Part shown: piece by piece, positions 1 through 64,000 of the stretch
Layout of the letters: each line of letters starts with the position of its first letter
Position numbering within the stretch: position 1 is the first letter of the stretch
From: Phoronis australis
Lineage: Eukaryota; Animalia; Phoronida
Reading direction: 5' to 3'
Assembly: GCA_002633005.1 (NCBI GenBank)
Contig: NMRA01000433.1
Span: 288,891-352,890 of the forward strand
DNA length: 64,000 nt
Translations under genes and position numbers: made by a program
The notes under the pieces: model-generated
What the model was told of the DNA's origin: nothing
What the model saw: the letters and a program-made list of their open reading frames with translations, nothing else
The model's database searches: none

Positions 1-1952
1 AATAAAGTCCCCCGTATGTAGAACTAAGTAGAAACGTCAATTCAACGTATAAGAAAACCAAAAATCATTCTCCGAAACAACAGCTTTCAAGTATGACGTT
101 GCATTTGGTTTTCTTGAACGGTTCCGTGATTTCCACAAGCCAGTCAGTCTACATGAACGCCCATATTCGGATAATCATCCGGAAGTTGAAGGAGAGTTGT
201 AGTTTTGGAGGCTCAGTTGTCACTTTTCAAATTGAAAAGTTAAAAAGAATGTCACATTTTCTCTGTTGTTTTCCTCACTCGTCTACGCCCGATGAACAAA
301 GCACACCAGGTTGTAAATAAAAACTTCGATTTTTCGTTCACCACAAGCTGATTACTTGTCCAAATCAATCGGATGTATATATACATATATATACCCAAAT
401 CAATAGTTTTTCAAAAACTGCTGACTCCAGCTTCAACGTTATTTAATAATTAGATCTTAAGTTCTGCAGTATGCGGACGTTTAGGTCACGCTCTGCATGA
501 GATTTTTGCTCTCTTCGTGTTCAGCTAACATTTGAATTTCCTTTTTACAGTGATCTAAGAGACAAATCCCTTCCTGAAAGATATTAAGAGACACCAAATA
601 CAGACAAAATTATAACGTAATGCAAATGGAAAACAAAACTAGAGTATGGTGTGTCTGTAAATTTAGAGACGAGAACAGTGTTCAGTTTCCAATTGGGATT
701 ACTCTCATGGCATTTTACTTTTATTTTGTACCGTATTTTAACAAGAGCCAGGAACAAACGAATAAACTTTATTATACATACATACAAACATTCGGTAGTA
801 GCTTTCATAGACAAGAAATTGGTTGAAGCCATGAATGTACTTTTTGTTACACAGCTTAATATATGGTTGCACTCAACAGTTAGGCTGGTGCCACGGCCAA
901 CTGCCACTCCCAAAACATTAAAACTTTGGGGTAGACCAAGTTTGGGGCATTTTGTAGGTACATGTAAGCATTGCATGTAGGCTCAGTGAATGTGGTTTGT
1001 TTGTGTTTGTGATCAGATTGAAAACGAAAAGATACTACTTGTTCGGCTGTAACTGCACTCTTCTTCAAGATGGCGGCCCCCGGGTGCAATAATTTAATTG
1101 TGCATTGCTGGGTAGCGACTGAGAAATTGGATGCGATTTCAGGTAGCCATCAAACAAGTCAGAATTGCCAAACAACTAGGTTGTTGACAGCACATTTGAA
1201 CTACATTTTCGGAATCTGTAGGAAATTTACTTTCAGAATCTAATGTTGGATTTAGTCGTGTATTGGCACGGAAGTGGTATTTTTATGTTGAAATGTGCCA
1301 ATTTCGTGCTTTTTGCCCCTTTTTCTCAGCCTACCTTGCTTTTCAGTAGGATTGGAAGGGCCAAAATGCGAGACAATAAATTTTCTGTGCTCATCTGAAG
1401 GGCTTTTTATGTGAAATAACTGAAAACATGCAATTCTTTGCGTTCTGTTTTCGACAGAGTGAAGAAAAGGTGACAAATCAAGTGGCGTGTGTGTTTGCTG
1501 GGCAAAACCCAGTGAGAACTGGTCTGTGCTTCCTATACTCGCTCGTAGTCTCAAAAAATTTCCTATCTTCAAGTGTGTAGTTATGACGCAAAGCACCAAG
1601 AGACGCAACGGACAAACAAGTTAAAACACCAGCTACATTTCTGAACCACGCGTCTCATCATTAGGCAATGAGAGAAATGAACTCACATGAACCCCAAAAC
1701 TGTGAAATAAGATCATTTTTACACCAACATGGCCAAAAATAACTTGGCAAAAAAAGCTGACGATGCCGCTATTCGATATGTTGAAAACGATACAATTTGG
1801 TTAAAGATTTTAGAGTCCCTATTGGTCACTCACGGAAAACCTGTGCTGAATGAGCAGCTGACAGGCGTGTACTGCACGCTGGCTCAGTTCCGTTAGTCTG
1901 GCTTCCTACCGTGTGATACATTCACACTCTCTGCTTTTATGCCCTCTACCAA

Positions 1953-2103
1953 CCTCCCGTTCAGTAACGCTACAACCTCGCTTAAAAGCAAGACTTTGCG
2001 AGATTACGCGAGATATTGCCGTGTATTTTAAATAAGAGCACGTGACTTTGACTAGGTTTTAACTAGGTCCTAGCGTAGGTCCTAGCGTCTACTGAACGCA
2101 CGC
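1953..2103 (+). repeat. Copy of the 140-160 bp CGTTCAGTA/TACTGAACG short element
   Basis: Near-identical to 41801-41939. Confidence 0.8.
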
Positions 2104-2177
2104 CTGCTGTCACATTCTATTTCACTGTTTCTTTCGCTTCCTGTATATTTCTCTCACTCATTGCCTGACGATGAGAC

Positions 2178-2250
2178 ACATACATACATACATACATACA
2201 TACATACATACATTTATATATACATACATACATATATACATACATGTACA
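2178..2250. repeat. (TACA)n microsatellite
   Basis: Run of CATA/TACA units with a few interruptions. Confidence 0.9.
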
Positions 2251-4562
2251 CAGTATAGGCCCAACAAGTTTTGCCTACAGGAAATTTACGAAGTTAAACT
2301 AAAGAGTCACTTTTCTCAAAATACGATGTCACGTGATTGAAAACGAATGTGTGACTTTTTAAAGAGAGAATTCATTTTTGCAACCACTGGGATTCCATAA
2401 GAACTTAGTAAAATAGTAAAAATGCGGTGTAATGCGAAAGAACTTCGTGAATGTTGACAATTACCTTATGTATGTACTGCACGTGAAATGTGTTGCATTA
2501 AATTGCCATCATGAGAATCAAGGAAAACGGAGGAACATTTCACCGAAATGGCTGATCGGATTCATATGAAACTCTCGGGTACCAAGTACCCGTCCTCCAA
2601 AGCTTGCAAGTAATTTTTATTTTTTTTCCTTTTGAAGGCTATAAAAAGCAAGACATTTATGATTTTGATGACAAAAAACACAATTGTTGCATAAAACGAT
2701 AACAAGAGGGACATTAAAAAGGTGACTTTTTGAGATCTGATCTTCAACATTTAGATCAAATGAAATTTGATCGTGCTATTTATGCCGTTGTTTTGATACC
2801 GAAGTACATTTATTCTTCCATGTGCTGAGCTTTACTGTAAAGACATGGTCACGCGTTCCAATCAATGGCAGATTGCGTACTGAGTTAGAATCTACACTTT
2901 TGTGGATATTTTGCTAATTCCACATAGTAGCCGACAGGTCGTACATATTCTTGATAAAATCCCAACTGACTAAAATTGGTATTAAACAGCCACATTAAAA
3001 TTTTTGAAGTCGTCACTTCTCCATAATGAACAACCTTTTGTCAATACGGGATGATACCCGTCAATCGTCATCAACGCATTTTATGAAATACAAGAACAAA
3101 AAGTAAAACAAAATTAAATATTTCAGAGTAACGTTTAATCTAATTTCTCTGTTGTAAGAGATTTCATTATAAGAGCGAAAACCATTGTGTAATTTTCCAA
3201 GACTTCACCTGTTTCAGCATAAGTACTGTACGACCTGTAAAAAGCCGTGAACCTGTATCTGACAACAACAGTAAATATTCCTTCAAACTACCAGTGTTGC
3301 AATAAAAAGGGCCTCAACTTGTAGTAATTCAATCGTAACTACTGCAGAAAGTCCGAGATACTATTGTCTCGCTTACCGTTACAAAACCTTGTCAAAATAA
3401 CAAGAAGAACCCAGATCCGTTTCTCCATATTGATGTGTGCACACAGCAATGGTGAGAGGTCAATGCTATATTGGGTTTTACAGATTATTCGATATCAGCG
3501 AGGTCCAAAACAAATACAGTTAAAAGGTATGTTCGATCTCCGACGGCTCTTTCTTTGTTGTTCCCTTTGTCCGAGTAGCAATCACTATCGGGAAGATCGA
3601 AAATAGTTTGCATGGGTCGGTCTATGGCCACGGTTCGGGTCTTTGTAGAAAATGGCGTGGATCAAGTTTGTGGACTAAATGAAAACCGTTTACCAAGAAT
3701 GTCATTCAGTTGTTCCGTGAGGTTGTTTTGAGTAAAGTGAATTCAGAAATTTGGGCCTGCTCTTATCTACAGGGATTCGGAAGTCCAGCCAATTTTCTGA
3801 GCACATCCTTGTTCAATGTTGAATTTTTGGCGCGAATCCAGCTACCCTTTGAAGAAGAAAATTTGGAAAATTTGGTCGGTGATTACATAATTATTTAAAC
3901 ATAAATTCTAGAGAGCAAGGGCATTAGGACTATGGTCTCCTCCTTTGCAACAAGACAATTCGGAATTTGCTATTTTAGGTACACAAAGACAAAAATTGCG
4001 ATTTTTAAAACATTTTTGCAGCTCAACTTTTCCGGTGGATGTACAGTGTTGCAATTCAAAAAGACATCAGGCTTTGTTGAATTTCTTCAAGTTCAAGAAA
4101 CCCATAGAGTTTGCTTTCTGTCAGTTATTTCTTTTTCAGGTGCCTCGAAACACGGTGCCAGCATGGTCTTTCATTGACCCAGACCAGTGATAACGTCAAA
4201 ATCAGCCACTCGAGTTGGGGTTTTTGCCTTTGCCATTTTACACTCATGTCAGAAACACGCAACCTGTCTATAACTAAATACTTCTACTACTGAAACTGGT
4301 TTTCCCCGGCTGGTGACGTCTTTTTTAGTTCTCTCTTACGGAAATACTCTACTGCGTTACGGGGACATGTACACCTAAATATGTTCGGGCAAATGTCTCT
4401 TAGACCACTGAAAGCGTCAACACCGAACAAGCAACCAGTTGGCATAGGCAAAGATAATCCGAAAAATTATTCCTCCTTCCGGCAGACCACAGATATATTT
4501 CATAACCAACTTACACCCAATTATGGTTTTCGGTTCTAAAACTTTACAAAAATTGACATCTG

Positions 4563-4725
4563 GCGTGCGTTCAGTAACGCTGGGACCTACATGTACGCTA
4601 GGACCTAGCAAAAATCTAGTCAAAGCCACATGTTCTCATTTAAAATACACGGCAATGTTTCCCGTAAACTCGCGAAGTTTTGCTTTTTAGCGAGGTTCTA
4701 CAGTTACAGTGTACTGAACGGGAGG
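4563..4725 (-). repeat. Inverted copy of the same short element
   Basis: Reverse complement aligns with 1953-2103; flanked by CTG and CAG. Confidence 0.75.
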
Positions 4726-5529
4726 CAGGCTTTCGAAGGAATCCATCCCGGAAGTGCACGAGAGACACAGTTAGCACTGAATAGCCGTCAGTGACATTAG
4801 GGGATGTCTCAGGTGAAAAAATAGCCGCAAGTCGAGAGATTTCTGAGTTATCTTGTCATTGACTTGGAGAGTTCAATTCTTTTGAGTACTGGGGAAATCG
4901 ACAAGAAAAGTAGGCACATGGTGTGGAGAATTTCCAAATTTCTGGGAAGTCGTAAGCACTGATTCAAGAAAACAACTTGAAACGTAGGTTTCCAAACCCG
5001 AAATACGCCAATCTCTTGTTCAGATACGATATTTGGACAAGCCTGTTGAAACCTGTCAAAAATCTGGCAACCAGTGCAGCTACTGAAAATCAAAAAAACG
5101 CAATAAAACTGGGTGCAACGCCTGAGGCAAAAGAGAAAAACGTGTACGAAGCAAAATGCCAGGGAACACGACGTCACGACCAACGATCGACCGCACATTG
5201 AACAATCAACACAGAAGCCGCGCTATTTGTCATACTACTTTGCCTAAGATCTAATGCAGTCATACTAGTTCGGATGAACAATCGTGTACAGCATGGCTTA
5301 CTCTTTTACGGGAAGTTGTACCTGTAAACGTTCATTTGGTATCTGGAATTAGACGGTGGCGCCTATATGTGATGTTTATACAATCATGCAGCCTTCGACA
5401 TTGAGCAACACTGCCCCGATTTTCTGCAGTTAAAGCAATTTTGAAACCTTGCGTACATACATTTATTTTTTTGATTTCATAATCGTTCTGAGAACATCTG
5501 TAAGATTGTTAAGGCAGGAAGATTGATGT

Positions 5530-5700
5530 CTCACACCAACTTACACCAAAGAAAATGTCATTTATCCTCAATTCCACCTTTGTCGCAGCATGGGACATGA
5601 CCATCTTAAACGTTCCACATACCTCAGGCAAGATGGGTATGGGATTTATACCGTTAAGAGGACAATACGAAAACTTTAGCCACCTTATCAAACATGGCAT
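5530..5700 (-). mobile_element. Decayed non-LTR retrotransposon C-terminal zinc-knuckle fragment
   Basis: Minus frame with stops reads ...G.W...VPCCDKGGIEDK*HFLWCKL, matching the CxxC...IEDExHFLxxC tail of LINE ORF2 proteins. Confidence 0.45.
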
Positions 5701-6410
5701 ATCGGTATGTTTTGTGTACTGAACTTTCGCGGAATAAGAATTCGCGAACTTTCAATTCAGCGTGTTTTGTAATGGCTAAAAGTACATGTATACTAAATTC
5801 TATTTTGGTGATTTTAGCCAATCCTCGTTCTGTCACCTGTTAATGCACCGTTGTCGTCTCACTTGAGTGATAAAAGCACAAATCATCTAAAACACACATT
5901 GCCCGTGTCAAAGATTGGATATTGCCGCGGTTCTCGGCGTGTTGGCTTTCCGGTCGTGTAACTGGCCTAAAGCGTAGGTCACACTTGTCCGTTCAGCAGA
6001 CTTTGTAATGAGTTTACGAAATTTGCTCCAAACGTTTGAGTGTTGTAGAAGGTTATAGGGCATTATGTTGTTTCAGAGAACTGGGCGGGAACGCCACTTG
6101 AAATACACGTATGTCGGTAGGTCGATCAAGGTAGGTATCCTTTTAAAAATAGTTGCATCGGACGTGCACGGGCCGCTCAGCATTGCCCCAAACACCTGAT
6201 TGACAAACTTAATCAGCTTCGGGCGCTACGGCTTACAGTTTCAATGTAGCACGTTCCAAAATTCCAATAGACTATTTATTGCGAAGAAAACATTGAAAAC
6301 ATTCCATTTCATAGCAGTAGATGCAAATACAGGCAGTATGTTCTTAACCTGAGCAAAGGCAATACAAATTGATTGCATATACATCCATTCGTTCATGTTC
6401 ACAAAGCACT

Positions 6411-6569
6411 TTAAGAAGCGGTATTCGGACAGCCGTATATTTCCATCCGCAAGGCGGCGTAGGACTCAGCAGATATCATCCACAATCTAACAAATTTGCC
6501 ATCGAAGGGTGGGTTGAAAAACTGTGTACGAACGGAATCGATGTGATCAATCTGGTTACCTGCCAATGC
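6411..6569 (-). CDS. Terminal exon, C-terminal third of F5/8 type C domain
   Basis: tttttacag acceptor, then ALAGNQIDHIDSVRTQFFNPPFDGKFVRLWMISAESYAALRMEIYGCPNTAS-stop. The ALRMEIYGC ending is typical of discoidin domains. AATAAA on the minus strand at 6275-6280. Confidence 0.9.
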   Translation of the reverse strand, partial: ALAGNQIDHIDSVRTQFFNPPFDGKFVRLWMISAESYAALRMEIYGCPNTAS

Positions 6570-9500
6570 CTGTAAAAAGATGCAGAAAATAGATCAAGTG
6601 ACATTCATAGTAAATAAGATTTTTTAATTATTTGTTGACATCTGAGGTGCAGAAGCCACATTCCAAAATAAAGTATCCATACTTTTGAAGTAAAACGTAC
6701 TATGCTCTAACTGACCTTTTCGACATGTGGGACAACAGACCAATCAGAAGGACTTGCGTACATGTATTTTCATTGTCCCAATTTACCTCGGGGTGAACTT
6801 TGAGCATGTGCGAACTTCAGTCATACGGCCAATTTTCCTTCAGTTTGAGAGCCCTACGATTCGCTTCGGCTTTATGACTGAAGCCTGAATTTTGAGGTCA
6901 TGTGCGAAAATACCAGTGGTGTTCCAGATGACCCCTAACACACTTCAAACTCGAGACGGACATGAAGGCCAAACTATAACTACAGTCGATCTACATGTTA
7001 TGGCATTGCTCACAAGTCTGACGTAGCGCCAACAATGCCTCAAAGTGCTCGCTGGTTCCCTGCGTGTCGAGTCAGAACGCAGGTATCACGTCATTGGTTG
7101 ATGACCTCTGCTGTCATTGGTTAGCTTTACAACAATTTAATGAGAAAATGGCCGACTAAAAACGGTTTTTAGCCTTATCTAGTGTCGTAGCGGCAACTAT
7201 TTCGTTTCAGTAATGTTTAGTAACCGCGTGCTTGAAGCACGCACATGTAGTCTACAATAAGAATTGCTCTGAAACCCCCTCGACACGCCGTCATCTGGCC
7301 GGTTTAACTAGCAGGGCTATATTATTCCTACTGTGTGAATACAGGACAGCAACGTAAACAAAAGTCAGCGACAGTAGAAAGATGCACTCCGAAAAGGTGC
7401 AACCACAATTTATGGGATTCACATTTCTTGAACATGAATTTTAAGCACCGATTTGTCTGTGCAACAGACCACATTTACACTTCCTTCATCAGTCATGTTA
7501 GTTTGTTTGCCTAAAGCGCTTCCTATTGAGAATTCGACCAGCCAATCAGAAACACCGGTGTAAAAAATTCTCCGGAAAATTAAATGATACCTTCGTGCTG
7601 GCTACCACCTAGCGGCTCGCAGGGAACCAGCTAAAAGTGTAACTCAACACCAATTTGGAGTATGAGATGGGACTTGGGATCGACAATTTAAGCCATACCG
7701 AAATTCTCGAAGATGCTGGTGCAGCAATCTAATTTGCCCCTGGCTTGTTATTGGCTATCCCGTGTGACATAGCAGCGTGAATGACGAAATGCGCGCGCTT
7801 TGTTTTTCCATAGTGTGAACATATTCTGCTGTCTGTGTTCCTTGTTTTCGTGTTATTTAAATACACTTTCGCTATGGTGAAGCGCTGCGACACGTTTATT
7901 TATTTGTTCTTCCACAGGAGAAGGCCCTCGCCGGGAAATGGCACAAATTTATGTGTAACCCAAGAATATGGGACAAAATCCAGCTATGCTTTCTAACTCC
8001 TTGTTTAAAAAAATCACTTCGCCAAGTCTTGCTTTGACAAGAATGATGTATAAATGGCCAAGATTGAACAACCCGGGAATCGAACCGGCAAGCGCCCTGA
8101 CATGTATATCACGGATCGGTTAATAGACAAATGCCCGCTAATCAGGAATCACAAATATCGTTACTTTTCTGTTAGAGCCTATTTCTACACTGGAAACTGT
8201 AAACGGGCTAATATACATGTAGGGGTTTTATCGGTACGTTAACGTGTTCAAAGTGTGTAGATGGTGTTGAGCAACACTTTAAATGCTTTACCAAAGATCA
8301 AAATTCGTTAGGAGCCGATTACTGCATGACCAGAAATCAATAGGTTTTCTGTGAAGGACACTAACTCTTATATGCTGAAGGTTTGGGGATATTTCTTATT
8401 GATGTGATAGTCACGCCATAGGAAATCAAATTGGATCACTATCGAGTAAAGTGTTGGTAAACGCAAACTGTCTGCTACAGAGTACGGCTAGTTTAAATTT
8501 AAGAGCATACCTGTTCGTTGTTGTACCACATCCAGTTAGATCCATCGAGAGAGAATTGGATTTTGTACGTGAAGATCCTCTCGTTATTGTCAAATCTCCC
8601 CTAAAATTAACAATGAGCATTAGTTCCTGTCATTTTATGAAAAACATTCTCGTGATCTCAGTTTTGCATTAACCTCGTTCATTTCATGTAAAAGTCATAC
8701 TATGTGTGAGTGAACGTGCACTCGTGCGTGCGTGCGTGCGTGTGTAGGTATGTATGAATTCGTTCATGCACGTGCGCACGTGTTTAATCTTTGGGTATGA
8801 ATTCATGTATTTGCATTGAATTCTTTGGATGACTCAAAAGCAGTAAGTCAAAAGCCTTGTAACATACTTGTGTTGCTACTCCTGTGACGCGATGAATGCT
8901 GGGTAATTCGACTTGAAACCATTCCGCATTCGAACTCCCTGAGTTGGAGCGCCACCCGTCGGCGCCATCAAGCCAGTCACTGTACAGACGTGCCCTGTAA
9001 CTTTCGTGGAGTTCAGATTGGGTACTGGCAGTCATTTTGCTGTCCGGTATCCGGCCATCTTCCATACCAAGTGGTTGAGGGGCCCAGCATTGATTGAGGT
9101 CTGTACCTTTGGGAAATTTCATTGATGCTTAATTATCTACGTCTTTATCCGTTGATTTATTTTTTAAATATGGAAGCCATGTTAGTACCGTTAAAATATA
9201 TATTTAGGGCAGATCAAGTAAAAGAACTATTATGTTGGGACATCTCGTTTTGTTCACTAACGAGAGTTGAATATTTTGATATAATTTTGAGATCCTCACA
9301 AAACTGAGTCGTGAAATAAATTTTCTCATTTCTGTGGTTTTGATGTGGTCAGGATGGAACTCACATTATTTGTGTTAAGGTTGTGTACGCTAGAAAATAT
9401 CCAACTTTGGCTATTTCCCAAGCACCATATCTCACAAATGGCTGATTGTATTCACATAAAGCCTTCAGATACTACGGTACTGTTCTTCATACACAGTTCT

Positions 9501-12500
9501 CCAAATGCGACTGGGGGGCTATCAAAATAGGATTTTAATGATTTTCAGGAAAAAATAAAAATTGTCTATTAAAAGCCGAAATGATATTTTAGAAAACGAA
9601 ACAGCAGTTTTGAGATCTCACCTTTTTGAGATCTCACCTTGAAGAAATTTGATCATGTTAGCGTTATTTTGCTAACAATGTACTTTTCTTAATAAAAAGT
9701 CCAAATTCCATCGCTTTTCCTTTTTCATTTGAAAGTATACCTTTCAATAAGTTGAAATCTACCAAGTTTTAGATATTTGACTAAACACAGAGAGTTGTTA
9801 ATTACGTCCTACACAACCAGAATGACTTCATTCTCGTCTAACTTTGAAATGCCGATATTGTTACGATATCTTTCGCTAGGTGGCGTCAATTACTGGAATG
9901 TTAAAAGGTTAAGGTCATATAAAGCGTTTATTAAGCACTGTCTTCGACTAGAGATGAAGTGCTCGAAGTAGCTTTAAATGAAATGGAATGTGCGGCGGTA
10001 AAGGCCAACCACATTCTGCGTAGCACGCAAAATACACCACAACAACATTGTATTTGAAAGTAGCCCTCGACGTGAAGCATTAATGTAGGACTGAATTGAA
10101 TGGCAATCTGAAGAGGGCTCCTGACACTACTTTGACTGTGAAGCGAACTTTCACCTTCAGGGAGTATACGTTGTATACACTTCTTATCACTGGCTGTGTT
10201 TCCGTTCTCAAATAGAGCAGAAAGTGAAATTACTCATCTTAATTGTTCAGGCAACTCTTATCCAAACGCTGTCAGATTAATTGTACTATAGAGTAACTGA
10301 GCAGGAAGCAGGGACTTGAGGTTTTCTGATGTCCAGAGTTGCATGCCTGCAAACTCCGGACGGTCCATCACGGTCGACAATACAGCATTATGTTAAAATG
10401 GGCAACAACTGTGGTAGCGCATCAAAAATTACGGATGTTTCACACCACCGGGCCTGCGTAGTGCCGCCTACCGAGTACGCCAAGCTTACGCTGCCGGTCT
10501 ACGCTGTCTTTGCCAATGACAATTCGACGAGGTACACAAACGGGTACACGTTAAGGTTATTTAGTTTGTGCATTCAACTAAAACTATATGATGTAAGTAT
10601 GCCTTTTCTGAATTTTGACATTATGCTCTCTGGCAGTATTTTGGTGGCGTGACCACGCACTTTTGGACTGAATTATAACATGACTGAGTAAAAAAGAAAG
10701 GTAGTCATAGCCAAAGGGTAGCAATAAACGTTATAAACTTACGATTGATATAAATTTAAATTTTCATGATGGAATCTCAACAACGGTCTCTTAATATTCT
10801 TTGATAAGCTTCGATTTCCGTTATTAACAAGAAAATCGAAATCATAAGCAAAAGCTTAATAGCTTTTTGGAATTGCCACAGTGGCGGATCCCACCGGGGG
10901 CAACATTTTGACACGTAAACAATCTCATATATCCACGTAGACCAGCGTACGGGCACAGCATAGGGCAGTTTACGCTCGGCAAATACTGGGTACGCCGCAC
11001 GGTACATGAGTGTACGAAAGTCTGGTGTGAATTACGCACCCCCTAGTATGAGCCACAATCCGTACGGCGCTTAGCGGAACGAACCACATACACTAGGATA
11101 CGTATCGTATCGTTTTTCCTCACTTTCACGCGCACAGCATCATTTAGAACAAAGCAAATTTTACAATCATAGACCAGCATTGTTCTCACTAATAATCCTC
11201 GCCTATGTTATTTATTTTTGGTTAGGTATCTGACGCTATCTTTTGGCCAGGAGTGCACATTAATACTTACTTGTATTTCTAAATTCTGTCACTGTGATGC
11301 AGTCTCCTTGGGAATGTCGAGCGTAATGACACTTTGGTGTCGTCTGCTGGAAACAGGTGTCCATGCACTGTTCATATGTCTTGTACTTAACAACATTAGC
11401 GGTATAACTAAGCAGCGCTGCAAACAGAATTTGTTTTTTGAGAATAGGGAAAGGACCAATCGCACGCTAACTGAGAGGCCGATGTTCAAGAACGCTAGGT
11501 GAATTCCGAACTAAAATTACAGAAAGGTAAGAGGAGGGGCGGATCTAGGATTTTGAGTTAGGGGGTCAGCACACAGCATTAGCCAGGATTTTGTCCGTCA
11601 GACATTCGTACCCTAGAGCTGCCAAATGGAATATGGGAGAATTTTAAGGGGAGGGCATGCCCCCCGGTCCTCAGCCCCCTCTAAATCCGCCACTGAGAAG
11701 TTAAATCGTATATACCGGCAAGGTTAAATTTAGGCAAACTAAACTTGCATACAGCTGTACATTACCGGAACTTCCGCGTCATGAGCCGCACAAATCTCGC
11801 GTTAGGTTAGTCTTGCAGACAAACCCGACACCCACAATAGTCTAATGGCACAGATTGCATTTAACTAAGGAATTATCGTTAAGATCTTCCTTTTTCCTAA
11901 CTGTAACCCTTTAGCGTCCAACATCTTACGTATTTCGCAGTTTTTCCCATCCCAAGACGAGGTGCAGTCACACGTGTAATCGTCGATATAATCTCTACAA
12001 GATCCGCCATGTAGACAAGGGGATGATAAACAGGAGTCGGCTGGAAAGTAAAAGAATCACATTGTCACAGGGGTTCGTTCCGTAGACGCAAGACTCCGGC
12101 GAACGAATCTAGAGTAATCACGCACTTCACTTGTACTGAATAAAGACTTTCGTGATCTAGCTTTACTTTCAAGAAACTATTTATGCGGAACGCGGATATG
12201 GTTAGCCTTAGAACGTGGATAAAATTTCACCTGGCTACTCGACGGCTTTTTTATTTTCCGAAGTAGCAGCTGGCCTATTGGCTAGAATGCAACGGATGTG
12301 CTGCCGAAAATTGAGACTACAAGTCGATCAAGCTATTTAAATGTATTTGCAATTTCTATTGGATGAGAATTAACTGACGTACCGAGGCTCGCATAGACAC
12401 TGAATTGAGCAGAGTCCCCACATTTTCGGCTCGGGTCGTCGACACATGTCGAATTACATCCATTGTATTGTGTGTTGGAGGAGTGCGCGTGGTACTCGTC

Positions 12501-15500
12501 CGGTATTGTGAAGATCCCCGTCTGGACACTGGTCAAGTCACTGGTGCACCAACATTCCTAAAGGATGCCCAACGTGTAGCAGGGTTTACGTGCAGGAAAA
12601 CATTATGCAAGATCTCTTAAAGTCCTTGTCTCACGCGTTGTTAATCCTTATTACATGGTTAGAAGATGTTATAAGGATCCAAGAAGTACCTACCCCATAA
12701 CTAATACACGATCCGTACTCGAAAACAGTTTAAATGAACGCGCCACTCACGATTTGCACCCGAAGAAACACAGCCATTTTGAACTTGCCGCGAACCCGGA
12801 AGTACAATTCATTCAGGAACCCAGGCCGAGAAAACGCCGTCAGTGCGACTGGAGCAGAGCCGGTACTGTTACCAGCCAGCAAACGGGGATGAAAAAATCG
12901 ACAGCGCGCCTTAATTTTGATAAAATCAAACTACGGACAATTTTATGGAATTTGCTGAAGAAATGTGGCGAATAAATTTTGACAGAAATTATTTTGCTAG
13001 ACTCGGGACCGCAGCCTATCGGACCCGGTGCGGATCGAGACCAGACACTGGCGAACGGTAAATGCATGCGGTTGCAAGCTGTTTTGTCGAAGTAAAATGG
13101 TCAAATGATAAATGCTGCATATATTCAAGGGTAGTTTCAGACACTTGCATGAAATTACGGGCTGGTTAGTCCTGTGTCACACTGCCGCGGCAGACCTTAG
13201 TTAGCCTCAGTCACCAGCTACCAGTGAAGACTATAGTCAAAATACAGCTTGTTAGTAGGCCTATACAGCTTTGCGCCAAGACTACCCTTAGGCCTAACTG
13301 GTCGCTGGCCACAAACACAAAAAACACGAAAATTGAACAAAGTTTCTTTTTTGTAGCAACGTTTGTCAAAATGTATCAACGTTAAATCTTCACAAATTAC
13401 AAAGTAGCCGATTGAACATGCCTTTCAGTTCAGCAAAAGTCGACATTGTAGGTGCCGCCAGAAATGAGACGAAGTCCAACGGGAATTGTGAGCACATTTA
13501 TCACTTAATGAGTAACAACTGCGAGGCTGAAATTTGGTGAACACTGCTAAATCGTGCAGAATAGTAAGTAAAGATATGTCTAACTAAATTTCACCGTAAT
13601 TTGTTGGCGAAAACAATTTACACAAAGTTTTAAACTCGTAACTCATCCCGCTGTCCTCCAATATGGCCGACGCGATCCAAACAAAGTGACCCAAATTTCG
13701 CCACAAAACTTGCAATAACTTTACAGTGCTTGCCCCGATTTTGATACTTTTTCGATTTTTACTGAGTAGAATGTACTACCTTTCCGATGATAGCAAAGTA
13801 CTTTTTCAAAACGAGGAAAAAAGTAAAACCGAAAAAAATTGGTTCGACCCATATTGGTTCCTAGGTTCGACCGGCCTACGTAAGGAACTAAACACCAATG
13901 CTATTTTAACATACTAAGTACGCGTAACATTCCAAAAAAATCAACGACCACTAACTACAAACTATAAGTACACTACATATGCAAACGAATCACGATATAT
14001 TACTAATAAAACAAAATAATGAAGACTTTTCGAGCAAGCCATAGCACATTCAGTTACAAGGAAAAAATGGCGGCGTTCAGGACAAGTTCCTGAACTGACG
14101 AGCCGGAAATGTGGGTACGGAAATAACCGATGACAACCGGTAATCATACGCTCAGAGAGAAGGGTCAAATACTGTTACAAAATCGCTTTTGGCAAGAAAG
14201 GCGAAAAGAATACAAAGAAAGGGTGTCGAAAATAAGAATTTATGTAGTAAGTATTTTCGGATACTGGAACCACATGGGCAGTTTGCAACAAGGACTTTAA
14301 CGTGCCATGTTCGTATACACGTGTTAAGGAATGATATCATTCATTTATCCACCTTGTGAAGCTTGCAAGAGAGTCTCAATCAGGCTTGGTCATACAGTCT
14401 TTGGTAAGAAGAGCGGACCGGGCGGCGGCACGCAATCTATTTTTTAAACTCGGAACCAGAAACCAACTTGAAATTATTTTTATAATTTCAGTTCTGTTTT
14501 AGAACGAATTTAAAATTAGTGTGTGCGAGTATATTATGGTTTACATGCATGGATGTTTTATCATAGTTTGCACTTGGTGACCTCTGTCTCAAATGTATAG
14601 TCTCAAGTTTTTACTCCAGTTTATTTTGTAGCTAGATTCAAAAGGTCATCGAGTGCTATTTGATCTTGGTAAAGTAGCACATCTGAATAAATCATAATAT
14701 ACTAGAGCGCAAAGTTGTACACAATTAGAGTGCCTTGAGTGTGCAATAAAATAGAGCAAAATTAAGTCCGAAATTGATTTCGCGTGCAAATGTTAGACAC
14801 CGTACTCCTATCACGATGATACAAGGGATCGTTCAGACGACAAGAACATGGTACAACCAAAACACCAGAGCAAAATCATGCAGAAAACACAGACGAACAT
14901 GTTGTAGCAGACAACCAGAAGTCTTCTTTTGTAAATCAAATTTTTTGCCACATTTTGGACCCATTTTTTGTGGAATTTGCACCTTACAACCAAAATGCAT
15001 GTTTGATAAAACAAATTTCTTCTGTCTTAGGATGTTTCATCATCCTCATCATTTAATGTTGCTGACACTGGGACTGTCTCAAATGTTCACATGTGAAAAT
15101 CTACCGGTAATCCTCAGATTTTGGAATGCTATTCAGAGCACTAAAAGACCAGTGGTATCCTTGGACCAAGATATGACCATAAATAAATCCTGAAATTATG
15201 CCTGGTTATTTTATACTCACGTTTCCTTTCATCAGTCCCGCATACTTGTATCCCGTCACCCAGCACTTTTGGGTGCATGTCTTAGGAGTTACTCCACCGA
15301 TAGGTGTCACTTGGGTGTCGAAGGGAGGGTTGTCATTTTGAAAACAGCCAATGTAATCCAGTCCGTGAACTAGTTTTTTGGCGTCAACTGGCAATAAAAA
15401 ACAATTATTTTTGTAAATGTTTTACAAGGAGACATTCACCCTATGTGAGATAACTAAAATTGATCTCGTCATCCTCGTCATTTGTTTCCACAAAATATGA

Positions 15501-18500
15501 ACACAACTGCTATTAAAAAAGACATTCTTTGTTTTAAGCCTCTAACTTCTTACTCTGGGGTTAGAAAAAATATCAGTTCCTTATAGCAGTGAAGTGCATC
15601 CTACGTAGGCAAAACTAACTATCTGTTTTGAGTCTTGGAACTTTCCGTGGGCCAATTTTTTGCGAGAAAATGAGAACACATCAAATTACGCAAAATCACG
15701 TTAGTAAAAGACAATTTTTGCGAGTTTGCTCGACCCGTTACAAGCGTAACTTAGCGTCATGACAACCACTGAATTAATTGTCCAGTGAGGTTTAAATGTC
15801 GTATTATGGAATAGAATTAAAAAATATGTTTGTCCTAATCGACAATTTTTTCTCTTATATCTCGATAGAGTTCAGTAGCTGTCTCGCGACTAGAAAATCT
15901 AGCCAAAATCACATGTTCTCATTTGAAATACCAGAGACCGTAGAGAGGGAGACAAATCCCCTAGCGAAATCCCATTGGACGGCCACTGGCGGCCATTGTT
16001 GTTTCATGGACCGTAGAAACGTCTAGCGGGCGTGTGTGAAATAAACAAATATGGCAAGACACGAGGGCACAGTTGGTAAAAAGCAATTGTGCTTTTTGCA
16101 ATGCCTGCAGCTGTAGAAACAGTTCATGAAAAATTCGTGACTTATGTTTTATTTGCTTCCCCACTGGTTAAGATTGAAACAAAGAATGTTTTTGTGCGAA
16201 ACTTACCAATCAACCAGTGATGGACAGGGTGATTTGAACTTAATGTCTTTACTGTTCCTTGCATTTGATCGCTTATATAGAAAATTATCGTAAATTGTTT
16301 GCATAATTTTGGGAACAACTAATTAGTTTATTCTATGCCCATTAATTAGTTTCTTTCATTTCTTTCTTCAGTCTTAATACATTCAGATCTAAAAGATAAT
16401 AATACTTATTATTAATACTTTTTGACTAATTTTATTATTGTTAAATTATCATATATTTGTTTTCATCTATTCTTTATTCACTATTATTTATTTATTTATT
16501 CATTTATTCATTGTTTTTGGTTATTCGCTGTTACAAATTATTTCTTGTGATCCCATACAGTCAACATTCTGACTGTCGTTGATCATTAATCAATATTATA
16601 TGATCCTGGTATGCACTTCCGTGTATTATAAATATTAATTGTATGATTGTGTAACCTGCTTGATAATTTTGCATAGGAAGTGTCAAAGAAAGTGTTCTTT
16701 TAAAAGCATATGATATGAAGCCTTACATCGGGGGGTACTTCGGTAGTATGTGTATTACCTTGGAAACCCCGTTACACTCAGTGATGACGTCATTTGTTTA
16801 GATTTTTGTTTCCACATGGGTCTTAAAATATGAAGTCAGGAAATAAGGCGTCCTTATATTATTTACTTTAAGGTTGGTCACGATTACCTGCCGATGCAGG
16901 TTGAATACGCTTTAACTAACTGCTGATAGTTGATTTTAAAAAGTGTGAATGGTTTACATGTAAGAGAGCTGGAAAGCATCGTAAAAACTACCCTAAATTG
17001 ACTGTGTTAAGTAGGCATCTTGGCTGTTTTATGTAGGCACACAAGGCAGGTTTATTGGAATCCAGACAGGAACTCCATCTCTTGCTGGTTTTCAACCCCC
17101 TATTTCTCTTGAATCCAGTTTCATTCACAACAAACCACCCCAATTCGCTGCCCATTTCAGATACCATCAGGTACGGATGCTGGGGGTCCAGTGAATTAGT
17201 CCCAAATAGTGACTCCACTCTGTTCCCCAAAACTACTGCGTATTTGTTGGCTTTCTACGTTGAATTGTCAATATTATTGAAAATAAGTAGGGAAGTTTTC
17301 ATGCAACATCCCTAATTTAAGGACTAAGACCCTGAATGTTTTGACTGATTTAAGGGCTCGGGTTTATTTACAGTATTAGAAAACGTCATAAGTCAAAAGG
17401 GGAGCTTCTAATAAAGATGAAATGAAAGAAAAATATAAAAACTGTGAGTAAAGAACGAAAAAATACGCAAAGAGGTTTAGACAACACAGCACTGTTGAGC
17501 ACAGGCGGATCCTTTGTCAGAGGGGTTTGGACCCCCATTTTCCCTCGATTTTAGTGATTTCAAAGCTAGAATTTTCAAATTGGTGACTTGGGCCTCCCTT
17601 TTTAAAAAATCTTTGAACGGACCCCCCACTTTAAAAAAATCCAGATCTGCTCCTATTGATTCGATATTTTGGACTGTTTCATGTAACTGGGCACAGGCCC
17701 CTCTGCTTGAATGTAGAATGTTGTAAGGTGTGGATTTTCGAAACAAAGAGCTGGACCCGTGTTTGGATGGGGTGAGAGCGCAGTTTTTGGACATTGGCGT
17801 AGGAAATATTTGAGGGTTGGGGGATGAGAGTCTGTATATTTTCAAACAAAGTTTGTGTACTGAAAGTTTTAATAATCAAGTGTTAATTGATTGATATTAA
17901 CACCTGGAATATTGGGAAAGAAAGCAATCTCAGCCCACAACCTTTTGGTTGAGGGTCGCCCCCCGTTTTTGCTCCTACCAGCCGATCTGTCTTATGTTTA
18001 CCACTAACCTGACCCCCCGGACAAAATTCTACCGTTTTTGTACCTGCTCACCCTCCACCTATTTTCACCTGTTTACTTCTGATTACTGAGTCACACTTTT
18101 GCTTATGATTTATTTCTCGTTTACCTTTACTGCCCAATTTTTGATACACTCAATATTTTGCATATGTGTATATTCCATTGCATTGCTCATGTTTTTTTTG
18201 TTTTCAATATTTTAAACAAAGACACTTCACAATTTTGAATTTGACAAACTAAAATTAGCCGTAGTCAACGCCTCGCGTACCGATACTTTGTGGATGCACA
18301 CACCCGCTAGGTGACGCCATGGTCCATGACACAATAAATGCGACAGCCTCTATAGTGAATAGTCTTGTTTACGTCATTGAAAATACTATGACAATGTCTC
18401 CTGTAATCGCGCGAAGTTTTGCATTGTAGCGAGGTCCTAGCCATTAAACTCTAGTCGTGGAGTAATTGAACCCTACCGCGGTGTCTACGGAATGCAGAGC

Positions 18501-19763
18501 AGGTCACGAGCAATAATTATTATGAGTTTCATCAACACAATTAATCAATTTTAACCTGAATTAAAAAAGCTGTGGCAAGTTTTATAACGATAGGCGTTTT
18601 AAATCAAAGGCAGCTTTAAGGTAACTACTTTCGTTGATAATTTTTGCCTGACATTTTCTGATATATTACGTTTTAAACTATGAAAGAAAGCCCATGTTTT
18701 TAAAATGCTCAGCGAGCCCAGAAAGGTGTTATGTTCACGTAAACGATGCACGAACGTTTGTACTTAAATGACTATGTTTTCATTGTGAATTTTACGCAGG
18801 TTGAAAAAACTTCCAAAGAAAATAATTCGTATGAAACTTGTAAATTCTCTTTGTACATTCTATTAGATGTAAAGGAGTCTCGGGTCTTTGAATATCTGTG
18901 GCCAAATTGGTGAAAGTTACGAACGTAAATTGCGTGCGTAAGTTAATTCTTGTTAGAGGCGTAAAATAATCATTTGCCTCGTAGAGTAACTTTTAACGCT
19001 ACAAATACTTACTTTACACCGTAAAGCAATAATTGTTTTTGTAAAGTAGTTATTACATTACGGCGTAAAGTAACTGTTTGCGGGGTAACTTTAACGCCGC
19101 AAATAATTACTTTACGCTGTAACACATTTTGGTGGAAAGTAATTATTTGTGGCGTTAAAACTTAGTTTATACCGCAAATAATATTTTTACGCCTCAAAAA
19201 GTTATTGTAACGACGTTAACTTTATTTTCCGATTCACTGATTTTCTCACGTCGGCGTAAGTAAACGTTTTTTTTTTATAGATTTTGAGTATCTTAAGTTT
19301 AAGCGTTTTGGCTTCAACATAAACGTTACATTTAATGATTTTATTTATGATTTGATCTTGATGGCGTTTGAATTAAGTTGCAGCTGATGTCTACACTTGG
19401 GTTGACTTATTGTTTAGTGTGACGTTGCTGTGGAAGTTGTTGTAGCGTACTTTTATTAATTTTAAAATTAAATAATCTGTTATTTGAAATAAGTATCACA
19501 TTCAAATGTGTTAATAAGTTATTCAATTTCTTAAAACAGCGAAATATTTACGGCCTTTGTCAAACTGTGTCGAGAACCCTTCAACTTAAAATGCACGTTT
19601 TATCGCCCGAATGGAAATTAATAAGATTAAAAAAAATCGGTTCAAAATTAAAGAATAAAATAAAAACTATTCGTTGTCTAATAGTGAATTGGTTGCACTA
19701 ACCTGCATGGTGAAGACACCCTGCCAAGGTACAAGTAACGATGAACAGCGTGGGCAAAGCCAT
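6411..19763 (-). CDS. Secreted multidomain lectin-like protein (signal peptide - WSC - EGF - F5/8 type C/discoidin), spliced
   Basis: Phase-consistent GT-AG exon chain on the minus strand: 15221-15387 + 12383-12557 (WSC), 11930-12040 (EGF), 8868-9100 + 8511-8600 + 6411-6569 (F5/8C, ends in stop TAA). Candidate signal-peptide exon 19703-19763 (MALPTLFIVTCTLAGCLHHA, phase 1, compatible with the phase-1 WSC exon). Possible small intervening exons (18281-18349, 16888-16968, 16759-16821, 16207-16271) could not be resolved into one chain. No transmembrane segment seen. Confidence 0.8.
7049..7633. mobile_element. MITE-like element in the last intron of the lectin gene
   Basis: TIR (TC)GCTGGTTCCCTGCG / CGCAGGGAACCAGC(TA); flanks AAAGTGC and AAAGTGT resemble a 7-bp TSD. 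Confidence 0.55.
8511..8600 (-). CDS. Internal exon, middle of F5/8 type C domain
   Basis: ttttag acceptor and gtatgc donor, 90 nt, phase 0-0: GRFDNNERIFTYKIQFSLDGSNWMWYNNEQ (TQG...YKIQFS.DG..W motif). Confidence 0.9.
8868..9100 (-). CDS. Internal exon, N-terminal part of F5/8 type C domain
   Basis: CWAPQPLGMEDGRIPDSKMTAST...RARL...GW...EWFQVELPSIHRVTGVATQ, gtatgt donor. An alternative in-frame acceptor 6 nt upstream is possible. Confidence 0.92.
11534..11695. mobile_element. Short MITE with CAGTGGCGGATTTAG-type TIR
   Basis: GAGGGGCGGATCTAG ... CTAAATCCGCCACTG. A related decayed element lies at about 17500-17655. Confidence 0.5.
11930..12040 (-). CDS. EGF-like domain exon (phase 1-1)
   Basis: tttccag acceptor, gtaaga donor; [36 protein letters not shown] has the canonical 6-Cys EGF pattern. 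Confidence 0.92.
12383..12557 (-). CDS. WSC domain, second exon
   Basis: ECWCTSDL...GCNSTCVDDPSRKCGDSAQFSVY; cctttag acceptor, gtacgt donor. Confidence 0.88.
15221..15387 (-). CDS. WSC domain, first exon
   Basis: YIGCFQND...TPKTCTQKCWVTGYKYAGLMKGN; ttgccag acceptor, gtgagt donor, phase 0 into ECWC. Confidence 0.88.
18956..19195. repeat. AT-rich foldback element built of degenerate TTACG/CGTAA units
   Basis: GAGGCGTAAAA...TTTTTACGCCTC with about 65-bp imperfect inverted arms and internal repeats of the same motif. Confidence 0.6.
19703..19763 (-). CDS. Probable signal-peptide exon of the WSC-EGF-F5/8C gene
   Basis: gacATGG context, MALPTLFIVTCTLAGCLHHA hydrophobic stretch, CAG/gttagt donor. 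Upstream acceptor at 19811-19812 and a strong AAG/gtaagt donor near 21482 suggest a 5' UTR exon. Confidence 0.6.
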
Positions 19764-21983
19764 GTCTGACGACGTCTCAGAAATTATGAATGGGCTATGA
19801 GGAGGCATACCTTTAAAGCTAATATCAGGCAGAGGGGAATAATTAAATATTTCTGAATGGGTGGTTCACTAATTTAGGGCAAGACGGGATTCTATAGTGT
19901 CTGTTTTTAAAACAGAGTATGACGCAGATAACGCCGAGATGCTGACTGAAAATGGATCGATATTCAATAAGTTGCTCAGTGCACAATGGCTCTCGCAAAA
20001 TTCTAATCATTATAAATGAATTTTGCATCAGCGACGCATTGATCACATGAATCGATGTCAAGGTCATCGAATGCTAATTGAAACGCTAACAGTCTCGCTT
20101 ATAGATGAAATCGACGACTGGATATCCATTTGGGTTGTTTCAGGCTCAAATAAGTATCCTTGGCAACCCGATATTTCACACTACAATTTCTTATTTCCAC
20201 AATGAAGAACGCCATTTGACAGCACGCTTAGATACATATAGGTCACTGCAAGAGGGTGATTATGGAACTATTTGAACCAATTTTTGAGTTTCGTTAAAAA
20301 TATAAGTTTACATTTTGCTATCGAATTACTTAACAAATTTATATACAACTCATAGAGAACTAAGCAAACCTTATTCAGAATAAACTAGTATTCCCTTTTT
20401 ATTTGCTTTATGTGCCTAAGTTGTCCGTCAGGATAAAGATACCTGGATAATAAAACTGAAGTCTTAGTTGTCTCAAACAATATGAACGCAAGGTTTAAAG
20501 GCATTATTCAAATGTTGCATGTACTGATATTGTTCTTTGGTTATTGCCGTTACCATTTTCATCGCATTATCTCGTCATATACGCGACTTGATTGAGACTT
20601 GACTGTGGAATCAAAAACGGCAAGCCCCTGAAAAACGAGTTCGCTACCTTTATGTACCACCCTACGAAAATGGGCACATTAGACTGTTTCCCAGAAAGGG
20701 CTGATGGGATTCTTGTGTGCTTCATGCAGTGATAGAACTCTGCATTCTCCCGGAGGTAAGAAAGCGCGTTGTTTTTATTGACCTCGTCTTGGTATGACAA
20801 CCATATTTTCACGGGAAATTTGAAACCTTTGACTTGTATAGCCGTGGGAAAATTTCGGATTTTAACCCTTTAAATATACCTGAATAGGAAAGGTATCTCC
20901 AAGAAAGGGGATTCTTTTCGGTTTAAAATTATTTCAAAGAACTTTGCTTTATCTCATTTTATTTTCTTTGGTTGATGTCGGGAACACAGATGGGAGGCGA
21001 AGAACTTTCGCACCCAAGGTTTTTTGTCAAGTTTATGCAAATTTCTCGCGTCGGAGCAAAGCAGCAATACTCTATACATGTACATTGGAAGGATGAATTG
21101 ACTAATGCAACTGAGCATAAACTTGTGAATAGCAAGACAACGATAAAACATGTGAAACTCCAGTGACGTGAAAACGAGGCTACAAAAATGATTGAGAGAT
21201 ATTGCGGCACTGCGAGTAAATACTACGAGATTCGAGTATCGCTATCAAAATCCAGAAGAAGACTTATTCTCGTGCGTTTCCCTATAAGCGAGCGGGAGAC
21301 TAAATGATGTTTCAAAGGCTCACCACTAGATTTCCAAAAAAGATGCAACATTTCCAGCATTCATGTATTTCATTGTGAAATGCCGGATACCGTCGGTGAA
21401 AGGGCTAGTGTCGACACCGTCGTGCAAGTGTAACCTGGACACTGAGTCAAAGTGTTTAACTTGTTTTAGTTAAAAACTTACCTTATTATTACCATCACTG
21501 ATCACCTCGCCATTGTCTTCCTACCAAAGATTCTTTGTACAAACAACTTTGCAACGTCAGACAAAGTTTCACGAAGTGCACGCATGGGATGTCATTCATA
21601 CTGTTCGTTAGCCTTCGTTATTAAGAAATTACAAGGCTTTGTGTTATTGCAATTAAGTCAGAAACACTTGGCAATCACAAAAATCTCTATCATCGATTCC
21701 GGCAGCATCGGCTAACCAGCAAATACGAGGCAACTTTATGAATAACCGCGTACTTGTGGCATAAACGAGAACTCTTTCCTCCATTTAATCGTTAGTTTCT
21801 GAGAAATTTTGATTTTGTATTGTCGGAGCCGAATGTAAACATTGGCTTATTTGCTCTACCTGCACCAGTGCACACGCGCTACACATGGAAATATCAATAC
21901 ATATAAAAATTTAGTATAAAACTGCTTCATCGTATTCACCGAATTTGCTGAACCGGTGTGCCGACATAGCGATATCTAGACTT

Positions 21984-24900
21984 AGCTGATTTTTGAGTGA
22001 TTCCGGAATAGCTGAGGTGTGTATAGAGAGTGCAGTACTTGGTCAAGGCCTATGGAACTGGTCCTCAGTGGAAAGTCGTACAGCAAAGCTACAGTAAGAG
22101 GGCACACAAACTGTCTTTGCAAGTTCTGTGGCATCTCCTGGTGTCAAGCCTTCTCTCGTTTATTGCTGAAGCGAGTGTCATGCCTGTATTACCAGTATGC
22201 CTGCAGATGATGATCCACAAAAAATTCCGGAGTTGATAACATTTCTCAATCAGGATAAGTTCAGGAAACTCCTGGGTATTTTGTCAACAGTAGATCTGAT
22301 GATGTAAATTTCAGCTTCTGGTGGAGTTACATTGGACATGGTTCCAATATTGTTAAAGTACACATGCTCTCGACGGGATGGCATTTAGGAACTGCATCTC
22401 TATTCATTTACTCTCATGCTGCCCCACCGAATTATGCCCGAGTGGGGTGCGGTCTTTTTAGTCGAGATGCATCAGCTTCCACAGTCTGATTGGTCAGAGG
22501 TTCAAGCAGGAAATTTTGTAGTCAAGTGATCTCCTCATATGCTCTGTCACTTAGATTCTGACCAGCGGGTAAATAGGGCAGGCAAAACGGAGATGGCATC
22601 ATCGGTAATACCAAAACCACGTCAGCTTCATGGAGGTGGACACTCTCATTTAATCTGAGATCTCATATAGCTGAACAATCTTACCGCTGTGGGAGTACAT
22701 AGTTTCACAACGAAGCCACGAAAGCCAGGCAACTGAGCGAAAATAATGTTGAGAGTTCCCTTCTTTACACTTTCTATGGATTGAAGGTCTTCTCGTCCGC
22801 AAGGCCTTAGCGGCTACAAAGCCTTGCAACAAAAGACCTACCAACAGCACCAATCCAAGAGTCACTTTTACATGCTAATGAACTTGGATACGAAAAAATT
22901 AAGAACTTAGTTCAAACAGATTATCACTGAGCAACGTGATAATTCAGACATGTCAATTCATGCGCCTATGCGCAAAAATAATGTCCCAACATTTGCCAAC
23001 TTTTATGACGTGGTGAAACAAACCAAAGACAAAGACAAGAAAATAGTTCTTAAGGCAGACAGGGATGTACTTCACTGTGTAGCTACGGCTTAAGAGGCGG
23101 GTCGGCCAGTTGCTTTGCCGTCTGTGTTCAAACGCGAGCTTCTTCCCGTCCATGCTTTTCTCGCAGAAACGAGTGGCACATTGCGCACTGGAGATAAATC
23201 TTCACTTGCCGAAGTCACATCGACTGTCCTGAAACAATTCAACTTCATGACACGTCCACTTGCCTCATTATTGATGGAGAAGCATTGCTGGTAGCTCTTA
23301 GGAAGCCTGATTGTGATTTGACCTTCAAAAACCTGGCTGATTCATTCATGAAAACAGTGCTAAACACAGGGGTTCGATATCATAAAATATATATTGTATT
23401 TGACAAATACAGACTCGACATAATGAAGGACACAACAAGAAAACAGCGCAGTAAAGGAACACGGCAAATCAGGTGATTTTTGGAAGGCCGTGATGTACCT
23501 CTTCCTCAAAACTGGTCAAATTTTCGGGCACTGGCTGAGAATAAAGCAGACCTAGCACATTTCTTGTCAGAGGAACTGTGTTTGTAGACGCCTGAAAATA
23601 AAGAGGTTATGGTTGCAGGAGGGTTCAAAGATGAGTTGGAAGTCAATTAAATCATCTAAGGATATGACTGATTTGAGGACTCTGAAATCCACACATGAAG
23701 AACCAGATGCAAGATTGGTGCTGCATGCTGTCCACAGTCAATCATGTTTTCCAGGGACACCCAATGTTTTACTGCTTCTGGTATCGCACTTATAACAAAT
23801 GCAATGTGAGCACACCAAAGAAACGGCGATATATAAATATTGAAGCACTTTTCAACAAGCTACTACGAGACTCAGCAACATCCGTGTTTGCTTTTCATGC
23901 CGTCACCGGGTTTGGCACCAACTCGTACTTTGCCAATCACATGAAACAATCATCATGGAAGGTGTTCCTATAGCATCACAAGTTGCTTAAGAACCTATGC
24001 ATTGATGAACTCACTGAGAAAATTACGATGGCTTCAGAAGTATTTGTCTGCAGAATATACAACACGACCAGAACAGACCTGTAGATGTAGCACGCCATTT
24101 ACTATTCTCCAAGCCCGTAAACCCAGAAGTCCTTTCCCCAACGCATAATGCCCGCCGTTTCCATTTGATGAGAATGCACGATCTGGTCAAGGTATGGCAA
24201 GTGTTCCATACCTGAGCTCCCAGCACCCTCTGATATGGGAAGGACACACAAACTTATGCTTGCAGCCCATGCTGATGACACAGGGTAATATCCCGGATAG
24301 CTGCTTAGAGATGGTATTGTGTGCATGCCACAAACAATGCAACAGTAGACAATGCAGATGCATGAATTTTGGATTTCGATGCATATCATTATGCACATGC
24401 CGGCAGCACATTCATGATCAGATTCCTTGTATGCAAGCAGTTTATTTGCCTGGCTTCAGGCATGTTAAAACGTTCCTAAAAGTGAATGCTAAAACTGTGT
24501 TCAGCAGGCCTGAAAACAATTCGTGCAATTAAAAATCTAATGTCTTCAATTACAATAACTATATTGATTTTTATGAATGGGAGATAACGGGATAGTGTGA
24601 ACATTTGTCCTCATATTCCGTCAAAATATTGACACCTTTCTTAACGAGCATTGCAGATTAACGACTATTCTTTCCACATTCTGTACATCTATAACTCAAT
24701 AAATATGAAATAAATTGCTGTTTGTTAACCATGAAAAAGTAAGCATAAACAATTCATTTTTCAAGTTAGCCTGCAGGAGCACAAACTTAAGACGCAAATT
24801 ACATTGTATGGTGATGGCGGCACCTAATTTGCATAAATAGTTTTTAGAGTTGCATTTTTTAGTTTTCATAAGTGATGTATTGCTCAAGAAGTACTTATAA

Positions 24901-25158
24901 GTAGTGTACAGGTGATACATTTCACCATTTTAAATGGTATACTGGAATTTCTATTGCAAAAATACATCTGAAATTGACAATTTGGCCGCCATTTTGTTTA
25001 TGCTAATTAGATGGTCAAAAATGCAAAATTCGGCTTGGGAACAGGGTTAGTTGAATTCGCCATGCATTGATTGTGTGAAAAAATCTTGTTCCCAACTTTT
25101 ACTAAAAATGCTTCTAGAACCTTATAGGGGGCCCTTTTCAGGAAATGCGTCTAGACTA
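21984..25158 (+). mobile_element. Degraded Academ (AcademX-type) DNA transposon, left end missing
   Basis: Frameshifted remnants: VLSGKSYSK.RAHKL, STHEEPDARLVLHA and FHAVTGFGTNSYF (XPG/FEN1-like nuclease), C-terminal CACHKQCNSRQCRCMNFGFRCISLCTC (Cys-rich finger). Right terminus ...GCGTCTAGACTA at 25158 fits the TAG...CTA ends I recall for Academ. Confidence 0.75.
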
Positions 25159-25359
25159 TATGCTGTGTACCCTTTTGTCAACTTGTGTCGAATCTGCTGA
25201 ACCGGTGTGCCGACATAGGGATATCTAGACTTTGCTTTACCGTTTAGGGTGACCTAGATATAGAGTTCCTGGAATTAAACAAGCATAAACATGTTATTTC
25301 CAAAAAAAGTAAAGTTACGTTAAATAATGTTGAACACCGCAGAGTGTAACACGACAATT

Positions 25360-25636
25360 TCTGCAATCTGCTGTCTTTTGTTCTGAAATGTGACGTGAAA
25401 TTGTTGCAAAAGAACGGCCTTTTTGCCTATATTCGTCCGGGCTTTTGCCAAGGTGCGAAGCTGTACAAAGATGGCGCTACCTGCGCGCCGTTCACTCTCC
25501 TGGCGGAGAAGTGAACTATTCCGCACACCTATACCAACTACTGTATATCGTTGAACGATCGGAAGTTGCCGTACCGAGTTACAGTCAAGCCGCGGACGAA
25601 GGTATATGTGTTCGCAAAACAATGAATATTTATTGA
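25360..25636 (+). pseudogene. Possible decayed paralog of the cystine-knot gene (duplicated at about 26964-27240)
   Basis: With a 1-nt frameshift it reads VRSCTK-DGATCAPFTLLAEK*, versus SRRCQKPG(D/A)TCGKFRIFNRPRC. It is followed by the same downstream block that follows the intact gene. Needs several repairs. Confidence 0.3.
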
Positions 25637-25888
25637 CTTTCTAACCGACATGCATGACTAACCTGAACGCATTTGTCCAATCGCATGATATTTCGGACGC
25701 ATGTGCCTTTAGCCCTAACCGTTACGGACGATTAGACCGTGGGAATATCACTTATTTTGTAGCTGAAGCGATTTAAACGCATTGCGTTTCACGCGTCATG
25801 AATTATGCATTACGGCGTTCTATCGTTCAGTGACTTTACCAAACGTAGAGGGTTGTGAGAATGTGATAACATCTAGCTTCTTTGTTAA

Positions 25889-26050
25889 AGGCGAAGGCAA
25901 CCTTTTTCATGTCATTTTGAGCTAAAATAAGGTTGGTTGGTTATCCTAGACATATTTTCCACTTAATTACAGCTTTTCGTAATTTTATTAATTACTCGTC
26001 CTCTACTCCGGAAGTGACGTTTTAGGAGACAAGCGTTTCCCGCCACTTGG
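25889..26050. mobile_element. End of a TTAA-inserted (Kolobok-like) element truncated by a contig break
   Basis: Starts AGGCGAAGGCAACC right after TTAA (25885-25888). The duplicate block has the empty site TTTGTTAACTGCC at about 27485-27497. Confidence 0.55.
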
Positions 26051-28798
26051 NTTTGCCTGGCTTCAGGCATGTTAAAACGTTCCAAAAAGTGAATGCTAAA
26101 ACTGTGTTCAGCAGGCCTGAAAACAATTCGTGCAATTGAAAATCTAATGTCTTCAATTACAATAACTATATTGATTTTCATGAATGGGAGATAACGGGAT
26201 AGTGTAAACATTTGTCCTCATATTCCGTCAAAATATTGACACCTTTCTTAACGAGCATTGCAGATTAACGACTATTCTTTCCACATTCTGTACATCTATA
26301 ACTCAATAAATATGAAATTGCTGTTTGTTAACCATAAAAAAGTAAGTATAAACACTTCATTTTTCAAGTTAGCCTGCAGGAGCACAAACTTAAGACGCGA
26401 ATTACATTGTATGGTGATGGCGGCACCTAATTTGCATAAATAGTTTTTAGAGTTGCATTTTTTAGTTTTCATAAGTGATGTATGGCTCAAGAAGTACTTA
26501 TAAGAAGTGTACAGGTGATACATTTCACCATTTTAAATGGTATATTGGAATTTCTATTGCAAAAATACATCTGAAATTGACAATTCGGCCGCCATTTTGT
26601 TTATGCTAATTAGATGGTCAAAAATGCAAAATTCGGCTCGGGAACAGGGTTAGTTGAATTCGCCATGCCTTGATTGTGTGAAAAAATCTTGTTCCCAACT
26701 TTTACTAAAAAATGCTTCCAGAACCTTATAGGGGGCCCTTTTCAGGAAATGCGTCTAGACTATATGCTGTGTACCCTTTTGTAAAATTGTGTCGAATCTG
26801 ATGAACCGGTGTGCCGACATAGGGATATCTAGACTTTGCTTTACCGTTTAGGGTGACCTAGATATAGAGTTCCTGGAATTAAACAAGCATAAAACATGTT
26901 ATTTCTAAAAAAGTAAAGTTACGTTAAATAATGTTGAACACCGCAGAGTGTAACACGACAATTTCTGCAATCTGCTGTGTTTTGTTCTGAAATGTGACGT
27001 GAAATTGTTGCAAAAGAACGGCCTTTTTGCCTATATTCGTCCAGGCTTTTGCCAAGGTGCGAGGCTGTACAAAGATGGCGCTACCTGCGCGCCGTTCACT
27101 CTCCTGGCGGAGAAGTGAACTATTCCGTACACCTATACCAACTACTGTATATCGTTGAACGATCGGAAGTTGCCGTACCGAGTTACAGTCAAGCCGCGGA
27201 CGAACGTATATGTGGTCGCAAAACAATGAATATTTATTGACTTTCTAACCGACATGCATGACTAACCTGAACGCATTTGTCCAATCGCATGATATTTCGG
27301 ACGCATGTTCCTTTAGCCCTAACCGTTACGGACGATTAGACCGTGGGAATATCACTTATTTTGTAGCTGAAGCGATTTAAACGCATTGCGTTTCACGCGT
27401 CATGAATTATGCATTACGGCGTTCTATCGTTCAGTGACTTTACCAAACGTAGAGGGTTGTGAGAAAGTGATAACATCTAGCTTCTTTGTTAACTGCCAAG
27501 CAGTCTTGTGGTTGACATGACAACAGGCAGGCCAATTATCTACCAGGCTTATTACAGACCACGTGTGAACACCGTCAAACCCAGAGTGAATTGGTACGTT
27601 CGGAAAGAATAGATTGTCTTAACTTCGGTTGTAGTTGGGCGATTTTGGCGATTCAAAAACTAAAGATGATTAACATTGACGAGAAATTCAGAATTTCTAT
27701 TAGTTTATGTTCAAATATATTTTAACTTAACTTTATTTTTAACAGCACAACCCAGTCAGGTTGGATACGATCTTCTTGGAGATCAGAGCAATTATAGAAC
27801 AAACGAGAACTGGCCCTCTAACCACAAAGGCCAGAATAGAATTCATCAGTCGCGACAACAGGGATCATCTTCCCAACTTGTTGTTGGGGTATAGAATCGA
27901 AGACGTTGGGATCAACAGGAATACGCTGTAATGCGTATAACCTGACCCACATGTACAATATACAGAGCTTTTTACAATGTACCTGATAGACTGAAACGGG
28001 GGTCAACGAGGTTAATTTTATATAATTCAAGCATCTGAATGCTTCTTTCGTCGATTTATTGGTTTTGCAATGATTGATATTGAAATTAAGTGAGATTTTC
28101 CATGCAGTGATTTTGTAACAAACAGATCCATTTCTAAAGGACAAAACAAACTTCGACAAAAGAAGATCGACCACACAATCAGTGAAAGTTAACAAATATT
28201 CCCCTCAAATGAAAAGAATCCTACGTTGACACCGTCACCGGTCGAGATTGAGCAACTCGACCGGTTTACGTACCTCGAAATCTGCCACATTGCTGAAAGC
28301 AATTAATTACATCGCCTCACTGGGTTGCTGATGTTATCGTTCTCTAAATAATGAACACTTAGTATTTTCAAATTTTCTTTTTGAAAGTTTTTAAATAACG
28401 CATTTGAATAAATCGTGAATGTTTGAAAATCGGACAAGAAATTGGACTTTCAAAACATGAATCTGGTTTACAATGCTGCGCAACATAATTGGACCAATTA
28501 CCAAATCACCAAGCACAAGTTGGACGTTGACGTACGCCAAGTGTCATCGTGCTGTTCTTGGCATGACCCACATCACCCATGTGACCCATTTCCCCATAAT
28601 GACCAAAAGGCGGAAATATGCAATCGTGCTCCTTCCAATGTCTCCCGCAAAACGGGAGCCATGATTCCAAGGTTCTGGAACCTTGAGTGTGTTTCACGGC
28701 AGTGAAACGGGTGGGTTTCTCTATGATTTTGTCGGCAGTAAGACTCCACCTTTTATATCGCATGATATGTTGGACTGCACAAGAACTAGGCTATCACA

Positions 28799-30127
28799 TA
28801 TGAAGCGTCAACGGGTTTTTAAACGAATACCTTTGTGCGCGTTGAAATGTGCTTATTCAACGCGCACTTTTGCTTAATCAACACATAGTATTAATTATTC
28901 AACGCGGTGATATGGTTCTAAAAGTATGTATTACCTTTATGTTCTTATTCACTGATCAGAAATGCTTATTGAGCGCGTACTTTTCATCGATTTATATACA
29001 GTGTAGTCCAATCACGTCCGTGTTCTCAAATGTCAAAATGGCGGAAGACTTCTTACGTGCGTGCAAGGCCATTTTCGGAGATGGTGCTCCACCACGGCCA
29101 ATTTCTCAGTGCTGCCTCCTCGCGGCAGTACGTTAACTGAGAATTTGATTGGTTACATCGAATAACTAATTCAGTGGGATGAATAAATATAGATTATTAT
29201 ATGGCGAAGTTGTTATTCCCCAGTTGATTCTGGAGAATTATAATTCTACAACATTCACGAGGGCTCTAGATAAGCTTGAAAACGACTGAGAACTTGTAAT
29301 AATCTATTCCACATACTGAACGAGAAACATTGCAATGAATCGATCTAGCTTTCTCGACTGGCCTCGGCTTTGTAACTACTTTCTGTGTCAGAGGCCTGGG
29401 GTCGGAGCTCGTGACCTATTAAGAAACGCCGAATTATTTTTGTTAAAACAATGTTTCTTTACTCAAAACCAAGCAGAAATAAAATGAATCTATAAAATAC
29501 GCTTTAAGCAACTAGTCTAGCTTACTACACATTTTATCATGGTAATCTTTGAGCATTAAAATATCGTCTGCTAATATAGGTTACCACTGGTTACTGAGTA
29601 TAATTCCCAAGTCAAAGGATCCCGACGAAACGTTAGCTGCATTCGAACTGGAGATCGATGAGAGAAAAAGTGAGATGAATTTTACTGAATTAATGGTGTC
29701 GTTTTTATTGAAGTTGTGTGTCTTATTTTTCGTAGCGTATCAATGTCGTTACAATGCCATTTGTTAAACATGCGATTATTGGGCATGTTCATTTAAGTAT
29801 CACTTCTGCTGCTTTGTGACGACTCGAAACTCTTGCAAAGCGGGTTTGAAACCGGCTTTGGGTTTCCGCCAAAATGTAATTCAACGCGAGTTGGATAACT
29901 AAATGGGTTATTTAACGGCCACGTCGGGCTGATAATGTGGTATAAGTAATACTACGCGTTGATTAAGAAACAGTGTGCAGTGCAGAATAAGAACAGAAAG
30001 ATAATGGTTTAAGAACTAATTCAGTGCGTTGATTAAGCAATGCTGCGTTGATTAAACGACAGTACGCGTTTAGTAGGAATATTTCAAAGCGCAAGATACT
30101 CGTTTAAGAACCCTTTACCGCTCCATA
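28799..30127. mobile_element. Old element with long (about 190 bp) degenerate terminal inverted repeats
   Basis: TATGAAGCGTCAACGGGTTTTTAAACG... vs ...CGTTTAAGAACCCTTTACCGCTCCATA; arms are rich in TCAACGCG/CGCGTTGA units. Confidence 0.55.
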
Positions 30128-31442
30128 GCCACCAGCCTGCGAGTCGGCCCCTGACATTACTTGTTGTTCACACTTGAACATGCATGTACTTTGGTTATGC
30201 TAGGCAAATGGTATACAAGCTCGTTTATCATCACGTTTTCCCCCCAACTGTTTTCTAATATGCATTAGACATCTCTAGGTCACAACAAAGGTGTCACGCT
30301 GATACCGTGGGATCGTCGTGGCCTGTCTCGAATGAAAGAGTTGCGAGGGATAAAATATGTCAACGTGACAACAAACACGCCTCGACTTAATTCCCACGCA
30401 GCCGAGCGCGAGTGAATGTTTGAAGGTAAGTTGTCCCCATGAACTACAAAAATGACACCGGTAGCATATTCATTAACAGAACTTCAACTTTTGTACAGCA
30501 GTGCATTTTTGTCGAGGGACTGAAAGCGCCATGCCACCACATCAAAACCCCTAAGTTTCAATCGCTGCTGTTCTCAAGGCTGATCTATTGTTAAAGTTGG
30601 CGAGGCATGAAATAAGGCCGCGGATTGTATCTAGTCATGATAATGGAAAATAAATTTATCCTAATTAATGTAACATTCAAAACTAAAATTTCGCGAAAAT
30701 AACAACAATTTTAAGTGGCCCGTTGGCCTGAGTTATGTAATCACAGTGGGTCAATGAAATTACATTTGTACCACTGACGAGGGGCTTGCTAAAATTTTCC
30801 TGATATTTCTCGATGCTTTAAACGGTAACGACTTCCTCTCAGACTACGGTGAACTTCGTTGCATTTCGAACGCAGCGTGTTAGAAAATGTAAAACTTTGC
30901 GTGACGCATTGCAACCGAAAATGAAGAAATCATTCCTCGCTGTTGGCACTAACTTGTACTTTGCAGCTACCGATGAATAAATCTAGGCGAAATTCTAAGC
31001 ATTATTGTGGCAATGTAGAAAGCTTTTGAAAATCAGAATATAATGTTTTTAACAATTGTTCGAATTGAAATCATGTTTACTCAACGACTCTATATTTGAA
31101 ATCATCCAGTTTGTTACGTGTTGGTTAAAAATAACAATAAATTCAAATTACTATATGACGGTACCATGTAACCAGAACGTTTCTATTTGTTTTTGATTAT
31201 AACTTCATCCCCCAAATTTGCCCAAAATTCGGATTCATAGAACCACTGACGATGATATAAGGTTTCCACGTGTCCAGTACTTGTTTTTCAAGGGTCACGA
31301 CCGCTACTATGTTTGCCTTTGAAAACATTCTTCAGCATCAAGCTTGTCAAGGTTGGGCAACTGTTTTGTTAGCCTATAAGACTAGCATTCTGGCCAAGTT
31401 TCATTAAATCAACATCTATTAAACGCAAGCGGGACAATAGTT

Positions 31443-31513
31443 TGACGTGATGAGTTCGTTCGTCCCTTGAATGTAGCGAAACAGTCGAACCGGAACCAAG
31501 ACGCTCTATATAA
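31443..31513 (+). promoter_or_regulatory. Core promoter of the cystine-knot gene: TATA box plus CRE/ATF-like site
   Basis: TATATAA at 31507-31513, about 60 nt before the ATG; TGACGTGA at 31443-31450. Confidence 0.55.
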
Positions 31514-31573
31514 TGACAAGCAATGACGAGTACGAAGTATTCTGATCCAGACGTCAGACGCCAGTAGAACATC

Positions 31574-34500
31574 ATGAAGCTGGTAAGTGACTAGTGGCCG
31601 ACACGGATTTGTGCGGTTTACGTGTGAAAGTACACAGCAAATAGGAGCACTTTAAAGGGTTAGCAGAACAAAATGTTTAAATTGAACAACACTTCGGGAA
31701 CACGCGTTTTCAGTGGCTGTATTTACATGATGCACCACGTGACTATATGAGATATTAGAAAAAGAAAATCTAATAGCAAAGGCATTAAACTTTTTCAGTT
31801 GTTTCACATATATTTTATTTTTATTGGTTTATTGATGATTAGATACAATATTATATTTTTCTTTATTCATGACAGTTAAAAAAGTAAAGAGTTTTATCGG
31901 TATGAATTAAGACAAAGCAAAACTAGCAAACACGTCGACTCAAATTTTGTGTCCTTAACCACGCCTTCCAAAAATGTTTAATTGCCAATATTAAGCCCAG
32001 AATAAGGAACAGCGTCCTCGCTAACTGTGATTACTATATAGAAAGTCTCCTAGAACTGGAGTAACGGTGTTGGCATAAATAATCAAATTGTTTTCACACA
32101 TTCTACTGAAAACATTTTGGATGTGCCTTTCCCGTAGTGGAGTTAATTTAAGTGGATCAAAATGTTTGCAGCATATCAGTTTATGTTTATCGCTTAACAT
32201 TTTTTGTCATTTTGCCATTAACCTGCGTTTTATCAAGATAGCTAAAACGTATTTTTTGTTAACATTTCCAGTTCGCATTGTCTGCTCTTCTCGCTTGCTC
32301 CATCGTGCTTCTGCGTGCTGAAGATGTCGCCAGTGACGAAATGGATAATGCCGATGACGTTGCTGCAGACTTCAGCGAGCGCTCAGCTGAAGAAAATCAA
32401 CTAAGCGAAGACTTGGACGCCCGTTCACTGGAAGATGACAGTGAAGCAGACGACCAATCAGACTTAGTCGAACGCTCTGAGGGTGAAGACGAGGCCGACG
32501 AAAAGGGGGCCGACGACGGCCAAGTCGATGAACAGCAGAGATTCCTGTTCTCGAACAAGAAATGCAAAACAGTCACGAGATTTATTCGGTTTGTCAGACG
32601 CGGACGCAACTTTTACAAACTCACCAGGCCCGTCTGGAGTAGACGATGCCAAAAACCAGGGTAGGTGAACATTTTTTCTGTGAACAACAAACTTCTTTCC
32701 AAGTGAACAGCACACAAATAAAATGGAGACACTTGTCATTCTGACGAGAATGATATACAATAAAATATTAAACGTATTACAGAATGATAATAGAAAAGCT
32801 AATGAAAAAATAAAGAATAGTAAAAACATAATCCTTTCATCACTTGTCATTCTGCTGAGAATATTTAGCATTATTATAGAGTAATAATTGAAAACCAACA
32901 AAATAATCTCAATTCCTTAATTAAACAGAAGAGGATTTTTTTGCGCTTTTCTTATGTTCCACTTGTTGAAACTACAGCACAGTTCATTCGATTTCTGTAC
33001 AGTGATGCCATCAACTGCTCAGACAGTTAAAGGAGCATGCCACCCAAAGACAACCTATTTTGTATCAATTTAGATACAGTAGTTCTACTCGATAATGGCA
33101 CGTTCGGTTGCGTTACCTGAAACCTGACGGCAGACAGAGGTGTTGAAATTATCCAAAGACGTTATTGGTTTCACACGCAGTCTCTTCAGCAGTTCACAAC
33201 AAGGGTTACTGGTGTCAGCTTATCGCTTTAATCCATCGTTTAACACCAATATATCATCAAACCTCGATGTAAAACCCTTAAAAATACACCGAGTTCTTAT
33301 ACAAACGTCTTGTTTTATTTTGCTGTTACGGATTAATTGGTATTTGGACACACCGTAGCCTATAAAGTTCGGCAGATCAATTTTCCAAGGTCCGTAGCAG
33401 GAGTTTGCCAGTGGGGTCTGTTCGGAGATAGTTCGAAGTATTCTTCATTGAAATACAGACAGGAGAACCTGTAGATCTGTGTTGTTAAGACTTGTGATTT
33501 TTTTTAGTTCTAAACACACAACACGCTTGTTATCCCGGCCAGTGGCTCGGAACCCATTCAGGCCCATCGCGACCGGACTGACTAGTTATGCCGGCCAGTG
33601 GCTCGGAACCCGATAAGGCCCGTCGCAGCCGCCGGGACTGGCACGAACATAAACCAGCTCGAGTTAGAAACTAAACCTCCAGCCACGAAAAGACTATAAT
33701 AGTGAGCCAAATAAATAATGTGCACGTAATTATTTATGTGAATTAGCTACGAAACTGAAAATCTGCTTACTTGTCGGGGGCCGCAAAGTCAGGTTCCCTT
33801 TCCACAGACCGTCAGGGCAAAGGTTGTACAGTAACAATGATTTGAATAATGTATTTGTATTTCTAAATAAAGATTCCCCTAACATGTGACCATAGCATAT
33901 AAAATCGAGTTATTGTTTCACAACAGTTTTCTGTCAGTAAACACTGAATTAGCATGCGCTCACACGGCCTCGGTGCCCGGTCAATTACCTTTATTGCCTG
34001 CATCAAAAGCCGGTAACGCAGTGGTTTATTCATTGCTGGCTTCTCAACATTTGCACTTACGAATACTGCAAAGGCATTACAAATTGTACCTAATGAGACA
34101 GACTTTGTTTAAGTTCTATATAAGTATTGGTTAGGATGAGAATAATTCATTTTGAAACAAAGCGCAAAAAATAAACCTCTACATGACAACTCGTCTGGCG
34201 CCAATCCCGACTTAGTCAAGAGCTCATCAGACGAAGATTTGACGGTCGGATCGTTAGATTTCAAAGGCTATCAATTCGAACCAGAATACTCTGCCCAAGA
34301 AATACTAGAGGGGCGCCGTGAACATGCACAGGCACGGAAAGTATGGATAGTTCTTTGGTAAGCCAGAATTCGTCAGGGAAATCACTGTCGACGAAATGCC
34401 GGCCACAGACACGGATATGTTTCAGGGCCTCATATTTGTTATGAACAGCGTACCTTTCATTCTTCACTACCGCGAGCCACTTCCTAAGCATTTCGAGCTC

Positions 34501-35029
34501 TCGAGGAAGTCGAAAAAACGATATACCCGCTTTCTTCGCAGCTTCATAGTTCGGACAAGCGGGAACGATGCACCGCAATACAGCGGCATTCACTCTGCAG
34601 ACGAACCACTGACGTCGCTGCGTCGTTTCGCACCTTCCTTATGGGTTAACGCGACACCTCTCGGCAAGGTGAGGTCGACCGTATAAGAGGCGATGTGGAT
34701 ACAGACTGATTAAGACGGCAAAAGACTAATTTAATCGGGTGGCAATCTCCTTTAAGTTTATGAAACAAATTTTACATTTTGTTTTGGTAGCTCTATATTG
34801 GCATATGAAAATCAGATGCACAACGCAAAACATTTCATTGCTGAGCATGAACAATGGTTCATATTTTTGTTATTGTACTTACAGAGACACCTGTGGGAAA
34901 TTTAGAATATTCAATCGGCCTCGTTGCCGCACCGACAAGAGGAGTATCATCAGATTGGCCAGGACTCAGTGGACTTGCAAACTCGCGAAAGTGAGAGTCC
35001 ATTTCTACGTTTGCTCCTGCCGCCGCTAA
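31574..35029 (+). CDS. Secreted prepro-protein, 180 aa: signal peptide, acidic propeptide, polycationic cystine-knot (Spaetzle-like) mature domain
   Basis: Exon 1 31574-31582 (ATG AAG CTG/gtaagt); exon 2 32272-32660 (tttccag acceptor, GG/gtaggt phase-2 donor); exon 3 34885-35029 (cttacag acceptor, phase 2, TAA). Total 543 nt with an open frame. Signal MKLFALSALLACSIVLLRA; propeptide EDVASD...VDEQQR; mature FLFSNKKCKTVTRFIRFVRRGRNFYKLTRPVWSRRCQKPGDTCGKFRIFNRPRCRTDKRSIIRLARTQWTCKLAKVRVHFYVCSCRR. Confidence 0.82.
33031..34751 (-). mobile_element. Non-autonomous Kolobok-type DNA transposon carrying a THAP domain, inside intron 2 of the cystine-knot gene
   Basis: TTAA on both sides (33027-33030, 34752-34755). 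15-bp TIR AGGAGCATGCCACCC / GGGTGGCAATCTCCT. THAP frame 34261-34593 (CIVPAC...FFRLP...WL...VCGRHF) has no in-frame ATG. Confidence 0.8.
33528..33640 (+). repeat. Two-unit 57-bp GC-rich tandem repeat inside the Kolobok element
   Basis: GTTAT(C/G)CCGGCCAGTGGCTCGGAACCC...AGGCCC(A/G)TCGC repeated at 33528 and 33585. Confidence 0.7.
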
Positions 35030-38000
35030 GGAACCACAGTCAGTTGGCGCGTAGTACTGCACACCGAAATCTAGTATTTTTCCCACATGTAGATAGGCCA
35101 CGGTTAGTCTTACAGCTCTTTAAAAACAAGTCTTCTACTCGGCCGACGACAAAAACTGCAGCCAATATTCTACTTAATCCACTATCTTACACATTTAATT
35201 GGACTAAGAATTGTTTCTACCGAGAGCTTCTAAATGAATACTTGTAAACACTTAGACGATTTTGAAAATGTTGAATCATAAACACCTTAAATTGTTTCAA
35301 GTTCTGACGATTTGCTTGTTATACAAATGCTGTAACTTGGATCTGAAACAGGAGCTGTAAACGTGTTAATAAAGTTAATTAGCAATTTGAGACTTGTTTT
35401 TATTCAGCGCCAACACCACGTGTTGTATTGTCCCAGCTACAGGAAATTATCCCAGAAGGCCAAATGAGCATAATTTGGTCTGACTGTTTTTTTTTGTTGT
35501 AAATCGGGTCGGAGGTACAATATGTTTAGTTACTCTTTTTTTTTTAAATCCACCCGCCACGAGTATAATATACAGGCTGTGGTATACCAGTTTCGGGTGA
35601 GAGGAGGTCAGTTGGCCGTCAGTCGCACCAGAGTTCCGACACATGACAGCGTTTTCCCGTGTGACTTTACCAGACGAAGGGGGTTCTGAGCGAGTGATAA
35701 CATCTAGCTTCTTTGTTAACTGCCAAGCACAGTCTTCTGTCTGTTATGACAACAGGCACGCTAATTATCTACCAGCTTTATTACAGACAACGCATGAACA
35801 CAGTCAAACCCAGAGTGAATTGGTACATTCGGAAGGAATAGATTACAATGTATCGTCACTTCAATTGCAGTTGGGCGATTTTGGCGATTCAAAAATTAAA
35901 CATGATCACCATTTGACGAGGATTTCAGAAATGATACTGGTTTATGTTCAATTATGTTATAACTTACTCAGTATAGTTTTTGATCAATAAAATTTCTTAG
36001 CCAACACTCGTGCATTTTCCGCGACGACCGCCCGAGAAGAATAGACTTAGACACAATGCAGACAATCCATGACCATGCAAGACTTCAATAAAATAAGAAT
36101 TTAACTACTTTGCTGGTAAGAGGCATATCTTGAGCTGCGTGCACTGGCAAGCCGTCACACACTGCGATCAAGATACCCCTAGCTGTATCCTAGTACACTG
36201 AATATTAGATTGCTGCTTATAATGCATGGGCGTATAGAGAAAGCACTTTAAATTGCGTTTTGCCAGAATGATACCAATTTCACCCTCCTCCTAACAGCCT
36301 CCTATTTTTAAGCCCATCCCCGGCCTAAGGTCTACCACTTTCAAACCCTCCCGGTCAACGTCACTTTCATCCCGCCTGTTCCCCTGGCCGCCATTAATTT
36401 ACGAAACTCCGATCGCCACCGTTTTCAGTCCCCCTTCATCCCCCCTCCCTCGGTCGCCGCCGATTTCATTCCCTTCTTCTGTGTCGTCCCGTATTTTACC
36501 ATCCAATTGCTATCAGCCAGTTGTTTTGTCTGAATTCTCCATAGTTATTGCCCAAAACACGCCGCTGTTTCGATGTACATTTTCACTGATTATCATACAT
36601 GTACGGAACATGACGGCAACATCCCGTTGCTCCCAACTTGTTCGATTCTATAGCCCAACAACTTGGGAAGTTTACCCCCGTAGCCAATATCTTACACAAC
36701 TGATTAACTCCATTCTGGCAATTGTCTTGAGGATATGAATCACGTATCTGGGGAAATGCATGTGTGCTCCAAGCCGACTGCTTCAAAGAAAGAAAGAACA
36801 CCTACTAAAAATTAAATCTGCACATTCTAAATGAATATTTCACATTGTACATGATGCTAAGTTTGTGGAATACTGTATGTTACGGTCGAACATACACTGG
36901 TAATGTTGCTCGTTTTGTGGAATAGGTACATGAAAGTTTTAAAATACTAATGGAGTAGCACGTGTTTCGTCAAGAATTGCAATTTGCAAAACATTTCATA
37001 ATCAGTATGTGTTTGTCATCTTTCGTGCTATTTAGTTAGCGAGCGCACTTTCGAACATCCAAATTTGGGAATTGAAAGTAAACCAACTCGATAGCGTAAA
37101 TTCTAATGATTATTTATATTTCAAGAGAAAAAGTAGAGTTATTGAATCTTTTTTGGTTTTGTGCCAAGACACTTCCGATTTGACTGAAACATCCCCCGCA
37201 GGCCAAAACTTGAGCACTGTTGAGCCCCGGGCCAGTCATAGGAATCCTATATGATAAATGGAAACCAAAAGTGCCTAGTTACCTATTCTGACACATAACT
37301 TTATTTTCTGACAGACGCAACATGATATGACAATCAGTACTCTACCACGCCGTATTTACTGTATTTTAGTATTGTGTTTGAAGCATTGTTGGCCGATAAC
37401 CTCGATTATTAATAAACGAACTACACACTCATGACACATGAGCGTCCCAGGGCGGCCGGTTTTAATGTTAATAGTAAACAAAATATGTTCAGAAAAGTCT
37501 CTTGTTCAAAATCAGATCTCAATGATAAATCTCAAATCTATCAAACCGACAAATCAAAGCTTAATTAACCAAATCACACGAGCATGACTTGTTTGTGTGT
37601 GCGTGTGTGTGTGAAATGACACCTTAACCGAGAAAGGAATGCAGTGACTCACCAATCCTATTGAGATATTCAACAACTTAAAATGGCAAACATGTTATTT
37701 CTTTTCTAAGACTTCACGATTCACACGAAGTAAAAAACTGGCACGATTCCGCGAAGTCCGGGAGTCCTGTTTACAGGTGTCCATGTACTGTCGTGTTTGT
37801 TTCAAAGGAGACGTGCTTCAGGGGTGCGCCTTTAAGCCGTAATGTATGAGCGCGAGGTCGTCTTTGCGAGTTAGTGCAATAATTTCACAGATCTGTGAGC
37901 ATTGTTCATGAAATTTCACCTATGATCAGAGCCAAGACGTGGTTATAACTAAGAGTACAATGCAACAATGCCGTTTTCTTGAACAGATTTTATATCGATC

Positions 38001-38326
38001 GTTAGAAAGTCTTGCAAGAATAAACAAGACCGGAAGGGTGTCCATATTAGGCAAGTACCTAGTACCCTAAAAGCTAGACGGTTCCAATTACGTGTGTTCT
38101 GGTTCATGATTGGATATAGAAATGGCGTCGGGTATCTTAGCAACGAAGGTTGTCCCACCCATGAGGGTACAGATTGGTCCATGGGATCAGCGAATATTTT
38201 TGAAACTTACCTGCCGCGCGGTTGAGCTTTCACAAGTAATTTTTGAGGCTTGATGATAGGGGGCTGGGGTGCTGTAGCCCGGCCCCCACTTATTTCAGGG
38301 CTTCGCCACCCATGCATGCTTAAAAA

Positions 38327-38766
38327 AATAAAACCGAGACCGGCAAGAGATCTTTTATTTATGCTCCTGCAGCAATATGGAACTCTCTTAGCCCAGAAAT
38401 TAAACGGTCCGATTCAATTAATACAACATAATATTAAAAAGTGGCTGCAATTTACCTAACCGTTTTACACCCTACCTGTCTTAATTATGTAATTTTTCAT
38501 TGTAGTAAATACTTTCACTGTTTAATATCAGCTTTTTGTTGATTTCATCTCTCTTAATCCAATTTTCAACATCCTTCGTCATTTATTTATTATTTTAATT
38601 CTCAACCTGTTTTAATTGTATCTCTGTTACATGAATTTAATTGTTTTATAACTTTATTGTATTATATTACTGTTTTATATTTTGTTGTTGAGGGCACTCT
38701 TGGAAAACAGTGCTATCACTGAAAAGGACACCCTCATTTTAAATATCACAATTAACAAAATAAAAA
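38327..38766 (+). mobile_element. 3' end of a CR1/L2-group LINE
   Basis: NKTETGKRSFIYAPAAIWNSLSPEIKRSDSINT...KKWL (RSF.Y....WNSL RT tail), T-rich UTR, stem-loop GAGGG...CAGTG/CACTG...CCCTC and A-rich end. Confidence 0.7.
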
Positions 38767-39470
38767 GGACATCACAAAGCTTCGGTATAACTAGACGGCG
38801 AAAATGAAATGAGAAATCAGACGTAGACTTTTTCAGTGGCTAAATTGACATGATGTGCCACCCCATCTAATATTATACAGATAAGTAACGTTATATTTGG
38901 TTTATTCATATTTTGCGATCATTTCGCTCATGTTCTTAAACCAGTTTATTTTTATGTGGAATATACACTATATTAGTTTCCAGTTATCATTGATAACATA
39001 TTGTTGCATTGACATACATGCCATCACGACAGTGAAGAACAAAATATGATGCGCAAACTGTAACAGCGTTAGAAGATTTTATCTCAAACAACGCTCGAAA
39101 CAGTTCGGATGTTTTCATAAAATACTTCGATTTAACGTTTCCCTTTTGCTTTTGGCTTCGCAAAAAATAAAATTCAGCCGCCCAGTTTCAATACTAGTTG
39201 TAAAACGATAACCTGATTGGGCCTTATACAGTCACCAAATCGGTCTCGTAATCATAAATATTCGTTACTGCGCTAGGATTATATTTCCATTACCAACAAG
39301 AACACCAAAACTATCAACTACTCAAGAAAACGATTCATTGTTTAATGGGGTTCACAAGCCCTAAACGAAATTGCAAAGACGAAAATAATGCACGTGCTCT
39401 TTGGCCGACTCTAGGAACCAATATGAGATTGTTCCTAGGCCGACTTGAGTAGCTGGCTCATTCGGAAATG

Positions 39471-42400
39471 GGTTAAAACTGCGTCATTTCCAAGATGGCC
39501 GACATGACGTTTCGAAATCACCAAAAATTATAGATATAATTTCTTCAATAATTGAGATAGAGACATAATTTTTGGTTCTAGTCTATGGTTTTACGGGATG
39601 AGCAACTCGCTGGTGTGACTAAAATTAAGATATGATCCGTATTTAATATGAAATTCAAGATGGTGGCTAAAATTCAAGAACGCAAAATCACTGATTTGTC
39701 CATTATATCGGGTGGTCAAAGAAACGTTTCGAACTTTAACCTTTACTTTTACTAAAAACATTCATTGAAATTGCACGAAATTGTGCACATGTGCATATCA
39801 ATCTATTGTCATTACACCATAAAAATATAATGATACACTGTGTTTTCGTTACAAGACCTGAGAAAAGATACTTTCATAACCCAAAAAAGTCAATGCCAAA
39901 TAAGCCTACAAGATTAATATACAAAGAGTTATTGTAAAGAATGGTGACACTTAGCAATAAATATATACAGAAGTGCGTTTTCAAGGGTTTTGTTATAGTC
40001 AGTTGGGTGCTACATTTTGCAAAGTCATGGGTTTTTTTCAAGTCTTGAGAACGAGCTAATTGGGGTTAATTACAACATGTTTTACACAAAATCCTGACTG
40101 CAATCTAATGAACTACACCGTTTGGAATGCGCCGACAGAGCCTAATGTGTACCAAGGTATAGTTTGTATTATGCTCAATAACTTAAGCCTGCAAAAATTC
40201 CCCTTTACTAAAAGGCATCTGTCAGTCTCAAAGTGACTGAAAAACAGGTTCTAATAAAGTATTTATTCGTCGACATGACGCATGAACGAGTAGATTACAT
40301 TTTCATCCAAAAATGTTATGTTCATTACACGTATGCATACTGCCTCAGGTCAATGCTCATCACTGTCTTCACGTTCCTCAGAAATTCGATTTAGTGGATT
40401 GTCACAATATGTCGCTAGGCACAATCTACATGTAGATGTACATGCAAGCCCATTTTTTCTGCAACTGCATCGGGGGGTGCTACCAGCTGTAGTACAGATG
40501 CAGTGTATCATCTAGAGTGTCTGGTGCAGCATTCATGGCAGTTATGATGTGTACGATTCTGGGAGTAATATACATGTACATAGGGAGTGGAAACTTCAAG
40601 CCCAACTTTCATCGCTATTGTACTATGACTGCCTCGCTATTCAGGCTCACAGAGCGAAATAATCGGATTTACTTAGTGCCAGAACCACAGTTCAGCGCAC
40701 GTCAACACTGTTGGGCATGCGCACTTAATCAACAACATCGGCAACCATTTTTAAAAACACGCCCTTTCACGGCATTAAAATCCTTGTGATTCTTGTCGGT
40801 GTTGTTATTGAGAATTTGACGATGTTAAAGTTCTGTCATTAATTGTAAATTCATTGATTGTACTAATTAGAGCACGTAGAATACAACTGACTTGAGATAT
40901 TGGTCCTAGGTACGAATTGATTGTTTTCAAGTCTCCAGCCCCAGTCTAAAGGCTCCTGGTCATTTGGCATCTCCATGACCTGGTAGCACACTCGAGAGAA
41001 TGGAACCTGGTGGCTGATTCCGTAGGTGGAAGACGTTCGGGAGTAGCGATAGACTTAGCAGCAGCAAGCTTTTTTGTGAATATATTTGTCAGACGATTGT
41101 CTGTGTGGGTTTGTTTAAAAGGTAGCTATGCTTTGAAGTTGTGCATAGATGGAGAGTGAATAATCAAATCCAGTAATTAATTTACTATATGATAACCCCT
41201 AATTAGACAAATGAAACCTATTGTTAATTAAGTAATCAACTACAAAGAGAAACTACGCTAGCGCCCTCTTTAAAGATTACTTTAATCAAACAACCAAACG
41301 ATCAAATGTCTTATCTGCTATCCAAGCTAGGACTCTCCACTTGTTGGATGTCTGTCCTTGCTGCTCCTCTATCCGAGTCATTTTACTGCCATGAGTCAAG
41401 CTGCCTGTGCCTTTTAGCGATCGCATTTAGTAATTCTTCTCAATGGCTAGATCACAGCTGAGGCCTGCCCAAAACTGGTTTGTTCGCTGAATCATGCGAA
41501 AGCCATTTTTGAAACTTCGCATACACATCTGCGTATTTGCTTTCCGTATCAGCCATTTCTTGTATGTAGAGTTATGCAGATTTCAGGTAGTTGTGGTGTC
41601 CAGCTGCAGCAAATATTGGCAAGGCATCACCAACAGCAGGCAAGTGATCACCCAAGACCGAGTGCGATCTGCCTTGATCATTGCCTGAGCAGTATGGAAC
41701 ATTTTCAGACCAGCCACAGACTTCTTCTCAAGATTGACGATAATCTGCACAATTGCGGCTGTTGTGGGACACTTCAGACAGATGATGACACTTTGTCCTG
41801 CCTCCCGTTCAGTAACGCTAGAACCTCGCTAAAAAGCAAGACTTCGCGAGATTACGTGAGATATTGCCGTGTATTTTAAATGAGAACACGTGACTTTGAC
41901 TAGGTTTTAGCTAGGTCCTAGCGTCTACTGAACGCGCGCCTGGACTTCTAGTGTCCTTGTGTGTTTAAATAAAAACCAGTGGCAAGCAAATATACACTAG
42001 AGAATATATTGTTACTTTTGTGCAAGCCAATGCTTTGGATTAAATATTAAATATTAATGCAATGTTCTTATTTTAAAGTAGTTCAGTCAGAAATCAGTCA
42101 AATCTGAATGTTTTAAGATAATAATTCAATCAGAAACCAGTCATGTCTAATCATACTTCCGTTATAATTGATGAAGTGAAAATCATGTGATTTTTGTTCT
42201 TGAATTTTTGCCGCCATCTTGAATTTCATATCAAATACTAATCATGTCTTGGTTTTAACCACACCAGCGAGTTGCTCACCCCTTAAAACCATAGACTACA
42301 ACCAAAAATTATGTCTCTATCTCAATTATTGAAGAAGTTATAATGTTTTTTTGGTGATTTTGAAACGTCGTGGCGGCCATTTTGGAAATGACGCAGTTTT

Positions 42401-42528
42401 AACACGGATTTTGGTAGACTGTTAATAAGGATTCGCAATAGAGCATAAAACCACTGTAAAACCTTTTGTTGCAATTTGTTGTGGGTCAGGTGGTATATTG
42501 ACTCGTTAAATAAATTATTTCTAGAATG
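39471..42528 (-). mobile_element. Internally deleted AcademX-type transposon with about 210-bp subterminal inverted repeats
   Basis: Inverted repeats 39471-39681 and 42197-42403. Minus-strand remnants PERLPPTESATRFHSL, PLDWGWRLE and AAPD..MIHCICTT...RCSCRKNGLACTSTC, plus the SCDLAIE...MRSLKGTG region at about 41390-41480. Confidence 0.72.
41801..41939 (+). mobile_element. About 140-bp short mobile element with CTG TSD (family also at 1953-2103 and inverted at 4563-4725)
   Basis: Ends CCTCCCGTTCAGTA...TACTGAACGCGCGC, flanked by CTG/CTG. The empty site GCCCTGGACT is at 49111-49120. Confidence 0.8.
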
Positions 42529-42530
42529 TG

Positions 42531-42912
42531 ACTCCCAAATAAAGACTGGTTAGTGCATTTGTGGGCTTATGAAAATGCTGGTTGTCCTTATTTTCATGCT
42601 GTTGAAGTCTCAAAACTAAGTCGTATTGTAACCTTGATCCAAATCGCGAGTGAACTCCACCTTGCATTCTCAATATTGTATTGAAAATAATTATGATTCT
42701 TTCATGCAACGCCCCAAATTTAATTATTTTGACTGAATTAAGGGCTCGGCTTTAGTTATATAATAATAAATGTCATTTTAGTCAAAGAGGAGCTGGAAGA
42801 TAAAATGGTTCTGTAAAATACATCAGTGAAGTAAAGAATGAAACAAATACAGAACAGGTGAAGGGAACTTAGTCAAGTCCCTGTTTGGGACTTTTTCATG
42901 CAGCCGGGCCCT
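42531..42912. mobile_element. MITE family (also 49511-49910, diverged copy about 17198-17480)
   Basis: Subterminal inverted TCCCAAATAGGGACT..AAGTTCCCT / AGGGAACTT..AGTCCCTGTTTGGGA (left arm complete in the 49511 copy). Right end GCCGGGCC-CTG resembles Harbinger MITEs. Confidence 0.55.
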
Positions 42913-43562
42913 GGACATTCACATAACATTGGATTTCACAGTAAATGCATGACTTTGTTTTTCACAATCTATAAAAATAACGTATTCTTGATAATGTTAT
43001 GAGCGCGATGACTTTACCGGAAATGAAAGACCGGTTTCTTCCTCAACGTCACCTACAGCGGAGTTGCAACCGAATCGATTTAACGATTGCGCATGTCCGG
43101 AAATTAGGGTGCGCAAAGGCTACTGGGATTGTTGATGGTAAACGGGATGACCGACTGGTTTGCACGACGTGTAATTTGTGTGCATTAAACTACGCTGCTG
43201 TATGTAATTCTGCCGCTATTCGCCCTAATTAGCGCCCATGGCTCAACAAGTGCCCCAACGCGTTTTCAGACTTTGCTAAAGTAAGCGCCCAGCCCATGAA
43301 CTACATGCGAAAAATGCCCTTACCTACAGTTCTAACGTCTCCAATTTATCAATTGAAAGATCCGACAGCCTGAATTTGTAACGGACCACGAGCCTCACCG
43401 TTATGTCCGTATACACTTCAAACTTACGCCGCGATTCAAAAAGAACGCAGAAGTTTTGCTGCTCTTGCGAGGGATGTGCCCCACTACGCGGGTCTGGACT
43501 TTGAAAACAGACACAGCGTACTTGTCAAAGAGCGGGATTGCATTGTTTCTTTCCAGTACAGA

Positions 43563-44123
43563 NNNNNNNNNNNNNNNNNNNNNNNNNNNNNNNNNNNNNN
43601 NNNNNNNNNNNNNNNNNNNNNNNNNNNNNNNNNNNNNNNNNNNNNNNNNNNNNNNNNNNNNNNNNNNNNNNNNNNNNNNNNNNNNNNNNNNNNNNNNNNN
43701 NNNNNNNNNNNNNNNNNNNNNNNNNNNNNNNNNNNNNNNNNNNNNNNNNNNNNNNNNNNNNNNNNNNNNNNNNNNNNNNNNNNNNNNNNNNNNNNNNNNN
43801 NNNNNNNNNNNNNNNNNNNNNNNNNNNNNNNNNNNNNNNNNNNNNNNNNNNNNNNNNNNNNNNNNNNNNNNNNNNNNNNNNNNNNNNNNNNNNNNNNNNN
43901 NNNNNNNNNNNNNNNNNNNNNNNNNNNNNNNNNNNNNNNNNNNNNNNNNNNNNNNNNNNNNNNNNNNNNNNNNNNNNNNNNNNNNNNNNNNNNNNNNNNN
44001 NNNNNNNNNNNNNNNNNNNNNNNNNNNNNNNNNNNNNNNNNNNNNNNNNNNNNNNNNNNNNNNNNNNNNNNNNNNNNNNNNNNNNNNNNNNNNNNNNNNN
44101 NNNNNNNNNNNNNNNNNNNNNNN
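43563..44123. other. Assembly gap (561 N)
   Basis: Run of N. Confidence 1.
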
Positions 44124-45300
44124 CTGACTCGTTATCCCGGCCAGTGGCTCGGAACCCGATCAGGCCCGTCGCGGCCGCCGCGACTGGCACGAATATAAAC
44201 CAGCCCGAGTTATAAACTAAACCTCCAGCCACGAAAAGACTATAATAGTGAGCCAAAGAAATAATGTGCACGTAATTATTTGTGTGAATTAGCCACGAAA
44301 CTGAAAATCTGCTTACTCGTCTAGGGCCGAAAAGTCAGGTTCCCCTTCCACAGACCGTCAGGTCAAAGGTTGTACAGTAACAATGATTTGAATAATGTAT
44401 TTGTATTTCTAAATAAATATTCCCGTAACATGTGACCATAGCATATAAAATCGAGTTATTGTTTCACAACAGTTTTCTGTCAGTAAACACTGAATTAGCA
44501 TGCAATCACACGGCGTCGGTGCCCGGTCAATTACCTTTATTGCCGGCATCAAAAGCCGGTAACGCAGTGGTTTATTCAATGCTGGCTTCTCAACATTTGC
44601 ACTTACGAATACTGCAAAGGCATTACAAATTGTACCTAATGAGACAGACTTTGTTTCAGTTCTATATAAGTATTGGTTAGGATGAGAATAATTCATTTTG
44701 AAACAGCGTAGAAAATAAACGTCTGCATGGCAACTCGTCCGGCGCCAATCCCGACTTAGTCAAGAGCTCATCAGACGAAGATTTCACGGGTCGGATCGTT
44801 AGATTTCAGAGGCTATCAGTTCGAACCGGAATACACTGGCCAAGAAATACTATAGAGGGGCGCCGTGAACATGGACAGGCAACGGAACGTATGGATAGTT
44901 CTTTGGTAAGCCGGAATTCGTCAGGGAAATCACTGTCGACGAAATGCCGGCCACAGACACGGAGATGTTTCAGGGCCTCATATTTGCTATGAACAGCGTA
45001 CCTTTCATTCTTCACTACCGCGAGCCACTTCTTAAGCATTTCGAGCTCTCGAGGAAGTCGAAAAAACGATATACCCGCTTTCTTCGCAGCTTCATAGTTC
45101 GGACAAGCGGGAACGATGCACCGCAATACAGCGGCATTCACTCTGCAGACGAACCACTGACGTCGCTGCGTCGTTTCTCACCTTCCTTATGAGTTAACGC
45201 GACACCTCTCGGCAAGGTGAGGTCGACCGTATAAGAGGCGATGTGGATATAGACCGATTAAGACGGCAAAAAGACTAATTTAATCGGGTGGCATTCTCCT
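44124..45300 (-). mobile_element. Duplicate of the Kolobok/THAP element (left end lost in the gap)
   Basis: Colinear with 33578-34751; THAP frame 44806-45141; right TIR GGGTGGCATTCTCCT followed by TCAA (mutated TTAA). Confidence 0.75.
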
Positions 45301-45433
45301 TCAAGTTTATGAAACAAATTTTACATTTTGTTTTGGTAGTTCTATATTGGCATATGAAAATCAGATGCACAACGCGAAACATTTCATTGCTGAGCATGAA
45401 CAATGGTTCATATTTTTGTTATTGTACTTACAG

Positions 45434-45578
45434 AGCCACCTGTGGGAAATTTAGAATATTCAAACGGCCTCGTTGCCGCACCGACAAGAGGAGTGTCATC
45501 AGATTGGCCCGGACTCAGTGGACTTGCAAACTCGCGAAAGTGAGAGTCTATTTCTACGTTTGCTCCTGCCGCCGCTAA
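45434..45578 (+). CDS. Second copy (paralog or allele) of the last coding exon of the cystine-knot gene; 5' exons not in assembled sequence
   Basis: Same cttacag acceptor; ATCGKFRIFKRPRCRTDKRSVIRLARTQWTCKLAKVRVYFYVCSCRR-stop. All 5 Cys kept; 5 nt differences from 34885-35029. Upstream sequence runs into the N gap. Confidence 0.75.
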
Positions 45579-46364
45579 GGAACCACAGCCAGTTGGCGCG
45601 TAATACTGCACACCGAAATCTAGTATTTTTCCCACATGTAGTTAGGCCACGGTTAGTCTTACAGCTCTTTAAAAACACGTCCTTGTACTCGGCCAACGAC
45701 AATAACTGCAGCCAATATTCTACTTTATCTGCAATCCACTATCTTACACATTTAATTCGACTAAGAACTGTTTCTACCGAGAGCTTCTAAATGAAGACTT
45801 GTAAACACTTAGACGATTTTGAAAATCTTGAGTCACAAACACCTTAAATTGTTTCAAGTTCTGACGATTTGCTTGTTATACAGATGCTGTAACTTGGATC
45901 TGAAACAGGAGCTGTAAACGTTTTAATAAAGTTAATTAGCAATTTGAGACTTGTTGTTATTCAGCGCCAACACCACGTGTTGTATTGTCTCAGCTACAGG
46001 AAATTATCCCAGAAGGTCAAATGAGCATAATTTTGTCTGACTGTTTCTTTTGTAAATCGGGTCGGAAGTACAATATGTTTAGTTACTCTTTTTTTAAAAA
46101 ATCCACCCGCCACGAGTAAAATATACAGGCTGTGGTATACCAGTTTCGGGTGAGAGGAGGTCAGTTGGCCGTCAGTCGCACCAGAGTTCCGACACATGAC
46201 AGCGTTTTCCAGTGTGACTTTACCAGACGAAGGGGGTTCTGAGCGAGTGATAACATCTAGCTTCTTTGTTAACTGCCAAGCACAGTCTTCTGTCTGTTAT
46301 GACAACAGGCACGCTAATTATCTACCAGGTTTATTACAGACAACGTATGAACACAGTCAAACCC

Positions 46365-49300
46365 TAACTGGGGTTAATTACAACATGTTTTACACAAAAT
46401 CCTGACTGCAATCTAATGAACTACACCGTTTGGAATGACGCATGAACGAGTAGATTACACTTTCATTCAAAAATGTTATGTTCATTACACGTATGCATAC
46501 TGCCTCAGGTCAATCCTCATCACTGTCTTCACGTTCCTCAGAAATTCGATTTAGTGGATTGTCACAATATGTCACTAAGCACAATCTACATATAGATGTA
46601 CATGCAAGCTCATTCTTTCTGCAACTGCACCGGGGCGTGCTGCCAGCTGTAGTACAGTTGCAGTGTATCATCTAGAGGAGTGCCTGGTGCAGCATTCATG
46701 GCAGTTATGATGTGTACGAATTGATTGTTTTCAAGTCTCCAGCCCCAGTCTAAAGGCTCCCGGTCATTTGCCATCTCCATCCAAACCATGACCTGGTAGC
46801 AGACTCGAGAGAATGAAACCTGGGCCCGGTCTCTAATCCTTGTACTCGAAACGAACTCGAAACTATTTTTGGCAATTTCTCTGCTCCTTTTGTGCGAACT
46901 TAAGATAATTGGTTATCAGACTGTGCTCGAATACATTATAGTTTATGCATACATGTACATGTAGGAGTTTCTAGTTCACTAAGTTTGCCCTTGAAGACCC
47001 TTACATTCGTGCTACAAACTAGAGTAAAAACTCGAAATTTCGAGTTCAAACTCGAACTTATTGCTTTAATATTGGGTTTAAAACTGTGAACTAAGGGCAA
47101 TAAATTATCTACGTAAGTTATTGTGTACTCGAGCATAGAATAATAGACATTTATCTTGAGTTCGCCCAAAAGTAGAGTAGAAAATGCTAAACCTAATTTC
47201 GAGTTCAATTTCGAGTAAAAAGATTGGAGACCGGGCCCTGGTGGCTGATTCCGTTGGTGGAAGACGTTCGGGAGTAGCGAAAGACTTAGCAGCAGCAAGC
47301 TTTTTTGTGAATATATTGTAATGCACAGCAAACCAGAGAACACGTGCTCTCTCCACCAAGCATTACCACCGTCGCATGGTTGCCAAGTTTCTCTAGGCAG
47401 GGCTCACACATTCGTGGTGAATGTGTCTGCGCATGACTGGAGGACTTGTTTTACGAGTTTCTGAGAGACTGAAGTCTTTCCAACGCCATATACACGAGAC
47501 GTTGCATTGCGTCCTGTAAATAGGACATGAATAGTAGCTGGGTACACAATTTAATCCTGAGCACACACCTCATCCAATTTATGTCGTATACTTTAAGATT
47601 GGTTCTTGACTGGTAGCCAGATCTGAAAAATAGTGATTTCCCGTCAGCCATACAATAGTGGAGCATAATCATCAACAAGGCAGTGTCCTTGCCGATTACT
47701 GTGGTGGAATGCCTGTTATACTGTTTAGTGCTGTCTTTGCAATGTCCACAGCAGCGTCTCATTCTGCCTGAACTTTCTGCAGCTGGTCACTTATTAAGGC
47801 GATCAATTGTTGCTTGTTACTGCCAGTGGATAGGAATTCATCTCTCTTAACCATCAAAGTCCATTTCTCCGGTGAAGTCCACCGTCGGATAGATGCTGGT
47901 CTGTCTCCGACTCTGTGTTATCCTTTATCGAAGGACCTGCACCATAACCATCAAAGACAACAGTGGCTACCTGAGTGTGATTTTTCGTGAAGTCAGCGTA
48001 TGCTCCGACAATTTTTCCATTTGAGCTTGTGCAGAAAATATCCCCCATCAAGCGCATACCTTTCAGTCTAGAGACGTACTGAAGGTGTGGAGTTTGGTGC
48101 TCCTTCAAAAGCATGGGCCTTGGAACAGCGGCCATGAACGGCTTGAGCCAGTTGAGGTCTGACAGCCTTCTTCAAGATCAGGTTGTCCTCAAAGAGAGAC
48201 TGTGGGTGAGGACTGAGCTCGAAACTCACAACTGCCTCAAGAGACAATTCATGTTACAGGAATACCACATGGGATGGCTGGAAGAGTAAGCAAGGATCGA
48301 TGGATCCGCCAGGAACAACCTGGACTGCAGCTGCATTTCCCAGGGTCTTAGCATTCTCTCTCCTCTTAAAAGAGAAAGAAAACACAGGTTGTCGAACCAT
48401 TCTCTCAATGATTTTGTTCCCAACAGATTGACATCCATGCACGTTGACATTTGCGTTGGCGACAACACCACTGATGACATTGTGCTTCGCAGTGTCTGAG
48501 GAGAAGGGTGAAAATGCGGTCAGCTTTGTGCTTATCTTTGCAAAGTCGCATGCATCTCTTTCAATTCTGGTAGCAGTTGCCTGTTTGTGTTGTTCGCTTG
48601 TTGTATACGTGAGGTCATTGGAGTCCTGCAAGGTGATGTTCACCTCTGACGTTACGGTGACCAACATTGTCCACAATGCTTGCTGCTCCTCTGTCATCTT
48701 GCTGCCATGAGTCAAGCCGCCTGTGCCTTTAAGCGATCGCATTTAGTATTTTTTCTCAATGGCTAGATCACAGCTGAGGCCTGCCCAAAACTGGTTTGTT
48801 CGCTGAATCATACGAAAGCCATTTTTGAAGCTTCGCATACACATCTGGGTATTTGCTTTCCGTATCAACCATTTCTTGCATGTACAGTTATGCAGATTTC
48901 AGGTAGTTGTGGTGTCCAGCTGCAGCAAATGTTGGCAAGGCATCACCAACAGCAGGCAAGTGATCACCCAAGACCGAGTGCGATCTGCCTTGATCATTGC
49001 CTGAGCAGTATGGAACATTTTCAGACCAGCCACAGACTTCTTCTCAAGATTGACGATAATCTGCACAATCGCGGCTGTTATGGGACACTTCAGACAGATG
49101 TTGAAACTTTGCCCTGGACTTCTAGTTTCCTTGTGTGTTTAAATAAAAACCAGTGGCAAGCAAATATACACTAGAGAATATTTTGTTACTTTTGTGCAAG
49201 CCAATGCTTTGGATTAAATATTAATGAAATGTTCATATTTTAAAGTAGTTCAGTCAGAAATCAGTCAAATCTAAATGTTTTAAGATCATTCAATCAGAAA

Positions 49301-49508
49301 CCAGTCATATCTAACCATATTTCCGTTGTTTTTGAAACGTCGTGGCGGCTATTTTGGAAATGACGCAGTTTTAACACGGATTTTGGTAGACTTTTTTGAT
49401 GTTAATAAGGATTCGCAGTAGTGCATAAAACCACTGTAAAACCTTTTTTTGCAATTTGTTGTGGGTCAGGTGGCATATTGTCTCGTTAAATAAATTATTT
49501 CTAGACTG
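46365..49508 (-). mobile_element. Second, more complete copy of the same AcademX-type transposon (pseudogenised transposase/nuclease)
   Basis: MRSLKGTGGLTHGSKMTEEQQALW (48254-48742), ATVVFDGY..GPSIKD, TTVIGKDTALL and PERLPPTESAT. Retains about 47320-48680, which the first copy lacks. Ends ...TCTAGACTG. Confidence 0.75.
46823..47237. mobile_element. PIF/Harbinger-type MITE, 415 bp
   Basis: 16-bp TIR GGCCCGGTCTCTAATC / GATTGGAGACCGGGCC (1 mismatch) and 3-bp CTG TSD. The empty site AACCTGGTGG is present in the other copy at about 41004-41013. Confidence 0.85.
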
Positions 49509-51778
49509 TGACTCCCAAATAGGGACTGGTTAAGTTCCCTAAGATTACCGTGTATTTGTGGGCTTATGAAAACGCTGGTTGTCCTTATTTTCATGCTGTT
49601 GGAGTCTCATAAATAAGTCGGTTTGTAACCTTGATCCAAATCGCGAGTGAACTCCACCTTGCATTCTCAATATTGTATTGAAAATAATTAAGATTCTTTT
49701 ATGCAACGCCCCAAATTTAATTATTTTGACTGAATTACGGGCTCGGCTTTAGTTATACAATTATAAAATGTCATTTTAGTCAAAGAGGAGCTCAAAGATA
49801 AAATGGTTCTGAAAAATACATCTGTGAGTAAAGAACGAAACAAATACAGAACAGGTGAAGGGAACTTAGTCAAGTGCCAGTTTGGGACTTTTTCATGCAG
49901 CCGGGCCCTGGACGTTCACATAACATTGGATTTCACTGTAAATGCATGACTTTGTTTTTCACAATCTATAAAAATAACACATATTTTTGATAATGTTATG
50001 AGCGCGAGGACTTTACCGGAAATGAAAGACCGGTTTCTTGTTCAACGTCACCTACAGTAATTCGTCCATAGCTGCTTGAAACAGGAAGTTGAAAGTGATG
50101 GCTTTGCATCAGCGTTAGCATAAATAATGAGACTGTTTCTACAGGAAAACATTCTGTGGAAAACCTCTGAAGGGTGCCCTCTCCAAAAGGATTTTGTTAT
50201 GGTTCGAAATATTTCTCCGTTAATCTACCATTTTACCAGCTCGAAGAGCAGTGTTTTGTTGTTAGCATTTGGTACAGTCATACGTTCCACAAGTTGACTT
50301 CAAGTCACTTAACGTTTTGAAATTGGTCTCAAAATTTTCTAGGTTTGGAAAGAACTGACATTTTGCTATTTCTTTAGACCAAGCTCATAAAATTTCACAT
50401 TTCTTCGGGAGCCTAGCAATCTCTTCTATACATAGTAAATACCAATTTTATAATGGCAAATGGCCAATATCACAACCTGTTTTCTGACAAACACAAAAGA
50501 TTTAACACCATTTTAAAGACACTGCCTCCCTTACATTCACTAATATAGAACACGGGATGAGTTTTGTCAGGTGAAAGATATTATTAAAATATAAATATTT
50601 CTTAACGTTTAGCACTTGGTGTTAGCTTTATTTTGCTATTAACTTTTATTCTTTAAAGTGGGCGGGGTTTCCACGAAAACCTCATTACAAATGGGTACTT
50701 GAGTGAATAGGGGTATGTACCCAGTTGTGTGAATCAACTGTCACTCACTAGGCTACCGCGGCCAAATTAAGTGATGGTTCACTGCTAAAATCAAAATGAA
50801 ATCAAAACAATCACATTAAGTTCACCTAACTTATAAATTATTTGAAGGTGTGCTGAATGCAATTAAATATACAAAAGATAGATGGTTGTGCTCCACGGCC
50901 AACTGCAATCATCAGCTGAGCGCTGTGCTTGAATATTTCTTGGGTTTAAATTACGAATCAACTAGCTTGCTTTAAAATCCAATAATGAAGTTTTTGAACA
51001 AAATGGAAGAGCATCGGTAGCCCCACTCCAAAAACATTCACATTTTTCTCGTGAACAGTTGAAAGTCACGTTTCTTATGTTCCACCAGTTGATTACAACT
51101 TGCAAAGCAAATTCGATGTCTCTACAGAAATGCCATCTATTGTCCAGATACTTAATATGTTTATGAAACAAATTTCACAAAATTGCAGTTTGTTTTGCAG
51201 AAAATCCAACACACAGCATAAAGCTTTTCCATTGCACAGCTTGAACTATGTTCAGGAAGTGTGTTGTGAGACTGGTGAGAACCCAGTGGAATTTCCAGAA
51301 CTATGAGAGTGACAGTCTATTTCTACGACTGTGTCTGCTGCCGCTAAAGGAATTGCAATAAATCAGCTGCACGGGCATAATAATGGTCATGAAAAGTCAC
51401 CGCTAGGAGTAGAATCACATTTAATACCTCTTCCAAGCGAGTACCCTCTTCAGGGAAGGCTGTCCCAGTAGGGAACCAGAATAAATTACATGCATGTACA
51501 GCTTAATACATCAGCAGGAAACAGCAGTGGTCGACTAAAACTGTCATGAAAAATACTTCACTGCCTTCACTCTTCAAGTATGGCTATCGCATGATCACAA
51601 AAACCAGCAAAAATCTTCTGCCATTTCGTCAACTGACGACACTACCAAAACTTTTGACCGTAGTCTTTCGGTACATTTAGAATTGCCCTGCGTCTTCTAA
51701 ATGACTGTGCAGTAGGCAACGATTTGAAGGGTGGAAAATTCCTCCCACGACTTGACATACACAAATATGCACATCCCA

Positions 51779-54700
51779 TCAGTTGAGCTTCCGCTGCTTC
51801 AAGTACTTCACCATGGGGTCAATAGGTGGCGCTTTGTACATTCTGGTGTACCACAGGAATAGAGTTGCTATGCACAGAGAATACCTGTAAACGAAATGAA
51901 GTTGAAGTATGGCGTGTTACGTGTTAACCATGTACAATGCAGGCACATGAACTTCAGGGGCTAAAAACATCAAATTATGGATACGGTAAAAGTTCTACCA
52001 TGTTGGACAGTCTCTAAGATTTGGGACACTGAAATTCAAGGCGAAATTGAATTTTCTTGATTAGGAAGATTGGGATAAGGGAAATTTTGGCATTTACCAT
52101 AATTCCCAAATAACAGACACTGCATTTTGTATAAACGGTGTCTGAAAATAAACTTGGCAGTTGACAAAATTTTTGAAAACAGCCACTGACACAATATATT
52201 CATGAATCTTCAAAGCCTGTAACATTGACGTGAATAACCTTTAATTCGTTAATTGACCAAAATTGTTGAATTTGGGAGGAGCAATAGTGCCTAATTCTAT
52301 AATTTGGTACAAGCTCTGATTTTGACCAAACCATAATCTCTCACAGTCCTAAGCTGAAGAGTTTCAATCTACAGTATGCACAAACATGAATTGAGCAAGG
52401 AGTTGGTCAAATCATATGTGACTCAAATCATGACGGCACAGTTATGGATTTCTGACCGCAACAGAAACTAATAAAAATAATAAAATAAAAACAATCGCCT
52501 GTTCACAGCCGATATTGAAGTGAGAACTTTTAGGTCAAAGAGAAATTAGTGTAATAAGCAAATAGGTGTGCACCTCACTTGTGAACATGCGATGATCAAA
52601 GTCGAAAAAGTAAAAAGATTACAGTAATTCTCCACTAATTTCGCACTCACCTCATTTCGCACACTCAAACTATTTGGAAAAACATAATTTTATCCCTCAC
52701 CTATTTTGCACTAGGCTACAGTTCTTGCCTCATCTCCCACAGTTTTCCAAGCAAAGCCCTGGGCTCTAGTGATCTCATTCTTTGGGTATAGTTTTATGTA
52801 TTCACTGGTGGTGACAGGCCGTTTTCAGTTGCTCTTCTTTATTTGTGGGCCATTTGTGGGATTTCTAATTACCCGGTGATTTACCGTCAAAGCGTCAAAT
52901 GTTGCATACATTAAATACATGTAGATAAAGTATCTTATTGGAAACAAAAAAGGCCAATAAGGCGCAGACTACTGATGGTGGCTCTCAGCCACTATAAGCC
53001 AAATTTTGTTCAAATCTGTACAGTATTGCACAGACTCGATCACATCGAGCCAATGTTGCCAATTGCAAACTCGAATAAATGACATTAGCAATGTGGTGAA
53101 TCTTCTTGCTTATTTAATATGTTCGCATAACTTGCAAAAAGTAATCAGCCATTGGAAAATGGAAAAAACAACCACGTTCACAACTTTCGTTTGTGTGCGA
53201 AAAGGGTGGAGAATTGCTGTAAGCATCATTATGTTAATACCGGTGTCATCACTGCATCAAGTTTAATCAAGAAAATTATGTCTAATGGCTTGAAAAATGA
53301 CCACCATACAATTCGCAAAGATGACAGGAGGTATATGACAGACCACTGCACAGAACACTGACTGGTAGCAGACAGATACCATGTTGGCTACATACTTTGA
53401 CCTGGAGAATATTCTGTGGACTCTCAACCAGAGTTAATGATTGCCAAGAAGCCTATTACCAGCTAATCCGTGGAATTCGCCTGGTTAATGCATAGTGCAA
53501 TAATTATGTTGAAAATCAAAGGATTAATGTCTGGATGCATGAAATACAACCAAACATGGACTCGACCAAGTTCCCTAAATCTTTCATTTATTGGTATTGT
53601 TTTTGGATCACAGGTGCAATTCTTTTCTAATTATCTTTACTATTAGCTCTTCTTTGACTAATGACATTTTTTATTAATGTAACTAAAAACTGACCTCTTA
53701 GTCCAATGAAAATAAATATGGACTTAGTCCTTAAAATAGGGACTTATTCTTTAAGTTAAGCACGATGCATGATAAGATCTTTATTTATTTTCAATATAAC
53801 TGGAAACTTAATCTAGACTTCACTAAATATTATTTTTTACAAATTAAGTCAAAATTGACTTTAGTATGAATGAAAGTTAACCAGCATGAGAAATGACAAT
53901 CAATGTATTGACAAGTCCACAAATACACTGTATATTCTGGGAACATAGTAGAATCCCTCTTTGGGACTATTTAATGCAACCGGGCAATAAAGACTTCAGA
54001 ACAATAGGCCAACTTACCACGTGATAATGTAGGAGACGTGTTCATTCCTGATGGTGACGTTAGTTTGCCCTCCAATGGGGCCACCAGGCACCGTACTACC
54101 TGAAGTAAACACAAGATAGAATGCGACGAGACAAAATCTATGAAATTATGAGATTCTGTGCAGCAAACTCCACATAGGTGAGACTGTGTGGTCAGATATC
54201 CGAGCCATTTAACCTTTTTCAGTCACCCTGATTATCCAAAATGTTATGATGCAGTGCTCCAAATCCAAATGTGTTCGTTTTGAAAAAGAAAAAATGGTTG
54301 TATAGATTGGCATTCAAGATGACGAACAAACAAAAGTTCCCTTCCATTCCCCCCCAGCCTGGTACGCAGTCTGTACAAGGTATCCCATAAACTCTCAAAA
54401 CCATGCCAAGTGTTGCCCCACAATGTTTCACACACAGTTTGTAAATCTGTTGATGAACAGGTGATGTTATAACATTTTACCCTACCTCCATCAGCATCCA
54501 GAAAAACCTGTGCTGTTCCAAGGTGTTCAGCCAGATTGGGGATATCTCGAGAGTACCAGTTACCATTAGAAATGTCATGCTCGAGAAATGCCATGGAACC
54601 CTGCAATACAGCATTACATCCTTCCATCAATTCAATGAACACAGTGTAACTACGTTACAAAACCAGGGAGTGTAAGCCAACTCTCACCGCGCAGCAAATC

Positions 54701-57700
54701 CCTACCCTGAATGCAAACAGTACTGATCCCGCACAAAAATACATTACCACGGAACCTGAATTCTAATCCCAATCTGATGCACAAAGTTTTTAGCACAAGG
54801 GCCTGATGTGTATGACCAAATTTAAAGCACAGGTGTGTTTTTTTCTATCACTGGCACTAAAATTGCCCAAGTGTGGTAACTTAGCTGGGGTTGAAGCTTC
54901 GTGATAAAGATTTTTGTGCATGGTAAGAGTTTTTCCACGTATGGTATGAGAAGTTTCTGCACCCAAAAAACAATTATTAGTTGACAACAATATTATTCAT
55001 AAGCTTGGACCATCATACCAGTTAAAGGTTACCAATCTGCAGAACCCTTTAGCTTGAATGCTATTCTCTTCCCATGACAAATTAAGCGTTAATTGCTCAA
55101 TTTCAAATGGTCCCGTCAATCAACCTGTCTACGCTAGGCGACCACTTAGCCGACCCAAGTGCCGACCACAGAGGCGACTCAGCAGACGGCTCCTAGCCGA
55201 CCGTTGTTGGCCGGCTGCTGGTCGGCTAGACGACCGGTCGACGGCCGGTCGTCAACCAATTTCCGACCGGGCGGACAAAAATTCGTGATGTGTGCTGTAG
55301 TGTTCAACCACTTATTAATAATTACATTACAGACCAGTAGATGGCACACTCTGACAAGAAAATAGCTCCCTGTTGAAGTGATTAACTAGCAATGCAATGA
55401 TTAGCTTCTACACATTAATTACACAGTCAAAACATCTCATTCACTACCAGTAGACAAAACTCAATTGTGCACATTTCAGTACACTGCAAGACGGAAACAA
55501 TCGGAAAAAATGCAGGGGACTACCTTGTCATGACCATTAAGCAGAAGCGGAATTCCACGTCATGATGGAATTCACCATCAAAGTAGTTGAAATGGCGAGT
55601 CATGATCAGTCACTAAAAGATTTTTGCATAAAATTAAGATAACTGACTCTGACAACTGTTAATTTTTCAGCTCGAATTTGAAACGTTAGAACATATTTTT
55701 TAACGACACCACGATATAATTAGAAATACTACATAAGCAATAGTAGGAATGCATGTGCTCACCACGTGAAACATTATTTTTCGTATTATCAAAAGCGAAA
55801 TGCTTTCAGGAAATATTTCTGACACAAGAGGGATGGTTCTAAATTGGCTTCTAATAATATACAAAAAAAATGCATACATCAAGCAAAACACCAACTAGTC
55901 TTTTTGCTTTTATCAGAAATATGAATTCAGTTGTCAGAAATTTATTCGTCAATCTGAAAAATGATAAAACCGAGGAATATAACAAACATTGGAAAAAGTT
56001 ATCTCTATCTTTTCTGGCGATTGTATTCAGTGTCTAACTTTGTGTGCTCGTGTGCATGAGCATGTGTGTGAAAGGGTTCCCCTTTTTTCTGTCTGTATGT
56101 ACATTTGTTTCATACAACAAATCTTAAAAAAAATATTCACATCAGGGGACTTTACTTATTTCTCATTATTTTTGGCAGGCACTGAATACAAAAATGTTTT
56201 TGACCTTACCCTCTCACTTTTTCGGACGACTCCCGTTAAGCCAATTTCACCCTCAATCTGAAGAACAACAGTTCACAGAGTTAGAACAAATACATCTTCT
56301 TAATCTCTTGTCTCTGATGTTTTAAACTTGAAGCTAAACCAAGAAATGAGAAGGTTTTGACAATTTTATGGGGGAACGCAACCGTTTCTAATGATGCGTT
56401 AGCTAAAGTACAGAGCTCTGTTATTTACAAAATACATTTCCCTGCGTGTCAATGACTGTTATGCTGGTGTGTATTTACTGCCTAAGAACCAATGGAAAGT
56501 GATGTAAACAGCCTAAGCAAAGGTCTGCATCTTGGTTCTATATATCCTTCCACCAAGGAAACATAATGTCGTACTCCATATTGAAGACTGTCTGGCGTGC
56601 AGATCATTTATGTGTGCTCAGCAGAGGTGACTGAAGAACCAAGATGCAGACCCTTTTTTGGTCCATTTACGTCGCTTCCTACAGTTCACATTACAGCAAA
56701 TACTCACCAACGTGGGAAAATGTCTCTACAAGATAACTCGAGATCTGCATCTTTACTAAAAGTAACATCAATGACTGTTGTTTTCCCTTTTAAAACAAAC
56801 AAACAGCATTGTCGTGCTTCCCCTTTCATTTGTCTATACCAAGAGTGTGTTTCGTGAAAAGTGACTTAAAACTTAAGACAGAAATTTGGTATTATGCTTC
56901 ACTTACTATTTCTGACAAATCAAAACTGTTTAGTAACAGAACAAAGTATCGGGGAATATGTCCATAACTGCTACTAACTAAGAAAATTGAAGCAAATTCT
57001 TTCCAGGCAGTGATGTTCTTATAATTAAATGACAATTGCAAAGAAAGAGTAGAGGACAAAATCTCTGTCCTAAGTCACTTTGAATGAATCGGACACAAGA
57101 CAAGATAAAGCATATTTTTACTTTTAGCCGATTTTCCATAAAGAAATATATACGACAAATTATAACATTTTGAAGTCTGTACAAAGCCATTTTTCATTTC
57201 CTATGTACATGTACAATCTCAGTGCAACAGTTGATAAGCCTCCGTAAACAGTGCATCTTACTGTTCTTTCAACTGAATGTTCAACACACATTAAGCATGT
57301 ATCACGGATAGCAATTATCGAGACGAGGCTGAAGCATACCTGGGAGTCACGTCTCGTTTCTGGATTCTGTTTGTCCCGAGGCACCCAACCCCTGTTGATT
57401 AGTATGGTCAAGCTGGAAAAGGAGTGCAGTCACAATCAATCAAAAGCATTAAGTCAGTGTATAAGAGCTTCTCCCAAGTTTTTAGCATAGTTCTGCACAT
57501 AGTGTTGTTTGAATAAGGCATCCTCGAACAGTTGTCTGAATCTTACATACGTCTGTGGAAATCTGCACGCTCATCTTGAATGTTAAAGCAGTTAGGAACC
57601 CACCTTCCATCATAAAAAACAACTCTGATACATATAACTCAACAGTTTTAAAACTGGTCTCAAACTATTCCTTAGTCAAATAAGAGGTGGTTCCAGAAGT

Positions 57701-60700
57701 GACCGCTTGTAGTTGCTGGACACAAGTCTCTACAAACCTATTGTATACCCAAAATATAACGCGAAGAAGAACAATCATGAAAGTCCGTGTTAACGAATTA
57801 ATGCATTCAACACACATTTGGTCTATAAACAAGTCAACCCTGGTTACAATGAACTCATTATAATGTATAAATTCCAAAGGCCCTTAATATATGAACACTG
57901 AGGATGGCCACAAGTTGTTGCAATGCAGCTATATGTTGTAACGCAGCTCAACACTACTGCATGCAACTCTTGGTTGCTGGTTCAGGTCCCAGCTTCTGCA
58001 AGCTCCTGAAACAGAGCAAATTACAAAAACAACTCACTTTCTGTCCGCAAGACGGAAGGGTACCACGACCTGTGCACCCATTGGACTAGTGGAGCCTAAC
58101 CCCCCGCCGTGCTGGTGTTCATCATTTGTGATCAAGCTCCGCGGAGCAATGCGCACCTCCTTGGAGTGGTCAAATGAGCCGCGTACTTTTATCTTCATAT
58201 ATTCCATATCCTCAAGTTCATCCAAACTGAAAGCAGTCATCATCACACTTCTTAAAGACGTCAACAGATGGCTCTTAAACACAACACAATTAACTACAAT
58301 CTTTCAAAGGTTTTTGAAGAAAAACAGTTTAACAGAATTACTAAGAGTAAGATAATGGTTCAGTTTTGGTTACTTTTGGTTGGTGTGTGCATTGAAGTGA
58401 TTGTGAAAGAAAACTGAAATCTAGAAAGTGCACCTAAATCTTGTTCAAACGTGAGGGCAGAACTCAACGGACCGCACACTGAAGAAAATTCACCATGGGT
58501 TAAAGGTACAGTAACCTCAAACAAGTATCTAGAAAATGTGACAAAACTGAGAAAGAACCGACTAAGTGTTGTACATTTTTGATTATTAAGAACACGGTGG
58601 AGGGTGTTGAATTTGAGGTAAATTTGTGACCAAAGGTGTTGCCTCTGTTCCCATCCATGCACAGCTCATTTCACCAACAGTAACATGAGCCAACGGAATC
58701 TTTCTCAGGTTCATACTCAATGGCTCTTACTTCTCTGGTAAAGCAACAGGCTGAGCAGTGACACGCTGTTCCATCTCTTGAATTAGATCCAACTTCCACT
58801 GACGTCTGTAAACTTGCCATGTACCCAGGCAGAAAGTGGTAACCGGGATAACCTTTAGAACAAGATAAATAGGGATTAACAACTAGAGGTGAGGACAGAT
58901 AACACAATTGTAGGAAAACCCACCAGACAAAGTGACTGACAACATAATATTAACCTATAGTGTGTGGTTTTTAATAGACTTCTACAGGATTGAGTCAGAC
59001 AGGGCCAAACTTGCCTCGATTTCTGGTCGGACATACCTTAGTAATATAGCTAGACATTTGACACAAGAAAATTGTTCTTGAATTTTAGTCAAACTTATAT
59101 ATGACATTATAGTGCCTGTCAGCTAATCCTTTTCGCACTTTTGACAGACTGTGTGGAGCTACACCTGTTTACGTTTTGTTGAGAATTTGCTGGAAGTCGG
59201 AAAGAAATTAATATTTAGTTGTAGTTTCATGTACCGAAGACTTGTCAAATGTCGATGCCATCCACTTTAACTATTAGAACTACACGAAGAGCTAGACAGT
59301 AATTATTTCTATCCATTCGTACAAAATATTACACACTGTTGCAGCCACTGACAAGACATGTGTGGGTCACTATAAGATCGTTATTCATCTAAAATTCTTC
59401 CTTAGTCATATTTTGTGTTAGGAAAGAACACTGTGACTAATTATTTTTGACTGTATAACTCATAAATTACACATTCTGAGACAAAGTTTATGACTGATCT
59501 AGTAAAAGTTGTTTTCCAAAAAGACAGATTTATCGCAGTTTTAAGAACTAAAACCTAAAACCCAGATTCTGACAAGTAAGTAAACACAAAAAGACTTGAA
59601 TCTTTGAAACAAACCAATGCCCTGTTGAACCTGGTCATTCCTTGAAAGTTTTATTCATGTAAGACAACTGCATGCAAGCTATATTAAGTTGGCAAGCATG
59701 ACTTTGTGTTTCAGGTAAAATTCAAATTTACTATCATAAGCCAACACTACTTTTCATTACCTCACTCATATCGAGCAGAAAGTAGTCCACTTCCGTTACT
59801 TTAGTCACTGGAGCACACACCCACAATGAATAGGCGTGAAGAGGCGTGTTGTCATGGTGATTTAATATTTTATCAAAGAAGATGTATCCTGCTAGTAGAG
59901 ATGACAATGAGTCAGCACACAGGCCAGACTCACCGTCCACTACTCTAACCTTAGAAAGGCCAGTTGCAAATTGAGTTTTTCTGAATGAACAGTATTAGGA
60001 GAACATTTGGTGTCATCTTTCTGATGAAGTGCTAATTATCTAATAGCAAAAGAAGGGAGTAATTTTGGGCAAAATCACCAAAACATAGCTCAGCATACAT
60101 TTAAGTGCGTCTTCCGCCATCTTCCAAAAACCCGATGACCTGACTGACAAGAATGAGGTAGATATGAGCGTTTGTCATGAAAATTACACACAATCACTGA
60201 GTCTGTTGTTACCAGCATAAAATAACCCTTTGATCTTGTGCCTCTAGGTGGAGCTTCAAACTTCGAAAAGCAGCGCTGGCACACATATGGATTTGACGGT
60301 GACACAACTTTCTGAAAAAAAAAGTCTTTCCATTGCAGTCACGTCAAAGCAATTGACCTGGTAATATGATTAAATTTATTAACTGAAAATGTATAAGAAG
60401 ATAAAGAACACAAGCACGACAGAAATTTATTGACAGATGACTTCGAATTTATTGGGGTTAAGGAATTTCAAAAAAGTTTCACACACGTTATTGCCAGCTC
60501 CAAGTGATAACAACCTAACAACACTAATAAGGCCCCCTAGGGCAAGGGGTAGTTAGCCCACTAATGACACGGAGTCAAACCAATATACCTAGGACAACGA
60601 AGGTGATATAATAAGCAAAACGTAGGGTGCGGGTGATCAAAGTTTTCTCGTACTCTGATCACATTAACAAGAGTCAAATAAACCAAACCAAAATGCAGTA

Positions 60701-63506
60701 TCTATCATAATTCATAAATACTGTGACAATTTGGCCAAACATTGATGAAATAAAATTACCAAGTCGCATTGGATTTTCTATCAAGCAACTGCATTGTACG
60801 GTCAAACTTTTAAAAGGGAGTAGTGCGTAAGCCATTGATGCACCTGAAGTCAGATATAAATCGGCCAGATTTGGCGAGATCGCAGACATATGAAACGCGT
60901 GTTTCGATAATTGTGATTTACTGCTGCCTCATCTTTGTTCAAGGTCATTCATTGCCTGTATGACCTCGACTGAAGGTCAAGCAGCAGATTATCATGCGCA
61001 TCACATAGTGGCGACACTGCAAACCTCAGCAGACTTCCGGCACATATATTATTATGTTTGTAATGTTGTTTTATTCCTGCAGTTTATGACCCAGTTGCAG
61101 CCTCCCATTACTAGTGGGCAATTCCATTAATTTTGTGATGGACGTACAATCAGAGAACATTTTGATTAACAGTGAGAAAAATGTTCATTGTAGGAAAATA
61201 ATTAATACATCAGTTGTTAGGTCTCAACAATAGCTTTCAAAGCATGTATCAAATTTTCCTATCATTTTACACGACTGAGAAAATTGCCATTAAGGGGGTA
61301 TAACAGACGTACGCAGAAAATTTGAATTTTTGAAAAAATTTCAACAATAATTTTCTAAGAGTTGAATTTAGTTACAATTTTTTGTTAAGTATGATGATTT
61401 AGTGGAATGCTTACAACACACTATTTTTTGAGAATATCTTCTAAGAAGTTTTTGTCAGAGAGTTCAGTGTTAGTTTAGTGTGATGGACGTATGCTCTGAA
61501 TTTTCTAGTATCAAATTGTTTATTGGGACTAAGAAATCAATTCAGAATAATTCAAAATTTCACAGTATTTATAGATTAATTGGTGTTTTGCTCCTAATTC
61601 AATGCTTTTTAATCAAAATGCACCGATTGACCATTAAGACAAAATTATCAGGTAGGTCTATGGTGGGAATGTACTCTCAGGACTTTCAACACATTTGATT
61701 AAAGATATAAACAATTTCCTAAAATCCCCACTGCCCTTCGAAGTTGGTAAGTAGTCTGCGAATGAGAGTGATAACCATTTTGTATTTGACACCTGTTGGT
61801 TATCAGGAAGACTGTTTTTATGCATTAAGTAGAACACTAAATTAAAAACTATTAACTAAATATGACTGTCAATGCAAAACGTGAAATAAAGTTTAATATA
61901 TTACCGTATTCCCCGTATAATTGCCTAAGCCGCTTAGAAAAATTTGTTTCAGGAGGGAGCGCTTAATATAGGCGGTTGAAACTCGGTCTTCTAAACAGGT
62001 GAAATCTTATGTTTGGATTTATCAAATCTACACGCTGTGACATATCTGTAACCTATGACAGCCTTTCTATAAAATTGTGGTGCAGTTGCCACCAAGCTTC
62101 GTTGTTAAATTGCAATCATTTTTCAAAAAATTGTACTGAGATCCCAGGGCGAAATTCGCGATCGTTGATAGAGCAACTGTTGAATTCTTGAATTAAAATA
62201 CAGTTTCCACTCTGTTTACCTGAAGTCCTCCTTAAGTTTTCAAAATAGCATCCCTTAGGTTAGGTTCCTGTGGAGTCGGGCTTAACTGCATATTAAGTCC
62301 AAATCTGCAATAGATTGTACCCCCCAATAGTACGAGTAAAATCTATGGACGAACACACATATTGTCATGTGATGTTTGTTTTGAAGTAATTCATCTGTGT
62401 ATCATGTGAGTGAGTGAGCTCGTGTATGTCCTTAGAGTTTATTTGCCAGAGTAAACACAATGAAATGATCTAGGTGTGCATTGCAACTAAATAAATTAAC
62501 AAAAGCAGTAAAGCAGAACATGTTTTATTCACAGGCGTCCTCAGCTTCTGATCGTCCCCAATGCATCATATATAATACTACGAGGTATGACACTCCGGAC
62601 TAGAAATTCCACGGGTGCTTCACTTCAGCCGTCCATAGCAAACAAAAAACCCAATAAATTTACACAAAACAGAGTTTCAACAATCCATGAAGAATTGTTC
62701 TTCTCCCAATACCATTTACAGTGTCCTGCTTCACTGAGTTCGCAAGAAATTCGCAGTTAAAGCAAAAATCTTCCCAAAAAGCCAGTCATGAGCAACTCCT
62801 TGGTCCCACGCCCAGGGTACAGAAATCTGTAACTCATTGGATAATTCCGTACCCTGCGCGTGGGACCAAGGAGTTGCGGGAAGATTTTTGTGCTTTGACT
62901 GCAAATTTCTTGCAAACTCGGTGGAGCAGGACACCGCAAATGGTATTGGGAGAAAGAACCATTCTTCATGAATTGTTGAATCTCTGTTTTGTGTAAATTT
63001 ATTGAGTTTTATGTTTATTATGGATGGCTGAAGTGAAGCATCCGTGGAATTTCTAGTCCGGAGTGTCATACCTTGTAGTATATATAGTGTATTGACTATT
63101 GGGGACGATCAGAAGCTGAGGATGTGGTTTTATTTAGCACTTGTTGATGTCATCTGCTAACGTTCGAGAATGGTCTCAGTGTGTCGCCGGGTGACTGCAT
63201 GGATGCGTGAAAGTTTAGCAGTTATTTTTCATGAGATCCAGGGGGTGCAATGATGCGGAATTTTGCACTATCAGTGGGTTTTTTTACTTTAAAAGCACCA
63301 ATTATGATTAATTAAATTGATAATTCCTCCTCAAAATAACGTGAACATTTTTACAGAATGAGAAACTTTTAGAAATGACAATTTTTATTTCTTGCCGATG
63401 CTATCGTTACCCGTTTCATAAATAGTTCCCAAAGACAAATGTCTTTGAAGTTTGATGACAGGTACTTGTGTAGTAGGCCTTTGACAATCAACTGCTTTTT
63501 TGCCAT
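51779..63506 (-). CDS. SURF1: Surfeit locus protein 1 (cytochrome c oxidase assembly factor SURF1/Shy1), about 309 aa
   Basis: Phase-consistent exons: 60213-60311, 58731-58852 ([24 protein letters not shown]), 58038-58226 ([16 protein letters not shown]), 57340-57412 (ILINRGWVP), 56210-56257 ([15 protein letters not shown]), 54486-54600 (WYSRD...VFLDAD), 54018-54099 ([27 protein letters not shown]), 51779-51884 ([12 protein letters not shown]...stop). The first coding exon 63411-63506 ([10 protein letters not shown]..., phase 0) is tentative. Confidence 0.93.
55110..55285. repeat. GC-rich CCGACC/GGTCGG repeat patch, probable MITE remnant in a SURF1 intron
   Basis: Multiple CCGACC followed by GGTCGG/GGTCG units forming nested palindromes. 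Confidence 0.45.
62536..63124. mobile_element. About 590-bp foldback (palindromic) MITE
   Basis: Arms of about 285 bp: TCCTCAGCTTCTGATCGTCCCCAAT... / ...ATTGGGGACGATCAGAAGCTGAGGA, with a short central spacer at about 62826-62844. Confidence 0.88.
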
Positions 63507-64000
63507 ATATTCACGACTTTAAAGGCTATGTAAATAAATGTAATACATTGTAATCATTCATTGTATAGTCCGATTACCTCTCGTCGTCAGTCTCCAAAGG
63601 TCGTCCGCCATCTTGTTTCGCGTGCAGCGCTGCCACGCGGGACTTAGCGTTCCAATTTGGAACGCTCGTCTGCACGTTAGGTACTAACCTCTCGGGAGAA
63701 GCACGCGTGGAAGAACTGAGACTAAAATTAATGCATTTACCGACTGTTTTTTTGAGACCACTTAAAAACTTGTTGATTTTACTAATGCACTTTTTTGTTC
63801 ATTTTCAGAAGATATTTTCGAAATTAAATTTTCTTCAGACGGAACAAAAAGCAACCCAGGGATTGTTTATGCAATGTATCTATTTGTCCCAGGCACTAAC
63901 CGACATCTGTTAGGCCAAAGGAAAAACGCAGCAGACAAATGGAACACGCTGGGTGCTTAACAGTTTCGGCCCACGCCTTGGTCATCAAAATATTGTTCAC

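What the first reader, a model, noticed from the sequence alone, without database searches (positions are those of the whole stretch)
31574..35029. Hidden 3-exon gene for a polycationic Spaetzle-like cystine-knot pro-protein (candidate new antimicrobial, toxin or cytokine family)
SEEN: a 9-nt first exon behind a TATA box, a 389-nt exon and a 145-nt exon splice with matching phases into 180 aa. These are a 19-aa signal peptide, a 74-aa propeptide and an 87-aa mature region after EQQR. The mature region has 27 K/R, only 2 D, many F/W/Y/I/V in beta-strand-like alternation, and Cys at 8, 36, 43, 54, 71, 83 and 85. The ORF track splits this gene into unrelated fragments. KNOWN: growth-factor cystine knots (Spaetzle, neurotrophins, coagulogen) use C1...C2-xn-C3...C4...C5-x-C6. 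As I recall Drosophila Spaetzle C-106, it has C2-x6-C3 (CEGADQPC), the same spacing as CQKPGDTC here, and is released from a prodomain by cleavage after Arg. INFERENCE: knot C8-C54, C36-C83, C43-C85, with spare C71 free for a covalent dimer. A net charge near +25 is far more than a Toll ligand needs and is typical of membrane-active defence peptides. This may be a cytokine fold repurposed as a direct effector, or a dual ligand/antimicrobial.
Basis: partly seen in the sequence, partly recalled or inferred. Interest (0 to 1): 0.92.

Follow-up and report, generated by a model that had tools for sequence, protein, structure and literature searches.

The report
Fast-evolving cationic cystine-knot-like defence peptide
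This is a spliced and expressed animal gene for a small, likely secreted protein whose strongly negative front half is predicted to mask a strongly positive, cysteine-rich back half that varies sharply between gene copies, likely a new family of microbe-killing peptides that may be built on a growth-factor fold.

Summary
The gene is real. Both predicted splice junctions are read in stranded RNA from three runs (41 and 51 reads) and in contigs of a fourth. The 180-aa layout, 7 Cys, 27 K/R and 2 D are as stated. The pro-piece (about -27) almost cancels the mature part (about +25). Reads show at least three transcript types. One differs at 21 of 71 bases in the mature core but at only 6-9% in pro-piece, intron and UTR, and keeps all five exon-3 cysteines. 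No true homologue was found: Pfam gave nothing, a scan of 1.84 billion proteins gave one spurious hit and PDB sequences one weak hit, all with exon-sized queries. The cysteine spacing fits a growth-factor knot, but the whole domain could not be folded, the C-half alone did not model as a knot finger, and the spare Cys is not at Spaetzle's (recalled) position. Verdict: an orphan, diversifying prepro-peptide family, most likely host defence (about 0.6). The knot fold is plausible but unproven (about 0.55); it is not shown to be a Spaetzle.

The parts
31507..31512 (+). TATA box (TATATA)
   Evidence: read 5' ends pile 46 nt downstream at 31553
31553..31582 (+). Exon 1: short 5' UTR and 9 coding nt (31574-31582)
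   Evidence: sequence; spliced reads 10+7+24 and an X1 contig
31583..32271 (+). Intron 1, 689 nt, GT..AG, phase 0
   Evidence: joint table
32272..32319 (+). Exon 2: rest of the predicted signal peptide (aa 4-19)
   Evidence: mean hydropathy 2.6 over the first 14 residues of exon 2; cleavage site inferred
32320..32541 (+). Exon 2: 74-aa acidic pro-piece (32 D/E, 5 K/R, charge about -27), ending in EQQR
   Evidence: cleavage after R93 inferred
32542..32660 (+). Exon 2: mature residues 1-40 with C8 and C36; modelled as a beta-hairpin
   Evidence: pLDDT 66
32661..34884 (+). Intron 2, 2224 nt, GT..AG, phase 2
   Evidence: spliced reads 11+8+32 and an X1 contig
33031..34751 (.). Kolobok-like DNA transposon remnant in intron 2 (TTAA flanks, short inverted ends, THAP frame 34264-34638 on minus)
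   Evidence: family name inferred
34885..35029 (+). Exon 3 coding: mature residues 40-87 with C43, C54, C71, C83, C85 and stop
35030..35373 (+). 3' UTR to the AATAAA at 35368
   Evidence: sense reads and 3' end pile at 35354
45434..45578 (+). Second, intact copy of exon 3 (5 base changes, 4 change a residue) in block 44124-46364, behind an N gap; second allele or tandem copy

Best explanation
This is a spliced, expressed three-exon gene for a 180-residue protein, predicted to be a secreted precursor of a host-defence peptide whose acidic pro-piece likely masks a highly cationic, cysteine-rich mature domain that most likely folds as a growth-factor-type cystine knot. Inferred mechanism: the signal peptide is removed in the ER. 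The -27 pro-piece neutralises the +25 domain during folding and storage. A protease cuts after Arg93. The released 87-residue domain, two long beta-hairpins held by C8-C54, C36-C83 and C43-C85, binds anionic microbial surfaces through its Arg/Lys and inserts its aromatic residues, killing or clumping microbes. Copies diversify in the exposed residues while the cysteine frame is kept. Shown: gene, splicing, expression, charges, variation, and cysteine conservation in exon 3. Inferred: secretion, cleavage, disulfide pairing, fold, target.
For: Splicing and expression. Charge balance -27/+25, pI 11.7, 12 aromatic residues. Signal + anionic region + cationic C-terminus is the layout of amphioxus BjAMP1 (PMC4683396, passages), and anionic pro-pieces that neutralise the mature peptide are described for marine AMPs (PMC10608444, passages). 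A divergent type differs at 21 of 71 bases in 34885-34955, against 16 of 280 (pro-piece), 12 of 134 (intron) and 17 of 221 (exon-3 end and UTR); Fisher p 2e-7, 2e-4, 1e-5. None of the listed changes removes an exon-3 Cys, one Cys codon changed silently, and a one-residue insertion falls between C43 and C54, a variable loop in knots (recalled). Between the two window copies 4 of 5 exon changes replace a residue. Knot spacing 27/6/10/28/1 is met by 1 of 7 subsets; 1956 of 300000 random placements meet the broad windows, about 10% when a terminal CxC is given. The N-half model has strands 7-16 and 28-37, which puts C8 opposite C36.
Against: No activity data. No Pfam family matched either half at E up to 10. 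The C-half alone modelled as a short-stranded sheet (strands 59-64, 67-75, 79-85; pLDDT 67), whose register would put C71 opposite C83 instead of forming one long finger. The N-half has a helical hydrophobic moment, and its hairpin fits a plain C8-C36 bond as well. The spacing windows were recalled and set after seeing the sequence. No NF-kB consensus in the window (0 found, 2.5 expected). The type-B pieces are partly linked by depth only, the 11 changes in the loose end were counted by eye, and exon vs intron difference between the two window copies is not significant (p 0.45). Fast change in a mature domain also marks toxins and gamete proteins.
Confidence: 0.42

Rival explanations
1. Host-defence peptide with another fold: a C8-C36 hairpin plus a small disulfide-held C-terminal sheet, possibly cut further at internal basic sites into shorter peptides.
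For: Separate models give a hairpin with C8 opposite C36 and a three-stranded sheet at 59-85. Dibasic sites at 6, 19, 34, 58, 86 and RxxR at 13, 16, 19, 63. All evidence for a defence role applies equally.
Against: Fragment models are of low confidence (pLDDT 66-67) and lack partner cysteines. The full six-cysteine spacing fits a knot better than chance.
Confidence: 0.22
2. Cystine-knot signalling ligand (Spaetzle-, neurotrophin- or GDNF-like) whose charge serves to bind heparan sulfate or an acidic receptor, not to kill.
For: Prodomain plus knot-like spacing and a seventh Cys, as in Spaetzle (seven Cys, three bonds plus a dimer link: PMC8637286, passages). Basic, heparin-binding knot factors exist (recalled).
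Against: No match to any Pfam family on either half. Ligands are usually conserved, while this domain differs by about 30% between transcript types with conserved flanks. The domain is 87 aa (about 10.7 kDa), against 13-15 kDa for the fly and mammalian knots (PMC5412559, passage).
Confidence: 0.17
3. Defensive toxin or cytolysin aimed at animal cells, or a skin or mucus deterrent.
For: The acidic pro-piece ends in EQQR, which fits the spider-venom processing quadruplet rule (PMC9788040, passages). Hypervariable mature region on a fixed Cys frame; very high contig depth in one run (a poor measure of expression).
Against: No toxin homologue found; the quadruplet rule is loose; the tissues of the runs are unknown.
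Confidence: 0.11
4. Gamete-recognition, adhesive or matrix-binding protein.
For: Such proteins can be very basic and evolve fast (recalled). Read counts differ about four- to five-fold between runs (18, 25, 96 on exon 3).
Against: A long charge-matched acidic pro-piece is more typical of membrane-active peptides. Transcripts are seen in all four runs from two studies.
Confidence: 0.08

Closest known systems
Spaetzle / neurotrophin cystine knots (Pfam Spaetzle PF16077 per PMC8637286)
   Same: Signal + prodomain + C-terminal Cys-rich domain released after Arg; seven Cys; spacing C-x27-C-x6-C-x10-C-x28-C-x-C falls in the recalled range.
   Different: No profile match on either half. Smaller (87 aa). 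The spare Cys lies 11 residues before Cys V, not next to it as recalled for Spaetzle. Net charge +25, a highly acidic pro-piece, and hypervariable copies.
Prepro antimicrobial peptides with anionic pro-pieces (amphioxus BjAMP1; sea-urchin strongylocins and centrocins)
   Same: Signal, anionic spacer, cationic C-terminal peptide (PMC4683396, PMC10608444).
   Different: Pro-piece 74 aa against 15-30 aa, mature part 87 aa with 7 Cys; none of the 31 families in Table 1 of PMC10608444 has this size and Cys count; no sequence match.
Horseshoe-crab coagulogen
   Same: A knot of the Spaetzle/neurotrophin kind used as an effector in clotting (PMC2586362, passages).
   Different: Coagulogen is larger and richer in Cys and gels after cleavage (recalled); no match found.
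Big defensins and macins
   Same: Similar size (79-94 and 54-78 aa), cationic, disulfide-bonded, marine invertebrates.
   Different: Even Cys counts (6; 6/8/12) and helix-containing folds; no Pfam match here.

Membership tests
Growth-factor cystine knot | Six Cys with knot-type spacing ending in C-x-C | tested here: met
   1 of 7 subsets fits, gaps 27/6/10/28/1; 0.65% of random placements, 10% given a terminal CxC; windows recalled and set after seeing the sequence
Growth-factor cystine knot | The knot cysteines are conserved among variants | tested here: inconclusive
   C43, C54, C83, C85 (and C71) kept in all laid reads and the second copy; C8 and C36 of the most divergent type were not seen, as its contig leaves the window at 32550
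Growth-factor cystine knot | Two long beta-hairpin fingers threaded by I-IV through the II-V/III-VI ring | tested here: inconclusive
   Only halves could be folded: the N-half is a hairpin, the C-half is not a single finger; both pLDDT under 70
Growth-factor cystine knot | Disulfide pairing I-IV, II-V, III-VI | not testable with these tools
   needs disulfide mapping
Spaetzle / neurotrophin family | Match to the family profile | tested here: inconclusive
   No Pfam hit at E up to 10, but the halves were scanned apart
Spaetzle / neurotrophin family | Seven Cys, one free for a dimer | tested here: inconclusive
   Seven Cys present; a second type adds Cys55 in 4 of 16 reads of X3 and 1 of 12 of X2; dimer not tested
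Spaetzle / neurotrophin family | Dimer Cys next to Cys V (position recalled, from no call) | tested here: not met
   The spare Cys is at 71, Cys V at 83
Spaetzle / neurotrophin family | Activates Toll, Trk or p75 | not testable with these tools
   needs receptor assays
Prepro cationic antimicrobial peptide | Signal peptide, anionic pro-piece, cationic C-terminal peptide | tested here: met
   signal peptide judged by hydropathy only
Prepro cationic antimicrobial peptide | Conserved pre-pro and flanks with a variable mature part | tested here: met
   30% vs 6-9%; pieces partly linked by depth only
Prepro cationic antimicrobial peptide | Kills or inhibits microbes | not testable with these tools
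   needs MIC and leakage assays

The most novel reading that the evidence does not exclude
A neurotrophin/Spaetzle-type cystine knot has been turned from a receptor ligand into a direct, membrane-attacking antimicrobial family under diversifying selection, with a charge-matched pro-piece as its safety catch.
Probability: 0.33. Interest if true: 0.85.

Novelty: new variant of a known kind. Interest (0 to 1): 0.62.

Why it matters
At the least it is an expressed, orphan family of very cationic disulfide-rich peptides with natural variants, a fresh scaffold to test against microbes. If the knot is confirmed, it would show a cytokine fold serving as a direct effector. That bears on whether Toll ligands, neurotrophins and coagulogen arose from, or gave rise to, effector proteins. 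Three literature searches aimed at this (listings only, open-licence PMC and bioRxiv) listed no paper whose title or abstract start describes such a peptide.

Full report
Observation. The ORF list shows exons 2 and 3 as separate frames. Reads from three RNA runs (about 18-19% of each read) and contigs of a fourth were laid on 31200-36200. Junction 31582/32272 is shown by 10, 7 and 24 reads and one contig; junction 32660/34885 by 11, 8 and 32 reads and one contig; all on the strand expected for + RNA. Intron 1 and the start of intron 2 are nearly empty. Read ends pile at 31553 and 35354, near TATATA at 31507 and AATAAA at 35368. The gene is real and expressed. The four runs come from two studies; their tissues are unknown.

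Anatomy. A hydrophobic stretch follows the start (mean hydropathy 2.6). The 74-aa pro-piece has 32 D/E and a charge of about -27. The 87-aa mature part has a charge of about +25, pI 11.7 and 12 aromatic residues. The boundary EQQR fits the spider processing quadruplet rule (PMC9788040, passages), but cleavage there is inferred. Signal, anionic spacer and cationic tail is the layout of BjAMP1 (PMC4683396, passages), and neutralising pro-pieces are described for marine AMPs (PMC10608444, passages and part 1 of 2 of the tables section).

Variation. The reads show at least three transcript types. Type A is close to the window. In all or nearly all covering reads it carries I61V and H79Y, as the second window copy does, and R47K. 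Type C has several replacements in mature residues 5-28. Type B, seen in 4-6 of about 16 reads of X3, 1 read of X2 and the deepest X1 contigs, is rewritten in residues 41-63. There it has a one-residue insertion between C43 and C54 and, in the X2 and X3 reads, an added Cys at 55; 6 of 15 X3 reads also lack one C-terminal Arg. It differs at 21 of 71 bases in 34885-34955 (11 counted by eye from the loose-end consensus, 10 listed sites), against 16 of 280 in the pro-piece contig, 12 of 134 in the intron contig and 17 of 221 in the exon-end/UTR contig (p 2e-7 to 2e-4). The intron and UTR contigs are tied to type B by shared letters, the pro-piece contig only by depth and by leaving the window at 32550. 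No listed change removes an exon-3 cysteine. The first lay showed only 40 of about 1013 variant rows, so exon-2 variation is seen in part. A fixed cysteine frame with fast-changing surface residues is typical of defence peptides and toxins (established knowledge).

Second copy. Exon 3 and most of intron 2 recur at 44124-46364 (95% identical) just behind an N gap, followed by further colinear blocks (8 blocks, 4153 nt). Its exon is intact, with 5 changes of which 4 replace a residue. Exons 1-2 of this copy are not in the window. It may be the other allele placed in tandem or a true duplicate.

Homology. Nothing credible was found in Pfam, the word-index search (the control exon also failed), the full scan of 1.84 billion representatives (one chance hit), PDB sequences or the Atlas. 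All queries were single exons or parts of them, so distant knot relatives could be missed.

Fold. Of 7 six-cysteine subsets only 8/36/43/54/83/85 meets growth-factor knot spacing (gaps 27, 6, 10, 28, 1). Random placements meet the broad windows in 1956 of 300000 cases, and in about 10% when a terminal CxC is given; the narrower neurotrophin/Spaetzle windows in 60 of 300000 and 0.5%. The windows were recalled and chosen after seeing the sequence, so these are optimistic. AlphaFold on residues 1-40 gave a hairpin (7-16, 28-37; pLDDT 66) with C8 opposite C36, which fits finger 1 of a knot but also a plain hairpin bond. On residues 41-87 it gave short strands 46-49, 59-64, 67-75, 79-85 (pLDDT 67), not the single long finger a knot needs. 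Residues 5-31 have a helical hydrophobic moment. The whole domain was not folded. Spaetzle has seven Cys, three bonds and a dimer link (PMC8637286, passages), and its knot family is 13-15 kDa (PMC5412559, passage). As I recall, its dimer Cys sits next to Cys V, whereas here the spare Cys is 11 residues before it, near the likely tip of finger 2. Knot families are known to diverge beyond BLAST reach and include the effector coagulogen (PMC2586362, passages). I put the knot at about 0.55 and Spaetzle membership well below that.

Setting. Of 150 further frames scanned (of 238 listed), hits point to a WSC/EGF/F5-8 type C gene on the minus strand at about 8.8-15.4 kb and SURF1 at 57-58 kb. There is no immune cluster in view and no NF-kB consensus. 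Intron 2 is 77% filled by a multi-copy element with TTAA flanks, short inverted ends and a THAP frame, likely Kolobok-type (THAP per PMC6004289, passages; TTAA rule recalled). These signs and the high polymorphism suggest a marine invertebrate (inference).

Mechanism and verdict. Most likely a stored precursor in which the acidic pro-piece masks a polycationic disulfide-bonded domain; cleavage after Arg93 frees it to bind and disrupt or clump microbes. Defence role about 0.6, knot about 0.55, both together about 0.4. Rivals: defence peptide with another fold, heparan-binding ligand, toxin, gamete or adhesive protein. The layout is a known kind; the sequence family appears new. A growth-factor knot used as a direct antimicrobial did not appear in the listings of three targeted searches, which cover only open-licence PMC and bioRxiv. 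No supplements were read.

Noticed in passing
window 33031-34751: Kolobok-like non-autonomous element with TTAA flanks, inverted ends and a THAP remnant; abundant in RNA on both strands from many other copies.
   Followed up: partly
window 33578-43058 vs 44124-50057: Colinear duplicate blocks (80-99% alike block by block where measured, mostly 88-98%) on both sides of the N gap 43563-44123, differing by large insertions; looks like two haplotypes placed in tandem.
   Followed up: partly
window 24445-25896 and 26052-27500: Tandem 1.45-kb duplicate (97%) around a single N at 26051; likely an assembly overlap.
   Followed up: no
window 31200-31533: Sense-strand reads upstream of the main start in run X2 (depth about 6); an upstream start or another transcript.
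   Followed up: no
window 8787-15421 (minus): Exons with WSC, EGF and F5/8 type C domains, likely one multidomain extracellular gene.
   Followed up: no
window 57163-58303 (minus): SURF1 exons.
   Followed up: partly
window 62538-63122: Long imperfect palindrome, 83% over about 600 nt.
   Followed up: no
window 35642-35966: A repeat just behind the poly-A signal, also at 27412-27729, highly covered in RNA on both strands.
   Followed up: no
window 32320-32541: The pro-piece holds three further Arg-Ser sites after acidic residues (aa 40, 54, 71), suggesting stepwise trimming or an internal repeat.
   Followed up: no
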